A stretch of 64,000 nt of DNA, from assembly GCA_964485495.1 (NCBI GenBank), contig CAZAKE010000001.1, positions 7,906 through 71,905 of the forward strand, read 5' to 3'. This document shows positions 1-64,000 of this stretch, in pieces. How positions within the stretch are numbered: the stretch's first letter is position 1; each line of letters begins with the position of its first letter. Below the pieces are notes generated by a model. The model worked only from the letters and a program-made list of their open reading frames with translations. It was not told where the DNA came from and did no database searches. The stretch comes from an uncultured Spirochaetales bacterium (lineage in GTDB: Bacteria > Spirochaetota > Spirochaetia > CAZAKE01). The position numbers and the translations under genes are program-made.

Positions 1-1425
1 TCGCTCCCCTGGAACGGACCGGGTTCCGACGAATTCGAACTGACCGACGCACAGGCGGTCCTCGACAAGGACCACTACGGACTCGACGACGTGAAGGAAC
101 GGATCCTCGAGTACCTGGCCGTCAGAAAGCTGAAGAAGGATGCCAAGGGCTCGATCCTGTGTCTGGTGGGAGCTCCCGGTGTCGGTAAGACATCGGTAGG
201 AAAATCAATCGCGACCTCCATGGGCAAGGAGTTTTTCCGGTTTTCGGTAGGCGGGATGCGGGACGAGGCGGAGATCAAGGGGCACCGACGCACGTACGTG
301 GGGGCAATGCCGGGAAAGATCATCCAGGGGCTCAAGATCGTGAAGACCAAGTCGCCGGTGTTCATGATCGACGAGATCGACAAGATGGGAGTATCATACC
401 AGGGAGACCCCTCCTCCGCGCTCTTGGAAGTACTCGATCCTGAACAGAACGTGGCCTTCAGGGACCACTATCTCGACCTTCCCTTCGACATATCCAACAT
501 CTTCTTTATTGCGACGGCCAATACCCTGGATACGATCCCGCGGCCCCTACTGGACAGGATGGAGGTGATTCGCCTCTCCGGATACATCGAACAGGAGAAG
601 ATTGCCATCGCCAAGAAGTATCTCATCCCGAAATCTCTCGAGAAGACCGGCCTGCGCAAGTCACAGGTGAAATACACCAAGGGGGCCTTGAGCAGGATCG
701 CGAACGGGTACGCCAGAGAAGCGGGGATGCGAAACTACGAGAAGGCCCTGGACAAGATCCACAGGAAGATCGCAAAACAGATCATCATCGGAGAGGCACA
801 GCCGCCCTTCAACATGAAGCCTGATAACCTGGAGGAATATCTCGGCCAGCCGATCTTCAGAGACGAGGAGATCAAGAAGGCGACCAACCCCGGCATGGCC
901 GTCGGACTCGCCTGGACGAGTATGGGGGGTGATACACTCCTGATTGAGGCCGTCGACAACCCCGGTAAGGAGGGATTCCGGCTGACCGGCCAGATGGGCG
1001 AGGTCATGCAGGAGTCGGCCAACATCGCCTATACCTACATCCGTCACATCGCCGGTGACTTCGGCATCACCAGGGAGTACTTCGAGAACAATCAGATCCA
1101 CCTCCATATCCCCGAAGGCGCGACGCCGAAAGACGGCCCCTCCGCGGGTATCACCATGGCTGCCTCCCTGCTCTCTCTAGCCAGAAAGAAACGGATCAAG
1201 ACCAATTTAGCCATGACCGGTGAGTTGTCACTGGTCGGGAAGGTCCTACCCATCGGCGGATTGAAGGAGAAAACTATCGCCGCCAGGCGCAACAAGATAA
1301 AGACCATCATCATCCCGAAACAGAACGAGAAGGATCTGGAGGAGATTCCGGACCACATCAAGAAAGGAATCACCTTCAGGCCGGTCGAGACCATGGAAGA
1401 GGTGATCGAGACGGCTTTCGCATGA
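1..1425 (+). CDS. lon: ATP-dependent Lon protease (5'-truncated by window edge)
   Basis: Frame is open from base 1 (SLPW...LDKDHYGLDDVKER). Walker A GAPGVGKT, Walker B IDEIDK, catalytic Ser in PKDGPSAG and catalytic Lys in GGLKEK. Confidence 0.98.
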   Translation, partial: SLPWNGPGSDEFELTDAQAVLDKDHYGLDDVKERILEYLAVRKLKKDAKGSILCLVGAPGVGKTSVGKSIATSMGKEFFRFSVGGMRDEAEIKGHRRTYVGAMPGKIIQGLKIVKTKSPVFMIDEIDKMGVSYQGDPSSALLEVLDPEQNVAFRDHYLDLPFDISNIFFIATANTLDTIPRPLLDRMEVIRLSGYIEQEKIAIAKKYLIPKSLEKTGLRKSQVKYTKGALSRIANGYAREAGMRNYEKALDKIHRKIAKQIIIGEAQPPFNMKPDNLEEYLGQPIFRDEEIKKATNPGMAVGLAWTSMGGDTLLIEAVDNPGKEGFRLTGQMGEVMQESANIAYTYIRHIAGDFGITREYFENNQIHLHIPEGATPKDGPSAGITMAASLLSLARKKRIKTNLAMTGELSLVGKVLPIGGLKEKTIAARRNKIKTIIIPKQNEKDLEEIPDHIKKGITFRPVETMEEVIETAFA

Positions 1426-2288
1426 TGAACAGGATACATAGAATCGGAACGTTGCTTCTCATCGGTTTTTTTCTTTCCTGCTCCGACCGTCAAGCCGCCG
1501 AGGAGCCGGCGCCGCCCTCTCCCGTACATCCGGAGTTCGCCTTGACGCTGCAACAGCTCGAAGGGATGCTGACGGAGTATCCCGAAGAGATCCGATACAG
1601 GGCAACAGACAGGCCGGAGTATTTTCTGGAACTGATGAAGACGCTGCTACGGCTTCCGGAGGAGACGTTGGTTCTCGTAGACAAGGAACACGGCCTCGAC
1701 TCCGAGTATGAACCTTCGGAATTGGTGTCCCTCGACGATTATCCCGTCACCGTCTCCAGAACCGGGTTGTCACTGCGAGCCTCGATACTGCCGGATCTCC
1801 TGGCCATGACCGAGGCGGCGCGACAGGACGGAGTCGAACTGGTATCTTCCTCGACCTACCGCTCCTACTTCTATCAAGCCGGGGTCTATGCACGGAATGT
1901 CGAACAGCTCGGACAGGCGGCGGCGGACCGTGAATCCGCGAAACCGGGACACTCACAGCATCAGTTGGGCACCTGCATCGACTTCGGTTCGATCACGGAT
2001 GCCTTTGCGGCGACACCGGCCGGGAGATGGCTGGCCGAACACGCAGACGAGTACGGATTCTCTCTCTCCTACCCCGACGGGTACGAGGAACTGACGGGAT
2101 ACCGATATGAGAGTTGGCACTTCCGTCACATAGGACGAATCGCGTGCATCGCTCAGAATGAATTTTTCGGCGGGATTCAACAATACCTGCTGACCTTCCT
2201 GCATGAGGAACGAGCCCGGTTGCTGGCCGCGATGCGGTCCGATGTGGGGCCGACGGAGAACGATGGAAGTACTGGCACCGGCGGGTAA
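1422..2288 (+). CDS. M15 family D-alanyl-D-alanine carboxypeptidase (VanY-like), predicted lipoprotein
   Basis: Lipobox-like FFLS-C; motifs STYRSY, ESAKPGHSQHQLGTCIDF (SxHxxGxxxD) and YESWH (ExxH). ATGA overlap with the lon stop. Confidence 0.9.
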   Translation: MMNRIHRIGTLLLIGFFLSCSDRQAAEEPAPPSPVHPEFALTLQQLEGMLTEYPEEIRYRATDRPEYFLELMKTLLRLPEETLVLVDKEHGLDSEYEPSELVSLDDYPVTVSRTGLSLRASILPDLLAMTEAARQDGVELVSSSTYRSYFYQAGVYARNVEQLGQAAADRESAKPGHSQHQLGTCIDFGSITDAFAATPAGRWLAEHADEYGFSLSYPDGYEELTGYRYESWHFRHIGRIACIAQNEFFGGIQQYLLTFLHEERARLLAAMRSDVGPTENDGSTGTGG

Positions 2289-3492
2289 CTGCGAAAAACT
2301 CGAATACGCCTACCGGTTCGGCGCTGATGCGGCCTACATCGGACTCAAGGAATTCAGCCTCCGGTCCAATGCCGGCAACTTCGACCATGACGAAGCCGAG
2401 GCGGTACGGTCAATCAAGGACTCCTACGGCCGGGATCCTCACGGGAGGCCGAAGAAGCGACTCTTCGGCGCGGTTAACTCCTTTTTCCATGAAGACGCCA
2501 TACCTCGCCTGCAGAGTCGGCTGGACCAGATCGAACGGTTTCCCTTCGACGGGCTGATCGTGAGTGACCCCGGAGCCTTCACCGTCTTGCGCAAGGCGTT
2601 CCCGAGCATGAAATTTCACCTGAGCACCCAGGCCAACTGCCTCAACTCCGAGTCCGCGAAGTTTTATCGGGATGTGGGCTTCTCTCGGATCATTCTGGGA
2701 AGAGAAGCCTCACTGTCTGATGTCGAGCGTATCAAGTCCGCCGTACCCGGACTCGAGATCGAGATCTTCGTCCATGGGGCGATGTGTATGGCATATTCGG
2801 GGCGCTGTTATCTGAGCCGCCACCTGACGAGCAGGAGTGCGAACCAGGGAGACTGCGCCCATACCTGCAGGTGGGAGTTTCGCTGGCTGGAGGAACGGGA
2901 ACGACCGGGTGAGTATTTCCCGGTACACGAGGAGGACGGGTACACCACGATCCTCTCATCTCGAGACCTCTGCATGATCGACCACATCAACACGATCCGC
3001 GATGCCGGCATAGATTCGATCAAGATCGAGGGCAGGATGAAATCCGCCTACTACACCGCCGTCGTCACCAGGGCATACCGCAAGGCCGTCGACCGGGCGG
3101 AGGGACACCACGTTCCCGATTTCGAGGCGTTCCGGGAAGATCTGTTGAAGGTGAGTCACCGAGAATACTCGACGGGGTTCTTCTTCGACTCCGAGTCTAC
3201 CAGCGAATCGGCGGCAGGATTCTACATCCAGGAGTTCCTCTATCTCGGCACCATCGGAGAGAGGATCGCTCCGAACACCTACCGCCTCAGGATAAAAAAC
3301 AGGATAGTACACCCCGAGCCCATCGAGTATATCGGCCCGGACGTACCGAAGATCATGGATGACGCATACACGCTTCTTGATCCTGCGGGAAACCCTATCG
3401 CGCAGGCGGACCACAACAAGGAGCAGCTGCTTTACACTACGGCCCCGGTGGAGCCGGGGTTCCTCTTGCGGAAAAAGATCAGCCCCCCTTGA
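2263..3492 (+). CDS. Peptidase U32 family Fe-S protein (TrhP/YegQ-like, probable tRNA hydroxylation)
   Basis: Family-typical start MEVLAPAGN at 2263; GADAAYIG; Cys cluster HGAMCMAYSGRCYLS...NQGDCAHTCRW; SIKIEGRMKS. Confidence 0.9.
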   Translation: MEVLAPAGNCEKLEYAYRFGADAAYIGLKEFSLRSNAGNFDHDEAEAVRSIKDSYGRDPHGRPKKRLFGAVNSFFHEDAIPRLQSRLDQIERFPFDGLIVSDPGAFTVLRKAFPSMKFHLSTQANCLNSESAKFYRDVGFSRIILGREASLSDVERIKSAVPGLEIEIFVHGAMCMAYSGRCYLSRHLTSRSANQGDCAHTCRWEFRWLEERERPGEYFPVHEEDGYTTILSSRDLCMIDHINTIRDAGIDSIKIEGRMKSAYYTAVVTRAYRKAVDRAEGHHVPDFEAFREDLLKVSHREYSTGFFFDSESTSESAAGFYIQEFLYLGTIGERIAPNTYRLRIKNRIVHPEPIEYIGPDVPKIMDDAYTLLDPAGNPIAQADHNKEQLLYTTAPVEPGFLLRKKISPP

Positions 3493-3494
3493 AT

Positions 3495-3562
3495 AACGCA
3501 CAGCCGCCAGGTTCCCCCCAAACTGCCGTCTCGAGACAACCTGTTCTGGGGCTGCGTTTTTT
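3495..3562 (+). terminator. Possible intrinsic terminator (long-loop hairpin plus T6) after the lon-M15-U32 operon
   Basis: aacgca(ca)gcc(g)ccag pairs with ctggggctgcgtt and is followed by a T run. The loop of about 35 nt is unusually long. Confidence 0.35.
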
Positions 3563-3584
3563 CAATTGAGCTTGTGAAAAAGAC

Positions 3585-3866
3585 CTACCACCAACCGAAC
3601 TTCACACCGGCGCGGGTCAGGTACCAGACGAGAACTATGGCGGCAACCACCGTGAAGATGCTGAACCACGCGGCCATACCGCCCCCTTCGGTTCTGATGA
3701 TCATTGCGAAGATGACCGCGACGCCGACACAGAGGATATACCCGACTGTGGCCAATATGCCGTACAGAACGATATCATACGCCAACGAGTGCTGACCGAA
3801 GACAAAGGAAAACGCGAAAGTAATCACGAGCACTATGAAGAAGATGAGATAGTTTCTGGCTTCCAT
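3585..3866 (-). CDS. Small hypothetical membrane protein (93 aa, about 3 TM helices)
   Basis: MEARNYLIFF... preceded by SD AGAGGAG; three hydrophobic stretches; ends in FGWW. Confidence 0.75.
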   Translation of the reverse strand: MEARNYLIFFIVLVITFAFSFVFGQHSLAYDIVLYGILATVGYILCVGVAVIFAMIIRTEGGGMAAWFSIFTVVAAIVLVWYLTRAGVKFGWW

Positions 3867-3880
3867 GTGTTGCTCCTCTT

Positions 3881-3919
3881 TACATACTCGGGCTACATAC
3901 TCGGGCCACATACCCGGAT
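3881..3919. repeat. 13-bp tandem repeat x3 (tacatactcgggc x2 plus degenerate cacatacccggat)
   Basis: Read directly; abuts the SD of the small membrane protein gene. Confidence 0.9.
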
Positions 3920-3923
3920 TTCA

Positions 3924-3972
3924 GTTTCTATTCTACGTTTCTAATCTAGTTTCTAATCTAGTTTCTAATCTA
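3924..3972. repeat. 12-bp tandem repeat x4 (gtttctaatcta x3 exact plus gtttctattcta)
   Basis: Exact copies at 3937, 3949 and 3961; variant copy at 3924; followed by an inverted copy gtagagtagaaa at 3973-3984. Confidence 0.92.
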
Positions 3973-3999
3973 GTAGAGTAGAAATAACCCGTCACAAGA

Positions 4000-4028
4000 A
4001 TTGTATAGCACAATCGAAATCGATGCAA
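4000..4028 (-). promoter_or_regulatory. Predicted sigma70 promoter TTGCAT-N17-TACAAT for the small membrane protein gene
   Basis: Minus-strand -35 at 4028-4023 and -10 at 4005-4000. An ATTGT-N5-ACAAT inverted repeat (4000-4014) overlaps the -10. Confidence 0.55.
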
Positions 4029-4091
4029 TCAATTTTCTCGCTCTCACGGATTTTCTTCGAAATCCCGGGGCGACCGCCGTTATCCGACGAC

Positions 4092-4736
4092 CTAACCGCT
4101 CCGCTGCGCTCTACCGGTCATGGGGACGAACCGTACAGGCAAGATATTCCTCGTCTTGTACGTCTCTCCACCCCTTTCTATCAATAGGAGCTGCTGGACG
4201 CCCCCCGCGTCGCCGATCGGGATGACCATCCTCCCCCCGATACCCAGTTGGGCCAGGAGGGGTTCGGGGATCGAAGGCGGTGCCGCGGTGACGATTATCG
4301 CCTCGAAGGGAGACTGTTCCTCCCATCCGGAATATCCGTCGCCATGCCGAAACTCGACATTCTCATACCCCAGCTTCTTTATCGTGCGCCTGGCTCGACG
4401 GTGAAGGGTCTCCTTGATCTCAACCGTGTAGACCTTCTCCGCCACATGGCATAAGACGGCGGTCTGATATCCGGATCCGGTTCCCACCTCGAGTACCTTC
4501 TCGTCTCCCTGAAGACGGAGGCTCTCGGTCATGAGAGCGACGATGTATGGTTGCGAGATCGTCTGATCGCACCCTACCGGGAGCGGTGTGTCCTCGTATG
4601 CCCGGTCCTCGTATTTCTGCTGAACGAAGCTCTCCCGCGGGACGGTAGCCATCGCGGCCAGCACCATGCGATCCTCGATGCCCCGTTTCTTGAGTTGGGA
4701 GCTGATCATTATTTTCTTCGCTTGTTCGTAATCCAT
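4092..4736 (-). CDS. pcm: Protein-L-isoaspartate O-methyltransferase
   Basis: VPRESFV, QTISQPYIVALMT, VLEVGTGSGYQTA, IIVTAA, VRFVPM. Start taken at MDYEQ; the ORF is open to 4760. Confidence 0.96.
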   Translation of the reverse strand: MDYEQAKKIMISSQLKKRGIEDRMVLAAMATVPRESFVQQKYEDRAYEDTPLPVGCDQTISQPYIVALMTESLRLQGDEKVLEVGTGSGYQTAVLCHVAEKVYTVEIKETLHRRARRTIKKLGYENVEFRHGDGYSGWEEQSPFEAIIVTAAPPSIPEPLLAQLGIGGRMVIPIGDAGGVQQLLLIERGGETYKTRNILPVRFVPMTGRAQRSG

Positions 4737-4773
4737 ATGCATAGTACGAGGGTGCAGCACTCCTGGTCTCGGT

Positions 4774-6291
4774 TCACACTCCGAAGGCCTCTTTTAAAAA
4801 CGGCAGATCGAGCTCGGGGTACACCGGATACCGTTCGAGCAGCGAGGCGACCCGCGCCCGAGCCTCCTCGACAATCTGGGGAGCGAGAACATATTTCGCC
4901 TTGCTGGGTTGGCCGTTCTTCTTCTTCGCGGCCAGCGTATTGGACAATACCAGCTGAATAACATCCGCGATCTCCCGCATCTCCACGGCGCCCATCCCGA
5001 GGGTGGTCACCGCAGGCGTGCCGATTCGGAGGCCGCTGGTATACCAGGGGCCGTTGGGATCGAAGGGCAGGGAGTTCCTGTTGAGCGTGACCCCGCACTC
5101 TCTCAACGCGCTCTCGGCCTGTCTTCCGGTAAGATCGAAGGACCGCACGTCAATCAGGAAGAGGTGGTTGTCGGTACCACCCGTTGCAAGCGTCATGCCC
5201 CGCTGCATACACTCCTCCGCCAACAGGCGGGCATTCTCGACGATTTTGGAAGCATAACCGGCGAATTCGGGTTTCGAAGCCTCCCGCAGTGCCACCGCCT
5301 TCGCCGCCATGATATGCGGGAGGGGGCCGCCGATAACCAGCGGACACCCCTTGTCTACGGCTTCGGCGAATTCCTCGGTACACAGGACCATCCCGCCTCG
5401 AGGGCCTCGCAGGGTCTTATGCGTCGTCGTCGTTACTACGTGGGCGTATGGCACAGGGTTGTTCACGCCGGTGAACACGCCTCCGGCGACCAGTCCGGCA
5501 AAATGGGCCATGTCCACCATGAACACGGCCCCCACCGAATCCGCGATCGCCCGCATCTTGGCGAAATCGATATGCCGGGGGTAAGCGCTATACCCGGCCA
5601 GCAGAATCAACGGCCTGATCTCCCGGGCCATTTCACCCAGCTCCTCGTAGTCGATGAGACCCGTCTCCCGATTCACCGTATAGGTGTAGGCGTCGAACAT
5701 CTGTGCCGACACGTTGTGCCGATACCCGTGTGTGAGATGGCCACCGGAATAGTAGTCGAGACCGAGAAGCCGCTGATTTCCCACTGTGTTCCTGAGAGAG
5801 TCCCAATCCTCCTGTGCGAGTTTGGCAGGATTGGTCTGCCCCATCTCCGCCAAGGCGGGTTCCTCAACCCGCGCGTTCAGGATGGCCCAGTATGCGATGA
5901 GGTTGGCATCCGCCCCGCTGTGGGGCTGCACATACGCATGGTCGCACCCGAAGAGGGCCATCGCGGTGGATGCGGCATCGTCTTCCACCGCATCAACGTT
6001 GTCACAGCCGGCATAAAACCGGTGATACGGGTATCCTTCGGCATATTTATCGGTGAGAAGATTGCCCATGGCCAACTGGGTCGCCAAGGAGGAATAGTTT
6101 TCACTGGCGATGAGCTTCAGGTTGGCGCGCTGGTCCGCCAGTTCGGCTACGATGGAACCGGCAATCTCCGGCGCCGTACGACCGATCTCGGTCAGCGCGG
6201 CGAGATAGGCGATAAACCCGGCGTTCAAGGGCCCGCCCTCTTTGGGTCCGACCTTGGTCTCGAGATACCGCTGTAAGGGGCTTTTGTCCAT
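4774..6291 (-). CDS. glyA: Serine hydroxymethyltransferase (long type)
   Basis: LIASEN, KYAEGYP, QPHSG, GGHLTHG, PLP-Lys motif TTTHKTLRGPRGG, GGTDNHL, SGLRIGTPA. Confidence 0.98.
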   Translation of the reverse strand: MDKSPLQRYLETKVGPKEGGPLNAGFIAYLAALTEIGRTAPEIAGSIVAELADQRANLKLIASENYSSLATQLAMGNLLTDKYAEGYPYHRFYAGCDNVDAVEDDAASTAMALFGCDHAYVQPHSGADANLIAYWAILNARVEEPALAEMGQTNPAKLAQEDWDSLRNTVGNQRLLGLDYYSGGHLTHGYRHNVSAQMFDAYTYTVNRETGLIDYEELGEMAREIRPLILLAGYSAYPRHIDFAKMRAIADSVGAVFMVDMAHFAGLVAGGVFTGVNNPVPYAHVVTTTTHKTLRGPRGGMVLCTEEFAEAVDKGCPLVIGGPLPHIMAAKAVALREASKPEFAGYASKIVENARLLAEECMQRGMTLATGGTDNHLFLIDVRSFDLTGRQAESALRECGVTLNRNSLPFDPNGPWYTSGLRIGTPAVTTLGMGAVEMREIADVIQLVLSNTLAAKKKNGQPSKAKYVLAPQIVEEARARVASLLERYPVYPELDLPFLKEAFGV

Positions 6292-6363
6292 AACACTCTC
6301 CTGTCCCTGGTGTGTGGAGGCTCGTTCCGTCTACACGACCGGAACCCCCTCCGTTCGAATACC

Positions 6364-6438
6364 TGCCCAGGCGCACGACAGGTCTTGAATGGCTCCCCGA
6401 TGGTACTCCATCTTTGATAACAGACGCCAGTCGCCGTT
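6364..6438 (-). ncRNA. ZMP/ZTP (pfl) riboswitch aptamer
   Basis: Minus strand reads GGC-GACUGGCG...GAUGG-AGUA-CCAUC-GGGGA-GCC...GUCGUGCGCCUGGGCA, matching the pfl P1, P2, pseudoknot and P3 elements. It lies upstream of glyA, a canonical target. Confidence 0.93.
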
Positions 6439-6447
6439 TCGGATGTT

Positions 6448-6477
6448 ACTCTACATTGTAATTCACGCTTGATGCAA
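6448..6477 (-). promoter_or_regulatory. Predicted promoter TTGCAT-N18-TAGAGT for the glyA riboswitch leader
   Basis: Predicted start site (about 6440) falls at the 5' end of the aptamer. Confidence 0.5.
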
Positions 6478-6516
6478 GAGTGTCGTCGATCAATCTCCCG
6501 ATTCTACCCGGGACGC

Positions 6517-7791
6517 TCAATCGGACATGGAGTCCGGAAACAGCTGCCGGAGACGACACAGGGCGATGTTGTATTCCTCGCGCAGCGGCTCCAGGATCGA
6601 TGCCCGCCAACGATGAAGCCAGAGGGATGAGACGAACCGTTCCGATTCCCGGACGATCTTCCCGCTGAACTCTCGGCAGCCTTCGAGACTCGATGCCACC
6701 CGATCCAACCGCCGACGCAACGATTCCTTGACTCGTACCGTACCGCCGCCGTATGCGAAGATCAGAGACTCCCTGACCGTACGTACTTCGTACCAACAAC
6801 TCCCCAAGAGCGCGGTCAGATGCCGATAGTCCTCGGCGACCCGTGGCAGCATCGATAGGAACTCGTCGCAGCCGTCGGACGCGACACTCCACTCGCAACG
6901 GGCCGCGGTCGGGTACCGTATCGCCCCCCCGCGGCCGTCGAAGAACCGTGCGGCTTCGGCAAATAACTCATCACGAGAGGGACGATTCCGGAGACAACTC
7001 CCGCCCGATTCTTCCCGAACCGTACACAATACCCATTCGGCTTCGCGATCGCCGAAGAAAATACCCCGTTCCCCTCTCGAATCGGGCACTCGGCTCGTAT
7101 CCTCACCGATCGTATGCTCCACCATCCGGGGAAACCCGGAAAAGCGGCCGGACTCGGCCTTGATGATCACCCCGATGTCGATGGAGGACAGATAGGCGGA
7201 TATTCGGCGTACGAACCGCTCCTGCAGCCGACGGACCCGTTCCGCACCATCAGACCCGCCCTCCGAATCCGGTTTACAGGAATCCAGGTCCACCAGCAGC
7301 GCGTCGGTGTTCGGAAGTAACGAGAGTAGATCGTCGATGAGGTCTTCGAGCATCTTCCCCGCTCCCACGGTATCCACATCGAACACCGGCACTCCCGACT
7401 CGCCGATCGGACCAACATCGGAGCGGAAATGAGCAAACTGCGAGCAGTCGGTGAGAAACGAAAACATCGCCGGCCCCGGTAGAATGGGAACCAGTGTGAT
7501 TCCCTTCTTCGTACAATCTCTTTGAAACTCGTCGATCGCCTGCTCCGGGAGGGCATGAGGCAGTTGAAGGATTGGATCTACCGTCCACGGAAATATCTCA
7601 CAAAAGCTCATGAAGATCGTGTCGATCCGAGCATCAACACAGCCGCGCGTCATCTCAAACAGTTGATCCGGAGAGGGGGGAAACCTCGATCCGTGGACGT
7701 AGTAGCCCCGTTTCGATTCAATTCCCGATCCGGTGTATCGATTTTCGGACGCCGTCCCCTCCGACTGCGTCCCATTATTGTCGGTTGCCAT
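6517..7791 (-). CDS. Hypothetical protein with a degenerate GH20-like (hexosaminidase-type) N-terminal TIM-barrel region
   Basis: GYYVH...IFMSFCEIFPW...LPEQAIDEFQRDCTKKGITLVPIL resembles the GH20 start. The expected HIGxDE catalytic motif reads LLVDLDS. Confidence 0.55.
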   Translation of the reverse strand: MATDNNGTQSEGTASENRYTGSGIESKRGYYVHGSRFPPSPDQLFEMTRGCVDARIDTIFMSFCEIFPWTVDPILQLPHALPEQAIDEFQRDCTKKGITLVPILPGPAMFSFLTDCSQFAHFRSDVGPIGESGVPVFDVDTVGAGKMLEDLIDDLLSLLPNTDALLVDLDSCKPDSEGGSDGAERVRRLQERFVRRISAYLSSIDIGVIIKAESGRFSGFPRMVEHTIGEDTSRVPDSRGERGIFFGDREAEWVLCTVREESGGSCLRNRPSRDELFAEAARFFDGRGGAIRYPTAARCEWSVASDGCDEFLSMLPRVAEDYRHLTALLGSCWYEVRTVRESLIFAYGGGTVRVKESLRRRLDRVASSLEGCREFSGKIVRESERFVSSLWLHRWRASILEPLREEYNIALCRLRQLFPDSMSD

Positions 7792-7813
7792 CTCCCCACC
7801 CTTCCGGTACTAT
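7785..7813 (+). promoter_or_regulatory. Predicted leaderless promoter TTGCCA-N17-TACTAT-N7-GTG
   Basis: -35 at 7785-7790, -10 at 7808-7813, in-frame GTG at 7821. Confidence 0.6.
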
Positions 7814-7820
7814 GCCTATC

Positions 7821-9215
7821 GTGAATACGCCAAGCGACGATACGGACGTAGGTTGCACCGCTCCGGATATTCTCATCCCCCACACATCCGTGGACCATCG
7901 GAAGTGGGCGGTAATCGCATGCGATCAGTATACCTCAGACCCGGAGTATTGGGATACCATAGAATCGATCGTCGGAGACAACCCCTCCACTCTCCGACTC
8001 ATAATTCCCGAGGCGCACCTTCCACGTGTGGATGAGGAACGAGCGGCCGAGGAGATCGAATTGTGGATGCGGAGGTATATAGAGGACGGCACCCTCGTGT
8101 CCCTACCAAGCTGCCCGGTTCTCGTACGGCGCCATCCGGCTTCCGGGAGGGGACCGATCCGAAACGGACTAATGACAACACTGGACCTCGAACACTACGA
8201 CTACCGTCCGGGATCGGCCTCACTGATACGGGCTACCGAGAAGACCATCGTCGAACGGCTGCCCGCACGCATGGCGGTACGCCGGAACGTCCCGCTGGAG
8301 GTCCCGCATATCCTCGTCTTCATCGACGACCCGGCGGGTACCGTCATCGAACCGCTGGTTGCCGACCGAGATTCGAGGGCACCGGATAGCGGTTCTACGA
8401 CTGCGGGAGGTTCGGCACCCTCACCCCTCTACGATTTCGATCTCATGGCCGGAGGCGGACACATCAGCGGATATCGGGTCTCACCCACCGAATGGAAGAG
8501 GGTCCTGTCGGCACTCGATGGACTCATAGAGGGCCGGCCGGAAGGCGGTTCATCCATGCGGGGCAGCGGAGGCGCCTCGGGTGCACTATTCGCCGTCGGT
8601 GACGGCAATCACTCGTTGGCGGCGGCTAAGGCGGTATGGGAGGAAAAGAAAGCCGCAGGCGCGAGTTCGAATCACCCGGCCAGGTGGGCGATGGTGGAGG
8701 TCTGCAACATCTACGACCCGGCGATCGTTCTCCATCCGATCCATCGGGTCCTGTTCGATGTCGATCCGCAGGAGTGTATCAGATTCCTGACCAAATCTCG
8801 ACACCTCTCCTTCCGCCGGCTTCCGCCGGAGAGGCTCGAAGTGGAGATAGAATCTTCCGGCGATGCCCATACGGTCGGTCTCATCGCCGGATCAATTTCG
8901 GGTGTGCTGTCACATTCATCACCGAGTCAACCCACGGTATGCGGCACCGTGCAGCCGCCCATAGACGATTTCCTGCAAACCTGCCCGGCGGCGAGGATAG
9001 ATTACATCCATGAGGCGGCGCAGGTCCGACGACTCGGCCTGAATGCCGACACGGTCGGTCTCATCTTCCCTGTAATCGAGAAACGGCAGATATTCTCGGT
9101 CATCGAACAGAACACGGTTTTCCCGAGAAAGACCTTCTCAATCGGAACGTCGACCGAGAAGCGATATTACCTGGAATGCCGCAGAATCCAACCATCTTCG
9201 GAATATATATCCTAA
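7821..9215 (+). CDS. DUF1015 family protein
   Basis: WAVIACDQYTS, PSTLRLIIPE, IRATEKT, RLPARM, PLYDFDLM.GGGHI.GY, FAVGDGNHSLAAAK, HPIHRV, FPRKTFSIG. Start may be 7812 or 7821. Confidence 0.85.
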   Translation: MNTPSDDTDVGCTAPDILIPHTSVDHRKWAVIACDQYTSDPEYWDTIESIVGDNPSTLRLIIPEAHLPRVDEERAAEEIELWMRRYIEDGTLVSLPSCPVLVRRHPASGRGPIRNGLMTTLDLEHYDYRPGSASLIRATEKTIVERLPARMAVRRNVPLEVPHILVFIDDPAGTVIEPLVADRDSRAPDSGSTTAGGSAPSPLYDFDLMAGGGHISGYRVSPTEWKRVLSALDGLIEGRPEGGSSMRGSGGASGALFAVGDGNHSLAAAKAVWEEKKAAGASSNHPARWAMVEVCNIYDPAIVLHPIHRVLFDVDPQECIRFLTKSRHLSFRRLPPERLEVEIESSGDAHTVGLIAGSISGVLSHSSPSQPTVCGTVQPPIDDFLQTCPAARIDYIHEAAQVRRLGLNADTVGLIFPVIEKRQIFSVIEQNTVFPRKTFSIGTSTEKRYYLECRRIQPSSEYIS

Positions 9216-9340
9216 GCAGAACCCATTCGGGATTCCTCCGGCGGATCTCTCCAAAAATCTTTTCCGGGATCCGGTTGGAAGGAAGTGAAGGCTTCGCCTT
9301 TTGGCCGGCTTTCCTGGTACATGGAGGATACAAAACCGCT

Positions 9341-9907
9341 TCAGCTCAGAAAGGAGTCCGGTATCCGGACTGCACCGGATCGAAGCACGGAATAGGGAGT
9401 ACGGGCGAGGTCCAGGATGGTGGACGGAACGGCTTCCGGCAGATCGCCTGCGGTGACGAGGAGGTCCACCAGATCGCCAAACTCCGCGACGATGGTATCG
9501 ACGGACCGCGAATACGGTCGGCCCTCACGGTTGACACTCGTCGAATAGAGCGGCTTGTCCAGTCTACCGAGTAACCGCAGGAGAAACGGACTGTCGGGCA
9601 TGCGGAGGGCCACGGTACCACCCGAATAGGTCGGCACTATCAGCGTGAGTGGCCCGGGCCACAGTCGGAGGATCTCATCCGGTATCTTCAGACCGGAGTA
9701 GGCCGTAATATCCCGACTTCCGATCAAACGAATATATGGTTTGTCCGAGCTCCGGCCCTTGATATCGCGGATCCTCCGCTCCGTCTCGGGAGCCTTGCCT
9801 ACGATGCCGTATATCGTATCACACGGTACGATGGCGACACCGTGAGAGTCGAGTAGATCGAAAGTGACGTCGTGGACCGTAGCGTCGTCTACATCGAGAA
9901 TCTTCAC
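9341..9907 (-). CDS. tsaC: L-threonylcarbamoyl-AMP synthase (YrdC/Sua5 family, short form)
   Basis: PCDTIYG, IKGRSSDKP, WPGPLTL, VALRMP, STSVN, PSTILD. GTG start inferred from a GTGA overlap with the upstream stop. Confidence 0.92.
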   Translation of the reverse strand: MKILDVDDATVHDVTFDLLDSHGVAIVPCDTIYGIVGKAPETERRIRDIKGRSSDKPYIRLIGSRDITAYSGLKIPDEILRLWPGPLTLIVPTYSGGTVALRMPDSPFLLRLLGRLDKPLYSTSVNREGRPYSRSVDTIVAEFGDLVDLLVTAGDLPEAVPSTILDLARTPYSVLRSGAVRIPDSFLS

Positions 9908-10398
9908 CTCGATCCCCGCGAATTTCCGGGGAACGAGGTGAGGAGAAAGCCGACGAGTGCCGCGAGTACGCATGCAGTCGCTCGAATGAAGCCGGAGAAG
10001 GGCATATACGGGCGTGGTTTCTCGAGGATGGAGCCGATCCTGTGCGAGATCATGCCGGTCTCGAGTCCTTCGATCCTCACGACACGCTCTCCCGGCCGGT
10101 AATACCCCAGAGATCGCGCGGCCAGCGCGATCGGCTCCGAATCACTCCGTAGTGCTTCCAGCTGTTCGGTGAGGATTCCGTTTCGCTCCGACAACTGGAT
10201 ACTGTTATCACGCAGTCTGTCGCGATAGGCCAACAATCTCTTCGTCGCCTCGGTTCCATCGGGACCCCATGCAAACGTGAGTACGGCATGTACGACGAAG
10301 GCACAATACAGCGCCAGGAGTAATCTGTACCCAATTTTCACGGTCGGTTTGCCCCGATTGCTCTCAGGCGTTCGCTCCGGATCGTCGCCATTATTCAA
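9904..10398 (-). CDS. Septum formation initiator family protein (FtsB/DivIC-like)
   Basis: TM helix followed by GPDG, a coiled coil, then LRSDSEPIALAARSLGYYRPGE. Start uncertain (possibly GTG 10341). Confidence 0.8.
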   Translation of the reverse strand: MNNGDDPERTPESNRGKPTVKIGYRLLLALYCAFVVHAVLTFAWGPDGTEATKRLLAYRDRLRDNSIQLSERNGILTEQLEALRSDSEPIALAARSLGYYRPGERVVRIEGLETGMISHRIGSILEKPRPYMPFSGFIRATACVLAALVGFLLTSFPGNSRGSR

Positions 10399-10697
10399 GA
10401 CCTCGTTGTATCTTCGTTCGATTCAATCTTCTACTTCAGAATAACGGATTAATTTGGAGATCCATTTAGCGAAAAGCGCCGTTCATCGGGGGTATCCGCA
10501 CCCGTATCGGTATTCACCTCCCCCGATTCCCCTGAGCCTCCCCTTCCACGGTGGAGTTTCAATAGTTTTCAGAAATGCTATTGTGTCCAGGGGGATTTTT
10601 ACCGAAACATATGGTAGGAATTGTTCGCATGACCTATACTTGTAATGGGAGCATCGGACGAATTAGAGATAAATACCGCAAATATCCGTCACCGGAG

Positions 10698-10725
10698 TTA
10701 ATGGTAGATTGAATTTTACCGAAAT
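10698..10725 (+). promoter_or_regulatory. Possible sigma28 (FliA)-like promoter TTAA-N16-ACCGAAAT
   Basis: Resembles the TAAA/TTAA-N15/16-GCCGATAA consensus; lies 31 nt upstream of the acidic protein start. Confidence 0.35.
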
Positions 10726-10756
10726 ATTCAGTATCGTGACCATGTAGGAGAGAAGG

Positions 10757-13700
10757 ATGTCCAGTGAAAACCAAAGAGATCCGGAACTTGATTCGATAGA
10801 AGACGACCTGGACCTTGAGAGCCTTCCGGAGGAAACAAATCTTGATCAAGATCTTGATTTGGACCTTGATTCAGCGTCGGAAGATACCGACGAATCCGAT
10901 CTCGAACAGTACGGCGTGTGGGTCAAGGTGGGACCGGAGGACATCCTCGATAGCGATGAACTCGAGGGTGAGGAATCCGATTTCGATTTAGCGGATCTGG
11001 AGGATTCATCCGAGAAAAAGGGGGCGCTCCTCACCGAGGAGGAGGAGGAGCTTCTCGGAAGCCTCGAAGGCGAACTCTCATCGGAAGATTTCCTGGAGGA
11101 TATCCAAGAAGATACGGAATCGATCCAATCCCTCGAACTCCCTGAAGAAGAAGAGGAAGGAGAAGAGGAAGGAGAAGACCAGGTAACCGACGATTCCGAT
11201 ACATCGCCGGCCTTCGAAGATGAAGACGACTTCGATATGCCCGATATTCCCGATCTCGATGACGACATGCAGGATTTTGATTTAGAAGTCGAAGAAGTAG
11301 AAACAGCCGACACCGACATAGATACCATAGAATCAGAAGTAGAAAGCCAAGAACCGGTAGACCAGATCGAAGAGGCCGGGGCGGAAGAGTTACCGGATGA
11401 ATCCTCGGCAGCCGAGGCAACCGCTGATGTCGTCTCCGATACCGAGTCCACCGATTCTACCGAGGAGATGGATTTCGACCTTGACATCGAAGATATCGAA
11501 GAGAGCGACCTGGAAGAGCAATCACTCGAGACAGAGGAAGAATCTGAAGATCTCGAGGAGGTTTCCTTAGACGATTTCATCGCCGATACCGAGACATCCA
11601 TCGACGAAACCTCGATCGATGAGCCGTCTGGCGGATTGGAAGAAATGGATTTGCAGGAGGAGGGAGAGGACATCTTCGACGTACCCGTAGAGGAGATCGA
11701 TTCTCTCGACCTCGAATCTGCGGAATCCTCGGAGGAAGCCTTCGGCGATCTGTCGGTCGAAGAGCTCGAAGAGGAAGAACTCGAGGAGATAGATATCGAC
11801 GCACTCGATGGATCGGAGGCGGCGGACGAGTCTTCTGAGCCGGAAATTGATTCTGAGCCGGAAATTGATATAGAAGAGATTGGAGACGAGGACGAGATTG
11901 GCGAGATGGAATCCGAACCACTCGATCTCGACATCGACGATGAGGAACTCGCCTCACTCGACGAGGAGCTGGAGAGTCTCGACCGTGAATTGGATAGCCT
12001 CGGCGACGACTCGGAAGTTCAGGAAACCGCCGATACCGACCTCGACGATGGGGAATTGGCCTTAGAGGATATCGAAGAGATCGAAGGACTCGATTCTCCG
12101 GAGGAACCCGCGTCCGCCGAACCCGAAGAGGCGGAACTCGAAATTGTGGATTTCGACTCGGACGATGACACGGAAGAAGAAGATTCTATAGGAATACCGG
12201 AAGCCGAGGAGACTGCCGAGGAATTACCGGAGATCGACCTCGACACATTGGAGGAACCGGAGGGCGAACCGGAACCGATAGAATTCGAAGCGGATGAGTT
12301 TACCTCAGACGACATCGAAGAGGTTGATCTTTCGGATATCGATGAAACCATCGATGAAACCATCGAAGAGAACATCGAAGAAGAACTCGATATGGAAACA
12401 GCGGAAGACCACCCCGAACACCCGGCGGTGGAATCCGCAACCGCGGAACCCGAGGCAGAACCCGAGAAAGAAGCACCGTCTCAGGACAGATCCTCAGAAA
12501 TCCTTGGGAAAATTGAACAGGAACTACTCGCCATCAAAGGCGAATTATCTTCACTCAAGCTGGAATTGTCTCACCTCAAGCAACCGGAAGAGGCGGAAGT
12601 GGCTCCATCGGATGAAGGGGATGAAGAGGCCGCCGCAGGGTTCTTCGACGAGGACGATGACGAGACGATCGCACTCACCGGGGATGAGTTGGATAACATA
12701 CTCAACACAGCCGATATAACGGAAGAGGCGGGAGAGGCGAGCGAGGCCCCGGAAGATCTCATGCTGGACCAGGAGATGGGGCTCATATTCGATCAGGAAT
12801 CATCTCAGACCGAAGAGGCGACGACCCTCAAGGAAGAGGTTCCCGGCGAGGATATCGATGATGGCCCGTTGAGTGATCGGGCGGACATCATTCCCGCAAC
12901 CGGTGATGATGAGAGCGCCCAGGATTCAGCAGACACCGATCTTGATACTGATGCGGACCTCTTGGAAGATCAACCCGATTTTCTGGAAACCGAACCAGAT
13001 ACGGAAGAACTCGATCTGTCCGACCTCGAGTTTGAAACTCCCGATGAGGGATCCGAGCCGGAGGTTGACGACGCACTCCTCTCCGAATTCGCTGAAGAAC
13101 CTGCCATTGAGATTGAATCCGAAGAGGCGGAAGCGGATGAAGCGGATATAGTCGACGAGATGGAGATCGATATTCCGGTTACCGGATCTCCGCAACCCGA
13201 TGAGCCCCCCGTCAAGTCGAGCGAGTCGGATCAATCCGTAACTGACGATTCTGAAGATACGGAAATCTCGACAGAAGACGTAGATATTTCGGATTTCGAC
13301 AGTATCGAGTTTGAGGATCTCCCCGAAGAGAGCGCAGAGGAAGAGGAGTCTGAGCTTGAGCTTCCTGAGGAGGAATTCGTCCTCGAAGAAACCGTCGAAG
13401 CAACAGAGGAACCGGATACTGCATCTGATGCGACCATTGTCGACTCGGATGAGATCGAGTTAGATATTCAATCTTTAGAAGATCTTGAAGAGATACAAGA
13501 AGAGAAAGAGAAAGAGGAAGAAGAATTCATCGATCTGACCTTCGAAGAAGAAAACGAAGATGACGGCCTGACGACACTCGATATCGATGCTGATGACTTG
13601 AAGTTGGGATCGGAACAGGACCATTCCGAAGAACCCGACGAGGTCGTTCTTGAAGCGGAGGAGGCCGAGGAACCGGAAGAGCTTCCGGCACAGGATGAGG

Positions 13701-13921
13701 AGATGGAGTTCGGATCGGCTCTTTCAGAAGAAGGAGTCGAGGGGGATGAGGAAGCCGACTCGGAAATACCGGATCCGCTCAAGAGCGAATTACGATCTGT
13801 GTTGAGCTATATGGACCAGCTTCTCGAAGCCTTGCCCGAAGAGAAGATCGAAGAGTTTGCCAACTCCGAACATTTCGACGTATATAAACGGCTCTTCGAG
13901 GAACTCGGTCTCCGTAGCTGA
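10757..13921 (+). CDS. Very large, extremely acidic, low-complexity hypothetical protein (1054 aa)
   Basis: SD AGGAG. D/E-dominated and almost K/R-free except for four ordered islands: YGVWVK, a coiled coil, FFDEDDDETIALTGDELDNIL and a C-terminal helical domain. Confidence 0.9.
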   Translation: MSSENQRDPELDSIEDDLDLESLPEETNLDQDLDLDLDSASEDTDESDLEQYGVWVKVGPEDILDSDELEGEESDFDLADLEDSSEKKGALLTEEEEELLGSLEGELSSEDFLEDIQEDTESIQSLELPEEEEEGEEEGEDQVTDDSDTSPAFEDEDDFDMPDIPDLDDDMQDFDLEVEEVETADTDIDTIESEVESQEPVDQIEEAGAEELPDESSAAEATADVVSDTESTDSTEEMDFDLDIEDIEESDLEEQSLETEEESEDLEEVSLDDFIADTETSIDETSIDEPSGGLEEMDLQEEGEDIFDVPVEEIDSLDLESAESSEEAFGDLSVEELEEEELEEIDIDALDGSEAADESSEPEIDSEPEIDIEEIGDEDEIGEMESEPLDLDIDDEELASLDEELESLDRELDSLGDDSEVQETADTDLDDGELALEDIEEIEGLDSPEEPASAEPEEAELEIVDFDSDDDTEEEDSIGIPEAEETAEELPEIDLDTLEEPEGEPEPIEFEADEFTSDDIEEVDLSDIDETIDETIEENIEEELDMETAEDHPEHPAVESATAEPEAEPEKEAPSQDRSSEILGKIEQELLAIKGELSSLKLELSHLKQPEEAEVAPSDEGDEEAAAGFFDEDDDETIALTGDELDNILNTADITEEAGEASEAPEDLMLDQEMGLIFDQESSQTEEATTLKEEVPGEDIDDGPLSDRADIIPATGDDESAQDSADTDLDTDADLLEDQPDFLETEPDTEELDLSDLEFETPDEGSEPEVDDALLSEFAEEPAIEIESEEAEADEADIVDEMEIDIPVTGSPQPDEPPVKSSESDQSVTDDSEDTEISTEDVDISDFDSIEFEDLPEESAEEEESELELPEEEFVLEETVEATEEPDTASDATIVDSDEIELDIQSLEDLEEIQEEKEKEEEEFIDLTFEEENEDDGLTTLDIDADDLKLGSEQDHSEEPDEVVLEAEEAEEPEELPAQDEEMEFGSALSEEGVEGDEEADSEIPDPLKSELRSVLSYMDQLLEALPEEKIEEFANSEHFDVYKRLFEELGLRS

Positions 13922-13935
13922 TGTTATACGAGTAG

Positions 13936-15042
13936 ATGAGTAGTCCGGCAACCGACGGCACACACGGATTATTCGAGAGAGCTCGACGCCTTCGAGAAGC
14001 TCTCAACACGCAGCCACCCACGCAGATGGACAAACAACCGTGTCCACAATCGGGCACTCGGTCCGTCACGACGCTGCCCGCGAAGAATACCATCGAGGTC
14101 GAACCGAATTCACCGCAAACGCCATCGTTACGGTTAGACGTCGATACGGTTCTAGAACAGGTGAAGGCCCTACGTCCCGGACAAGACCCAGCGATCCCAC
14201 TTTTCACGATACTCCGATCGGTATTTTCCGTGAAAAAGGGCGCGTTCCTCCTGCCCCAGACGATACCACGGAGTCCGGACGAGGCGGTATTGCTACCGTA
14301 CGCAGTCAGGGGATACGACGAAACGACAAAAACCCGTCTCCGTCTTCCGGTCTCTCGTTTCGGACAAACTCGATTGATCACCGGGGACGGACTCACCGCG
14401 ATGCGGCCATATTTCTCGATGCGGGAATATGACATGCTCCGGAGGGTGGTATGTATCCCCTTTCGTGACGGGAGAACCGTACTCGGATGTTGTCTCATCA
14501 GCGATCCGGCACTCACCCAAGATCAGTTTGCCCAACTCGAACAGTTCCTGCGACACACACACGACTCGATTTCTTCCTACCTCGCTTCCTGTATTCCGAA
14601 CAGACTGCGAGAAGGACACCGACCGAGGATATCCCACCATCCGGCGTTGCACGAGATCGTCGAATCGGTCTCCCGACTGGCCGGCTCGCTTTCGAATCGG
14701 GGGAATCGTCTCCTATTGTTGAAGATCCGGATAGACAACCTGATAGATTCGGTCTGCCGGATCTCGCCGGATGCGGTCCCGTTCAGGGTTCGAGAGGAGA
14801 TCTATGGCCTCCTCGACAGGATGGTATCGGGCGTAGGGGAGATGTTCATCTTCGATACAGGATCGGTACTCCTGGCAATCACGTTTCGCTCCGTCGGGAG
14901 GCCCGAAATGTTTGTACACCAGATCAGAGGAGCCGTCGGCAGGATGTATTCCGCGGAGGTTCCGATGCCTGATTATCAGACCGGGTTGGTCTCAGGTTCG
15001 GACTCGGAGATCTCGACATTGGTCACGGATCTAACCAGTTGA
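13936..15042 (+). CDS. Hypothetical protein, GAF-like domain plus degenerate GGDEF-like C-terminus
   Basis: KGAFLL...PYAVRGYD...VVCIPF...LGCCLISD looks like a GAF pattern. The C-terminal alpha/beta unit lacks GG[DE]EF. Fold calls are by eye. Confidence 0.55.
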   Translation: MSSPATDGTHGLFERARRLREALNTQPPTQMDKQPCPQSGTRSVTTLPAKNTIEVEPNSPQTPSLRLDVDTVLEQVKALRPGQDPAIPLFTILRSVFSVKKGAFLLPQTIPRSPDEAVLLPYAVRGYDETTKTRLRLPVSRFGQTRLITGDGLTAMRPYFSMREYDMLRRVVCIPFRDGRTVLGCCLISDPALTQDQFAQLEQFLRHTHDSISSYLASCIPNRLREGHRPRISHHPALHEIVESVSRLAGSLSNRGNRLLLLKIRIDNLIDSVCRISPDAVPFRVREEIYGLLDRMVSGVGEMFIFDTGSVLLAITFRSVGRPEMFVHQIRGAVGRMYSAEVPMPDYQTGLVSGSDSEISTLVTDLTS

Positions 15043-16703
15043 GCTGTTCTTTTCACGCATCAAAATCGGGAGCCACATACGCGATACAGGATGGAATCCG
15101 CCTACACTCTAGTTACGACCCGAGAAAGGAGGCATCTCGGTTCGTCGAAGGGGAGTTGTCGTCGGCTTCCACGAAGACCGTAATCGTGATCGGTGCCGGT
15201 TTCAGATACGTGGAAGAGGCGATCGTTACAATGTACCCCGGAACCAGGGTACTCTCCTTCGAGTGCAGCCGTGATTTTGCCAATCGGCACGCGGACAGAC
15301 AGCAGACGAACGAGAAAAAGGCGAAATCCGCCATCTGGTATCCCGGCGGTCATGAAACACCGGCAACCTTCTTACGACGACAACTCGACGAACTGTCGAC
15401 GGTAGGAATACGGATACTCGAATGGCCCGCGAGTATAAGAGCGTTTCCCTCTGAAGTCGCGCGGATTCGCGAAAGTATCGCAATTTTCCTGCGGGAGACC
15501 AACGGCAACATAATGACCGTCTCAAAATTCGGCAGGCGGTGGATCCACAACACCCTCGTTAACGCCTTATCCGCGGAAAATCCGCAGACTATTTCCGGTG
15601 TAGAAGGACCGGTATTCATCGCGGCGTCCGGGAGTTCTTTGGCATCCTGTCTGTCTTTTCTTACCCGGCATCGACACAGAATCTCTCTCTGGGCATTGCC
15701 GTCATCTCTCCGCTTCCTCGAGGAGCACAACCTTACCCCCGATATTATCGTTGCCACCGATGCAGGATATTACGCTTCGGTGCACCTGCGGTTTCCATCA
15801 CAACACCCAATTCGGATTGCAATGCCGATCACGGCCGCTCCGCCCCCTCCGACTTCGGAGATTGTCTTGTTCAGGCAAGATACGGTACCGGAAGCACTGA
15901 TATTCGAAGGTCGGTCTATGAAACCCGATGAATCGGATATTGTGAGTATTCCCGAAAACGGTACGGTAGCCGGAACCGCCCTACAGATCGCCGTTCGGTC
16001 GGGTGCCCATTCCGTGATATTCGGTGGTCTCGATCTATGTATACAAGGTTTGATAGCACACGTCCGCCCCCACTCCTTCGATGAGATCCTGTTTACGGCG
16101 ACCGGAAGGCTCAAGCCGCTCCCATCGGTTCTGGCTGCACGCATGATAGCTGCCGGCGGATACCATATTCACGAAGACTGTGTCGTAACCGCTCCCCTGC
16201 GAACCTTTCACGGCTGGTTCGATCGGTTCTGTGCGTCGGCACCGATCCCGATCTACCGACTCAATCCATCACCTATCGATGTCACGGGAACCATACCGGT
16301 AGATCCGGACTCGGTGGACGGGATCTTCCAGGACGCGCCGTTACCCCGCTTTGCCATGAAAACACCGGTGACATATCCGAAATCAGAGATGATTCCGGAC
16401 AGGATCGACCAGGTCCTCGGACGCTGGGCCAATGACGTGCGGCAGTCGGCACTCACTGCGTGGGATGAATTTTGCTACAACGCCGATACCACACCGTACA
16501 CCCGACCGAACACACGCCGATATCCCCTCGATCTCATTCGATACTGGGACTATCCCGGCCTACTCGACGCGTATCGCAGAACAATCAATGAAGGGTTCGA
16601 AACGGGACGACGACATGTACGGGAGGTAGCCGATAGATGCTCGATAGAACTCATCGACGTACAGGAGAGGGTACGCAATGCCCGCCGACAGTCAGATACT
16701 TGA
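15039..16703 (+). CDS. Maf/DUF115 (MptE-like) family protein, putative flagellin glycosyltransferase, copy 1
   Basis: LHSSYDPRKEA, VIGAG, FGRRWIHNTLVN, FIAASGSSL, PDIIVATD, NGTV, FGGLDL. TTG start overlaps the upstream stop (TTGA). Confidence 0.8.
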   Translation: MSCSFHASKSGATYAIQDGIRLHSSYDPRKEASRFVEGELSSASTKTVIVIGAGFRYVEEAIVTMYPGTRVLSFECSRDFANRHADRQQTNEKKAKSAIWYPGGHETPATFLRRQLDELSTVGIRILEWPASIRAFPSEVARIRESIAIFLRETNGNIMTVSKFGRRWIHNTLVNALSAENPQTISGVEGPVFIAASGSSLASCLSFLTRHRHRISLWALPSSLRFLEEHNLTPDIIVATDAGYYASVHLRFPSQHPIRIAMPITAAPPPPTSEIVLFRQDTVPEALIFEGRSMKPDESDIVSIPENGTVAGTALQIAVRSGAHSVIFGGLDLCIQGLIAHVRPHSFDEILFTATGRLKPLPSVLAARMIAAGGYHIHEDCVVTAPLRTFHGWFDRFCASAPIPIYRLNPSPIDVTGTIPVDPDSVDGIFQDAPLPRFAMKTPVTYPKSEMIPDRIDQVLGRWANDVRQSALTAWDEFCYNADTTPYTRPNTRRYPLDLIRYWDYPGLLDAYRRTINEGFETGRRHVREVADRCSIELIDVQERVRNARRQSDT

Positions 16704-18348
16704 TCGAAACCTTCTCGCCTTGGCGAATACCGATCCGGGACTCGCGTCGATGGTTACCGAGGCCGAGTACGATCCGGCAATACGATTCGAAACGGCGAGA
16801 ACCGGAGATCCCGTGCCGGTTCTCCGTACTTCAAACCGCGATATCTTCCTGCACTCGAGGTTCGATCCCCGTAAGGAAGCCCGACGGTTGTGTGACTCCT
16901 ACCCGAATGGCGGATACTTCGTGTTTCTCGGCTTCGGCGGTGCGTATCAGATCCTCCCGTTTTTGGAGAAGACCGATACCCTGGCCGTGACAATCATCGT
17001 TCGACGATTGGGCCACTTCAGGACGGTCCTCGCCCATCTGGATCTACGGAAGCTGTTGATGGACCCACGTGTCTCTATCCTGGTAGATCCGGATCACGTC
17101 CGACTGCATGGCCATATCCTGAACCACTACCATCCTGCCCTGCTGGGAGACATGCACGTCGTTCCGCTGCGCTCCATCTATGATGTCGAACCGGAGACCT
17201 TCGAGGCCTACATCACGGAAATCAGGGAAGTTCTCGGTAATATCGCGGACGACTATACCGTTCAGACACGGTTCGGAAAACGCTGGTTTATCAATACCAT
17301 CATGAATTTACCGTTTGCCGAGATCTCGTCATACAGACTACCCCAGGTAAAACGGGCAGCCGTCACGGGTGCCGGTCCCTCATTGGACATACAACTACCC
17401 CACCTGCGGCGTATTCGTGATGATGTATTTCTCATTGCCACGGATACCTCGCTGCCTTGCCTGGGGCGGAACGGCATCGTGCCGGACCTGGTGATCTCCA
17501 TCGATTGTCAACACGTGACGTATCACCACTTTCTCGACGGCATACCCGAGGGGGTACCGCTGCTGCTCGATCTCGCCTCGCCTCCATCCATCACCCGACT
17601 CACCGACAGGCTTTTGTTTTTTCAGAGCGGACATCCCTTCTCGCAGTATGTTGCCCGCTACTGGCGGCAATTCCCGTATATCGACATCACCGGTGGAAAC
17701 GTGAGTCACGCCGCCGTCTCTCTCTCCGACGAACTCGGGGCGGAGGAGATCATCCTGTTTGGACTCGACTTCTCCTATCCCGAGGGCAAGACCTATGCGA
17801 AGGGAACCTATGTATACCGATATTTCAGGAAGGATGAGACGCGGCTCAGACCCTGTGAGAGTCAGGCATTCGCGTTTCTCCTGAGGAACGAGAATATAAT
17901 CAAGGAACCGCTGGGATCTGTATTCCGATATACCACGAAGCCGATGATCAGTTATAAAGAACGATTGGAACGGGTCTCCGGCAGTCTGTCCGCCCGATTG
18001 CATCAGGTGGAGGGCATCGGGCTCGAGCTCCGGACGAATTCGCCTCTGAAGAGACGACCACGGAATCTCGGTCTTCTCTTCTCCGCCGGGGCCTCAGACG
18101 GCACTTGGATGGAATTCGTTTCGGACTACCTCGACCGTATCAGGAATCTACCTGATCCGTCCGGTGAATATCCGGGTTACCTTACGACCCTCGACACGAT
18201 GGATTTGGATCTATGGAAAACAATGTATCCTGCGGCCGCATCGATCCGCAGAGAACTCCCGGAAGGCTCCTTCGGACCGTTGGAGGTCATGTCGAAGGCG
18301 CGTGATTGGACGGTCAGAATACTCGGTCAGGCGTTGAATCGGGGTTGA
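16678..18348 (+). CDS. Maf/DUF115 (MptE-like) family protein, putative flagellin glycosyltransferase, copy 2
   Basis: LHSRFDPRKEA, FLGFGG, FGKRWFINTIMNL, GAGPSLD, IATDTSL, PDLVISID, GGNVSHAA, LFGLDFSY. Confidence 0.85.
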   Translation: MPADSQILDRNLLALANTDPGLASMVTEAEYDPAIRFETARTGDPVPVLRTSNRDIFLHSRFDPRKEARRLCDSYPNGGYFVFLGFGGAYQILPFLEKTDTLAVTIIVRRLGHFRTVLAHLDLRKLLMDPRVSILVDPDHVRLHGHILNHYHPALLGDMHVVPLRSIYDVEPETFEAYITEIREVLGNIADDYTVQTRFGKRWFINTIMNLPFAEISSYRLPQVKRAAVTGAGPSLDIQLPHLRRIRDDVFLIATDTSLPCLGRNGIVPDLVISIDCQHVTYHHFLDGIPEGVPLLLDLASPPSITRLTDRLLFFQSGHPFSQYVARYWRQFPYIDITGGNVSHAAVSLSDELGAEEIILFGLDFSYPEGKTYAKGTYVYRYFRKDETRLRPCESQAFAFLLRNENIIKEPLGSVFRYTTKPMISYKERLERVSGSLSARLHQVEGIGLELRTNSPLKRRPRNLGLLFSAGASDGTWMEFVSDYLDRIRNLPDPSGEYPGYLTTLDTMDLDLWKTMYPAAASIRRELPEGSFGPLEVMSKARDWTVRILGQALNRG

Positions 18349-19188
18349 TCAATACAGAACACCGGCATAGCCGACGAAGGAATCGGCGGGATGGTTGTCA
18401 TAGCTGGATGCATACCCCACCAGATCGCCGGTGCTTCTTCCGCTTTTCATGGCAAAACGACAGGCGGCGGCGGCGGCTCCCGCAGAGCAGGCCGAGTCGT
18501 CCTCCGCTGCCGCCCGTACCATCTCCTCGGGACGACATTCCAAGGCCGCATCGATGAATCTGCGATCGTTCACGCTTCGCACCCACTCGACGGCGTCTTC
18601 GCCGGTTCCTCGTGGTGAGAATCCGTAGTTCGGACCGTAATGCGTCAGATCGGTTGATCCGATGAACACGGCGGACCGTCCCGCGGATTCCGCCATCGCG
18701 GCCACGGTCTCTCCGATCCGAATCGATATATCGGAGGGTGGCAGCCGTATCGCCAGGACGGGCACATCGGGGAAACGATACTTGATCATCGGCAGTTGGA
18801 CCTCGATCGTGTTGTCTGCATACCGGTCGGGCATAAACCGGATTCCCGATTTCTCCAACCTGGAGAGAAAATCACCATCGGTTCGAACTACGCCGAGGGG
18901 AGTCTCCATTCCGTCGTCGTAGACGGCCAGCGGATCGGCGCTACGCGGCAGATGACCACCGGCTATGATGACGAGATCCGCATCCCGAAGAGCCGATATC
19001 ACCCGGTATGCCAGAGCTCCCGAGAATGCCCAGCCGGCGTGGGGAACAACTCCGGCGGCACCGTTTGCGCGGCTCCTATTCTCACTCCCACTTTTTTCGT
19101 TCCCGCCCCAGCGGCGAAGCAACACGTCTATCTCACGTTCATCCCGCGGATACCATCCGGGTGGAAGGGACATCTTTCGAACGGCCAT
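18349..19188 (-). CDS. AmmeMemoRadiSam system protein B (MEMO1 family)
   Basis: PPGWYP, VVPHAGWAFSG, GGH, TPLG, DNTIEVQLP, STDLTHYGPNYGF, SACS, SFVGYA; SD GAGGAG. Confidence 0.9.
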   Translation of the reverse strand: MAVRKMSLPPGWYPRDEREIDVLLRRWGGNEKSGSENRSRANGAAGVVPHAGWAFSGALAYRVISALRDADLVIIAGGHLPRSADPLAVYDDGMETPLGVVRTDGDFLSRLEKSGIRFMPDRYADNTIEVQLPMIKYRFPDVPVLAIRLPPSDISIRIGETVAAMAESAGRSAVFIGSTDLTHYGPNYGFSPRGTGEDAVEWVRSVNDRRFIDAALECRPEEMVRAAAEDDSACSAGAAAAACRFAMKSGRSTGDLVGYASSYDNHPADSFVGYAGVLY

Positions 19189-19206
19189 ACGATTCTCCTC
19201 GTCATA

Positions 19207-19260
19207 GGATTAATCCGCCGGCAGAGGAAACCATCGAGATGCATACGGTAATCGATTACC
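19207..19260. promoter_or_regulatory. Two perfect palindromes (GGATTAATCC and GGTAATCGATTACC), candidate operators
   Basis: At 19207-19216 and 19247-19260, in a divergent intergenic region; both are built from GATTA/TAATC half-sites. Confidence 0.45.
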
Positions 19261-19329
19261 ATACCCGTGCGGTGCCAAAAGAATAAAAAAGGTTTCCCCT
19301 ACTTCGCATTTTTCTATATACTACGATAC

Positions 19330-20511
19330 ATGAGCAGGTTGGCAAAGTATCTGGTAATCGGCTGCACGGTACTAGTCGTGGGGGTGTGCGCCTATTTTGT
19401 AATGACGACCCTCTATCGGAGGACCAACCGTATCACCGAATCGGAGTCTGCGTTTCATCTCGGTATGGCGCGACTCGATTCGGTGCTTCAGAAGGGTGCA
19501 TCATTCGCCTCTGCAGAGTGGAAATCCGCGGTCCGCGGGCTTTTTACGGATGATCCGGAACTTACCGCGCTGATCGTGTATGGATTCGATTCCGGGATCG
19601 AATATCTGTTCGCTCGCAAAGAAGCCGATTCGTTCCGATCACTGCTTACCGACGATTGGAAAGGACAACCGGGGTATGAAACAACGACGATGATGCATCA
19701 CGTATCGTCCGATTCCTTCGTTTCCCGTCCCGGCATGTTCGTAGATATGGTTTTCACCGTATTCGACAGTACACACTACGTTCCGCTGTTAAAGAAGGTC
19801 GCGGTAGCGATCATGGCATACCTCACCTCCGTGATCCTGATCGTAGGGCTCATCACAAGACGGCCCTCTCAGTCGCTATACCGTCCTCAGTTCGCCGAAG
19901 GACCGAAGAATCCGACAAACACAAACAAGGAAACGAGGCGGGAAAGATCATTCATGAAACGTACCGTAAAGGCCGACTCTGTGGATACGTTTCATCCTGT
20001 CGCTGAAAACCGCACCGCCAGCCTTTATTCGCCCGATACGGGACTCGGATGGAAAGCATTCTTGAATGAACGACTCGATCACGAGCTGAAACGGGCGGCG
20101 TCCTTCGATCAGGACTTAGCGTTGGCGGTGTTTCGGTGCGTGGGTTTCGATGTCGAAAACTATCACCAGGTGATCGCACAACTTCATGAGCTGTTCACCT
20201 TTAAGGACCTGAATTTCGAACTGAGCGACCGGGAGTTCTGTGTAATCATGCCGAATATGGATCTCTACCAAGGCACGGTACGCGTCGAGGCGTATCTCAA
20301 GCAGGTGAAACCGCTCCTGAATGACGGAACACGCAAGATTTCGGTTGGAATGAGTACGAGGAATGGAAGATTACTGAACGCCCACCGCCTCATACAAGAG
20401 GCACTCAGCTCACTCAATAAGGCTGCCAAAACCTCGGTGAGCTCGATCATCGCATTCAAGACAGACCCCAAAAAATACCGCTCCTATATCGCCGGGCACA
20501 CGGCACACTGA
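19330..20511 (+). CDS. Membrane-anchored protein with a degenerate GGDEF-like domain
   Basis: Two TM helices flank a periplasmic domain. The C-terminus has ERLDHELKRA...LALAVF...FELSDREFCVIMP...ISVGMS, with GGDEF replaced by SDREF. ATG at 19330 is preceded by TATACT-N7. Confidence 0.75.
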   Translation: MSRLAKYLVIGCTVLVVGVCAYFVMTTLYRRTNRITESESAFHLGMARLDSVLQKGASFASAEWKSAVRGLFTDDPELTALIVYGFDSGIEYLFARKEADSFRSLLTDDWKGQPGYETTTMMHHVSSDSFVSRPGMFVDMVFTVFDSTHYVPLLKKVAVAIMAYLTSVILIVGLITRRPSQSLYRPQFAEGPKNPTNTNKETRRERSFMKRTVKADSVDTFHPVAENRTASLYSPDTGLGWKAFLNERLDHELKRAASFDQDLALAVFRCVGFDVENYHQVIAQLHELFTFKDLNFELSDREFCVIMPNMDLYQGTVRVEAYLKQVKPLLNDGTRKISVGMSTRNGRLLNAHRLIQEALSSLNKAAKTSVSSIIAFKTDPKKYRSYIAGHTAH

Positions 20512-20576
20512 TCGCGGCGTTTTCGGTACGATACATCCCTCTCTTCGGATAGAGTCACTTCGCCTGCAGGTGATTA

Positions 20577-21503
20577 CTATTCTTGGTTCGGTATCTCTAT
20601 CACCATCCTGTCACGGGTGAGAAAGGTCTCATCGAAGATCTCACGGGCTTCCCGTAATAGATGCTTGAGTTCGACAGAGGTATACCGTGGACTGTAATGG
20701 ATCAAGCCGAGTCGCTTTACCCGCGCGTCTGATGCGATCCGGGCCGCCTGCGCGGAGGTAAGATGGCGCTTCTCCGCCGCACTCTCCTCGAGGTCCTTCG
20801 TGAACATCCCCTCACAGATGAGCAGATCCGAATCGGTGACATTCGGTGCGATATAGGGCTTGTATAGGGTGTCGGTGACGTAACTAACCTTCCGTCCTTT
20901 CCGCTTCGGCCCGAGCACATCCTGTGGACGAACCGACGTTCCATGTTCCGATGTAACCGTCTCGCCACTTTGCAATCTGGACCAGAGTGGCCCTTTCGGA
21001 ACGCCGGCTTCGATGGCCTTCTCGGGATAAAATATGCCGGGACGCTTCTCTTCAACCAGGGTATACCCGATACATGGCTTCGTGTGGTTCAATCCGAAGG
21101 CTCGCACCTCGAACCCGTCTCCTCGGAACACCACGCCGGGTTCCGTGACCTCATGCACGATTATCTCGTAGTTGATATACATGTCGAGTACGCTGCGATT
21201 CATCTTCACGTATTCCGCGATCTTCGGCGGACCGATGATATACAGCGGTTCGTCACGGTCGACCTGTGACGAGAGCATGAGCATACCCGGGAGACCGGTT
21301 ACATGGTCTGCATGGGTATGAGAGATGAATATTGCGGTGATCTTCTTCCACCGCAGATTTAACTTTTTCAGAGAAACCTGAGTTCCTTCACCGCAATCGA
21401 ATAGAAACAACTCCCCTTCCCGGCGCATCAATACCGATGTCAAGAAGCGTCCGGGTAGCGGCATCATTCCACCGCATCCCAATACGAACAGTTCTAAATT
21501 CAT
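20577..21503 (-). CDS. rnz: Ribonuclease Z
   Basis: LFDCGEGTQ, HTHADH, LNHTKPC, exosite GVPKGPLWSRLQSG, TDT, CEGMF, HLT, LIHYSPRY. Confidence 0.96.
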   Translation of the reverse strand: MNLELFVLGCGGMMPLPGRFLTSVLMRREGELFLFDCGEGTQVSLKKLNLRWKKITAIFISHTHADHVTGLPGMLMLSSQVDRDEPLYIIGPPKIAEYVKMNRSVLDMYINYEIIVHEVTEPGVVFRGDGFEVRAFGLNHTKPCIGYTLVEEKRPGIFYPEKAIEAGVPKGPLWSRLQSGETVTSEHGTSVRPQDVLGPKRKGRKVSYVTDTLYKPYIAPNVTDSDLLICEGMFTKDLEESAAEKRHLTSAQAARIASDARVKRLGLIHYSPRYTSVELKHLLREAREIFDETFLTRDRMVIEIPNQE

Positions 21504-21633
21504 TCCATGAGTACCGCTTTCTCTGTAGTTTTAGAGGAGACACACGTCCACCCACCGGTGCCGGACCGAAAGGACCCTTCACCCACAGGCGGAATAGCGT
21601 TGAGACCCGCAACGCACTTCTGCAATATGCAGA

Positions 21634-24121
<2,488 letters not shown>

Positions 24122-24129
<8 letters not shown>

Positions 24130-25201
24130 GGTTTTCCTCCGGACCAGTCGCGTTTAAGGTACGCTGTATGACGCGGGCTCTCGTGTAGTTAATCAAATTC
24201 GAGTCGGACCCGCATTCTTGGCTGTCGATTAGGTATTGCATATGAGCCTTTTGGGACAGGAACAGGAGCGCATCGATTCGCTTTAACGGCAGGTCGAGTA
24301 GACCCACGGTAACACCGAAACGAATGACCGTCAGAAGTTCCTTCGCCTCCTTTGCAGTAATTTTGCGGCAATGGGTCAAGACGCCGTACGCTCGATACAC
24401 CTCATCTTCGATATCGATGCGACACTTCTCGAACAACTCGCCGCGTGCTTTCCTCTCATAACGTACTAATTGTTGCGAAACAGATTCAAGCCTTTCGAGC
24501 TGCTGTTCCTCACTCGTGCCGATACAGAGCTGATCGGAGACCTGATAGAGATCACCGAGAGAACGATCTTCATCATCGCTGAAGTATCCTCGAACATCAA
24601 AGCCCAACTGGACGACGTTTTTCACTGTTTTTTCCATCATATTCGTCCGTTCGAGACCGGGCAGATGCAACAGGACGGATCCCCGGAGGCCGGTGCCGGT
24701 ATCCGAAAGATCGGTACACAGATACCCATATTCCAATGAGAAGGCGTAGGCGAGCAGATCTGCAATGCTGTCGTCGTACTTCTGAATATCCGTCCAGGCG
24801 TCATCGATCCGGAGCCCCCCTCGAAAACAGGATAATCTGAGGTGATCGGTTTCATTGATCATCGCGGCCATGAAGCCATCGGAATCGAGTACCACTGCAT
24901 TCTTCGCATCCAAGGCAAAATGTTGTGAAATGAACCGACGTTCCGACAACATTCGGCGAATTGTCGGCGGGTATTCCTCGAGATACGCTACCATCAACGG
25001 AGTTTCTACGCCGATTTTTTGCATAACATCCTCGAATCGTTCCCGAACGGTGTCGAGTTCCTCTCGAGTGGCGATACCGGGGAAGGTGTGCCCGGACAAA
25101 TTTCGGGCGACTCGAACCTTCGTCGAGAGCACGACGTCTTCGGAAGGTCCGGACTCGGAAAACCATCCGCTTGTGCTTTCGATATCGCTAAACGTCAGCA
25201 T
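24122..25201 (-). CDS. mcsB: McsB-like ATP:guanido phosphotransferase (protein arginine kinase family) with altered catalytic motifs
   Basis: VVLSTKVRVARNL, INETDHLR, GYLCTDLSDTGTGLRGSVLLHLPGL, GDLYQVSDQ; lies between mcsA and clpC. Confidence 0.9.
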
Positions 25202-25710
25202 TCGACCTCACCGGCTTCATCTCCTATCGTCTTTATCTTATCACGGATTACTGCGGCCGTCTCGTAGTCTTCACAATCGACGGCCTCTTTCAACCGACTC
25301 CTCAATACCTCTCTATCGATGAGTATCTTCTTGTATCTGAGGAGCTGCTTCGGTATCTTTCCGGTATGCCGAGTCGATCCGGACATGTTCTCCAGATACC
25401 GGTTGATCTCTCGCTTGAATACGGAATAACATTCGGCGCAACCGACCCTGCCCTTCTTCCGCAAGTCCTTCAATTTCGTGCCGCATTCGGGGCACTCCGC
25501 ATTCTCGGTCCGCCGCTTCCCGCTCTCCCTGGTCGCCAGCAATCCGTCAAATAGGTTCGCAAGAGACAACTCTATCTTATCGTTATTGGCGGAGATTCCC
25601 TTCTCTCCGGCACACTCCTCACAGAGATGAAGATCAATAATCTCGTTTCCGATAATCTGCTGCACATGGATGATCGCATCCTGATCCCCACAGATTTCGC
25701 ATTTCTTCAA
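25195..25710 (-). CDS. mcsA: McsA (CXXC x4 plus UVR domain)
   Basis: CEIC, LCEEC, CPECG, GCAECY, HTGKIP, AVDCEDYETAAVIRDKI. TTG start with SD GGGGA. Confidence 0.92.
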   Translation of the reverse strand: MKKCEICGDQDAIIHVQQIIGNEIIDLHLCEECAGEKGISANNDKIELSLANLFDGLLATRESGKRRTENAECPECGTKLKDLRKKGRVGCAECYSVFKREINRYLENMSGSTRHTGKIPKQLLRYKKILIDREVLRSRLKEAVDCEDYETAAVIRDKIKTIGDEAGEVEC

Positions 25711-25727
25711 AATGATCCCCCATATCT

Positions 25728-25756
25728 ATACTAATAAAAAAGCCGCCAATTTTCAG
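25728..25756 (-). promoter_or_regulatory. Predicted mcsA promoter CTGAAA-N17-TAGTAT
   Basis: -35 at 25756-25751 lies in the terminator loop; -10 at 25733-25728. Confidence 0.5.
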
Positions 25757-25762
25757 GCGACT
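25733..25762 (-). terminator. Intrinsic terminator downstream of the lol operon
   Basis: Minus strand AGUCGCC-UGAAAAUU-GGCGGCU-UUUUUAUU: a 7-bp stem with a U tract. Confidence 0.75.
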
Positions 25763-25848
25763 TTCGAAAAATATACTAAATTTCTTCCGAAATGTACACC
25801 TTGCTGTATTGAAATCCACACATGCCTCGTATCGACGATGACTATCGG

Positions 25849-27153
25849 TCAGTGTTTTCTCAGAATATACAGCGGTCTCACCTGTCCCGCCCGAACGGCG
25901 GGTAGAAACGCGGCCAGGACCGAGCATACAAGGGCGATCACCATTACCCCGGCGAGTTCGTAAAACGGCAGTATAATCGGAATCTCTTCGAGATAATATT
26001 CCGGATTCAGCACTCGATATTCTGTCGCCGGGAGCGGAAAAAACGGCCCCATCATCAGCCGCAACACGGTATTGAGACGCAGAATACCGGATTCGAGCAG
26101 CCGTATGATCTCATTCACCCTGACCCCGACGAGAAGGCCGATCGCGATCCCTGTGATGGTTCCGATGAACCCGATTGTTACGGCACCACCGAGAAAAATC
26201 AATGTGATCGACCTCGGAGAGGCCCCGAAACTCTTCATAATCGCTATTTCGGGCATATTTTCCAACACGAGCATGGTCGTCGCTGATGAGATGTTGGAGA
26301 CGGCTACCACCACGATGACCCCCATGATGAAGAGTAGCAGCACCTTCGTCGACCGAAGACTCCTGTAGAGTGATCGGTCGATCTGATACCAGGTATATAC
26401 ATACCAGTTATTGGGAACCTGTTCCGCCACCATCATGGCGACCCGATCGATGTGATCGAAGGGATCTTCCGTCCTCAAGCCGACAAACCCGCTCCCCCCT
26501 CCGCCGAACAAGCGCCGGCCCAGTTTCAGCGGTATGTAGACTGTCATCGAATCCAGCTGCCTGTATCCACTGGAGAAGATCCCGTCCACTATGAGACGAC
26601 TCGGTCGAAGCACGGGCGACCTCCCTCGCTCCGTCCGGGCGGTCAACAGTACTATCTGATCTCCCGGTGCGACACCAAGGGTTTCGGCGGCGCCGGTACT
26701 CAGCAGAATGGACCGTTCACCGGAGAAAGTAAGATCACCCGCCTCCGCCGTTACGTAGCCGATGAAATCCCGGTCGGAGGCAAACTCCTCCGGAGGTAGC
26801 GCCCGTACGGAGACTCCGGTCTTGCCGGAACTCGAGTATGCCAGTCCGGTACCCTGGATGACCGGGACTACTCGTATGACTTCAGGGACCACCGAGCAGG
26901 CTTTCGTGAGATCGCGGACGTCCTCCTCGGACGGGACGGAGAAACTCCTCAACTGAAGGTGATAGGAACCGAGTTCGATATACCGTTCGGTGATGCCACG
27001 GATCATCCCGTTGGTCACGATGAGTACCACCACCAGCGGCACGAGGGCCAGACATATTCCCACCGCGGCACCACGCAGATATCCTCCGGGACGTCCGCCG
27101 CCTGCCGATTGCAAGTTCTTCTTCGTTACCGATACGATTGCCCGAATGTTCAT
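25849..27153 (-). CDS. Lipoprotein-releasing ABC transporter permease (LolC/LolE, FtsX family)
   Basis: VLIVTNG, VDGIFSSG, YTWYQID, EIAIMKSFGASP, YYLEEIP, PAVRAG. Confidence 0.9.
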   Translation of the reverse strand: MNIRAIVSVTKKNLQSAGGGRPGGYLRGAAVGICLALVPLVVVLIVTNGMIRGITERYIELGSYHLQLRSFSVPSEEDVRDLTKACSVVPEVIRVVPVIQGTGLAYSSSGKTGVSVRALPPEEFASDRDFIGYVTAEAGDLTFSGERSILLSTGAAETLGVAPGDQIVLLTARTERGRSPVLRPSRLIVDGIFSSGYRQLDSMTVYIPLKLGRRLFGGGGSGFVGLRTEDPFDHIDRVAMMVAEQVPNNWYVYTWYQIDRSLYRSLRSTKVLLLFIMGVIVVVAVSNISSATTMLVLENMPEIAIMKSFGASPRSITLIFLGGAVTIGFIGTITGIAIGLLVGVRVNEIIRLLESGILRLNTVLRLMMGPFFPLPATEYRVLNPEYYLEEIPIILPFYELAGVMVIALVCSVLAAFLPAVRAGQVRPLYILRKH

Positions 27154-27872
27154 GCCGTATGGATTCTTCCCTTCTCAATCGTGAGCATCCTGTTCCCCTT
27201 GGCTCCCAAGGCTCGATCGTGGGTCACGAGAATCATGGTCTTGCCACGATCGGTTACCAGAGCGAAGAGCAGATCGGCGATCAACTCGGCATTGCCCGCA
27301 TCGAGGTTTCCCGTCGGTTCATCCGCCAGTATCAGGGAAGGATCGTTGACCAACGCCCTCGCAACCGCGACTCGCTGACGTTCTCCCCCGGAGAGTTGTG
27401 CGGGTATATGGTCCATCCTCTCATCGAGGCCTACCTGCCGCAGGAGTGAGCGGGCGGTTTCCCGGGCCCGTCCCATGGAGGTGCCGGCCATGAGTGCCGG
27501 CAGCATGACATTCTCCAAGGCGGTGAAGTCCTTCAGCAGGTAGTGGAACTGAAATATGAGGCCGATTATCCGAGATCGGTACTCCGTCAGATCTTCCTCC
27601 CGTGACGAGGCGACATCGTTCCCGACAACGGTAATGGTGCCTTCGGTAGGCCGGTCGAGGCCGGCGATCAGATTGATGAGGGTACTCTTTCCGCAGCCGC
27701 TGGCGCCGGAGATGGTCACGGTCTCTCCCTCAGCAATCTCAAGAAACACATCATCGAGAATCCGGAGTCGCTCGGGACCGTTTTCATAGACTTTCGTCAT
27801 TCGGCGTACATCCACCACGATGTTCGAGGGACTGTTCGGTTGATTTTTTCGATTCTCCGATACCATCTTCAT
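27150..27872 (-). CDS. lolD: Lipoprotein-releasing ABC transporter ATP-binding protein
   Basis: GASGCGKST, LolD motif FQFHYLLKDFTALENV, LSGGERQR, ADEPTGNLD, VTHD. Confidence 0.92.
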   Translation of the reverse strand: MKMVSENRKNQPNSPSNIVVDVRRMTKVYENGPERLRILDDVFLEIAEGETVTISGASGCGKSTLINLIAGLDRPTEGTITVVGNDVASSREEDLTEYRSRIIGLIFQFHYLLKDFTALENVMLPALMAGTSMGRARETARSLLRQVGLDERMDHIPAQLSGGERQRVAVARALVNDPSLILADEPTGNLDAGNAELIADLLFALVTDRGKTMILVTHDRALGAKGNRMLTIEKGRIHTA

Positions 27873-29224
27873 TCGAACCTCAACACCTCCGCCGGGCTTA
27901 TCACGACAACCCGCCGAGAGGCGATGCGAGCCGCAGTAACCGACGATGCAAACGCGAATGCGAATATGGCCGCCGTTTCGGGAAGGAGCACTCTGACGGG
28001 TACCTCCATGGCATTGAAAATAGACGGGATCAGAGTACCCATCCGTTGCCCCCCCCCACTCGTCACGACTGAAGATACCGTGTATGCGAAATCGACGAGT
28101 CGGTTGATGATGCGATCGGCTATTTGTAGGATCGTGTTGATCTTCGCGGACACGAGCAGGCCCATCATGGTTCCCAACGTGGAACCTACCAGACCCACCA
28201 GAACTCCACTCATCGTGAAGATACCGCGGATCTGCCGTGGAGAGGCGCCGAGGGAGCGGAGAACCCCTATCTCCTCCTGTCGTTCCCGCACCTCCCTCCG
28301 GAGGGCATGATAGATGTTCACCCCGACCACTACGAATATCAAGCCGACGAGTACCATCATGGTGACTTTTTCTGTTCTGAGGGCCCCGAAGAAGGACCTA
28401 TTGAAATCGCGCCACGACTCACACGCTGCGAGGATCGCCTCGGTATCGAATCCCCGCCGTCCGAGATACTCCAAAATCACATTCATGCCTCTGATATCCC
28501 GATCCTTGTCCGTGAGTTTGATTCCCCAGAAAAGGTCGTCGATCCCGGAAGCCATGGAGAGTCCGGTCTCCAGCGGTACGAAGGCCATGGCTGAATTGAA
28601 TTCATACGTTTCGCTCCGGAAAACACCGGCGAGTCGGAGCCGGGTAACCGATGGATTCAATGCGAGCCCCGATCCCTTCGCCAGTGAGAGGACGGTGATC
28701 TCCTCTCCCACTGCGGTTCCCAGAGTTATCGCCAGATCGGCGCCGAGGATCACGGATCCTACAGCCAGATCACCGACCATCGAGGCGGAAATTCCGAGTC
28801 GTTGGAGAAATTCGCGATCACCGGAGGCGATCCGGGTATCGATCCCGCGAACCATCACCGGCCGCAGTCCCGAGTATTCGCCGTTTGCTAAGGTTTGTAC
28901 ATCGACACATGGCACGGCAATCCTGATTCCCGGCAATTCAGCCATGGACTCGACTTCCTCACGCAGTCGAAGCGGTTCCGATCCGTCGTTCACTCCAGAT
29001 TGGAGATTGGAGAGGAGTGACGGCGTAATTCGGATATGATACGACTCTATCTCCAAGATGTCTTCGATGAAAGCGAGCTGGAACCCGTTCATTACGGCCA
29101 TCACCGATATCAACGCCATCACCCCCACGGTGATACCGACTACCGAGAGTATCGTCGGAGAAAACCGCTGCTCCTGCCTCCTGCCCACGAAGTGACGCAC
29201 CGCGATAAACCAGGTCCAATTCAC
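27869..29224 (-). CDS. Lipoprotein-releasing ABC transporter permease (LolC/LolE, FtsX family)
   Basis: LISVMAVMNGF, SWRDFNRSFFGALRTEK, EEIGVLRSLGASP, PAEVLRFE. Confidence 0.92.
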   Translation of the reverse strand: MNWTWFIAVRHFVGRRQEQRFSPTILSVVGITVGVMALISVMAVMNGFQLAFIEDILEIESYHIRITPSLLSNLQSGVNDGSEPLRLREEVESMAELPGIRIAVPCVDVQTLANGEYSGLRPVMVRGIDTRIASGDREFLQRLGISASMVGDLAVGSVILGADLAITLGTAVGEEITVLSLAKGSGLALNPSVTRLRLAGVFRSETYEFNSAMAFVPLETGLSMASGIDDLFWGIKLTDKDRDIRGMNVILEYLGRRGFDTEAILAACESWRDFNRSFFGALRTEKVTMMVLVGLIFVVVGVNIYHALRREVRERQEEIGVLRSLGASPRQIRGIFTMSGVLVGLVGSTLGTMMGLLVSAKINTILQIADRIINRLVDFAYTVSSVVTSGGGQRMGTLIPSIFNAMEVPVRVLLPETAAIFAFAFASSVTAARIASRRVVVISPAEVLRFE

Positions 29225-30264
29225 GATCCGCCTCCGGTTCTCCCGAAGGCGGGGATAAACTCCTCTTTACTGCGCTGTTCGTCTTCATAGTACACCTTGA
29301 GAAAGATTCGCCCCTCCCGGTAGATCTCCTCCGTATAGGAGTTCTCTCCGGTGTAGACAGTATTCATGATCATCTCGCCGTCCCGCAGGTACCGCTCCGC
29401 CGTGAGTTCGTCACCCTCATATACATATTCCCATCGTTCGGTTGTGCCGGGTGATCGTGCCGTCTTTGCTACCTGTTTTCCGTCCTGGTACTCGTATCTG
29501 ACCTTCAACTGTCCGTCCGGGCCCGTCCCGCTCTCCTGAACGATATTGCCGGATTCATCATACTGCCGCTCCACCACCGTTCCAGTAACGAAATCGGTCT
29601 CAACCGCACGTTTCGGATTGTATGAGAGGATCTCGGATCGGTATAGGAGGGCCCCCTCCCGCCATTTCTCTTCCGCCATGGGTCCTTCGGAACCGAAGCG
29701 AAATACCGTCGAGGCTTCCTCGTCTCCATGCCACTCCCCGACGAGATCCACTCCCGAGAAGGTATACGCCGACACATCCCGGCCGCCTGCCGCATAGGTC
29801 CTGATGAGTCGCAGGAGTCGCCCGGTTCCATCTCGGACGTACGCATCTTCATAGACCTTCCCCGCCTCGTCATAGGCGACGATCTTCCGGAGCACGTCAC
29901 CGGTGTACCGGTACTCGAACCGTACTTCCAGCGAGCCGTACCGAAACAACTCTTCGGCGATAAGACGGCCCTCCTCGTAGGTTTCCACCGTTACGGGGGT
30001 ATCCCCCTCGAATGATTCGACGATGCGCCTCCTGCCCAGCACCGTCGATCGCCATCGCCTCACCGCTTCTCCGTCCTCGTAGAGGGTGCGGAGTGCAGTG
30101 CCGTCGGTCTTCTCGATGGTGAGAACGTACTGAAACTCGTCGGTCCGGTATTTCGAAATTTCGGCCAGCGGCATTCCCAGAGAGTTGGAACGGAAGAAGG
30201 TCTCCTCGGCGGTGAAAACACCGCAGATGAGACAACCCAGGATGATCCACCATACTCGTCTCAA
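29221..30264 (-). CDS. Exported hypothetical protein with repetitive Tyr/Gly/Glu beta-strand motifs (YwqK/MORN/RHS-like)
   Basis: Signal peptide followed by repeated units such as ETYEEGRL, FEYRYTGDVL, YEYQDGK, YVYEGDEL. GTGA overlaps on both sides. Confidence 0.7.
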   Translation of the reverse strand: MRRVWWIILGCLICGVFTAEETFFRSNSLGMPLAEISKYRTDEFQYVLTIEKTDGTALRTLYEDGEAVRRWRSTVLGRRRIVESFEGDTPVTVETYEEGRLIAEELFRYGSLEVRFEYRYTGDVLRKIVAYDEAGKVYEDAYVRDGTGRLLRLIRTYAAGGRDVSAYTFSGVDLVGEWHGDEEASTVFRFGSEGPMAEEKWREGALLYRSEILSYNPKRAVETDFVTGTVVERQYDESGNIVQESGTGPDGQLKVRYEYQDGKQVAKTARSPGTTERWEYVYEGDELTAERYLRDGEMIMNTVYTGENSYTEEIYREGRIFLKVYYEDEQRSKEEFIPAFGRTGGGS

Positions 30265-31130
30265 TCCGTTTCTCCGAAGAGTTGCTCCAGGAAGTGCTCG
30301 CTGTCGAACCGCCGCAGATCTTCGTACCCTTCGCCGGTTCCAACGAACGCAAACGGCAGCTTCAACTCCTTACAGATGGAGATGATGCTGCCACCCTTGG
30401 CGGCTGAGTCGAATTTGCTCAAGATCACCGCATCGACACCGATTGCTTCGTTGAACACCTCCGCCTGCCGATATCCGTTCAGACCGGTAGTCGCGTCGAT
30501 TACCAACAGTTTCTTGTAAACGCCGCCGATCCGCTTCCCGCCGATCACCTTGTCGATCTTCTGCAACTCTCGAACGAGATTCGCCTTGTTGTGCATCCTG
30601 CCGGCGGTGTCGGCGAAGATGAGTCCCCGTCCCTCGGTCAATACACTGGTAACGGCATCAAACACCACCGCCCCGGGGTCCGAGCCCGGCTCCTGTCGGT
30701 AGGTCCTGATCCCGAGTCGGTCGCCGTGTATCGACAGCTGATCGATGGCCGCCGCGCGGAACGTGTCGGCGGCTGCCAAATACACCGGTACGTCGTACTC
30801 ACGCCTGTACAGGCCGGCGAGCTTTGCGATGGTGGTCGTCTTTCCGACGCCGTTGACCCCGAGAACCAGAAAGACGTTGACCGTGTCGGGATCGACATCG
30901 ATGGTAGTGGAGACGAGATGTTCGGCTATGATATCCCGCAAGGATTCGATCATCTCGTCCCGACCGGCTCCGGCCCCCCTTCCCGCCTGTCTGAACTCGT
31001 CTACGATGGTGGTCGCCGTGATGGGACCCATATCCGCCTCTACGAGTAGGTCTTCCATCTCCTCGTACAGCTCTTCGCGTTCCCGATTTCCCCCAAACAG
31101 TCGTGAAAACCGTTCTCTGATGCTTCTCAT
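30261..31130 (-). CDS. ftsY: Signal recognition particle receptor FtsY (NG domain only)
   Basis: GVNGVGKTTT, AADTFRAAA, DTAGR, DATTG, KFDSAAKGG, GTGE. Confidence 0.96.
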   Translation of the reverse strand: MRSIRERFSRLFGGNREREELYEEMEDLLVEADMGPITATTIVDEFRQAGRGAGAGRDEMIESLRDIIAEHLVSTTIDVDPDTVNVFLVLGVNGVGKTTTIAKLAGLYRREYDVPVYLAAADTFRAAAIDQLSIHGDRLGIRTYRQEPGSDPGAVVFDAVTSVLTEGRGLIFADTAGRMHNKANLVRELQKIDKVIGGKRIGGVYKKLLVIDATTGLNGYRQAEVFNEAIGVDAVILSKFDSAAKGGSIISICKELKLPFAFVGTGEGYEDLRRFDSEHFLEQLFGETD

Positions 31131-31196
31131 GTAGCTCCTCTCGCGTGGTGTATGATTCGTCTATCTATCAATCCGCTTCGTCCTGTTTGCACCTCG

Positions 31197-32633
31197 TTAT
31201 CTGTCCGAGGCCTGAACATATTCGACCAGCCGAACCACCGAATTGACGAACAAGGTCACGTTGAGAAACACCCCGCCGATAAACCCCGCGACGGTACTCA
31301 GCGAGACGTTCCAAAGCCGCAGCTGTTCATCGCCTTCCGCCTGCCGCGCGGCGGTGAGGTAATCGGACTGTACGGAGTACAGAACGAGACTCGCCGGAAT
31401 GGAGAGGGCGAACGCGGCGAGCGAGCCATAGAATGCATCCCTGGTCCGCTCGCGGTACGGTTCGGTCACCGTTAGCGCCGGTTTCAGATCGATGGCGATA
31501 GGGTTCTCTATCTCGGGATTCAGGAAGATCGCCCTCTCCTCGTATCCCTCCAACCGCAGGGTTGCCTGACTGATGTTTCCGTCATAGGGAATGAGGGCCG
31601 GAGTAGTTCCCTGAAAGAGCGAGCTCAGGAATATTGAGGCTCCCTGCGGCCGACTCCTGAAAAGAATTTCACGAACATCGGCCTGCTCGAGGGTGAATTC
31701 CTCCCGGAGTCTCTCGTATGGACCTACAGCGATCATTCGGGACGCTGTTGTATACCCCGGCGCCGACACCTCCACGAGATACTCACCGGGTTGGATGAGT
31801 CTCAGATCGGCGCTGCCGCTGCCTCGGGATGTTCCGTTGATGGCGATCTCGGCGGTTGGTGGCGTGACAAGCAACGAAAGCCCGGCCCAGGGACGGCCGA
31901 GTAGTAGTTCGGCTATCTGATTTCTCGGAGTCACGAGTCTCTCCGCGATCCCCTCGATCGATGCGGCATCGCTGTAGACGTATATCCGCTCGTTCAAGGC
32001 GGTCATGTAGATCCACACCTCAATGAAGATGAAGCCCTGGATCTCCTCGATACGCCCGGATATCAGGAGATCGAGCTTCTCCGCAGCCGTAAAATCCGCC
32101 TCGAGCCCGTTGGGGAAGGGAAGCAACCTCCGTTCACTATTCCGTTCATGCAGTTCGATGGGCTTCTCTCGGGGCACGGTAATCTCGTCGGGATCCGTCA
32201 ATTCCAACGCCACGATCCCATCGAGTGCGTCCCGTATTCGTTTCTCCGCGGCATCGAGTTTTGCCGTGTCGGTGCCGACCTGAAAGAAGAGTGTATCTCT
32301 CGCCGTATAGAGCGAACCAAGCGATACCTTCCGCTTTCCGATCTCCGTATCGATCAAGGAAGCCTTGTATGCGAGGAGTTCGGGATCGCCGAAGATATGA
32401 TGGTCGCATGTCTCGACCGTCTCGATGATGGAGAGGGGAAAGCTCGAAGAAAGGTATGCATTGGTATCGGACAGGACCGCGTCGAACTCGGTGACTCCCA
32501 CCCGGTAGTTCCCGGACGGATCGCTTGGGAGCGCCGACTGCTCCTCAGCGAAGAGTTTGCTGCATAACCCGATTGTAAGAATCGAGACGAGTCCTCCCAC
32601 CAGAAGGAACCTCGATGCGCACCGTCCCATCAT
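31197..32633 (-). CDS. Exported PEGA-domain protein with C-terminal TM helices
   Basis: Signal peptide; two PEGA-like repeats (VTPPTAEIAING...PGEYLVEVSAPGY and RSRPQGASIFL...GTTP...LEGY); two C-terminal hydrophobic helices. Confidence 0.78.
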   Translation of the reverse strand: MMGRCASRFLLVGGLVSILTIGLCSKLFAEEQSALPSDPSGNYRVGVTEFDAVLSDTNAYLSSSFPLSIIETVETCDHHIFGDPELLAYKASLIDTEIGKRKVSLGSLYTARDTLFFQVGTDTAKLDAAEKRIRDALDGIVALELTDPDEITVPREKPIELHERNSERRLLPFPNGLEADFTAAEKLDLLISGRIEEIQGFIFIEVWIYMTALNERIYVYSDAASIEGIAERLVTPRNQIAELLLGRPWAGLSLLVTPPTAEIAINGTSRGSGSADLRLIQPGEYLVEVSAPGYTTASRMIAVGPYERLREEFTLEQADVREILFRSRPQGASIFLSSLFQGTTPALIPYDGNISQATLRLEGYEERAIFLNPEIENPIAIDLKPALTVTEPYRERTRDAFYGSLAAFALSIPASLVLYSVQSDYLTAARQAEGDEQLRLWNVSLSTVAGFIGGVFLNVTLFVNSVVRLVEYVQASDR

Positions 32634-33007
32634 CGGGGATTCACCGACTTTTCGATGGCCGATAGTATCCGCTCCGGTCTGAACGGCTTCACGATGAAAT
32701 CACGCGCTCCGAGGCGAATGGCCCTGATGATATATTCGCGCTGATCCATCGCCGAACACATGATGACACGGGCCTTCTCGTCCAGGTCCATGATCTTTGC
32801 AAGGGCTGTTATTCCATCGAGGACCGGCATTGTGATGTCCATCAAAACCACGTCCGGCGAAAGCCTTCTATAGGCACGGACGCCCGCACGGCCGTCCGCG
32901 GCTTCGCCCGACACCCTGAATCCATGGCTCTCGATTATCTCCCGGATCGCGGAACGCATGAATTCGAGATCGTCGACGATCAGGACGGAAATGTCCGCTT
33001 TTCTCAT
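32630..33007 (-). CDS. Single-domain response regulator (CheY-like)
   Basis: LIVDD, phospho-acceptor in VLMDITMP, MCSA, FIVKPF. Confidence 0.92.
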   Translation of the reverse strand: MRKADISVLIVDDLEFMRSAIREIIESHGFRVSGEAADGRAGVRAYRRLSPDVVLMDITMPVLDGITALAKIMDLDEKARVIMCSAMDQREYIIRAIRLGARDFIVKPFRPERILSAIEKSVNPR

Positions 33008-33080
33008 CTTCCGGCTGCCGGCTCCTCTCAGACGATCTCGGCGGCTATCGGTGCCACAGGATCGATCTCGATGATGCCCG

Positions 33081-34185
33081 TCAATTCGACTGGGCCCAAT
33101 TCCACTTCAGATAGGCCTCGATGAACCGGTCGATATCTCCGTCCATCACCGCCTGGACGTTACCGGTTTCCGCATCCGTGCGGTGATCCTTCACCATGTT
33201 ATATGGATGGAATACATACGATCGGATCTGATTGCCCCAGGAGATGTCCTTCTTCTCCTGCGCGTGCTTGGCCTGCTCCTCGTCGGCGATCTCCTGATAG
33301 TGCTCATACAACCGGCTCTTGAGTACCTTCATGGCCATGGCTTTGTTCTTGTGCTGGCTGCGCTCGTTCTGACATTGCACCACCATTCCGGTCTCCAGGT
33401 GGGTAATCCTAACGGCGGAATCGGTCTTGTTGACATGCTGACCTCCGGCACCCTGGGCACGGTAGGTGTCGACCCTGATATCGTCAGGCCGTATCTCCAC
33501 CTCGATATCCTCTTCGATGACCGGCGAGACGTACACCGATGCGAAGGAGGTGTGACGTCGCTTATTCGAGTCGAACGGCGAGATCCGTACCAACCTGTGG
33601 ATGCCGGTCTCTCCCTTGAGGTACCCGTAGACCGAATCACCCTGTATCTGCGCCGTCACCGACTTGATGCCCCCCTCGGCCTCCAGCATGTCGAGGATTT
33701 CCATCCGATAGCCGCGGGTTTCAACCCATCGGGTATACATCCGAAGCAGCATCTGAACCCAGTCACACGCCTCGGTGCCGCCGGCCCCGGAATGGATGGT
33801 GAGAAAGGCGTCTCCGGAGTCATACTTGTCGCTCAGGAGCTCCGACAGCCGCAGGCTTCCGTGTTTCCGTTCCAGAGCCTCGAGCAGCTCTTCGACTTCG
33901 GCCAGGGTACCATCGTCGTCCTCCTCAACCGCCAACTGGTAGAGTTGATCGGCCTCCTCAACCTCCCGTCGGATCTCCTTCCATGGTTCTATCCGTTTCT
34001 TCAGGCGGTTCAGCTCCGACAGCACCTCTTCCGCGTTTTCTCGGTCGTTCCAGAAGTTCGGATCCGCGGTCTTGCTCTCCAACTCGGACACCTTGGCCTG
34101 AGTGCTCTCCGGGTCAAAGATGCCTCCATGTTTCTTGTATCTGTTCTTTCAGCGTCTCGAGGGCACCGTGTAATTCCGTACTCAT
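33081..34185 (-). CDS. prfB: Peptide chain release factor 2 with programmed +1 frameshift
   Basis: 23-codon first frame MSTELH...WRHL ends in CTT TGA C (34119-34113); the +1 frame continues DPESTQAKVSELE. SPF and GGQ motifs are present. Confidence 0.97.
34113..34127 (-). other. RF2 autoregulatory frameshift cassette (internal SD GGAGG plus CTT TGA C)
   Basis: Minus strand GGAGG-cat-CTTTGAC, the canonical prfB slippage site. Confidence 0.95.
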
Positions 34186-34194
34186 TATTTCCCT

Positions 34195-34220
34195 CCTACT
34201 CTCAAATCCTACTCTCAAAT
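34195..34220. repeat. 13-bp tandem duplication abutting the prfB SD (core ctactctcaaat x2)
   Basis: Minus strand ATTTGAGAGTAGG x2 immediately before the SD and ATG. Confidence 0.75.
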
Positions 34221-34230
34221 GTTTTCAGGC

Positions 34231-34503
34231 TCAGATATGTACGACCGTACGCCGCCATTTCTTGTTACGCAAGTGCGTTATCACGAGGACATCGTCCATG
34301 GGATATTGGTAGAATCGCACGCTGTCGTAATAATCGGTAATATGATCGATATCCCTCTTGAGTCGCAGCAGCGTCTGATCGGTAATGGTCACCGATTCAT
34401 ACAATCGCTCATGGATCTTCTTGAATCCATATTGAGTCAACATGTTGTCTACGGCTATCTGCTGGTCGTCTGAAGAAAGCTCGGTAGCGACGGCGACGAA
34501 CAT
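34231..34503 (-). CDS. Stand-alone Cas2-like (ferredoxin-fold, Cas2/VapD superfamily) protein, 90 aa
   Basis: MFVAVATELSSDD...LTQYGFKKIHERLYE...DIDHITDYYDSVRFYQYP follows the Cas2 pattern (hydrophobic beta1 plus acid, YGxxxQxSVFE-like, DxxxDSVRxY). The start at 34503 is fixed by its promoter. Confidence 0.75.
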   Translation of the reverse strand: MFVAVATELSSDDQQIAVDNMLTQYGFKKIHERLYESVTITDQTLLRLKRDIDHITDYYDSVRFYQYPMDDVLVITHLRNKKWRRTVVHI

Positions 34504-34510
34504 GGTATCC

Positions 34511-34539
34511 AGTGTAATTATAAGTCCATACACTGTCAA
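34511..34539 (-). promoter_or_regulatory. Consensus leaderless promoter TTGACA-N17-TACACT-N7-ATG
   Basis: -35 at 34539-34534, -10 at 34516-34511, ATG at 34503. Confidence 0.7.
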
Positions 34540-34666
34540 ACCCCCGCCGGAGAGTGCCAAACGTACGAAAATACTATGGACTTTTACCCTTTCGGTCGAA
34601 TAGTATGGTAGATGAGGCGAGTTCGATAGTTCCATTTTGAACCTGCCTCATATGTGGAGATTCGAT

Positions 34667-35920
34667 GTGAGAATTGTGTATACATTTCACGGCATAGTCG
34701 TTTGTGTCCTACTTTGTTTCGCCCCTCTGCTCTGGGCACAAGAGGAAGCCACCGGCGACGTATTCTCCCCCTTCGTATCCCGCCTAAGGGCGCAGGTGGA
34801 GTCGAATACCATCATCCTCTCTTGGAGAGACACCTCCGATGTCGACGGCACCTACCTCGTATACCGTCATACACAGGAGATCGGTCCGGCAAACTTCCAA
34901 CAGGCCGAACTCATCGCAGAGGTCGATTCCGGAACCGAATACTATGTCGATCATCCCTACCTCAGTATTCCCTTCTTCTACGCCGTACTCGCCGAGGATA
35001 CGGATGGTGAATTATACGAATTGTTCATCCCCTTCCGTAACAAGACGGTGAATGGCGTTTCGGTGCAATCGGTAATCAGCGAGGAGGAACGAGTCGCCGA
35101 GATTTCCGATATTTCCACGAAGATCCGGAATGAGTCGATCGTTCTCGGCTTTTCCAACGACAAACTCGACCGCCGGTTGATCGTGTACCGCAATACCGCA
35201 CCCATCTCTTCAATCGACGACATCCTGAAGGCCAATCTGCTGACGACGATTCCGGGTACCGCAAAGGAATTCGTCGATTACCCGGTACCGGGCGTTCCCT
35301 ATTACTACGGTGTTTTCGATGCCGAACAGGTCAAGACCGGCTCGTTCACGTTCAATACCGACCAAAACGTGACGACGGTGCCGGTCGAGATCCCGCTGAC
35401 CGAGACTACCATCGGACTAAATTTCTCCAAGAGTACTACATCACGGTCGAGACCGTTGCCATACCTTCTCCTATCGTCATCGGTAATCAGCGGAGAGGCG
35501 TTGAGCTCACCGATCACCATCACGACTCCGGAACCGAACGTGATGGCACTACCGACGGTGAAGGCGCTCGCCGGCATTCTGAATACCATCGAACCACCGC
35601 CTGAGCCGACACCGCAGCCGGTGATCCTGGCGTATGACACCATTCCCCATACCGGCGGAGAAGAGTATACCCTTGGAACGATCCTTAACCGCGAGTTCAG
35701 ACGGCGTGAGTGGGACGCCACCGAACGGCTGTTGACCAATTTTCTGAGCGTGAAGCGTTCACGCCCCACGGAGAACCGTACCCGGTTTTACTTGGGACAG
35801 GTCTACTTTTTTCAGGAGAAATACCGAGAAGCCTTCTTGGAGTTTCTCCTCGCGGCTGAGACCACGTACGTGGAATCACAAGAATGGCTGGACATCGTCT
35901 TGCAAAAACTCAGACTGTAG
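34667..35920 (+). CDS. Exported protein with two FN3-like repeats and a C-terminal TPR
   Basis: GTG start with SD GGAG and a signal peptide; two homologous units (IILSW...YLVYR...YYVD...FYAV and IVLGF...LIVYR...FVDYP...YYGV); TPR RFYLGQVYFFQEKYREA. Confidence 0.7.
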   Translation: MRIVYTFHGIVVCVLLCFAPLLWAQEEATGDVFSPFVSRLRAQVESNTIILSWRDTSDVDGTYLVYRHTQEIGPANFQQAELIAEVDSGTEYYVDHPYLSIPFFYAVLAEDTDGELYELFIPFRNKTVNGVSVQSVISEEERVAEISDISTKIRNESIVLGFSNDKLDRRLIVYRNTAPISSIDDILKANLLTTIPGTAKEFVDYPVPGVPYYYGVFDAEQVKTGSFTFNTDQNVTTVPVEIPLTETTIGLNFSKSTTSRSRPLPYLLLSSSVISGEALSSPITITTPEPNVMALPTVKALAGILNTIEPPPEPTPQPVILAYDTIPHTGGEEYTLGTILNREFRRREWDATERLLTNFLSVKRSRPTENRTRFYLGQVYFFQEKYREAFLEFLLAAETTYVESQEWLDIVLQKLRL

Positions 35921-35943
35921 AGGTTCTTTCGAAGTCGACAGGC

Positions 35944-37944
35944 CTACTTCCGATCTAGTCGCAACATGATCCTGCAGGTCCAGGTCTTCTGCGGTTCCAG
36001 TCGCAGGTGCCATCGGGGAACGACACAGGTCGATTGATACCGAGATACTATTGGCGTTTCGGCGTTTCCGGGTGCGGCATTGCTGTATATCGGAAGACTC
36101 CACAGATCGAACTGCTTGGAACCCGTGATGGTTATGAGGACCCTATTCGCCCTATCGTGCATCCGAACCGTCTTGGCGGCAGACTCGGTAACCGGTTTCA
36201 GCCCGTCGAGTTCCTTCTCCTCACCCACCGTGATCTTCAACGATTCGGCCCGGTTGTCATTGAAAGAGAGGTTCACTTCCGATCCGAATACGGATTCAAG
36301 GGTCTCGACGCCGTCATTCGTGATTCCGTAGTGGATGGAGATGAAATTCTTCCTGAAAATATATTTCTTCTGCAGACGTACCGGAAATTCCGTCTCTCCG
36401 CAGACGACATTGCCGTCTCGGACGAAGGTTATCTCCTTGTGGTCTCGATCGAGAGATTCGATCTCGAACTCCCTCTCAATGAAGTTGCCCTGTTCGATCT
36501 GTCTCCCGGAAGCGAATGCCTCGATCGTATCATCCGCCGGCATGAAGTGATCGATGAAGGCACTGCGATGATAGGTATCGAAACAGGCATGTTGCGTATC
36601 GTGTTCGAGTTCACGGTACCTGGTCATCGTATCGAGGAAATTCCAACACCTCGGCAGGTAATCCAGTTCGAACAGGACCCCGCCGAGTCTATGCGTATAG
36701 GCGTTCAGGGTTTGCCCCTGGTAGAGAAACTCATCTCCACCATCCATGTCTATGTCAACCGCGGTGAGACTCGTCTTGAATATGCCCCGCTCCCGGGTGA
36801 TCTTCTCAGCCTCGATCAGAGCGCTATACGCCGCCTTCCGCACACAACTCCGGTAGAGACATCCGGAAGGTCCGTGCCAGTATGCACTGTTACACTGCCC
36901 CTTCCATAGCTGGTATTTGGCCGTCTTCTTCCTCGAGCGATCACCGCGGATCTGATTCACCAGCATATAGACATACATCATCTTCGCGTACAGGAGGTTG
37001 CTCTCGTGATACTTGGAGAGGAACTGCCTGAAGTAGCCTGCCCGGAGGAATGAACTCGATTCACCGCCCTCCTTCTCGAGTTTGTGCAGGACAGCCTGCT
37101 GGTCGATAGGAAACGGAAGGCTCGATATCTCCCTCCTCATCGCCGACGGGAAATAGACTTTACTTCTCGGTGAGGCACTTCGGGCGTACACCCCCGGAAG
37201 TACCGCGTCTATCGACTCTTTGTGCCGCTCCGTCTCGATGAAGAACTCCTGAAGCCATGCGAAAGAGGCGTTGTTCGACTTTGAAGTTGAACTGAAAGAT
37301 AATCCGTCCATCATGATTACGACCATCTCATGGTCGTCTTTCGCCGACAGTTGTACGATATGATCCACCATTGCGGCGGGCGATATCGTGCCGATCTGTG
37401 AGGTAAACGTGTTCGAGATGGGAAACACGAGGACTCCCTTCCCCTGTTCCTCGGTGATATAGGGCTGGAAAACCGAGGAACCGTTGAGTCCCGCCAAATT
37501 TAGGTGCCAATCGTCGAGAAAGATGAAATCGATGCCGTTATTCTTGAGCGTCAGGGCAAGGTTCGTCTCCCACACCCGCTCGGTAATCCAACCACCACGG
37601 GGTCGTTTCCCAATCTTTTTACGAATAAAGGTGGTCAGATACTCGATCTGGCCGACCCTATCGGTCACGGGAATCAGCGGCAAGATGGGATCGTAGTATC
37701 CGCCGCCGAGGATTTCAACGCTTTTGTTTCGAACCATCTCACTCAAGAGAATGAGTACTTCCGGGTGTTTCTCATCGAACCATTCGAGGAGGATTCCCGA
37801 GTAGTGCAATGTTACGGGGATGTTGCTGTTTTCATATATCAGCGAGAGGAAGGGTTTTATCGAGGCTTGATACCGCTCTTCTATCGTGTCGTCTTTATAC
37901 CCAATGGGAATTGAATTATACGTGCCGATTATCAGACTGATCAT
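35944..37944 (-). CDS. GH57 alpha-amylase/4-alpha-glucanotransferase-like protein (GH57 plus C-terminal DUF1925/1926-type domains)
   Basis: LHYSGILLEW, EILGGGYYDPIL, GWITERVWE, FLSKYHESNLLYAKM, GQCNSAYWHG, DIDMDGGDE, YQSTCVVPRW. Confidence 0.88.
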   Translation of the reverse strand: MISLIIGTYNSIPIGYKDDTIEERYQASIKPFLSLIYENSNIPVTLHYSGILLEWFDEKHPEVLILLSEMVRNKSVEILGGGYYDPILPLIPVTDRVGQIEYLTTFIRKKIGKRPRGGWITERVWETNLALTLKNNGIDFIFLDDWHLNLAGLNGSSVFQPYITEEQGKGVLVFPISNTFTSQIGTISPAAMVDHIVQLSAKDDHEMVVIMMDGLSFSSTSKSNNASFAWLQEFFIETERHKESIDAVLPGVYARSASPRSKVYFPSAMRREISSLPFPIDQQAVLHKLEKEGGESSSFLRAGYFRQFLSKYHESNLLYAKMMYVYMLVNQIRGDRSRKKTAKYQLWKGQCNSAYWHGPSGCLYRSCVRKAAYSALIEAEKITRERGIFKTSLTAVDIDMDGGDEFLYQGQTLNAYTHRLGGVLFELDYLPRCWNFLDTMTRYRELEHDTQHACFDTYHRSAFIDHFMPADDTIEAFASGRQIEQGNFIEREFEIESLDRDHKEITFVRDGNVVCGETEFPVRLQKKYIFRKNFISIHYGITNDGVETLESVFGSEVNLSFNDNRAESLKITVGEEKELDGLKPVTESAAKTVRMHDRANRVLITITGSKQFDLWSLPIYSNAAPGNAETPIVSRYQSTCVVPRWHLRLEPQKTWTCRIMLRLDRK

Positions 37945-37977
37945 TCTATACGTATTGCCCTAGACAATATCCGGCAT

Positions 37978-38850
37978 CTAGTTTTTCTTTGCCGGCGTCC
38001 GAGTTTTCAATGACTCCTTCGATTCTATAATGCTATCTTTTTCTCTACACTCGTCGCGAACCGGCACGATACACTTGGTCGGACACGCCGCGACCGCCTC
38101 GTAGCGGCTTCCCTTCGTATCATAATCGATTTTCGCGAGGAAGTCGTTGATCTCGAATCCCCCATCCGGCGACTTCTTGTTGCACAGTCTACATCCCAAA
38201 CAACCCACCGTGCAATACTTCCGAACCACCCCTCCCTTGTCTGTGGAATTGCAGGCCACCGCGACATCCGCATCATCGGGGATCATTCGTATCACCCCGG
38301 TGGGACACACGGCGACACATTTCTCACACGAGATGCACAGGTCGGGGTCGACACGGACCAACCCGCCCTTGGTGTAGGATATGGCGTCTACCGGACACTC
38401 CCGGACACAACTTCCGAGACCGAGGCATCCGTATTTACACTGCTTGTCACCCTTGAAGAGAGCATATACCGCGTTGCAGTCGGAGAGCCCCTGGTACGCA
38501 AAGGCCTTCTCGGCTCTCTGATCGTCACCTCGGCAATGGACGAAGGCGACCATCCGCCGTTTCGACTGTGAGACGGACACTCCGAGGAGATCGCCTAATC
38601 GTTCGGCCACATCGGGGCCGCCTGGGATGCATAGGGTCACACCGGCCTCACCGGTCTGCATGGCTTCGGCATAGGAAGCGCACCCCGCATACCCGCAGGC
38701 GCCGCAGTTCAATCCCGGCAGTATAGCATTAATCTCCTCGACAGTCTCATCCTTCTTTACGGCCAGTAGGCGTGCGGCCACGGCCAGCCCGATTCCGAAC
38801 AACCCGCCGAGAAGCCCGACAACAATGAGAGAATAGAGTATGCGTAACAT
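37978..38850 (-). CDS. rnfB: Rnf complex subunit B
   Basis: LPGLNCGACGYAGC, CIPGG, CKYGCLGLGSCVRECP, CISCEKCVAVCP. Confidence 0.95.
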   Translation of the reverse strand: MLRILYSLIVVGLLGGLFGIGLAVAARLLAVKKDETVEEINAILPGLNCGACGYAGCASYAEAMQTGEAGVTLCIPGGPDVAERLGDLLGVSVSQSKRRMVAFVHCRGDDQRAEKAFAYQGLSDCNAVYALFKGDKQCKYGCLGLGSCVRECPVDAISYTKGGLVRVDPDLCISCEKCVAVCPTGVIRMIPDDADVAVACNSTDKGGVVRKYCTVGCLGCRLCNKKSPDGGFEINDFLAKIDYDTKGSRYEAVAACPTKCIVPVRDECREKDSIIESKESLKTRTPAKKN

Positions 38851-38892
38851 CCGTATCGTTCCTCCAGTGGCTCTACGCGACCCGGCTTCGAC

Positions 38893-39483
38893 CTATCCGA
38901 TCAAGTTATTCAGCAGCGCCTTGTCGAATGCCATGAATGCCAGGGCCATGAGCCCGCCGGTGATAAAGGCAATCGGGATTCCACGAAACGGCTTCGGGAT
39001 CCACTCCGTATCGAGCCGTTCGCGAATTGTGGACATGAGGACGATGGCCAGAAGAAATCCGAGGCCGGCGGCGAACCCGGCAACGAAACTCTCGAAGGCA
39101 GTATATCCGCTTCGCACCGAAATGAGCGCGATTCCCATGACCGCACAATTGGTCGTAATCAGGGGAAGGTATATTCCCAAGGCCTTGTACAACGGTGGCG
39201 ATATCTTCTGTATCACCATTTCTACCAGCTGTACGAGGGCGGCGATGACGAGTATGAACGAGATCGTCTGCAAAAACTCCAAATGGAGCGGTAGCAGTAT
39301 CAGGTTGTGAATGGCCCATGTCGTTACGGATGCGAGGGACATGACGAAAGTGACGGCAAACCCCATTCCTACCGCGGATTCCACATTCTTCGAGACGCCG
39401 ATGAACGGACATAGTCCGAGAAACTGCGCCAAGATGAAGTTGTTCACAAATATGAATGTGATCAAGATAGCGATATACGTCAT
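38893..39483 (-). CDS. rnfA: Rnf complex subunit A
   Basis: NNFILAQFLGLCPFIGVS, GIYLPLITTNCAVMG. Confidence 0.96.
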   Translation of the reverse strand: MTYIAILITFIFVNNFILAQFLGLCPFIGVSKNVESAVGMGFAVTFVMSLASVTTWAIHNLILLPLHLEFLQTISFILVIAALVQLVEMVIQKISPPLYKALGIYLPLITTNCAVMGIALISVRSGYTAFESFVAGFAAGLGFLLAIVLMSTIRERLDTEWIPKPFRGIPIAFITGGLMALAFMAFDKALLNNLIG

Positions 39484-39493
39484 TGCGCTACTC

Positions 39494-40099
39494 CTACTTC
39501 TCGAAGATCGTGAACAGGGCCTTCAGATACCCAACCACCAGGAGCGCACCCGCCGCCAGCGACATGATGCGCGCCGGGGCGGAGATGAGACCCGGAATCT
39601 CGATGACTCCGTCGAAGCTGCCGATGGGAAAGACGGTGATGGTCCCTGCCCCCAATGACTCCCGAAATAGGGCGATCAAGGTCAACCCCAAGGTGAATCC
39701 CACCCCCATTCCAAGGGCATCGAGAACCGATTCCGTAACTCCGCGCTTTCTCGCGAATGCCTCGGCCCGACCGAGAATCACACAGTTCACCACGATCAAC
39801 GGTACGAAAATGCCCAGGTTCTTGAAGAGCTCAGGCAGGAAAGCCTCCATGACCATCTCGACGACGGTGACGAAAGATGCGATGATTACGATGTATGCGG
39901 GTATCCGAACCTTCTCCGGGATAAAATCTCGGAGAAGAGATACGAAGATGTTGGAACCGAGAAGGACGAAGATCACACCGCCGCCCATTCCAAGGGCATT
40001 GACGACCTTGGTGGAAACGGCCAAGGCCGGACAGAGTCCCAACACGATGATGAAGATGGGGTTCTCCCGTATCAATCCTTTGGTGAACTCCTTGATCAT
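39494..40099 (-). CDS. rnfE: Rnf complex subunit E
   Basis: RENP...LGLCPALAVS, FVPLIVVNCVILGRAEAFA. Confidence 0.96.
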   Translation of the reverse strand: MIKEFTKGLIRENPIFIIVLGLCPALAVSTKVVNALGMGGGVIFVLLGSNIFVSLLRDFIPEKVRIPAYIVIIASFVTVVEMVMEAFLPELFKNLGIFVPLIVVNCVILGRAEAFARKRGVTESVLDALGMGVGFTLGLTLIALFRESLGAGTITVFPIGSFDGVIEIPGLISAPARIMSLAAGALLVVGYLKALFTIFEK

Positions 40100-40659
40100 G
40101 ATTCAACCTCCACGAGAGAACGGATGAATTCGGATCCCGTGGCCAACGCGCCGGCGATACCCTGAAAGGTGATACTCGCCCCCGTGACGGCATCCGCATC
40201 GGACGGCGACAGCCGGCTCTTGCGGGTCGGGACCGGTACATCCGCACCTGTATCGATAAACATCTCCATATATTCGGGCCGCTCCGCCTCCTTCCCGAGT
40301 CCCGGAGTCTCATCGTTCTCCATCAGCCGGGCGGATCGAATCCGCCCTTTCGGGGTATATCCGGCCAGGATCAACATCTCACCGCCGTAGCCTTCGCCGG
40401 AGAGAACCAGGATGTACCCGATCGTCCGCCCGGCGCTATTCACCAGCGGATAGTAGGCGGAAACATGTTTCGAACCGTCGACCTCGATCCGATCTCCGGG
40501 TTCTCCCTCGAAGCTCACCGCGGCAAGGGTTTCCTGCAGGCGCTGAGCTTTCCGGTATTCGATCCGAGTCTCCGTGACGGCGTTGACAATCCCGAGGGAG
40601 AGCGCCGCGACGGCGCAGATCAGGGCCAACTTACTTCCGATCTTGAGAAAATCGTTCAT
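40096..40659 (-). CDS. rnfG: Rnf complex subunit G
   Basis: N-terminal TM, GYGG, ETPGLG, FMN-attachment motif DAVTGASIT. Confidence 0.92.
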   Translation of the reverse strand: MNDFLKIGSKLALICAVAALSLGIVNAVTETRIEYRKAQRLQETLAAVSFEGEPGDRIEVDGSKHVSAYYPLVNSAGRTIGYILVLSGEGYGGEMLILAGYTPKGRIRSARLMENDETPGLGKEAERPEYMEMFIDTGADVPVPTRKSRLSPSDADAVTGASITFQGIAGALATGSEFIRSLVEVES

Positions 40660-41747
40660 CGTCCGGGCTCCTCCGCCTTCCTGATGCCGAAGCGCTTCGG
40701 CTCGGTGATTCGGTTGATAGCGGGAACGAAGATATTCATCAAAATGATGGCCAACGACACCCCTTCCGGAAAAGAACCGTAATATCGGATGAGGAAGGTC
40801 AGGAATCCCGCTCCCGCGCCGAAGATGATCATTCCCATTCTACTCAAGGGCGACGTCACCATGTCGGTAGCCATGAAAAAAGCCCCGAGGAAGAGTCCGC
40901 CGGAAAAGAGGTAGACAAGGAAGTCGCCGTTGAAATACCCGCTTCCATACCGAACCCCCCCGAGGATCCAGGTGAGCACGCCGAAGGTGGCCAGATATGC
41001 GAGTGGAATCTCCCAGTTGGCGATGCCGAGAATGAGCAGGATTACACCGCCGAGGAGAATCAAGATTGCGGATACCTCACCGATACAGCCGGGTACGTTC
41101 CCGATAAACTGATCCAACACGAGCGGATCGACGGACCAACCGAATGCTTCGGAGATCCGGTGGGCGATACGCTCTCCCATCGGACTCGCCGGATACCCTC
41201 CGATATTCAGGAGGTCGATCGATCCGCCGACGGGTTCTTCCAAGTCCATGAGTCGGGTCTTGAGGAACCCGAGAGGAGTCGCCGAACTGACTGCATCCAC
41301 CGCCCAGGTTTTCGGCATCGTCCATCTGGTCATGGACCCGGTCCAAGAGAAGAACACGAACACCCTTCCGGCCAGAGCCGGATTCATCCAGTTTCCCCCG
41401 AGGCCGCCGAAGGTCCACTTTACTACCAGGATTGCGAATGCCGATGCCATGACGGGGACATAGAGATTCACCTCGGGGGGCATGTTGTATCCGACCAGCA
41501 GACCCGTCAGAAAGGCGCTGCCGTCCCACAGGGTAAATTCCTTGCATACCAGCGCCGCCAGGGCCTCGAATATGACCGCCGAGAGGACCGCCGCCAGCAC
41601 CGTCACCGCGGCCCTGGCTCCGAACACATACACCCCCCACGCGCCGGCAGGCAAAAGACACGCAGAGACTACCCACATTATCATGGTGGTTGAATGGCGG
41701 TGGTGTATTTGTGGAGAAACGGTAACCACCATTTCACGGGTTTTCAT
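40656..41747 (-). CDS. rnfD: Rnf complex subunit D
   Basis: SPQIH, FGGLGGNWMNPALAGR, DAVSSATPL, PGCIGEVS, AFFMATDMVTSP. Confidence 0.96.
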   Translation of the reverse strand: MKTREMVVTVSPQIHHRHSTTMIMWVVSACLLPAGAWGVYVFGARAAVTVLAAVLSAVIFEALAALVCKEFTLWDGSAFLTGLLVGYNMPPEVNLYVPVMASAFAILVVKWTFGGLGGNWMNPALAGRVFVFFSWTGSMTRWTMPKTWAVDAVSSATPLGFLKTRLMDLEEPVGGSIDLLNIGGYPASPMGERIAHRISEAFGWSVDPLVLDQFIGNVPGCIGEVSAILILLGGVILLILGIANWEIPLAYLATFGVLTWILGGVRYGSGYFNGDFLVYLFSGGLFLGAFFMATDMVTSPLSRMGMIIFGAGAGFLTFLIRYYGSFPEGVSLAIILMNIFVPAINRITEPKRFGIRKAEEPGR

Positions 41748-41770
41748 TCATCCATCCTCGATTTACTTCC

Positions 41771-43096
41771 TCAGTTGCCCTTCTTTCTGAGCAGATTCTT
41801 CCCCAACTTCATCCCCTGTACCAATGGGATGTGTGCGGGACAGACGTATCCGCAACAACCGCACTCCTTGCAATCCAAAAGGCCGATCTCACGGGCTTCA
41901 TCATACAGCTGATGATCTATGTATTTGAACAGTCGAGTCGGATTTAATCCCATGGGACACGCTTTCACACACCGTCCGCAGGAGAGACAATTCGTACGCC
42001 GACTCCCGCGCACCTCCCCGGCGGTGAGAGCCAAGACACCCGAGGTCCCCTTGATTACCGGCGTATCCAGATCGTAGACCGAGAATCCCATCATAGGACC
42101 GCCGGCCACGATCTTGGCAGGCTCCTTGATGAATCCGCCGCACTCCTCGATCAGACTGCGAAAGGGCGTCCCGAAACGGGTCTTCAGGTTCGCGGGTTCG
42201 GCGACCGCCCCTCCGGATACCGTCACCACTCGCTCGATGAGCGGTTTTTCGAGGACCACCGCCTCATATACGGCGTTAACGGTGCCGACGTTTGAGACCA
42301 CCGCACCAATCGCCAGGGGAAGTTCTCCCGACGGCACCTCTCGGCCGGTGATCGCCTTGAGCAGTTGTTTTTCATCCCCCTGCGGATACTTCAACTTCAG
42401 TGGAATCACCGACAGTTTCATACCCGATCTTCCGGCCGCAGCCCGCATCGCCTCTATTGCATCGGGCTTGTTCTCCTCGATGCCGATGGAAACAGATTCC
42501 GGAGATAAGATGGCGGCAACGATGGCGATTCCCTGGATGACCGCGTCCGCCTTCTCTACCATGATTCGATGATCGGCGGTAAGGTACGGCTCGCACTCGG
42601 TTCCATTCACCACAAAATCTCTTACCTTGGATCCTGCGGGAATATTGAACTTCACGTGTGCGGGGAAAGTGGCCCCGCCGAGGCCGACGACGCCCATCTC
42701 GGCGATCTTGGCGAGCAACTCCTCTCTCGCGTACTGCTTCCAATCGAGACTCCTGCCGGGTTTCCCGAGACGGTCGAACTCCCCCTCCGTGTCGATGACG
42801 ATTGCCGATGTTTCGATGCCGGCAGGGAGGTAGATACTCCTGATCTCGGATACGACACCGGGAACCGGGGAGTGGACGTTGGCAGAGATATACCCGTCCG
42901 ATTCACCGATGAGAACCCCCTCGCGCACGGTGTCTCCCGGTTCAACTACCTGAACGGCGGGCTTTCCTAGGTGCTGCAATAACGGTACCACGAACTGTGA
43001 GGGGAGTACCGCATTCTTGATGGCTTCGTGATTGGTCCTAGATTTTGTATCGGGGGGATGTACGCCGCCTTTTTTGAAGGTATGGGTCGTGCTCAT
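41771..43096 (-). CDS. rnfC: Rnf complex subunit C
   Basis: GGVHPP, QHLGKPA, VHSPVPG, NGTECEPYLTAD, YPQGDEK, CLSCGRCVKACP, CKECGCCGYVCP. Confidence 0.96.
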   Translation of the reverse strand: MSTTHTFKKGGVHPPDTKSRTNHEAIKNAVLPSQFVVPLLQHLGKPAVQVVEPGDTVREGVLIGESDGYISANVHSPVPGVVSEIRSIYLPAGIETSAIVIDTEGEFDRLGKPGRSLDWKQYAREELLAKIAEMGVVGLGGATFPAHVKFNIPAGSKVRDFVVNGTECEPYLTADHRIMVEKADAVIQGIAIVAAILSPESVSIGIEENKPDAIEAMRAAAGRSGMKLSVIPLKLKYPQGDEKQLLKAITGREVPSGELPLAIGAVVSNVGTVNAVYEAVVLEKPLIERVVTVSGGAVAEPANLKTRFGTPFRSLIEECGGFIKEPAKIVAGGPMMGFSVYDLDTPVIKGTSGVLALTAGEVRGSRRTNCLSCGRCVKACPMGLNPTRLFKYIDHQLYDEAREIGLLDCKECGCCGYVCPAHIPLVQGMKLGKNLLRKKGN

Positions 43097-44658
43097 GCGG
43101 CTTGTCGTTTTCTCCTTACAATGATAGTGCGCACTCCATAGACGATATATGCGTGCAGCCGAACCTGAACAAATAGTGAGAAAAGTATGAGAAAACAGCA
43201 GGCGATGTGACTCATGAAAAACAAAGGAATGTCCGGAAGAAACGTCGGAGACGTTACCGTAGCACCGAGGAATCGGCCCTCGGTTGAGAGCATCGCCAAT
43301 ATTCCGTTTTCAGGAACAGCCCGCAGTATATCCTGATACCAGGCTTCTGTAAACTCCAGCATCACCCGTTTCCGAACGACGACTCGACCGTCTTCCCATG
43401 CATATGAGGGGAGGGTGTGCGTATCACCCCGATTCGGAAATCGATACTCGCCGCCGAAGGCGATGGTATCCTGATATGCCATGTGTGACAGGTAATCGGA
43501 AACATCGGGCAGGTGGTCCTCTATCCCCAATAACCTCAACCGCGACAACGACTCCCAGGATTGGTCCTCTACCTCGGGCAACGAGATCGGCAGCGGAATT
43601 CGGGGGATCTCTTTCACCGAAAGCATGAGCAGGAGCGGTAGAATGAGAATCGCGGCGAATGGGGTCAGCCGATCGATCGATCTGTTCAGACCTGCCGTCG
43701 TTTCCGCCCTCTTACCGTCCAGGATAGAGACCGAAAAGAAGAGCCGATGGGTCTGGGTCCGATGTTTCCAAAGACACACCACGCCCTGAAAACATGCAAG
43801 CATCAACGAAAGGCCGTGTGCTGTAAAGACGAATCCGGCTCCTCCGGCGGAGTACCATCCCAAAGGCAACGCTAACAGGGCGACTCCAATCGAGATTGCC
43901 AATAGGTAGAGATACCGCATGATCCGCTCTTTGTCTACCTTCGGCGTACCGTAGTTGAGATAGTACGTGTATACCACCGGAATTTCGACGATGATCCGGG
44001 ACCAGGCCCAGAATCCGACAAAGGCGGCGAAGATGAAACCATAGTCACCCTGCCGGAATCCGAGTATCCAGGGAACGGCGACGGCCCATCCCCATATCGA
44101 TCGAATTCGAAAACAGAGGTACACGACGAAGCCGAGAAAAAGGACAAATGCCGTCCATCTGGGAGACCGGTGTGACTCCGGCAGTATCCACCGGATATCC
44201 GATCCACGAAAGATCCGACGAAGTCGGAGATGCAGAGAGATCACCCGGCTCGCGACGGGGAGGTAGAGGAGATGGAAATCACCGCCCTGCCACGAACAGT
44301 AAAAATACTCGCCCAGCGATTGCATATATGGATCGAGTCGTGGATCCAGACGATCGAGTCTGCCGGGTAGATCGTGTACGGTAACCGACTCTGTCCCATC
44401 GAACCGGGTAAATTCCATCTGCTGCGTGAGGGAACTCACGACTCCGGTGATTCCGGCAGTCTGGAGCCGAGTTACCACCTCTCGGAGCGGAGCCTCCGCA
44501 TCGACCATCAGCACAGAGACCTCACCCCACCGGCCCCTCCCCATCCGCGGATAGAGCGAGAGTGAGACGGCGATGCTGCCGGCGATGAATAGGGTGAGCA
44601 AAATCAGGCGAATGACAATTTCCGAAAAATCGCCGTATGGTTTTTTCATGTGTGGCAT
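43093..44658 (-). CDS. Multi-pass membrane hypothetical protein, first gene of the rnf run
   Basis: 521-aa ORF with about 8 hydrophobic segments; stop overlaps the rnfC ATG (ATGA). Confidence 0.75.
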   Translation of the reverse strand: MPHMKKPYGDFSEIVIRLILLTLFIAGSIAVSLSLYPRMGRGRWGEVSVLMVDAEAPLREVVTRLQTAGITGVVSSLTQQMEFTRFDGTESVTVHDLPGRLDRLDPRLDPYMQSLGEYFYCSWQGGDFHLLYLPVASRVISLHLRLRRIFRGSDIRWILPESHRSPRWTAFVLFLGFVVYLCFRIRSIWGWAVAVPWILGFRQGDYGFIFAAFVGFWAWSRIIVEIPVVYTYYLNYGTPKVDKERIMRYLYLLAISIGVALLALPLGWYSAGGAGFVFTAHGLSLMLACFQGVVCLWKHRTQTHRLFFSVSILDGKRAETTAGLNRSIDRLTPFAAILILPLLLMLSVKEIPRIPLPISLPEVEDQSWESLSRLRLLGIEDHLPDVSDYLSHMAYQDTIAFGGEYRFPNRGDTHTLPSYAWEDGRVVVRKRVMLEFTEAWYQDILRAVPENGILAMLSTEGRFLGATVTSPTFLPDIPLFFMSHIACCFLILFSLFVQVRLHAYIVYGVRTIIVRRKRQAA

Positions 44659-44893
44659 GCGGCAGCCCGATCATGTTCCGCTCTCTCAGATTGACGACGG
44701 GCCATATCCTCTCCCGATTCCAAATTACACCCCTACGAGGCATGCTTAGTTTCGTGGGTGTATAGGTATTTGTCAAGCGGAAGCCCCGGTCTTCAGCATA
44801 CCGATGTTCGCGGGAGACACGGTGAAGACCTTGGGTAGGTTTTTTGTATTCCTGGTAGAAACATAGGTACATCTTTCGGTATTATATACGTAT

Positions 44894-45763
44894 ATGAAGT
44901 CGCTGTTGCATCAACTATCGTTACTGCTCAAAGGAGTCACCGTCTACGCCCTCGTCGGCAAGAGCGGCACCGGGAAGAGTTTCCGCGCCAAACTCGTAGC
45001 ACAGAAGTACGGGATCGACCTGATCATAGACGACGGACTCCTCATCAAGGATCAGAAGATCGTAGCCGGAAAATCGGCCAAGCGGGAGAAGGCCTATCTC
45101 GCCGCCATCAAGACGGCGCTGTTCGATAATAGAAACCACCGGGAGGATGTCCGCAGGAAACTCGAAGAGTACAAATTTAAGAAGATACTCATCATCGGAA
45201 CCTCGGAACGGATGGTGAGAAAGATCGTCGATCGCCTGGGTCTCAAGGCACCCTCCCGGATCATCAACATAGAGGAGATCGCGAGTACAAGCGAGATCGA
45301 GACGGCCATGCGGTCTCGCAAGCATGAGGGAAAACACATCATCCCGGTACCGGCGATAGAGATCAGCAGAGACTACCCGCATATCCTCTACGATAGCGTC
45401 AAGGTATTCCTCAAGAACAAACTCTCCCTGTGGCAGAGATCGAAGGTGTTCGAAAAGTCGGTGGTTCGCCCAGATTTCGGCCGTAAGGGCAGGGTCACCA
45501 TATCAGAGGCCGCATTGACACAAATGGTCATGCATTGTGCCGACGAATTTAACAGCTCCATCACGGTCAGGAAGGTGACCGTCAGGAATGATGCCAAGGG
45601 GTATTCCATCGGTGTATACATCCACGTCCCCTATGGTTTGGAAATTTCCGGAAATCTACACAGTTTTCGAGAGTATATTGTCGATAATCTAGAGAGGTAC
45701 GCCGGGATTTTGGTCGATCGGGTCAATGTCACCATCGATGATTTCTCGAGACTCCGACGCTAA
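44894..45763 (+). CDS. P-loop NTPase/kinase-like domain fused to an Asp23/Gls24-like domain
   Basis: YALVGKSGTGKS, IIDDGLLI; C-terminal GRVTISEAAL...VPYG...YIVDNLERYAGILVDRVNVTI is Asp23-like. Confidence 0.75.
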   Translation: MKSLLHQLSLLLKGVTVYALVGKSGTGKSFRAKLVAQKYGIDLIIDDGLLIKDQKIVAGKSAKREKAYLAAIKTALFDNRNHREDVRRKLEEYKFKKILIIGTSERMVRKIVDRLGLKAPSRIINIEEIASTSEIETAMRSRKHEGKHIIPVPAIEISRDYPHILYDSVKVFLKNKLSLWQRSKVFEKSVVRPDFGRKGRVTISEAALTQMVMHCADEFNSSITVRKVTVRNDAKGYSIGVYIHVPYGLEISGNLHSFREYIVDNLERYAGILVDRVNVTIDDFSRLRR

Positions 45764-45845
45764 TGTGTTATCGCGCCAAGAAAAACGATTTGACAGTTTG
45801 TCGGCCTCGACGTACACTGTGATTCAGAATGCTGTCAGGAGAGTA

Positions 45846-47090
45846 ATGATGAAGAGTAGCGGTATGATATTCGGTCTCGTGTTCCTGATCTCGGTATGCG
45901 GTACACTCACAGCCCAGTCGGAGGACACGCTGTATTCCGCCGAGAGTACATATTATACGGTGTACTCCGAGGTTAGTCAGGCTCATGCGGAGAAGACGGC
46001 CGATCAGATGGATGCGTATCTCGAATTCTACAACGGTTTTTTCCATTTCACTACCGATTCCCTGGCAGGTAAGCTACGGATACGGATATTCAAGAACAAG
46101 TCCGGCTTCGACGAGTATCTCCGCTCCATCATTTCGGAAACAAAGGACTCGTTCGTATTCATCCAATATCGTGACCTCAACCGAAGCGAACTCGTCGGTT
46201 TTGTCCAGGATGAGGATCTCTATCAAACGGCTCTCGTGCATCAAGGATGCATTCAGTTCCTCAAGGCGTTCATTCCGGAACCGCCGTTATGGATTCAGAA
46301 GGGCTTCGCCATCTATCTCGAAGAATCCAGATACGATGAAGACCTTGGTTCGGTGGTCTTCAAACCGAACATGGGGTGGGTCGAAACGTTGAAACAACTC
46401 TCCGGACTCGAGGCCGCCGGTGACGATGCCGTAAACAGCCTCTTCCCTATCCCGACCTTCGCCTTCATCGATGTAGAAACGGCAAAATCAAAAATCGAAA
46501 CATTCTATGCGCAATCATGGGGAATGGTTTCGTTTCTTTCAGAGTCGGAGAGCAAGACCTATAACCGAATGCTGTGGGATGCGGTGAGTGCCTTGGATCC
46601 GGAGAAGGACAAGAGAGAGAATGAAAACCTCGTGAAGAAGGCCGCCTTTGATTGGGTCAACGGAAGAAGGCTGCAGAACGACTTCCTCAATTACGTGAGT
46701 GAGATCAAGACCTTTGCCGATCTGGTTAACGACGGAATGGAGTATTACTCGAGCGACATGCTCGATGCCTCAGAACAGGCATTCACACAGGCCCTCACGC
46801 TGGACGACGGGCACTACCTGCCCTACTACTACCTCGGGTTGATCAGATATGCGAAAAACGACTACTCCATGGCGGAATACTACTACCACTCGGCGATCCA
46901 GATGGGTGGAGCACCGGGTCTGACATACTACGCGCTGGGAGTCAACGCATTCGCCGATCTACGGTACGATGATGCGAAATTTTATCTCGAACAAGCCGTC
47001 GAAAACGATCCCGCGGGGTTCTCCGAGAAGGCATCCGGCCTGATCGAACGTATCGAGACCGAAGACGCCACGGAAGTTTCCGATCCGTAA
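45846..47090 (+). CDS. Exported protein with a degenerate gluzincin (DUF1570/peptidase MA-like) domain and TPRs
   Basis: SD CAGGAG; signal peptide; LVHQGCIQF and PLWIQKGFAIY replace HExxH and W..EG.A.Y; FYAQSWGMVSFL; three to four C-terminal TPRs. Confidence 0.7.
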   Translation: MMKSSGMIFGLVFLISVCGTLTAQSEDTLYSAESTYYTVYSEVSQAHAEKTADQMDAYLEFYNGFFHFTTDSLAGKLRIRIFKNKSGFDEYLRSIISETKDSFVFIQYRDLNRSELVGFVQDEDLYQTALVHQGCIQFLKAFIPEPPLWIQKGFAIYLEESRYDEDLGSVVFKPNMGWVETLKQLSGLEAAGDDAVNSLFPIPTFAFIDVETAKSKIETFYAQSWGMVSFLSESESKTYNRMLWDAVSALDPEKDKRENENLVKKAAFDWVNGRRLQNDFLNYVSEIKTFADLVNDGMEYYSSDMLDASEQAFTQALTLDDGHYLPYYYLGLIRYAKNDYSMAEYYYHSAIQMGGAPGLTYYALGVNAFADLRYDDAKFYLEQAVENDPAGFSEKASGLIERIETEDATEVSDP

Positions 47091-47111
47091 GGGTTTATCT
47101 TCCCTCTGCCT

Positions 47112-48230
47112 TCAGCCGGTGTTCGGGTCCTCCTGATTTCTCTTTTTCGAAGATCGATGCCGGGGAGGTTTCCGGGTGCGTTTTTTCCGTTTCCGGTTCT
47201 TCCGTTGCGGTTTATGGATGCCGTGTTCCGCAAGCAGAATAGAGACCGCGGCTTCAACGTCTCTATTCGGCGGGGTAAGGGGCTTCCAGAGCTCCTTTAT
47301 CCGAGAGAAGACCTGATGAGTCAGTTCCTCATACTGAACGTCTGTATCGACGCGGACGTACGGACGCACGAGACCGGCGATGGAATCGCCTTTCCCATCT
47401 TCAACCCGTTGATTGCCGTCCAGACGCGAAAGAGAGGTAATGAGCGGCGCGAGAGTCGCCGATTCCGATTTCCCCTCTTCGACGATTTTCGGCAAAATAC
47501 GCTCGAGTAGTCCGTAGTCATGCAGGCTCCGCAATATGCCGACCGATACTCCCGACTGCAAGATCTTGAACACCTCCTCGGTCAAACGCGAAGTCGAGCA
47601 TTCACCGATCTCATGGGCTTGTTTACGGATCTCCTTCTTCAACCGGCGCTCAACATTGAAACCGGTAATGACGGCATACTTCAAGGCCCGGATCATGCGT
47701 ACCGGATCTTCTTTGAAGGTGCTGTCCAACGGCAGCAGCGATCTGACCCGCCGCGACTCGATATCCTTAAACCCGTCGACATAATCGAGGATCGCCTGTT
47801 CTCTGGGATCGTAATAGAGGGCATTTAGAGAAAAATCCCGTCGTGACGCGTCCTCTTCGATGGTGCCGTACTCGTTGTTACCGCCGGAGAAGGAACGAAA
47901 GGTCGAGACCTCTATAATCTTCTCTCTGAAGAATATATGTGCGAGGCGGAACCTCCGCCCTATGATGCGGGAATTGCGAAAGAGTTTTCGAATTCTGTTG
48001 GGAGAGGCATCCGTGGCGATGTCGAAATCCTTCGGACTCCGCCCGGTAAGGAGATCTCGAACGGCGCCTCCGACGACATAGGCTTCATGACCGGAATCCT
48101 GCAGCCGGTTCGTGATCTTCAGCGCATCCCGGTCGATGGCATTTCTCCCTATACCGTGTTCCTCGATGGTGTAGATCTTCGCGATTGGGATTCGTTTTCC
48201 CGACTTCGTAAGTTTGTATCGAATGCGCAC
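47112..48230 (-). CDS. pcnB: Poly(A) polymerase I-like nucleotidyltransferase
   Basis: YVVGGAVRDLL, PKDFDIAT, PAP I signature IIGRRFRLAHI, DASRRDF, EDPVRMIRA; basic C-terminal tail. Start uncertain (GTG 48230; ORF open to 48332). Confidence 0.88.
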   Translation of the reverse strand: MRIRYKLTKSGKRIPIAKIYTIEEHGIGRNAIDRDALKITNRLQDSGHEAYVVGGAVRDLLTGRSPKDFDIATDASPNRIRKLFRNSRIIGRRFRLAHIFFREKIIEVSTFRSFSGGNNEYGTIEEDASRRDFSLNALYYDPREQAILDYVDGFKDIESRRVRSLLPLDSTFKEDPVRMIRALKYAVITGFNVERRLKKEIRKQAHEIGECSTSRLTEEVFKILQSGVSVGILRSLHDYGLLERILPKIVEEGKSESATLAPLITSLSRLDGNQRVEDGKGDSIAGLVRPYVRVDTDVQYEELTHQVFSRIKELWKPLTPPNRDVEAAVSILLAEHGIHKPQRKNRKRKKRTRKPPRHRSSKKRNQEDPNTG

Positions 48231-48398
48231 TTGTCCCGGCCCTTCTCTGTGGTACGTTATAATCACCATATCATGCATATTCGAAGGTTTTGAATCAAGA
48301 CCACCGCGGATACTCGGACTTCGACTGTACAACCCGATGGTCCCGCTTGCGCTCTACCGAGTGTTTCGGGCATAGTAGGTCTTCAGAGGAGCATCACT

Positions 48399-50891
48399 AT
48401 GGAATTCCGGAGCCTACCGGTATACCGACATCGAGAGAAGATACTCGACGCCCTGCAGAAGAATCGGGTCCTGGTTGTGGAGAGTCCCACCGGTTCCGGC
48501 AAGACCACACAGCTGCCGTTGATCCTCCTGGAGTCCGGGTTGATTCGGGAGGGAATGGTCGGGGTCACCCAACCGAGACGCATCGCAGCGGTGTCCGTCT
48601 CTCAGTTCATCGCCGCACAGATCGGCGAGACCGTCCCCGGCACCGTCGGATACAAGATGCGGTTCGAGGATATCACCTCTCCCGAGACGCGTCTCAAGAT
48701 CATGACCGACGGTATCCTGTTACAGGAGCTCAAGGCCGATCCCCTGTTGAGCGATTACGGCTGTATCGTAGTAGACGAGGCGCACGAACGAAGTCTCAAT
48801 ATCGACTTCATTCTCGGTCTCCTGAAACGGATTCTGAAAGAGCGGGAGGATTTCAAGGTTCTCATCTCCTCGGCCACAATCAATGCCGAGATCTTCTCGG
48901 AATATTTTTGGGAATGTCCCACGGTGCATATCGAAACCGAGACCTATCCCATCGAGACGATCTACCGACCGGTAACCGGTGACAGGGACGCGGCCCCGGA
49001 CCATCGAGCCCTCGAAGATCGGATCCTGCGGGAGATCGTCTCTATCGTCGAAACCGAGGGGAAAGATCCGACCGGAGACATCCTCATATTCCTGCCCGGC
49101 CAGAGCACGATTCAGGAGTGTGTCCGACTGCTCTCCTCGAACCGGTTCGAGACACCGCTCTACCTCCTGCCCCTCTACGGCAGGCTGAGCAAGGAGGAGC
49201 AGGATCGCGTTTTTCCTCCTCCGCCGGCGGGAAGAATCAAGGTCGTTGTGGCGACCAACATCGCCGAAACCAGCATCACCGTCGACGGCGTAACCACCGT
49301 GATCGATTCCGGACTCGCCAAGATCAACATCTACAATCCCCGGACCTTCACTTCGGCCCTGATCCAGACCCATATCTCGAAGGCCTCATGTAACCAGCGC
49401 CGTGGCCGCGCCGGCAGGACCCGCCCCGGAAGATGCTACCGTCTCTACTCGGAGGAGGACTACGAACAGCGCCAACTGTTCACCATCGAGGAGATCTACA
49501 GGACCGACCTTTCGGAGGTTGTCTTACGGATGGCCGAACTCGGTATCCATGCGTTTGAATCCTTCGATTTCCTCTCACAACCCTCGAGACGCGACATCCA
49601 TTCCGCCGTAGAAACCCTGAAATTCCTCGACGCGTTGGATGAGGAGCATCGGCTCACCGATATCGGCAGGCGAATGGTGCTGTTTCCCCTTCTGCCGAGA
49701 CTATCCCGGATGGTGATCGAGGCGGTCATGCGGTATCCCGACGTCATCGAGGAGGTGCTGATCGCCGCGAGTTTCCTGAGTACCATGACGCCCTTTCTCC
49801 TGCCTCCCGGAGAGGAATACGAGGCACGCAGGGCGCACCACTCGTTCCGGGACGATTTTGGTGATTTCGTCTCGTATCTGAAGATCTTCAAGAGTTACAC
49901 GCGTTCGGGGAATAAGCAGAAATTCACGGACCGTTATTACCTGGACCACCGCACGATGACGGAGATTGTGAACATCGAAAAACAACTGGAGGAGATAGTC
50001 GGCAGACTCGGTGCACCCATCGGTTCCGGCGGTTCCAAGGAGCGGTACCTGTGTGCCGTTTCAGTTGGGTTGAAGCAGTTCGTCTGTGCCGGAACAGGTC
50101 GAGGGGTCTATAATAGCCTGACGGCTGAGAGGATCTTCATCCACCCCGGCTCCGTCATGTTCAAACAGAACCCGCGATATATCGTCGCAGGGGAGATTAT
50201 GCAGACCAGCAGGATGTACGCGCGGTCGGTCTCCCCTCTCAGGCGCGAGTGGCTCCCGGCCATCTCGAGCGAACTCGTGGAGAGTTTCGTCGGCGGAGGC
50301 CGGAGTTCCACCACTCGTAAGCGTCCGGCCGAGAAGGCCACCACCTGGCAGGTTCGGGTCGGTCATCTGCTGTTTGAGCTGAAACCGTACAAGGGGAAGA
50401 AGAAGATCGCCGTCATCGAATGGGAGCGTATCAGGCCGCTCATACAGGGCGACGGGCTGCCGGAACTCACGTACCAGCACAACCTCAGGGGAACGGTGAC
50501 CGCCGGCAAACGGGAATTCCTTTCGGGAGAACGCCTGGGCACCATCTTCAAGGTGCTGCCCTACATCGATCCGGACACCGACTACGTCCGGTCCTGGCCC
50601 AGGGATACGAATTTCATTCTCCCGGATGATGCCCGCAACCTGTGCAACAATTTGGGATTGCTCATGAAACTGGCCTCATTGAAGGGAAACGGCACCCGCC
50701 TCGGATTCCTGACACTGCAGACAGACGGAAGCGGCGTGTTTTGGTTTACCTGCATCAAGCGGGTCATGACCGCACTGGATTCTACTATGGGGTCTATCGA
50801 AGCCCTCACCGATGAGATCGACGAGTCGGCCCCCGGCTCATGTTTCGAGTACCTGAACTCGGCCTTTCGAAGGCTCTCCCGGTTTTATTGA
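48399..50891 (+). CDS. hrpA: ATP-dependent DEAH-box RNA helicase HrpA
   Basis: SPTGSGKTTQ, TQPRRIAA, DEAHER, SAT, ATNIAETS, QRRGRAGR, HA2 region. Confidence 0.93.
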   Translation: MEFRSLPVYRHREKILDALQKNRVLVVESPTGSGKTTQLPLILLESGLIREGMVGVTQPRRIAAVSVSQFIAAQIGETVPGTVGYKMRFEDITSPETRLKIMTDGILLQELKADPLLSDYGCIVVDEAHERSLNIDFILGLLKRILKEREDFKVLISSATINAEIFSEYFWECPTVHIETETYPIETIYRPVTGDRDAAPDHRALEDRILREIVSIVETEGKDPTGDILIFLPGQSTIQECVRLLSSNRFETPLYLLPLYGRLSKEEQDRVFPPPPAGRIKVVVATNIAETSITVDGVTTVIDSGLAKINIYNPRTFTSALIQTHISKASCNQRRGRAGRTRPGRCYRLYSEEDYEQRQLFTIEEIYRTDLSEVVLRMAELGIHAFESFDFLSQPSRRDIHSAVETLKFLDALDEEHRLTDIGRRMVLFPLLPRLSRMVIEAVMRYPDVIEEVLIAASFLSTMTPFLLPPGEEYEARRAHHSFRDDFGDFVSYLKIFKSYTRSGNKQKFTDRYYLDHRTMTEIVNIEKQLEEIVGRLGAPIGSGGSKERYLCAVSVGLKQFVCAGTGRGVYNSLTAERIFIHPGSVMFKQNPRYIVAGEIMQTSRMYARSVSPLRREWLPAISSELVESFVGGGRSSTTRKRPAEKATTWQVRVGHLLFELKPYKGKKKIAVIEWERIRPLIQGDGLPELTYQHNLRGTVTAGKREFLSGERLGTIFKVLPYIDPDTDYVRSWPRDTNFILPDDARNLCNNLGLLMKLASLKGNGTRLGFLTLQTDGSGVFWFTCIKRVMTALDSTMGSIEALTDEIDESAPGSCFEYLNSAFRRLSRFY

Positions 50892-50901
50892 GAAGATGAG
50901 T

Positions 50902-52017
50902 TCACCCCTGCGCCAACACACCGGCAACCAATTCAGGCGCCAGGGGTGTTACCACGGTACGGCCGAACCCTTCCTGAAGCACAAACCGTACCCGTCCGGC
51001 GGCCCTTTTCTTATCTCTGTTCATGGCTTCCAGCAACTCATCCACCGAGGCTCCGGCATATCGGAGGGTGTAACCATACTCCGAGAGGAGCTCCCACACC
51101 TGGCCGGCATATTGAGCATCCGTGATCCCGGCCTCGACTCCCGCCTGCATCGCCTTTCCGATACCCCAGGCGACACACTCACCGTGTGAGAGATCGAAAT
51201 TCGTCACCGACTCCAAGGCGTGGCCGAACGTATGGCCGAGGTTCAGATGCATGCGAGTCCCGGATTCCTTGAAATCACGCTCTACTACGTCTCCCTTCAA
51301 GGCGATGGAGCGTTCGACCATGAGTCGTACGGCCGCGGGGTTTCTCTCCATCACGGGGCTTCGGTTCTCGCGGAGAAAATCATAGAGTTCTCTGTCCCCC
51401 AGGAGCGCGTGTTTGATTACTTCGGCGACACCGCTGTGGTACTCACGCCTCGGCAGGGTGGAGACGAAACCGATACAGATACGCACCTGATCGGCGGGAT
51501 AAAAGGTGCCGACGAGATTTTTCGTCCCCATGAAATCCATCCCGGTCTTACCGCCTACCGAGGCGTCGACCATCGAGAGGACGGTCGTAGGAACCAGGGT
51601 GACGGCGATTCCCCTCAGGTAGACGGATGCGGCGAATGCGGCCAGGTCACAAACCACTCCACCACCGACCGCCACGATACGACCGTCTCTCCCGAGTCCG
51701 CCGCGTACCGCTTCGGCGAGGATCGTCTCGACACTCTGCCAATTCTTTGCACTTTCACCAGCAGTAAGGATGACGGCAGGTTTGGGAATCACACCGCCGG
51801 TGCAAAACCGCGCGGTGTTCTCATCGAAAATCCACAAGACTCGTTCGTCCGTCGGAATCGAGAACACCTCCGTAGGTTCGGAAAAATCGATTTCGGTTAT
51901 AACCGAACCAACCCGAACCGTTCTCAAACTCTGCGTTGGGCGGATGGCGGGATCGGGTTTGGAAATACCGGACCGGCGGGAACCGTCCGACGGCATCGAA
52001 TCTATTTCCCCCGACAA
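50902..52017 (-). CDS. aroB: 3-dehydroquinate synthase
   Basis: GESAK, GGGVVCD, PTTVLSMVDASVGGKTG, KNLVGTF, LNLGHTFGHALE, HGECV, DKK. Start uncertain. Confidence 0.95.
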   Translation of the reverse strand: MSGEIDSMPSDGSRRSGISKPDPAIRPTQSLRTVRVGSVITEIDFSEPTEVFSIPTDERVLWIFDENTARFCTGGVIPKPAVILTAGESAKNWQSVETILAEAVRGGLGRDGRIVAVGGGVVCDLAAFAASVYLRGIAVTLVPTTVLSMVDASVGGKTGMDFMGTKNLVGTFYPADQVRICIGFVSTLPRREYHSGVAEVIKHALLGDRELYDFLRENRSPVMERNPAAVRLMVERSIALKGDVVERDFKESGTRMHLNLGHTFGHALESVTNFDLSHGECVAWGIGKAMQAGVEAGITDAQYAGQVWELLSEYGYTLRYAGASVDELLEAMNRDKKRAAGRVRFVLQEGFGRTVVTPLAPELVAGVLAQG

Positions 52018-52023
52018 TGGTAC

Positions 52024-52326
52024 CTACTCCTGTTGTTCTTGCTTTCCGAAGGAACCGATTATACTTTTCACAAATGGATCGACAATCGAATATATCCGTC
52101 TATTCCCATCGATCTCCGAGGTGACGATACCTTTTTCCTTGAGAACGGCCAGGTGTTGCGAGATGACCGGCTGGGATTGCTTCAGGCACTTCCACAACTC
52201 CGTGACGCAGGCGTCTTCTTTCTCGATGAGGCATAGCAGCTTCAGGCGCACCGGATGGCCACACACCTTCAACCGTTCCGCATACGATTCGATCACATTG
52301 TCCGGGCAACAAGTCTTCGCTTCCAT
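52024..52326 (-). CDS. Cys-rich ArsR/SmtB family transcriptional regulator
   Basis: LKVCGHPVRLKLL, CVTEL, SQPVISQHLAVLKEKGIV, GNRRIYSI. Start taken at MEAK. Confidence 0.9.
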   Translation of the reverse strand: MEAKTCCPDNVIESYAERLKVCGHPVRLKLLCLIEKEDACVTELWKCLKQSQPVISQHLAVLKEKGIVTSEIDGNRRIYSIVDPFVKSIIGSFGKQEQQE

Positions 52327-52335
52327 ATGGCGAGT

Positions 52336-52364
52336 ACAGTACACTGTCCGGGACCTTTTTTCAA
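52336..52364 (-). promoter_or_regulatory. Predicted arsR promoter TTGAAA-N17-TACTGT with an ACAGT-N2-ACTGT palindrome over the -10
   Basis: -35 at 52364-52359, -10 at 52341-52336, palindrome at 52336-52347. Confidence 0.55.
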
Positions 52365-52436
52365 CAATTTATCGGTATTTTTATCAGCAATCGGCCGATT
52401 GACCGACGAACACACAGACATTCGCCCGCAGTAACC

Positions 52437-52465
52437 TTGAAAAAAAACCCTCCCGTGGATAGTAT
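52437..52465 (+). promoter_or_regulatory. Predicted leaderless promoter TTGAAA-N17-TAGTAT-N8-ATG for the desulfurase-thiI operon
   Basis: -35 at 52437-52442, -10 at 52460-52465, ATG at 52474; no SD. Confidence 0.6.
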
Positions 52466-52473
52466 GACCGGCC

Positions 52474-53655
52474 ATGAATTATGCCTATCTGGACTGGGCG
52501 GCGACGGCACCCGCCGATCCCGCGGCCTGCAAGGTGCTGTACGATACGAGTCTCCAATACCCCGGAAATCCATCCTCACCGCACGGAGACGGGAGGTCCG
52601 CCAGGGGAGTTCTCGAATCCGCACGTTCGAGATGCGCGAGGGCCCTCGGGATTTCTCCGGAGACGGTGATCTTCACTTCGGGGGGAACCGAGAGCAATAA
52701 CCTGGTGTTTTACTCACTGCTGGATACCCCGAATCCCGGAGCAGTGCTGGTTTCGGGGATCGAACATCCCTCCGGGTATCTACCTGCCCGTCGTCTCGAG
52801 GATTTCGGTTTCCAGGTCGATTTCTTGACCACCTCCAGAAACGGTTCCGTTGCCGTCGAATCCATTCTCGAGGGCCTGACACCGGACACACGGTTGTTGA
52901 GTGTCATGGCTGTGAACAACGAGACCGGCGTCGTCCAGCCCATAGAGGAGATCGTCCGTGCGGTTCGCGAGCATGAGAAGATATCCGGCAGGAAGGTCCA
53001 CATTCACACCGACGCGGTCCAGGCCCTCGACAAGGTGCCGATCGACCTTACTCGGTGGGACGTCGACTCCGCCTCGTTCAGTGCCCATAAACTCGGAGGA
53101 CCAAGAGGGATCGGGATTCTCTACAGCCGACGCCGATTCACTCCGCTCTACCTTGGCGGCGCTCAGGAGGCCGGCGTACGCCCGGGTACCGAGAATGTGC
53201 CGGCGGCGACGGCATTCGCTTCACTCTTTCACGACTCGATTGGGACCCCGGACACCGCACATGTGGTCAGGCTCGATAGACTGCTGTCTGAGATCCTCGC
53301 GTCGATTCCCGGTTGCGTTCGTATCCCGGAGGACTTCGCGGATGCGGGAGAAGCGATCACGCGTTCTCCCTTCATCCACTGCCTTGCCCTGCCGCCGATT
53401 CCGGGAGAGGTAGTAGTCCGCGTGATGGATGCATCCGGTTTCCGAATCTCTACCGGTTCTGCCTGTTCCTCCCGCAAGAAGGAACGCGGGCGGGTTCTGG
53501 AGGCTATGGGCGTGCCGAAAGATCTTTGGTTTTCCTCCGTCAGGATCTCCATCGGCAAGGGCACCACCGAGGAGGAGATCATCGCCTTCGGCCGCGCCTT
53601 GCGGCGCGAGGTGGAGGTTCTCGGCCGGAGTGTCGGCAGGGCGGCGCGATCATGA
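52474..53655 (+). CDS. Cysteine desulfurase (IscS/NifZ-like)
   Basis: YLDWAAT, GNPSSPH, FTSGGTES, HTDAVQA, PLP-Lys SAHKLGGP, catalytic STGSACSS. Confidence 0.95.
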   Translation: MNYAYLDWAATAPADPAACKVLYDTSLQYPGNPSSPHGDGRSARGVLESARSRCARALGISPETVIFTSGGTESNNLVFYSLLDTPNPGAVLVSGIEHPSGYLPARRLEDFGFQVDFLTTSRNGSVAVESILEGLTPDTRLLSVMAVNNETGVVQPIEEIVRAVREHEKISGRKVHIHTDAVQALDKVPIDLTRWDVDSASFSAHKLGGPRGIGILYSRRRFTPLYLGGAQEAGVRPGTENVPAATAFASLFHDSIGTPDTAHVVRLDRLLSEILASIPGCVRIPEDFADAGEAITRSPFIHCLALPPIPGEVVVRVMDASGFRISTGSACSSRKKERGRVLEAMGVPKDLWFSSVRISIGKGTTEEEIIAFGRALRREVEVLGRSVGRAARS

Positions 53656-54899
53656 GTCACGGAACCGAAGGCAATTACCTGATAAAGGTTGGAGAAATCT
53701 CGTTGAAGGGGGGGAACCGCGGGTTCTTCGAGCGTCTCCTCCGGAAAAACCTCAGGACGATGATGGCACCCCACAAGTGTACGGTTACCGGAAGACGAGG
53801 GAGATACTTCCTATCGGCACCGGGTGTTCCGGCAGATCGAGTGGCGCAGGTCCTCTCGAGGACATTCGGAGTAGTGGGCTACGCGCCGGTGTACGGCGCC
53901 GATAAGGAGATACGGACGATCAGCGATTTAGCGGTGGAGTTGGCCTCCCGCCGTGCCGCGGAGACCTGTGCGACCCAAGACCGACCACTCTCATTCAAGA
54001 TAGACGCTCGGCGTTCGGATAAGTCCTTCGTCTGCAACTCCTACGAGATCGCATGCAGGCTCGGGGATGCAATCAACAGAGGAGTGCCCCACGTCAAGGT
54101 CGACGTCAGGAATCCGGAATGGACGTTGAGCGTTGAGATACGTGACAGGGCATACCTCTATGGGACCACCGAGAGAGGACCGGGCGGCCTGCCCGTGGGG
54201 AGTGCCGGAAGGGGATTGCTTCTTCTATCGGGGGGCATCGATTCTCCGGTTGCGGGGTATATGATGGCGAAACGGGGAGTCGCGCCATCGGCAGTCTATT
54301 TCCACACATACCCCTACACATCCGATGAGGCGAAGGAGAAGGTGGTACGCCTTGCCGAGATCCTCGCAGGATATGTGGGTCGGGTAGATCTGTGGGTGAT
54401 ACCGTTCACGGACTCACAATTGGCGATCAACCGAATCGCCAGACCTGCCGAGGTCACCCTACTCATGCGCTCATGCATGATTCGCACGAGCCACCGCATC
54501 GCCGAACGGATCGGAGCACTATGCCTGATCACCGGAGAGGCCCTGAGTCAGGTCGCCAGTCAAACCGCCGAGAGCATCCGACTCACCAACAGTTATACCG
54601 ACCTGCCGGTCATGAGACCCCTGATAGGGTTGGATAAGGAGGAGATCATCGCCAGGGCGCGCAGAATCGGCACCTACGAGACATCCATCCTCCCGTATGA
54701 CGACTGCTGTACCCTCTTCTCGCCGCAGCACCCGGTGATACGCCCTGATTTCCAAACACTACGAGAACACTACGAAGAGCTCGCGATCGAGCCCCTCCTC
54801 GAGAAGGCGGTGGACTCGGCGGAGATCGTCAGCTGCAGCCCCCTCTCCGGCCCGGAAACGTCCGACCCCGGGCCCCCTTCCGGCGCTTCCCGAGTATAG
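53652..54899 (+). CDS. thiI: tRNA 4-thiouridine synthase ThiI (no rhodanese domain)
   Basis: GEISLKGGNR, THUMP domain, PP-loop LSGGIDS, GEALSQVASQT, RPLIGLDK, YDDCCTLF. ATGA overlap with the desulfurase. Confidence 0.95.
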   Translation: MSHGTEGNYLIKVGEISLKGGNRGFFERLLRKNLRTMMAPHKCTVTGRRGRYFLSAPGVPADRVAQVLSRTFGVVGYAPVYGADKEIRTISDLAVELASRRAAETCATQDRPLSFKIDARRSDKSFVCNSYEIACRLGDAINRGVPHVKVDVRNPEWTLSVEIRDRAYLYGTTERGPGGLPVGSAGRGLLLLSGGIDSPVAGYMMAKRGVAPSAVYFHTYPYTSDEAKEKVVRLAEILAGYVGRVDLWVIPFTDSQLAINRIARPAEVTLLMRSCMIRTSHRIAERIGALCLITGEALSQVASQTAESIRLTNSYTDLPVMRPLIGLDKEEIIARARRIGTYETSILPYDDCCTLFSPQHPVIRPDFQTLREHYEELAIEPLLEKAVDSAEIVSCSPLSGPETSDPGPPSGASRV

Positions 54900-54916
54900 G
54901 GAGTATTTCCGCGATG

Positions 54917-55258
54917 TCAGGCCGACTTCGCCTTGCCTTTGGGAGTCGAAGAATCTCCCTTAGATTCCGTTTTCTTTGACTCCGTTTTTCCGCCGGATTC
55001 CGGCGAGGAGGAAGCGCTACTCTCGGAACTCGAACCGGTGGATTCCGGTTTCTGGTCCTTTCCTCCTCCATTACCGGCGGAGCGATTGTCCGTGACATAG
55101 AAACCGCTGCCCTTGAAGATGATACCCAGTCCTCCGCCTATCAGTCGACGGACCTCTTGGCCGCACTTGGGACAATCCTTGAGCGGATCGTCCGACATCA
55201 TCTGAAAATGTTCGAACACGTGTCCGCAGGCTTTGCACTCGTAGTCATATGTCGGCAT
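54917..55258 (-). CDS. FmdB-family zinc-ribbon protein with a low-complexity Ser/Glu/Lys tail
   Basis: MPTYDYECKACG...CPKCG...FKGSGFYVTD; SD AGGAG. Confidence 0.92.
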   Translation of the reverse strand: MPTYDYECKACGHVFEHFQMMSDDPLKDCPKCGQEVRRLIGGGLGIIFKGSGFYVTDNRSAGNGGGKDQKPESTGSSSESSASSSPESGGKTESKKTESKGDSSTPKGKAKSA

Positions 55259-55465
55259 TCGCCTACTCCTTGATATACAAAATGAATTACGATTTCTAAA
55301 GGACTCGGTAGTTCCACAACACGCTGCTTTTTCTTAAATCGCCTCTAATATACTCTTTTTTCACCCCGAACGGCAACTTGGTAGATCGAGACGCCAAAGC
55401 CGGCCTGATCGTTACGCCTGACCCACCGGCGACAGACGATGCAGAGAACGTTTTCGAGAGTCACC

Positions 55466-56245
55466 CTACTCGACTACCGCCGGGATTCTCACCGAAATGC
55501 CCCGATCGGCTAAATATTGTTTTATTCCGTCGACGGTATAGCCGCCGAAGTGCACCATCGATGCCACCAATGCGGCGTCGGCCTTGCCGGTGGTGAGGAC
55601 ATCGGCGAGATGCGCAGGCTTTCCGGCACCGCCGGAGGCGACGACCGGGATTCCCACGGCTTCGGAGATCATGGCCGTACCCTCGAGTTCGTATCCGTCC
55701 CTGGTGCCGTCCGCATCCATAGAATTCAGGACAATCTCTCCGGCGCCCAGCCGTTCCGCCGTCAGGGCCCACTCCAGGGCATCCAGCCCGGTGGCGGTGC
55801 GTCCGCCGTTGATATACACGCTATATCCGCTGGAAGCCGTATCGTCCTTCAGGACATCCATGCCCAGAACGATACACTGACTGCCGAAGAGGGAGGCACC
55901 TTCGGCGATGATATCGGGATTCTTCACGGCCTGAGAGTTCACGCTGATCTTCTCCGCCCCGGCAAGGAGAACCGTCCGCATGTCGTCGACGCTGCCGATT
56001 CCCCCGCCTACGGCGAAGGGGATGAAGATCCGTTCGGCGACCTTCCGAACCACGTCGATCATGATGCCCCTCCCCTCGGCGGAGGCGGTAATGTCGTAAA
56101 AAACGAGTTCATCCACGCCCTGGCGATAGTATTCGGCCGCCATCTCAACCGGATCACCGATGTCGACATTACCCTTGAACTTCACACCCTTGGTGGTTTT
56201 TCCGTCACGCACGTCGAGACAGATAATCACGCGTTTCTGCAACAT
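55466..56245 (-). CDS. hisF: Imidazole glycerol phosphate synthase cyclase subunit
   Basis: [43 protein letters not shown]. Confidence 0.96.
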
Positions 56246-56248
56246 TTT

Positions 56249-56857
56249 TCAGGTACTCCCTCGGAGAAAGTTGTCCAGAATTCGCAACCCTACCGGACCC
56301 GACTTTTCCGGATGGAACTGGGTGGCGGTGATGCTCCCCGATCGAATGGCAGAGGCAAATTCGATTCCGTACTCGGTCCTGCCGATCACGGCCTCTGAAT
56401 CCAGCGGCTCCGGATAATAGGAGTGCACGAAGTAACAGGAACATCCCGCGGGGAGCCCCGTGAATATTCCCGTCCCGTCGTGGTCGACCCGGTTCCAACC
56501 CATGTGCGGCACCTTCAGACCCGTGCCGGCGGCAAACCGCCGTACCCTGCCGGAGATCAGACCGAGACACCGGGTATCTCCCTCCTCGGATAGATCGAGG
56601 AGTACCTGACATCCGACGCAGATACCAAGAACCGGTTTCCCGGAGTCTGCGAAATCTCGAATCACCTGATCGAGCCGCGTTCTGCGAAGCACACGCATCG
56701 CGGCGGCGGCTTCCCCCACCCCTGGAAATACGAGTTTGTCCGTCTCTGCCAAACGTACGGGATCGTCGGACACGAGGAATTCGGCACCAAGGTGCAGTAG
56801 CGCCGTTTCCACGCTGCGCAGGTTCCCGGCCTCGTAATCGACTACCCCGACCTTCAT
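56249..56857 (-). CDS. hisH: Imidazole glycerol phosphate synthase glutaminase subunit
   Basis: DYEAGNLRSV, FPGVG, LGICVG, VPHMGWN, YFVHSYY, QFHPEKS. Confidence 0.96.
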   Translation of the reverse strand: MKVGVVDYEAGNLRSVETALLHLGAEFLVSDDPVRLAETDKLVFPGVGEAAAAMRVLRRTRLDQVIRDFADSGKPVLGICVGCQVLLDLSEEGDTRCLGLISGRVRRFAAGTGLKVPHMGWNRVDHDGTGIFTGLPAGCSCYFVHSYYPEPLDSEAVIGRTEYGIEFASAIRSGSITATQFHPEKSGPVGLRILDNFLRGST

Positions 56858-57801
56858 ACGAACCCTCCGGTCCGTGCCATGAGTTGCAGCAGCAGATCGA
56901 GGAGTTCATCGTCGGAGAAGCGGATTCCCCCAAGATTCACCTCGGTTCCGTCGCTCTCGATCGTAGATTCCTGCATGAACGCCTTGAGGGTCGCCATGCC
57001 ACGTTCCCTCATCACCGACACCATCAGTAACCGCAACAGTTTGGTGAAGGTGGCGGCGTCCTTTTCGCTGGTCATACCCAAACTGCCGGAGAGCACGTAT
57101 TCATCCCCCTCGTGGGAAGCCCTGAGGAGGATTCCATCGAATTTCATCCTGCCGGGATCTATGGGAAGTCCCTCCAGGATCCCCGTAGGAAGGGACGGCA
57201 TGAACAGAGCCATGTCGGCACCCATGAGATCGATAACCACTTCGGGAGGAACCGAACCGGTAGCTCCCGAATAGTACCGGGCAACAGGATCGGCGATGTC
57301 GCCGTTCGATATGCACAGAATCGATTCATCCGCGGCCCACATGGAAACACCTGAGATCTCATCGGACCACCATGTCACCCGTTCCAGTCCGGGGGCCGGT
57401 CGCCCACGGTAACGTTCCAACTCGCCGGAGGCGGAGAGCCCGAGATTCACGAGAGAACTTGGAAACTGCCCCCTGGCCACGACAGTGTATTCCGGGTCGC
57501 CGGAGAGATTTCCGATTCCCGCGGTAACCCGCGTCATTCTCTCGAGAACCGTCTCCATACCCTCGGGGTCCTGTCCCATCGCGACGGTGAAACGGCCGAC
57601 CAACAAGCGGTTCGCCTGAATGTCGATACCGAAATAGAGGTCGCAACCCATCGGAAGCAGATCAACATCATCGGCCGGCTGCCGTTCGGGAACGCCGGCA
57701 CATCCGACCGCCAACAGCAGCACCGCCGCCGGCAGAACCATCCAATAGTGCAACCGCCGCCGCTGCGTGCGGCTCCGGGGTGTATATACTCTGTTCATCA
57801 T
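56854..57801 (-). CDS. Hypothetical lipoprotein
   Basis: Basic N-terminus, hydrophobic core and lipobox LAVG-C; ATGA overlaps with ileS and hisH. Confidence 0.72.
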   Translation of the reverse strand: MMNRVYTPRSRTQRRRLHYWMVLPAAVLLLAVGCAGVPERQPADDVDLLPMGCDLYFGIDIQANRLLVGRFTVAMGQDPEGMETVLERMTRVTAGIGNLSGDPEYTVVARGQFPSSLVNLGLSASGELERYRGRPAPGLERVTWWSDEISGVSMWAADESILCISNGDIADPVARYYSGATGSVPPEVVIDLMGADMALFMPSLPTGILEGLPIDPGRMKFDGILLRASHEGDEYVLSGSLGMTSEKDAATFTKLLRLLMVSVMRERGMATLKAFMQESTIESDGTEVNLGGIRFSDDELLDLLLQLMARTGGFV

Positions 57802-60800
57802 TCAACCTGCTCTTCAGCCACTCGCGTATCGGTGTGCGGCTCCTCGATCCTCTCGATTGCTACGTGACACTTTTCGTTCCCGCACTCGATCTCGGTCCAT
57901 CCATTTTGCGTTTGATCGGCACAGTCATCGGCCCCGGATACCCAACTCCATGAGACGGCAAGGGTCTCCTCGGTGAGGTGTTCCTGGAAGAAGGTTACCG
58001 CCTCGAGGAGCGTGTCACTCCCTGAGAGCCGCAGAACGATTCGGTCTGTGACGTTCAGGCCTCTCTCCTTCCGTAGATTCTGGATACCCCTGACAAGATC
58101 CCGGATCGTCCCCTCCTGTTCCAGCTCTTTGGTGATCTCGGGATCGAGGGCGACGGTGAGAGACCCCTCGTTCAGCACCTTGAGGTTCGCCTTCTCGAAG
58201 CGCTGCACCACCACGCTGTCTCGGGTAAGTTCCAACGGCTCCCGGCCTTCGAGTTCGATCGAGAGCGTAGATCCCTCCAGCAAGGTTACGATCTCCTGCA
58301 TGCCCAGCGCTTCTATCTGGGTGGCTGCAGCCTTCATGAATTTTCCAAGTTCTCGTCCCAGGACCTTGTAGTTGGCCTTGGCCTTGTACTCGACCAGCTC
58401 CTCCTCGTTCTCCCGGAAGACCACATCCTTGACGTTCAGCTCCTCCCGAATGATATCCTCCATCTCCCGGAGGACCTTCTTCTCCTCTGGATCCTTGGTG
58501 ACCAGGTGGATGGCCTTGAGCGGCTGACGGGTCTTCAGGGAGTGCATCGCCCGCAAGGCCCTCCCCATGGAGACCGTCTGCCTGGTGACGGCCATCTTCC
58601 TCTCAAGCTCGTGGTCCCGCTTGGCCTCGTCGGGCTGCGGATAGTCACACAGGTGCACCGATTCGGGGAAGTCCTCAGGACGAAGGTTGCGATAGATCTC
58701 CTCGGTGATAAACGGCACGATGGGCGCGGCCACGGTGACGAGTCTGAGGAGGACCGCATAAAGGGTCTGGTAGGCCTGCTCCTTGTCGGCATCGTTCTCG
58801 GAGCGCCAGAAACGCCGCCTCGAGCGCCTGATGTACCAGTTGTTCAGAGAGTCTATGAAGTCGACGATGGGTTGGATCGCCTTCTGCAGGTCCAGGGCGT
58901 CGAGTTGGGCGGCGGTTTCGCCGGTGAGGTTCTCGACCTCGGAGAGGACCCAGCGGTCAAGCGGGTTTTCCGGGCTTTCGGGGGCCCCTGTCGGCCGGAT
59001 ACCGTCGATAGTGGCGTAGGTGACGAAGAAGCTGTATGAGTTCCACAGGGGAATCAGGATACTCTTGAGCACCTCCTTGACCCCGTCGTCGGAATAGCGT
59101 AGGTCTTCGGCCCTGACGATGGCCGAGTTCATCAGAAACAGCCTGAGGGCGTCGGCGCCGAACTGGTCCATAATCTCCGACGGGTCGGAGTAGTTTCGCT
59201 CCGACTTGGACATCTTCTTGCCGTCCTCGGCCAGAACCAGACCGTTCACCACAACCTGCTTGAAGGCTCGATCGTCGAAGAGGGCCGCCGCGAGGATGGT
59301 CAGGGTGTAGAACCAGCCCCTTGTCTGATCGATTCCTTCCGAGATGAAATCGGCGGGAAAATTCGCCTCGAAGTGTTCCTTGTTTTCGAAGGGATAGTGG
59401 TTCTGGGCGTAGGGCATGGAGCCCGACTCGAACCAGCAATCCAGCACCTCCGGTATCCGCCGCATCGTACCACCGCACTCGCAACTGTAGGTAATCTCGT
59501 CGACGAAGTGCTTGTGCAGGTCCTCGGGGTATGTTCCCGACTTCTCCTTCAGCTCCCGGCGGGAACCGATACACTCCAGGGAATCACAGGAATCGCAGCG
59601 CCAGATGGGGATGGGATTTCCCCAGTACCGGTTGCGGGAGATGGCCCAGTCTCGGGCGCCTTCCAGCCACTTACCGAAGCGCCCCTCCTTGAGGTGGTCG
59701 GGGACCCAGTAGATCTTGTCGTTCGCCGCCAACATGGATCGCTTGATCCTGTCGATCTTCACGAACCAGGAGGAGATGGCCCGGTAGATCAGGGGAGACT
59801 TGCAGCGCCAGCAGTGGGGGTAGCTGTGCAGATACTGGTCACGTTTGACCAGCTTGCCCTCGTCCCGCAGCCGGCGAATGATATCCTTGTCCGCGTCTTT
59901 GACGAATACTCCCTGCCATGCGTCCACCTCGGCGGTGAACCGGCACTCCTCGTCTATCGGGCAGACCGTGGGAATCTCGGTGTCCTTGAGGGTGTTGTAA
60001 TCGTCCTCGCCGAATCCCGGGGCTGTGTGGACGATGCCCGTGCCTTCGTCGGTGGTGACGTAGTCGGCCGTGAAGGTCCGGAAGGCACCCTTCTCCGCTA
60101 GATCAGCGAAGAAGGGGAACAGGGGCTCATACTCGAGACCCGCATACTCGGTTCCGAGCTTCTCCTCCACGATCTCATACTCCGATTCGTCCTTGTAGTA
60201 GTCGTGGACCAGATCCTTGGCCATGATGTAGTACTCATCACCGTCCTTCACCGTTACATAGGATATCGCGGGACCAAAGGCCAGGGCCAGGTTTGACGGC
60301 AGGGTCCAGGGAGTAGTGGTCCAGGCGATGATATAGGTGTTCGCATTGCCCTTCACCTTGAATCGTACGGTGATGGCCGGATCGTGTACATCCTGATATC
60401 CGCCGAGATTCAACTCGTGGTTGGAGAGGACGGTGGAACAACGGGCGCAGTACGGCAGGATGTAGTATCCTTCGTACATGTGGCCCTTGTCCCACAGCTG
60501 CTTGACCACCCACCAGATCGACTCCATATAATCCGGTTCCATGGTCTTGTAGTCGTTCTCGAAGTCGACCCAGCGGCCGCTCCGAGTCATGACCTGCTCC
60601 CACTCCTTGGTATATCTGAGGACGATGGAACGGCAGGACTCGTTGAACTCGGCGATGCCGAACTCTTCGATCTCCTTCTTTCCGGAGATACCCAGTTCCT
60701 TCTCCATCTCGTACTCCACCGGGAGCCCATGGCAATCCCAGCCGAAGCGGCGATCAACCTTCATGCCCCGCATGGTCTTGTAGCGGGGGATGATGTCCTT

Positions 60801-61007
60801 GATGGTACCGGGAACGAAGTGGCCGAAATGGGGAAGGCCGGTTGCAAAGGGAGGACCGTCATAGAACACGAACTCCTCCCGGCCGTCTCGCTGCTCTATC
60901 GAGCGTTTGAAGATCCCCTGTTCCTCCCAGAACCGGAGGATCTCCTCCTCCATACCGGGAAAATCGACTTTGGGGTCTACGGGATTAAACAAAACGTCCT
61001 CCTTCAT
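57798..61007 (-). CDS. ileS: Isoleucyl-tRNA synthetase (type 2)
   Basis: YDGPPFATGLPHFGH, FGWDCHGLP, WTTTPWTLPSN, ISRNRYWG, KMSKS; IleRS2-type C-terminus. Confidence 0.98.
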   Translation of the reverse strand: MKEDVLFNPVDPKVDFPGMEEEILRFWEEQGIFKRSIEQRDGREEFVFYDGPPFATGLPHFGHFVPGTIKDIIPRYKTMRGMKVDRRFGWDCHGLPVEYEMEKELGISGKKEIEEFGIAEFNESCRSIVLRYTKEWEQVMTRSGRWVDFENDYKTMEPDYMESIWWVVKQLWDKGHMYEGYYILPYCARCSTVLSNHELNLGGYQDVHDPAITVRFKVKGNANTYIIAWTTTPWTLPSNLALAFGPAISYVTVKDGDEYYIMAKDLVHDYYKDESEYEIVEEKLGTEYAGLEYEPLFPFFADLAEKGAFRTFTADYVTTDEGTGIVHTAPGFGEDDYNTLKDTEIPTVCPIDEECRFTAEVDAWQGVFVKDADKDIIRRLRDEGKLVKRDQYLHSYPHCWRCKSPLIYRAISSWFVKIDRIKRSMLAANDKIYWVPDHLKEGRFGKWLEGARDWAISRNRYWGNPIPIWRCDSCDSLECIGSRRELKEKSGTYPEDLHKHFVDEITYSCECGGTMRRIPEVLDCWFESGSMPYAQNHYPFENKEHFEANFPADFISEGIDQTRGWFYTLTILAAALFDDRAFKQVVVNGLVLAEDGKKMSKSERNYSDPSEIMDQFGADALRLFLMNSAIVRAEDLRYSDDGVKEVLKSILIPLWNSYSFFVTYATIDGIRPTGAPESPENPLDRWVLSEVENLTGETAAQLDALDLQKAIQPIVDFIDSLNNWYIRRSRRRFWRSENDADKEQAYQTLYAVLLRLVTVAAPIVPFITEEIYRNLRPEDFPESVHLCDYPQPDEAKRDHELERKMAVTRQTVSMGRALRAMHSLKTRQPLKAIHLVTKDPEEKKVLREMEDIIREELNVKDVVFRENEEELVEYKAKANYKVLGRELGKFMKAAATQIEALGMQEIVTLLEGSTLSIELEGREPLELTRDSVVVQRFEKANLKVLNEGSLTVALDPEITKELEQEGTIRDLVRGIQNLRKERGLNVTDRIVLRLSGSDTLLEAVTFFQEHLTEETLAVSWSWVSGADDCADQTQNGWTEIECGNEKCHVAIERIEEPHTDTRVAEEQVE

Positions 61008-63676
61008 GACAACTGCTCTAGATACCGGGCGACCTTCTCCAGGCGTCCTTCAAACTCATCCATCTTCTGTCGCTCCTTCTCGACGACGTCCGCAGGCGCG
61101 TTCTCGAGAAACTTCTCATTCGCAAGTTTCCGCTGCGTGCCCTCAACCAGACCGGAAAGTTTCTCTCGCTCCCTTCCGAGCTTCTCCACCTCACGGGGCA
61201 CATCAATGGCCTCGCGTATGTCCACGTAGGCTTCGAAACCGTTCCCCGCCACGGGGATGCTGCCGTTGCCGGGCGGTAGCGTATCGCCGAACTCCAGAGT
61301 CGAAGCACCCACCAGCGCGGTGATGAGTGCGCCGTGATCACGGAAGAAATCGCCGTGTGAGAACCCCGAGTCCAGCTTCACGTACACGCCGGCCCTCCGC
61401 TCGGGTGGTATGGTGAACTCGCTGCGCAGGGTCCGCACCGACCGTATCAGCTCCTGGAGAGCGGTGAAACACCGGTTCACCTGCGGCGCGTCCCGTCTGG
61501 GGTCTTCCGCGGGGTAGTCTGCACGAATCAGGGAGCCTTCGACTCCGGGCAGCTTCCCGTAGATCTCCTCCGTGACGAAGGAGAGGAAGGGATGCATCAG
61601 ACGCAGCGATTCCTCCAGGATACTCAGGAGGATCGTGATAGCCCGGTTCTTCTCCGCTTCGTCTTCGGAGTAGAGGCTGAGCTTGGAGGCCTCGACATAC
61701 CAGTCACAGAAATCATTCCAGAAGAACTCGTATACCGCGGAGGCTCCGTCGTTGAACCGGTACGACTCGACGGCCCGGCGGGTTGCCTTCACCGCCTCAT
61801 TGAGCCGGTGGTAGATCCAACGATCCAGGTGGGTATATTCGATTGCGCCGGCCGGCATCAGTTCTCGCCCCTCGAGGTTCATCAGGAGGTACCGGGTGGC
61901 GTTCCAGACCTTGTTGGCGAATTTAGATCCCAGCTTGAAACTCTCCTTGTCGATGAGCACATCCTGACCCTGGGCCGCCAGGAAACAGAGAGTAAACTTC
62001 ATCGCGTCCGCGCCGTAGGCTTCCACGATCTCCAGGGGATCGATGCCGTTCCCCAGGGACTTGGACATCTTGCGTCCCTGCTTGTCTCTCACCAGGCCGG
62101 TGATATAGATGTCTCGGAAGGGCACCTCCCCCATGAACTCGAGTCCGGCCATGATCATCCTGGAAACCCAGAAGAAGATGATATCATACCCGGTCACCAG
62201 TGCGCTGGTTGGGTAGAATGTCTCGAGGTCTTTGGTCTCTTCGGGCCACCCCAGGGTCGAAAAGGGCCATAACCAGGAGGAAAACCAGGTATCCAGGACG
62301 TCTTCGTCCTGCCGGATCTGCGTGCCTCCGCAGCCTTCGCACGCTGTGGGGTCCTCCTTGGCGACGGTCATGTGATCACACTCGGCGCAGTACCACACCG
62401 GGATGCGATGTCCCCACCACAACTGCCGGGAGATGCACCAGTCGCGGATGTTCCGCAGCCAGTGGGTGTAGGTATTCTCCCACTTACGGGGAAAGAACTC
62501 GATCTCGCCCTTCTCCCAGGCGGCCAAGGCCTTTGCGGCCAGGGGCCGCATCCTCACGAACCACTGCTCGGAGATGTACGGTTCGATAGCGGTGTTGCAG
62601 CGGTAGCAGTGCCCCACCTGGTGGACATGCTCCGTATCGTCTACGTAAACACCCGATTCCTTCAGGTCCGCCACCATCCGCTTGCGGGCTTCCTTCACGG
62701 CCAACCCTCTATACGGTTCGGGAACCGAGTCATTCAGGGTACCGTTCGGGTTCAGGATGTTGATCCGCTCGAGATCGTGACGCTCGCCGATGGCCCAGTC
62801 ATTGGCATCGTGGGCGGGCGTGACCTTTACCGCTCCGGTTCCGAACTCCCGATCGACGAAGGTGTCCGCCACGATGGGGATGGTGCGGCCGGTGAGAGGC
62901 AGGTCCACGGTTTTACCGACCAATCCCGCGTATCGCTCGTCCTCCGGATGGACCGCCACCGCGGTGTCTCCGAGCATGGTCTCCGGTCTGGTGGTGGCGA
63001 TCATGAGCTTCCCGGAACCATCGCTCAAGGGGTAGTAGTATCGGTACATCCGGCCGCTGATCTCCCGGTGTTCAACCTCGTCGTCGGAGAGGGCCGTGCC
63101 GCAGGAGGAGCACCAGTTGACCAGATACTCGCCTCGGTAGATCTGCCCGCTCTCGTACAGCCGCACGAAGACCTCACGCACGGCCCGGGACAAGCCTTCG
63201 TCCAAGGTGAACCGTTCCCTGGACCAGTCGCAGGAGGCACCGATCTTGCGGAGCTGCCGGGTGATGATCCCGTGATGCTCCTCCTTGATCTTCCAAGTCT
63301 CCTCGACGAACTTGTCTCTGCCGATCTCACGGCGGTTGGTTCCCCGTTCCCGGAGCTTCCGTTCTACCACGTTCTGAGTGGCGATGCCCGCGTGGTCCGT
63401 GCCGGGCACCCAAAGGGTCGGTCTGCCGACCATGCGGTAATACCTGATGAGGATGTCCTGCAGGGCGTTGTTCAGCCCGTGCCCCATGTGGAGCACACCG
63501 GTGACGTTGGGTGGCGGTATGACGATCACGAAGGGATCGCCGCCACGCTCTCCGTCTCTGCCTGAATCGTCGGAGCCGTCCGAAGGTCGGAATGCCCCCT
63601 GCTTTTCCCAGCGGGAGTAGATGCGGTCCTCGAATTCCTGGGGATTGTATGCCTTGGGTAGTTCGATATTCTTCAT
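61004..63676 (-). CDS. valS: Valyl-tRNA synthetase
   Basis: PPPNVTGVLHMGH, GTDHAGIATQ, TTRPET, DWCISRQLWWGH, KMSKS, C-terminal coiled coil; SD GAGGAG before MKNIELP. Confidence 0.98.
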   Translation of the reverse strand: MKNIELPKAYNPQEFEDRIYSRWEKQGAFRPSDGSDDSGRDGERGGDPFVIVIPPPNVTGVLHMGHGLNNALQDILIRYYRMVGRPTLWVPGTDHAGIATQNVVERKLRERGTNRREIGRDKFVEETWKIKEEHHGIITRQLRKIGASCDWSRERFTLDEGLSRAVREVFVRLYESGQIYRGEYLVNWCSSCGTALSDDEVEHREISGRMYRYYYPLSDGSGKLMIATTRPETMLGDTAVAVHPEDERYAGLVGKTVDLPLTGRTIPIVADTFVDREFGTGAVKVTPAHDANDWAIGERHDLERINILNPNGTLNDSVPEPYRGLAVKEARKRMVADLKESGVYVDDTEHVHQVGHCYRCNTAIEPYISEQWFVRMRPLAAKALAAWEKGEIEFFPRKWENTYTHWLRNIRDWCISRQLWWGHRIPVWYCAECDHMTVAKEDPTACEGCGGTQIRQDEDVLDTWFSSWLWPFSTLGWPEETKDLETFYPTSALVTGYDIIFFWVSRMIMAGLEFMGEVPFRDIYITGLVRDKQGRKMSKSLGNGIDPLEIVEAYGADAMKFTLCFLAAQGQDVLIDKESFKLGSKFANKVWNATRYLLMNLEGRELMPAGAIEYTHLDRWIYHRLNEAVKATRRAVESYRFNDGASAVYEFFWNDFCDWYVEASKLSLYSEDEAEKNRAITILLSILEESLRLMHPFLSFVTEEIYGKLPGVEGSLIRADYPAEDPRRDAPQVNRCFTALQELIRSVRTLRSEFTIPPERRAGVYVKLDSGFSHGDFFRDHGALITALVGASTLEFGDTLPPGNGSIPVAGNGFEAYVDIREAIDVPREVEKLGREREKLSGLVEGTQRKLANEKFLENAPADVVEKERQKMDEFEGRLEKVARYLEQLS

Positions 63677-63761
63677 GGTATTCTCCTCGGAACGGGCCGA
63701 AGTAAAATCCGGATTCCCCGATCGGCCGGACGCGAATTCGTGATTTACTCCGGAGAAACGC

Positions 63762-63790
63762 ATACTACCAAAAAAGGGGGGACGATTCAA
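63762..63790 (-). promoter_or_regulatory. Predicted valS operon promoter TTGAAT-N17-TAGTAT with extended -10 (TGG)
   Basis: -35 at 63790-63785, -10 at 63767-63762. Confidence 0.6.
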
Positions 63791-63948
63791 GGAAGGATCC
63801 GATTTCGACCACAAAAACCGGGTTCAAGAAAATAGCAATTTCGAGAAGGCGACGCATCGACCTCTGTCTATACGGAATCACTGAGGGGTCTCGCACGGTC
63901 TCCATGGGGTATTTCCGAACGGTAGGATTGCTGAAACTCGAGAGAAAA

Positions 63949-64000
63949 TCAGAGATTCCGCATGGAGCCCTGCTTCCGCGCTCGTTCGATCTTCTCCATC
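63949..64000 (-). CDS. Possible 3' end of an upstream gene truncated by the window edge (...MEKIERARKQGSMRNL*)
   Basis: A short open frame runs from the edge to TGA at 63951-63949; too short to identify. Confidence 0.25.
   Translation of the reverse strand, partial: MEKIERARKQGSMRNL

Follow-up and report, generated by a model that had tools for sequence, protein, structure and literature searches.

The locus described here raises the question of what a bacterium might do with a protein of 1054 residues in which acidic side chains greatly outnumber basic ones. The window, by which is meant the whole stretch of spirochaete DNA that was analysed (64,000 nucleotides), contains one such gene. Its product has fixed short motifs embedded in acidic sequence, and the features of the gene are as follows.

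10746..10751, + strand: Shine-Dalgarno sequence AGGAGA, 5 nt 5' of the ATG at 10757 (sequence reading)
10757..13921, + strand: coding sequence for a hyper-acidic protein of 1054 aa that belongs to Pfam PF27359 'TP_0179' (composition, homology)
10901..10942, + strand: island 1, LEQYGVWVKVGPED, residues 49-62, a short N-terminal motif (conservation in a 79-sequence alignment)
10943..12478, + strand: acidic spacer 1, residues 63-574, predicted disordered (pLDDT <50 nearly throughout)
12479..12580, + strand: island 2, one long helix, residues 575-608 (pLDDT >90, conservation)
12638..12727, + strand: island 3, GFFDEDDDETIALTGDELDNILNTADITEE, residues 628-657, more conserved than any other linear motif of the protein
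12674..12706, + strand: core of island 3, LTGDELDNILN, residues 640-650, FliM-N-like (pattern, hhalign)
12728..13765, + strand: acidic spacer 2, residues 658-1003, predicted disordered (AlphaFold)
13766..13918, + strand: island 4, C-terminal three-helix domain with the PF27359 signature (AlphaFold, homology)

A hyper-acidic, largely disordered protein

The ATG at 10757 is the first listed start following a stop. The sequence-only reading had judged by eye that some 40% or more of the product was Asp or Glu, with few Lys or Arg, and the measured composition agrees: Glu accounts for 26.0% and Asp for 16.3% of residues (42.3% together), Lys and Arg for 2.2%, and the net charge is -423. Cys is absent and there is a single Trp. 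As the other 41 long ORFs in the window contain only 6-19% Asp plus Glu, the acidity does not reflect a proteome-wide bias, and halophily or a generally acidic proteome is thereby excluded as its source. An origin by tandem repetition is likewise argued against, since the repeats in the DNA of the gene are short, with units of 9-21 nt in 2-4 copies. An antisense ORF of 362 aa (10846-11934) is not a gene; it is a Ser-rich by-product of GAN codons. The DLDL/ELDL microrepeats to which the sequence-only reading had drawn attention exceed expectation, the pattern [DE]h[DE]h occurring 27 times against 9.6 +/- 3.2 in shuffled sequences (none of 1000 shuffles reached 27). Runs of four acids (15 observed, 33.4 shuffled) and adjacent hydrophobic pairs (30 observed, 53.6 shuffled) are both depleted.

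No transmembrane segment was detected (Kyte-Doolittle means over 19 residues reach at most 0.53), nor does the N-terminus resemble a signal sequence; hydropathy and N-terminus together suggest a cytoplasmic protein. In the AlphaFold model 898 of the 1054 residues (85%) have a pLDDT below 50, in keeping with the spacers envisaged from the letters alone, and the protein is thus predicted to be a polyanion that is ~85% intrinsically disordered. Only the coiled coil (575-608) and the C-terminal three-helix domain are modelled with confidence, and weaker, non-conserved helices appear at 94-120, 395-414, 526-540 and 911-924.

Membership of the TP_0179 family

A search with the last 70 residues of the acidic protein gave 686 matching proteins, at 60-86% identity and with E values as low as 1e-18, and PF27359 is carried by all 120 homologues among the matches listed. 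Membership therefore rests on homology to proteins so annotated, the model itself being absent from the Pfam scan; neither the whole protein nor any single island matched a family in Pfam or NCBIfam. The acidic chain ends in the C-terminal helical signature of the family, SVLSYMDQLLExLPxxKIEEFAxSEHFxVYKxLFEELG, and the protein shares both architecture and gene neighbourhood with its TP_0179 relatives. On this homology, it adds a member to a catalogued and uncharacterised family. The C-terminal domain matches 1708 cluster representatives (50% identity), and relatives are encoded in at least 463 species genomes, all named ones belonging to Spirochaetota. The family spans Treponema, where it is equally found in host-associated members, and free-living Spirochaetia, and it includes TP0179 of the syphilis agent. 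In the literature TP0179 is named only as a 'hypothetical protein', and no interaction, localisation or phenotype was found there for any family member. The T. pallidum gene is among the few that show recombination and lineage-fixed amino-acid changes, its fixed non-synonymous changes accumulating alongside those of surface proteins.

Motif patterns and spacers were compared in a set of 121 proteins, and residue conservation in an alignment of 79 sequences. Among the 121, the protein described here is the most acidic (42.3%, the others 26-41.5% with a median of 34.1%) and one of the longest. The runs containing the sequence are of metagenomic DNA only.

Four conserved islands and variable spacers

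All four islands are conserved in ~120 homologues, in a constant order, and they are 70-100% conserved across very distant genomes. The spacers between them differ in length by a factor of five, and all that persists in them is a negative charge of 0.20-0.50 net per residue; island 1 lies 166-917 residues from island 3 within the family, and island 3 lies 183-588 residues from island 4. The acidic gene is a real gene under selection, and its product is a clear case from nature of a disordered bacterial protein whose four short motifs are preserved by selection, as is the charge of the linkers but not their sequence. This is the sticker-and-spacer anatomy that the sequence-only reading had proposed, with all four islands placed correctly to within a few bases. 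The loss of the islands in homologues, by which that reading said it could be refuted, was not seen. AlphaFold qualifies the picture, as it leaves island 1 without order and draws the additional weak helices.

Island 1 contains YGVWVK (residues 52-57, nt 10910-10927). In the 79 sequences each of Y52, G53, V54, W55, V56, K57 and P60 is either invariant or conserved at 90% or more, and the motif was found by pattern in 118 of the 121 proteins. With a pLDDT of ~43 it is not ordered by itself; on the model it probably folds on a partner only, and it is likely to be a docking peptide. Pfam and NCBIfam scans revealed no known counterpart. Island 2 contains a coiled-coil stretch, S579-K608 (nt 12491-12580), with a 3-4-3-4 heptad spacing of L583, I586, L590, I593, L597, L600, L604 and L607. 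Its a/d positions are invariant or near-invariant in the alignment, where I586, E589, L590, I593, E596 and L600 stand out in this respect. Island 2 probably self-associates as a coiled coil.

Island 3 was found by pattern in 120 of the 121 proteins. Its invariant or near-invariant positions in the 79 sequences are G628, F629, F630, D635, E636, I638-G642, E644, L645, I648, L649, T651, A652 and F654-E656, and AlphaFold places a short helix at 643-651 (pLDDT ~60). A PDB profile search with this island gave no match.

Island 4, found by pattern in 120 of the 121, starts at I1004 (nt 13766) and is modelled as helices 1006-1025, 1028-1035 and 1038-1049, with a pLDDT of ~80-88 in the full-length model and 83.8 when modelled alone. 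Among the 1708 cluster representatives, nearly all of the matches listed have it as the very last part of the chain. One relative (P0121) carries two tandem copies behind a non-acidic domain, and its genomic surroundings were uninformative. A Foldseek search of the C-terminal model against the PDB returned nothing at E <4. Two candidates from profile comparison were rejected: the MICAL bMERB helix, with an insignificant E = 0.0056 over 33 residues in the PDB profile search, and the N-terminal region of FliG, with an insignificant E of ~0.55; both were set aside because the Pfam FliG and MgtE models do not match. As the domain has no solved-fold match, assigning it a role is a guess.

A FliM-like peptide in island 3

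The core of island 3 shows a modest resemblance, at the level of sequence, to the CheY-binding peptide at the N-terminus of FliM, LSQ(A/E)EID(A/Q)LL(N/T). A class-based FliM-N pattern matched 82 times in the family and only five times elsewhere in 915,834 ORF residues, one of these five falling at the N-terminus of the single FliM present. Alignment of island 3 with the FliM N-terminus by hhalign gave P = 0.021 over 12 columns, with pairwise values of 0.02-0.13. The resemblance spans 10-12 residues, and the Asp equivalent to FliM D12 is replaced by N, G or S in some lineages. In one homologue (P0115) the motif is present in two copies. A tblastn match to FliM at 40951-41196 in the window is weak, and the gene there is RnfD.

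A putative flagellar promoter and a Maf operon

The acidic gene is preceded by a candidate promoter and followed by three genes on the same strand.

9904..10398, - strand: FtsB/DivIC-like gene, divergent neighbour outside the operon (Pfam PF04977, E = 3.2e-8)
10698..10725, + strand: sigma-28 (FliA)-type promoter, TTAA-N16-ACCGAAAT, 32 nt before the start codon (motif match)
13936..15042, + strand: second operon gene, encoding a 368-aa protein without a family match, 14 nt past the acidic gene
15039..16703, + strand: Maf-like protein 1, MptE-like/DUF115 (Pfam PF01973, E = 1e-13)
16678..18348, + strand: Maf-like protein 2, MptE-like/DUF115 (Pfam PF01973, E = 3.4e-29)

The promoter sequence agrees with the sigma-28 form TAAA/TTAA-N15-16-GCCGATAA, having its -35 element TTAA at 10698-10701 and, after a 16-nt spacer, its -10 element ACCGAAAT at 10718-10725, a weak, degenerate version of GCCGATAA. 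It is the sole strict match on both strands of the whole 64-kb window. In most relatives a sigma-28-type element lies 30-60 nt upstream: of 67 upstream regions, 59 contain the -10 core (8.9% expected) and 36 contain the bipartite motif (0.66% expected). CCGATA is present in 48 upstream regions on the + strand and in 4 on the - strand, with its occurrences concentrated between -60 and -20. This element matches the mapped sigma-28 promoter of T. denticola flaB2, with -35 TTAA and -10 CCGATAA (PMC9481697). An Rfam search of the 358-nt upstream region found no known RNA.

The gaps between successive genes are 14 nt, -4 nt and -26 nt, the start of Maf-like 1 overlapping the stop of the 368-aa gene and Maf-like 2 overlapping Maf-like 1, and no convincing + strand terminator was found within the operon. 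Maf-like 2 gave E = 3.9e-4 against PDB 5mu5 and a domain-level match to the NCBIfam 'flagellin modification protein PseD' (E = 2.7e-15) that falls far below the family cut-off. By these matches the acidic gene leads a four-gene operon encoding itself, the 368-aa unknown and two Maf-type flagellin glycosyltransferases, and from its putative sigma-28 promoter this operon looks flagellum-regulated. Driven by such a promoter, the acidic gene would be a late flagellar gene, made with flagellin.

The linkage to Maf extends across the family. Two Maf-type genes lie downstream on the same strand, with Maf within 3.5 kb, in 60 of the 60 related loci with enough DNA. The neighbouring proteins share just 30-49% identity with those of the window; these loci exclude T. 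pallidum's own. In 28 of the 60, the acidic gene is separated from Maf by a gene for a detectable homologue of the 368-aa protein. The order DivIC, TP_0179, Maf, Maf recurs in Treponema sp. TIM-1 (locus L002), and fliM directly follows Maf2 in one Treponema MAG (L074). Conserved gene order alone is no proof of physical partnership. The sequence-only reading had taken the divergent ftsB-like gene as a hint of a role in division or at the pole. That hint is weak: a divergent gene of this kind is often present (in 39 of 53 related loci) but is separately transcribed, and the Maf and sigma-28 links are much stronger. The Maf genes and the sigma-28-type promoter point instead to late flagellar assembly and flagellin glycosylation.

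A proposed role and its alternatives

Family membership, the conservation pattern, predicted disorder, operon synteny, the promoter motif and the motif resemblance are the observations on which a proposal can be built; physical interactions, location in the cell and any effect on glycosylation are inferred from them. We put at about even the chance that the acidic protein is a cytoplasmic, late-flagellar, multivalent disordered tether working with the Maf module. In this model, copies would be held together, or a fixed partner bound, by the coiled coil with its four heptads and perhaps also by island 4, whilst the YGVWVK motif and the FliM-N-like LTGDELDNIL helix would dock clients. The acidic spacers, with their hydrophobic residues well mixed, could serve as non-sticky, self-repelling and soluble linkers, whose charge would matter and whose sequence would not. 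So constructed, the protein may organise or assist Maf-dependent glycosylation of FlaB and late assembly near the flagellar export apparatus, and the FliM-like peptide may connect these processes to a reader of the motif, either CheY-P or FlhG. The sigma-28-type promoter and the position at the head of a Maf operon turn a 'hypothetical acidic protein' into a concrete candidate.

A different proposal, which we consider improbable, is that the protein is a polar or division landmark, an acidic hub of the HubP/FimV or PopZ kind that forms a condensate or matrix at poles or septum and recruits clients independently of Maf. An architecture of short binding motifs, with disordered acidic linkers and a helical module at the C-terminus, would fit such a protein, as would acid-hydrophobic alternation above chance, the divergent DivIC in 39 of 53 loci and the label 'pilus assembly protein FimV' that some JGI records give to relatives. 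In addition, the flagella of spirochaetes have a subpolar position, and FlhG, which HubP captures in Vibrio, could be bound by a FliM-like peptide. However, searches revealed neither a LysM nor a FimV C-terminal or PopZ domain, and no transmembrane segment; composition best accounts for the FimV label, DivIC has a promoter of its own and is transcribed in the opposite direction, and a sigma-28 promoter marks late flagellar genes rather than early placement or division genes; the linkage to Maf, in 60 of 60 loci, is also the stronger one. The FliM-like peptide could alternatively be the point of the protein, making it a FliM mimic that acts through LTGDELDNIL as a sink or buffer for CheY-P (or FlhG) or as a switch competitor, with the location beside Maf incidental. 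Chemotaxis genes are commonly late (sigma-28) genes, and this scenario would accommodate that status, the specificity of the motif, its duplication in P0115 and the adjacent fliM of L074. It leaves unexplained the other three conserved islands and the invariant linkage to Maf, and it depends on a resemblance that is short and statistically modest, so that we regard it as unlikely.

Two further models were considered. A general polyanion in the cytoplasm, which would buffer divalent cations or polyamines, imitate nucleic acids or act as a holdase for basic proteins, with islands that serve only stability or turnover, would account for the net charge of -423, the 42% Asp plus Glu and the conservation of spacer charge without spacer sequence, and the source is a microbial-mat metagenome. 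Against this, four sequence-specific islands are conserved at 70-100% in very distant genomes, the family is equally present in host-associated Treponema, and a flagellar promoter and operon would be unexpected for a housekeeping buffer; we think this model very unlikely. Export as a late type III flagellar substrate, a disordered FlgM-like protein giving a periplasmic or secreted checkpoint signal, appears to us scarcely credible. Disorder and a late (sigma-28-type) promoter like that of flgM, a conserved motif near the N-terminal start, and the fixed non-synonymous changes that the T. pallidum orthologue shares with surface proteins speak for it. Nevertheless, Pfam gave no similarity to FlgM, a different protein, TDE0201, is reported as the FlgM homologue of T. 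denticola (PMC9481697), lengths of 600-1300 residues far exceed those of known late substrates, and no chaperone gene is linked.

A bolder reading would make the TP0179 family the missing polar hub of spirochaetes, a polyanionic matrix or condensate beside the subpolar export gates. The self-associating protein, made with the late flagellar genes, would concentrate Maf glycosyltransferases and unfolded flagellin, and its FliM-mimicking peptide would also dock CheY-P or FlhG. We doubt that this is so; if true, filament modification and assembly would be linked to switch signalling or to control of flagellar number through a mechanism that has no sequence relationship with HubP, FimV or PopZ.

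Comparison with known systems

In common with HubP/FimV of Vibrio and Pseudomonas, which are linked to polar flagellar organisation, the acidic protein is large, very acidic and mostly disordered, with a small C-terminal helical module. Unlike them, it appears cytoplasmic, lacks the FimV N-terminal domain and has a sigma-28-type promoter and an operon with Maf; Pfam gave no match to the LysM domain, and neither NCBIfam nor Pfam, searched with the whole protein or its last 72 residues at E cut-offs of up to 1 and 10, gave a match to the FimV C-terminal (TPR-like) domain. The logic of PopZ from Caulobacter, an N-terminal client peptide, an acidic disordered linker and C-terminal assembly helices, is also similar, although there is no sequence relationship, Pfam found no PopZ C-terminal oligomerisation domain (DUF2497), and the acidic protein is six times larger, spirochaete-restricted and equipped with an extra coiled coil and the FliM-like peptide. 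The C-terminal sigma-28-binding domain of FlgM was not matched by Pfam. Island 3 resembles the FliM N-termini of E. coli and Treponema in its L-[ST]-x-[DE]-E-[IL]-D-x-[LI]-L-(N/T) pattern, its acidity, its helix when modelled and its flagellar context; its motif is, however, internal rather than N-terminal, with Gly for Gln, Asn for Ala/Gln and a variable Asp.

With PF27359 TP_0179 (T. pallidum TP0179) the acidic protein shares the C-terminal signature, island order and gene neighbourhood. Maf enzymes can require a cis-encoded non-enzymatic adaptor, such as GlfM, an 89-residue four-helix bundle encoded downstream of maf-2 that bridges Maf and flagellin (bioRxiv 10.1101/2023.12.03.569772). The acidic protein differs from GlfM in its 1054 residues, predominant disorder, position upstream of maf and modelled three-helix module. 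Nevertheless, compared by description, both are non-enzymatic, have a small helical module and are encoded beside maf, and the bridging of Maf and flagellin by GlfM offers a precedent for the role proposed here.

Composition and predicted structure of the acidic protein

The open reading frame proposed from sequence alone at 10757-13921 (+) stands as described. A Shine-Dalgarno-like AGGAGA lies 5 bases 5' of its ATG, and it encodes a protein of 1054 residues containing 26.0% Glu, 16.3% Asp, 2.2% Lys+Arg and no Cys, with a net charge of -423. As Asp+Glu makes up 6-19% of the 41 remaining long ORFs of the window, this acidity is a property of the gene and not a habit of the proteome. Given a maximum 19-residue hydropathy of only 0.53, reached within the coiled coil, and an acidic N-terminus, the protein is assigned to the cytoplasm. 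The alternation of acidic and hydrophobic residues noticed by eye is also borne out, with 27 occurrences of [DE]h[DE]h (where 'h' is a hydrophobic residue) against 9.6 +/- 3.2 in shuffles. Both acid runs and adjacent hydrophobic residues are depleted relative to shuffles, so the hydrophobic residues are evenly spread among the charges. DNA repeats within the gene are exclusively short, and a long ORF antisense to it was rejected as a gene, being a codon artefact.

An AlphaFold2 model of the full protein, built with a 79-sequence alignment, assigns a pLDDT below 50 to 898 of the 1054 residues. The confident regions are a helix at 575-608 (pLDDT > 90), which carries a regular 3-4 heptad (L583, I586, L590, I593, L597, L600, L604 and L607), and three C-terminal helices (~80-88). 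Island 3 (residues 628-657) is modelled as a short helix with moderate confidence, and island 1 (YGVWVK) is unordered. When modelled alone, the C-terminal domain attains a pLDDT of 84; neither fold search nor profile search against the PDB returned a significant match for it.

Conserved islands and variable spacers

The 121 family proteins range from 580 to 1312 residues, with 26-42% D+E and 1.9-6.2% K+R, the window's protein being the most acidic. Pattern searches recovered YGVWVK in 118 of the 121, and the island 3 pattern and the C-terminal signature in 120 each, in constant order. Conserved columns of the 79-sequence alignment are confined almost entirely to the islands.

Table. Columns invariant or at least 90% conserved in the 79-sequence alignment
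Island 1: Y52-K57, P60
Coiled coil (island 2): I586, E589, L590, I593, E596, L600
Island 3: G628-F630, D635-G642, E644, L645, I648, L649, T651, A652, F654-E656
C-terminal domain (island 4): V1015 to G1051

The two acidic spacers vary across the family from 166 to 917 and from 183 to 588 residues, and what they retain is negative charge, at a net 0.20-0.50 per residue. The sequence-only reading, which had placed all four islands correctly, had named their non-conservation in homologues as the outcome that would tell against it; since the islands are conserved in fixed order while the spacers vary, the opposite is found.

Family membership and distribution

Scans of Pfam and NCBIfam gave no match for the acidic protein. 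A search with its last 70 residues found 686 proteins, and PF27359, named 'TP_0179' after a Treponema pallidum hypothetical protein, was precomputed on 120 of 120 among the matches listed. An exhaustive search with the C-terminal domain matched 1708 cluster representatives, where, among the matches listed, it nearly always forms the last 55 residues. When one genome was scanned for each species, at least 463 proved to encode a relative, and the named genomes are all spirochaete (Treponema, Alkalispirochaeta, Sediminispirochaeta, Marispirochaeta, Spirochaeta and Thalassospirochaeta). The window itself derives from a microbial-mat metagenome, and its neighbouring proteins share just 30-49% identity with those of any related locus compared. 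The literature treats TP0179 solely as a hypothetical protein, noting that it contains a recombinant segment and that it has lineage-fixed changes.

P0121, a non-acidic protein of 317 residues (locus L084:6001-6954), bears two tandem TP_0179 C-terminal domains behind an unrelated N-terminal domain, which shows the C-terminal module to be autonomous. The genes around it are uninformative.

Similarity of island 3 to the FliM N-terminus

Island 3 (ETIALTGDELDNILNTA) resembles the N-terminus of FliM, which reads MGDSILSQAEIDALLN in E. coli and MTEVLSQ(E/D)EIDQLLTA in Treponema. A class-based pattern derived from the family was run against six-frame ORFs totalling 915,834 residues and gave 82 family matches and 5 elsewhere, one of the latter being the N-terminus of the sole FliM in the data; a stricter pattern, admitting only letters seen in the family, had no match outside the family in the same scan. 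Comparison by hhalign pairs exactly the island 3 and FliM segments, with P = 0.13 and 0.051 for single FliM sequences and P = 0.021 for profile against profile. The Asp that corresponds to FliM D12 varies within island 3 of the family. Taken together, the likeness is apparently genuine but short.

One homologue, P0115 (675 aa), carries two copies of island 3 about 40 residues apart within residues 280-345 (EDETIALTGDELDNILNTAEIT and EDSDETLTDDELDNILHTADIT). Such variation in valency is characteristic of short docking motifs.

Operon and genomic neighbourhood

The genes around the acidic gene are:
9904-10398, - strand, FtsB/DivIC-like gene
10757-13921, + strand, acidic gene
13936-15042, gene for a 368-aa protein, beginning 14 nt after the acidic gene
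15039-16703, Maf1, MptE-like/DUF115 gene
16678-18348, Maf2, MptE-like/DUF115 gene

The two Maf genes follow the 368-aa gene directly, with overlapping boundaries. Among 82 related loci examined, all 60 whose downstream DNA extends for 3 kb or more have a Maf gene following on the same strand. The 368-aa protein, for which Pfam, NCBIfam and PDB sequence searches gave no match, has a detectable homologue at the operon position in only 28 of these 60, so its conservation falls far short of that of the acidic protein and of the Mafs. The DivIC-like gene lies divergent and upstream in 39 of 53 related loci, and the earlier suggestion, drawn from this neighbour, of a role in division or at the pole is judged weak.

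Maf2 matches PDB 5mu5, the Magnetospirillum Maf structure, and, at the domain level, NCBIfam 'flagellin modification protein PseD'. The paralogues are unequal: Maf2, by far the more conserved of the two, shares as much as 49% identity with relatives and matches Pfam at E = 3e-29, whereas for Maf1 the identity reaches ~32-35% and the Pfam match has E = 1e-13, with no PDB or NCBIfam match. In the lineage of Treponema sp. MAG Crp329_bin9, a flagellar switch gene stands directly 3' of the acidic-protein/Maf unit: a complete fliM (L074:10284-11312; Pfam FliM, E = 6e-81) begins 73 nt after Maf2.

Elsewhere in the window, a Rnf-type gene run occupies 37978-43096 (- strand), listed here with a further gene:
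35944-37944, GH57 glucanotransferase-like gene
37978-38850, - strand, RnfB-like
39494-40099, - strand, Rnf-Nqr membrane subunit
40096-40659, - strand, FMN_bind subunit
40656-41747, - strand, RnfD
41771-43096, - strand, RnfC

A predicted sigma-28-type promoter

Upstream of the acidic gene, TTAA-N16-ACCGAAAT at 10698-10725 forms a strict sigma-28-type match, and neither strand of the 64-kb window has another. In 67 upstream regions of relatives, with expectations taken from the loci's own background, CCGATA occurs on the coding strand in 48 and on the opposite strand in 4, clustered between -60 and -20. The -10 core is present in 59 of the 67 (8.9% expected) and the bipartite motif in 36 (0.66% expected); for the bipartite motif, the comparison figures are 0 reverse-complemented and 0.4 shuffled regions. 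The same element is the sigma-28 promoter that experiments have mapped for flaB2 of T. denticola, its -35 being TTAA and its -10 CCGATAA (PMC9481697). Because such an element stands upstream, as at flaB2, the operon appears to be a late flagellar unit, co-expressed with flagellin.

TTTTACCGAAAYAT occurs in a second copy upstream (window 10596-10616 and 10700-10729), beside the word ATGGTAG(G/A); lying ~118 nt upstream of the first, it may represent an operator duplication or else a second, weak -10 of sigma-28-like type. Within 300 nt upstream of TP0179-like starts, TTGACA is also strongly strand-biased (40 regions versus 5 on the other strand), a hint that many relatives possess a sigma-70-type -35 element as well.

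Interpretation and comparison with known systems

The best-supported reading is that the acidic protein would be a cytoplasmic, late-flagellar, multivalent disordered tether acting with the Maf module. There is precedent for such a partner, as Maf-2 enzymes depend on GlfM, a small helical adaptor encoded in cis, for access to flagellin (bioRxiv 10.1101/2023.12.03.569772). In T. denticola, filament assembly is reported to require flagellin glycosylation. Since every defining domain of HubP, FimV and PopZ that was tested is absent from the acidic protein, its resemblance to these proteins is a likeness of design, not of descent.

Follow-up and report, generated by a model that had tools for sequence, protein, structure and literature searches.

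A divergent Cas2-fold protein encoded upstream of prfB in Spirochaetota, probably exapted outside CRISPR

Results and Discussion

A Cas2-like gene precedes prfB in a conserved gene neighborhood

The window (the whole 64-kb stretch of DNA that we analyzed) carries on its minus strand a Cas2-like gene, here called Cas2L, at positions 34231-34503 (ATG at 34503, TGA at 34233-34231). The gene encodes a 90-aa protein that starts with MFVAVATELSSDD and whose sequence runs from MFVAVATELSSDDQQ through to a C-terminal KKWRRTVVHI. We rejected a longer, 134-aa frame from the ATG at 34635 because the N-terminal MFV is invariant at the 90-aa start (M/V-F-V in 81/81 family members) and the upstream frames are short, unconserved and often closed. 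The reading frame is intact in all 81 loci and contains 19 near-invariant residues. Cas2L thus genuinely encodes a protein, a divergent one with the Cas2 fold, and the sequence, fold and profile match bear out the 90-aa Cas2-pattern gene of the original prediction.

Between Cas2L and prfB lies a 45-nt spacer (34186-34230, minus strand), the same distance that had been noted before. The spacer holds an exact 13-nt tandem duplication (TCCTACTCTCAAA twice on the plus strand, 34194-34220) directly before the Shine-Dalgarno (SD) sequence of prfB, GGAGGG. No terminator-like hairpin was seen in the spacer and no minus-strand terminator was found in the 32500-35000 region, which includes the interval between Cas2L and a cheY-like gene. 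Across the family, the spacer has a median length of 23 nt (range -8 to 142 nt) and is no longer than 60 nt in 72/81 loci. The prfB gene (release factor 2, RF2) spans 33081-34185 on the minus strand, with its ATG at 34185, and has the programmed +1 frameshift site CTT TGA C at 34119-34113, 3 nt after an internal SD (GGAGG, 34127-34123). Each of the 81 loci has such a CTTTGA site, some 66 nt into the prfB that follows Cas2L.

Downstream of prfB, and also on the minus strand, are genes for a CheY-like single-domain response regulator (32630-33007; Pfam Response_reg, E 2e-30), a 478-aa PEGA-domain protein (31197-32633; Pfam PEGA, E 2.4e-11) and the SRP receptor FtsY (30261-31130), which marks the conserved end of the syntenic block. 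The CheY-like gene overlaps the next gene by 4 nt, and we infer that it belongs to the same transcription unit as Cas2L and prfB. Upstream, the neighbor of Cas2L in the window is a divergently oriented gene for a 427-aa protein without a Pfam match. The same-strand run that follows the Cas2L promoter (25849-34503, minus strand) comprises Cas2L, prfB, cheY, the PEGA protein gene, ftsY, a 347-aa gene and three ORFs, most of them joined by overlaps or short gaps. As judged from this arrangement, the run may be one very long transcription unit. In Treponema parvum the genes after ftsY encode MacB/FtsX and ABC-transporter (Lol-like) proteins, and the window ORFs at this place are similar in size.

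We scanned one genome per species and recovered 246 species with a relative, of which the best 80 were analyzed. Where the record title gives a taxon, all of these 80 are Spirochaetota (three titles read "uncultured bacterium"), and they include Spirochaetaceae, Treponemataceae, Rectinemataceae, Oceanispirochaeta, Sediminispirochaeta and Gallitreponema. When we checked cas2-prfB synteny across Spirochaetota in this set, prfB lay directly downstream of Cas2L and on the same strand in 80/80 genome loci (the best 80 of the 246 species). The same adjacency was found in 22/22 metagenome carriers and in the cultured T. parvum, whose prfB product has the PCRF and RF-1 Pfam domains and whose FtsY homologue has SRP54_N and SRP54. 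Among loci with enough flanking sequence, the downstream neighbors were kept to different degrees (ftsY in 71/71, the PEGA protein gene in 68/71 and cheY in 43/76), as were the divergent 427-aa gene (61/73) and a GH57 gene (44/64).

A near-consensus promoter with leaderless geometry

Cas2L is preceded on the minus strand by a -35 hexamer (TTGACA, 34534-34539) and a -10 hexamer (TACACT, 34511-34516) separated by 17 nt. The promoter matches the consensus at 10/12 positions and is the only such match on the minus strand between 32500 and 35000. The -10 hexamer ends 7 nt before the Cas2L ATG and no SD was seen before this start. The distance from the -10 hexamer to the ATG predicts a leaderless or near-leaderless Cas2L mRNA.

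This geometry recurs throughout the family. In 76/81 loci the start is preceded at 3-12 nt by a TAnnnT element, and an SD-like motif is present in only 5/81. The full pattern (-35, N16-18, TAnnnT, N3-12, start), with a TTGAC-type -35 in the same relative position, was found in 93/102 homologous loci against 0.6 expected from shuffled sequences. T. parvum has the same geometry (TTGACA-N17-TATTCT-N6-ATG). Hence, the TTGACA-N17-TACACT promoter and the leaderless geometry described in the original prediction are both present in the sequence and recur across the family. Leaderless mRNAs prefer an AUG start. Six family members start with GTG, and four of these are among the nine loci that lack the full promoter pattern; this distribution fits the AUG preference. 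Two such GTG-start loci without the promoter pattern (L068 and L089) have an SD-like motif instead. The sequencing runs that contain the Cas2L locus are DNA only and come from a microbial-mat metagenome. From these features, the near-consensus sigma-70 promoter would start transcription at or adjacent to the AUG, and a prfB-(cheY)-PEGA-ftsY transcription unit would have Cas2L as its first, leaderless cistron.

Cas2L has a Cas2 fold and forms a separate clade

The Pfam (PF09827) and NCBIfam Cas2 models did not match the window Cas2L even at E ≤ 10; some of its relatives carry precomputed PF09827 matches. The PADLOC Cas2 profiles matched the window protein at E 3.6e-6 and below, and the top solved structures retrieved with a profile of 33 family members were the Cas2 chains 3exc, 6k2e, 1zpw and 4qr0. 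An AF2 model computed from the 33-member family alignment reached a pLDDT of 95.6. Its predicted elements are β1 (residues 2-8), α1 (12-24), β2 (28-31), β3 (34-37), α2 (42-55) and β4 (61-69), followed by an extra, basic C-terminal hairpin (72-88) that contains KKWRR. In a Foldseek search of the PDB with this model, the top 41 matches were all Cas2 or Cas2-domain chains (probability 0.99-1.00, TM 0.6-0.74); the target TM reached 0.74 for stand-alone Cas2 chains, and VapD appeared at ranks 42-43. An hhalign comparison of the family with eight canonical Cas2 proteins gave a probability of 98.9% (E 2e-17) and paired T7-E8 with the invariant Y7-D8, E36 with the glutamate of SVFE, and D60, R63 and Y65 with the D-S-V-R-x-Y motif. 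The Cas2/VapD fold that had been proposed from the sequence is, therefore, recovered by profile, AF2/Foldseek and hhalign comparisons alike, all of which give a Cas2 fold and homology.

The family nonetheless stands apart from canonical Cas2. A HMMER search of 1.84 billion representatives returned only 66 proteins at E ≤ 1e-3. Near-full-length matches (at least profile positions 1-88) scored at least 71 bits, except for the chimeric-looking P0107 at 50 bits. The lowest eight rows scored no more than 40 bits, and all six of them that were scanned carry PF09827 at E ~1e-20. Among these 1.84 billion sequences, the PF09827 proteins matched by the Cas2L profile have E-values of 5e-5 to 8e-4. By these scores, Cas2L appears as a compact clade, homologous to canonical Cas2 yet clearly separate from it, and this clade is restricted to Spirochaetota. 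The family comprises 742 protein clusters (90% identity, E ≤ 1e-5), many of which bear the JGI or NCBI name "CRISPR-associated (endonuclease) Cas2", T. parvum WP_210116753.1 among them. The statement in the original prediction that similar stand-alone treponeme genes are labeled cas2 is correct, since such database entries are members of this family. We found no description of this spirochaete family in the literature that we searched, and Gupta's spirochaete signature paper makes no mention of it.

A short, predicted leaderless ORF immediately before prfB could also have arisen by chance, or it could be translated merely as a leader that adjusts the expression of prfB. This idea has next to no probability given the 742 protein clusters at E ≤ 1e-5, the 81/81 intact frames with their 19 near-invariant residues, a dN/dS of 0.074 (median of 82 pairs) and the very confident fold prediction.

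Descent of Cas2L at the prfB locus

To avoid ascertainment bias, we sampled prfB loci from metagenomes with the RF2 of the window as the query. Cas2L was directly upstream of prfB in 22 of the 68 assessable loci and not in the other 46, and a six-frame HMM search of the loci gave a bimodal split between presence and absence. Small ORFs upstream of prfB in the loci without Cas2L were considered as candidates and rejected, as none matches the family HMM. The lack of an HMM match upstream of prfB indicates that Cas2L is truly absent from these loci rather than merely diverged. In the non-carriers, prfB is directly preceded by genes for GH57, LarA or other enzymes, or by the 427-aa gene without room for Cas2L.

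On the RF2 tree, a single clade of 119 rows contains all carriers, together with 18 non-carriers in about five compact groups. The presence and absence of Cas2L on this tree requires 5 changes versus 39 under shuffling, and none of 500 shuffles was as low. In Mantel tests, the pairwise divergence of Cas2L correlated with RF2 divergence (rho 0.48, p = 0.001) and with FtsY divergence (rho 0.47, p = 0.001), and RF2 and FtsY correlated with each other at 0.68. The history of Cas2L that emerges is one of a single old gain upstream of prfB, vertical descent, about five compact losses and a few relocations. This history indicates a gene that is widespread and strongly constrained but not indispensable.

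The surroundings of prfB vary within the sample. In four loci (L090, L110, L113 and L119) prfB comes directly after a GH57 gene, and both the 427-aa gene and Cas2L are missing from the interval. L121 and L125 have the 427-aa gene right next to prfB and no Cas2L, and L015, L045 and L061 have Cas2L without the 427-aa gene. These mixed combinations imply that the two genes come and go independently.

Two divergent members lie away from prfB, both on low-GC contigs. P0081 (L083, 6001-6276) is located between groEL and a 436-aa gene and has an SD; its GroEL neighbor places L083 in Spirochaetota (GWD1_27_9-like). P0082 (L085, 263-541) stands alone. Both proteins keep the YQYP and KKWKR motifs and not the full D53/D57 motif, and neither has cas genes alongside. 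We considered a partner shared with the divergent branch and rejected it, as the 436-aa neighbor of P0081 is not homologous to the 478-aa PEGA protein of the window. The lineages without Cas2L and the relocated members show that Cas2L need not be tied to RF2, and synteny extends over the neighborhood as a whole in any case.

Taken with the profile comparisons, this record shows that Cas2L branched from CRISPR Cas2, became fixed once directly upstream of prfB and has been passed on vertically under strong purifying selection outside cas operons. The original prediction had proposed a domesticated housekeeping protein. Vertical descent and purifying selection agree with the domestication part of the claim, whereas "housekeeping" is too strong for a gene that about five lineages of the carrier clade do without.

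No CRISPR or toxin-antitoxin context around Cas2L

No CRISPR array or spaced direct repeats were found in the 64-kb window. A PADLOC scan of its 52 longest non-overlapping ORFs (at least 100 aa) detected no Cas1, Cas3, Cas9, Cas10 or Cascade proteins; the only cas-labeled matches were Cas2 (the Cas2L gene) and a Csa3-like match (1e-14). The repeat and PADLOC scans, thus, agree with the earlier observation of a gene without cas1, another cas gene or an array within 64 kb. Other PADLOC matches in the window were to SspA/DndA (E ~1e-84 to 1e-88) and BrxL-like (4e-11) models and to the AAA, mad2/mad3/mad8, DolB and PDC-M37B models. Our guess is that the matches other than Cas2 come from paralogues with housekeeping functions, for instance a cysteine desulfurase, an HTH regulator or a Lon-like AAA protein. 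CRISPR-like arrays were also absent from the 80 related loci (1.1 Mb), and plasmid and phage collections held no Cas2L homologues. The homologues are not encoded in cas operons, and confinement to such operons would have spoken against domestication; prfB is the downstream gene in every genome locus analyzed and in T. parvum.

Homology to Cas2, and the name Cas2 that family members carry in public databases, would also suit a genuine CRISPR adaptation protein that serves, in trans, a cas2-less cas1 locus at another place in the genome. Cas loci have a patchy distribution and are horizontally mobile. Cas2L, by contrast, keeps a fixed place upstream of prfB across several spirochaete families, and its descent tracks that of RF2 and FtsY. 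The window has no other adaptation or interference cas gene and no array, the 1.1 Mb of related loci has no array either, and there is a large bit-score gap to canonical Cas2. Furthermore, the C-terminus, which in Cas2 contacts Cas1 (PMC10491678), is replaced by the family-specific basic hairpin. An adaptation role in trans is, on this evidence, exceedingly improbable.

Alternatively, Cas2L might be an endoribonuclease toxin of the VapD kind, or else serve as effector in a toxin-antitoxin or abortive-infection defense module. VapD shares the fold (Foldseek ranks 42-43), and stand-alone Cas2/VapD nucleases such as BPSL1038 occur in CRISPR-less lineages (PMC10491678). Every Cas2 match, however, outranks VapD in the Foldseek search, and Cas2L has no small partner gene, its neighbors being the 427-aa gene and prfB. 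A constitutive near-consensus promoter without an antitoxin, vertical inheritance at a single locus with a dN/dS of 0.07 and the absence of plasmid or phage matches also weigh against a toxin, and we regard this role as very unlikely.

Conserved residues and putative mechanism

The window Cas2L reads T7-E8 where canonical Cas2 has Y7-D8. Position 8 is Asp in 66, Glu in 14 and Ser in one (L073) of the 81 members, and it is Ala in one metagenome member, P0003. The Ala of P0003 and the Ser of L073 mean that catalysis through position 8 cannot be universal. The original prediction had pointed to "TE" at the β1 catalytic position; the reading is present but makes a weaker case for a lost active site than it might seem to, as the residue is acidic in 80/81 members and has family-specific invariant Asp residues beside it. 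The tyrosine of the Cas2 "YD" pair is Cys in 64/81 members, which gives a conserved Cys-Asp pair (Thr-Glu in the window) that could be a different metal ligand set.

Six residues (E36, D53, D57, Y59, D60 and R63) are invariant in 81/81 members. F2, G26, Q66, P68 and W83 are further family-specific invariants, and K81, W83 and R84 are located on the added basic C-terminal hairpin. The family-specific invariants are concentrated in the α2-β4 loop, and a part for this loop in substrate recognition has been discussed for Cas2 proteins (PMC10491678). With the fold topology of the model (4-1-3-2, β4 antiparallel to β1), D53, D57 and D60 are inferred to adjoin D/E8, on the face that in Cas2 makes up the metal-binding interface of the dimer. 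The median pI of the family is 7.8 versus about 9.4 in canonical Cas2, and a near-neutral pI is less typical of a general nucleic-acid binder. Several members (P0024, P0032, P0033 and similar) have C-terminal extensions of 10-50 aa rich in K/R/P/S after the KKWRR hairpin, and the window Cas2L does not. We considered an ArfA/BrfA-like basic tail and rejected it: the K/R-rich extension is missing from the window Cas2L and many others, so such a tail cannot be a conserved mechanism.

An acidic position 8 and the family invariants that adjoin it favor a dimeric, metal-binding nucleic-acid factor that probably acts on RNA. As a tentative mechanism, Cas2L could act as a homodimer, like Cas2, and use an acidic face composed of D/E8 at the end of β1 and D53, D57, Y59 and D60 of the α2-β4 loop. 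Together with the Trp-bearing basic hairpin (K81, W83 and R84), this face might bind metal and bind or cut nucleic acid, most likely RNA. The process would be independent of CRISPR and co-expressed with translation termination. On balance we find it probable, although well short of assured, that Cas2L is an exapted Cas2 serving as a metal-binding nucleic-acid factor co-expressed with RF2.

The near-neutral pI and the rare non-acidic variants at position 8 would also suit a purely structural role. The exapted Cas2 fold would then have lost catalysis and would have only a scaffolding or regulatory function. It might, for instance, be a dimeric adaptor that binds RF2, the PEGA protein or a factor associated with the ribosome, or it might repress its own promoter. 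Cas2 has a comparable structural part in the Cas1-Cas2 integrase, and during CRISPR adaptation it acts as a scaffold that can do without its nuclease activity (PMC8987985). In Cas2L, Glu, Ser and Ala all occur at position 8, neither Y7 nor R15 of canonical Cas2 is retained, and the invariants F2, G26, Q66, P68 and W83 could form a protein interface. Set against this are the predominance of acidic residues at position 8 and the four further invariant acidic residues that surround it by fold topology, a pattern more typical of a metal site; no partner has been identified. We take a scaffold role seriously as a possibility while judging it rather unlikely.

The putative link between Cas2L and translation comes only from gene order, which is strict among carriers at the prfB locus. 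The region is syntenic in general and some members have relocated, and both facts weaken the link. A Cas2-derived translation factor that is co-expressed with RF2 on a leaderless transcript and acts on the ribosome or mRNA at termination is a reading that we consider unlikely. Such a factor might, for example, be a nuclease for RF2-linked rescue or quality control, or it might modulate the +1 frameshift of prfB. If true, this would be the first case of a CRISPR protein fold taken into the core translation machinery of a bacterial phylum.

Implications

Hundreds of spirochaete genes are labeled "CRISPR-associated (endonuclease) Cas2" though they are not CRISPR-associated. Counting these mislabeled genes inflates CRISPR-Cas surveys and produces false "orphan cas2" calls. 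Cas2L is probably a Cas2-superfamily offshoot exapted outside CRISPR and recruited for a non-CRISPR job. It offers a clean case of the Cas2 fold leaving the immune system: the gene is now chromosomal, descends vertically, keeps a fixed address and has a strong promoter and a predicted leaderless mRNA. Carriers at the prfB locus, the cultured T. parvum among them, all have the two genes adjacent (100%), which hints at an accessory factor that may be specific to this lineage and linked to translation termination. Cas2L also complements BPSL1038 and the Legionella Cas2, and bears on the purpose of the Cas2 nuclease face.

Comparison with known systems

Canonical Cas2 proteins (PF09827/COG1343; SSO8090 3exc, Thermus thermophilus TT1823 1zpw and Streptococcus pyogenes 4qr0) have in common with Cas2L the ferredoxin-like β-α-β-β-α-β core, in register from residue 1. 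They also share an acidic residue at the β1 catalytic position (in 80/81 Cas2L members), the glutamate of SVFE (E36) and the D-S-V-R-x-Y motif of β4 (D60, R63 and Y65). Unlike them, Cas2L is not beside cas1 or an array and occupies a fixed, vertically inherited place upstream of prfB. Its Y7 is replaced by C or T, R15 is not conserved, and the protein has the extra invariants D53, D57 and Y59 and the KKWRR C-terminal hairpin. It also differs in its lower pI (~7.8 vs ~9.4) and falls below the Pfam and NCBIfam thresholds.

VapD toxins (Haemophilus influenzae VapD/VapX 6zn8 and Helicobacter pylori HP0315) resemble Cas2L in fold, in the acidic β1 residue and in their small, stand-alone size. A VapD toxin-antitoxin system would be expected to have an adjacent small antitoxin (VapX-like) and often to be carried on mobile elements. 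Cas2L, in contrast to these systems, has no antitoxin partner or mobile-element association, has a constitutive promoter and is structurally a weaker match to VapD than to Cas2.

The closest concept to Cas2L is BPSL1038 of Burkholderia pseudomallei, a stand-alone Cas2/VapD-fold nuclease subfamily in a CRISPR-less lineage (PMC10491678). Both have a Cas2 fold, are conserved within a single bacterial lineage, are viewed as CRISPR-independent offshoots of Cas2 and keep the acidic β1 residue, but no specific sequence relationship is detectable between them. The BPSL1038 motif D11(X20)SST (PMC10491678) is absent in Cas2L, whose residues 29-31, 20 positions after D/E8, are K-I-H. BPSL1038 ends in a long α3 helix whereas the Cas2L model ends in a β-hairpin, and BPSL1038, unlike Cas2L, has not been reported as prfB-linked or leaderless. 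A further parallel is the Cas2 of Legionella pneumophila, for which a role independent of CRISPR in the infection of amoebae is reported (Gunderson et al., 2015, as cited in PMC10491678). Though encoded in a cas operon, unlike Cas2L, the Legionella protein as described there is a precedent for a Cas2 nuclease working outside spacer acquisition.
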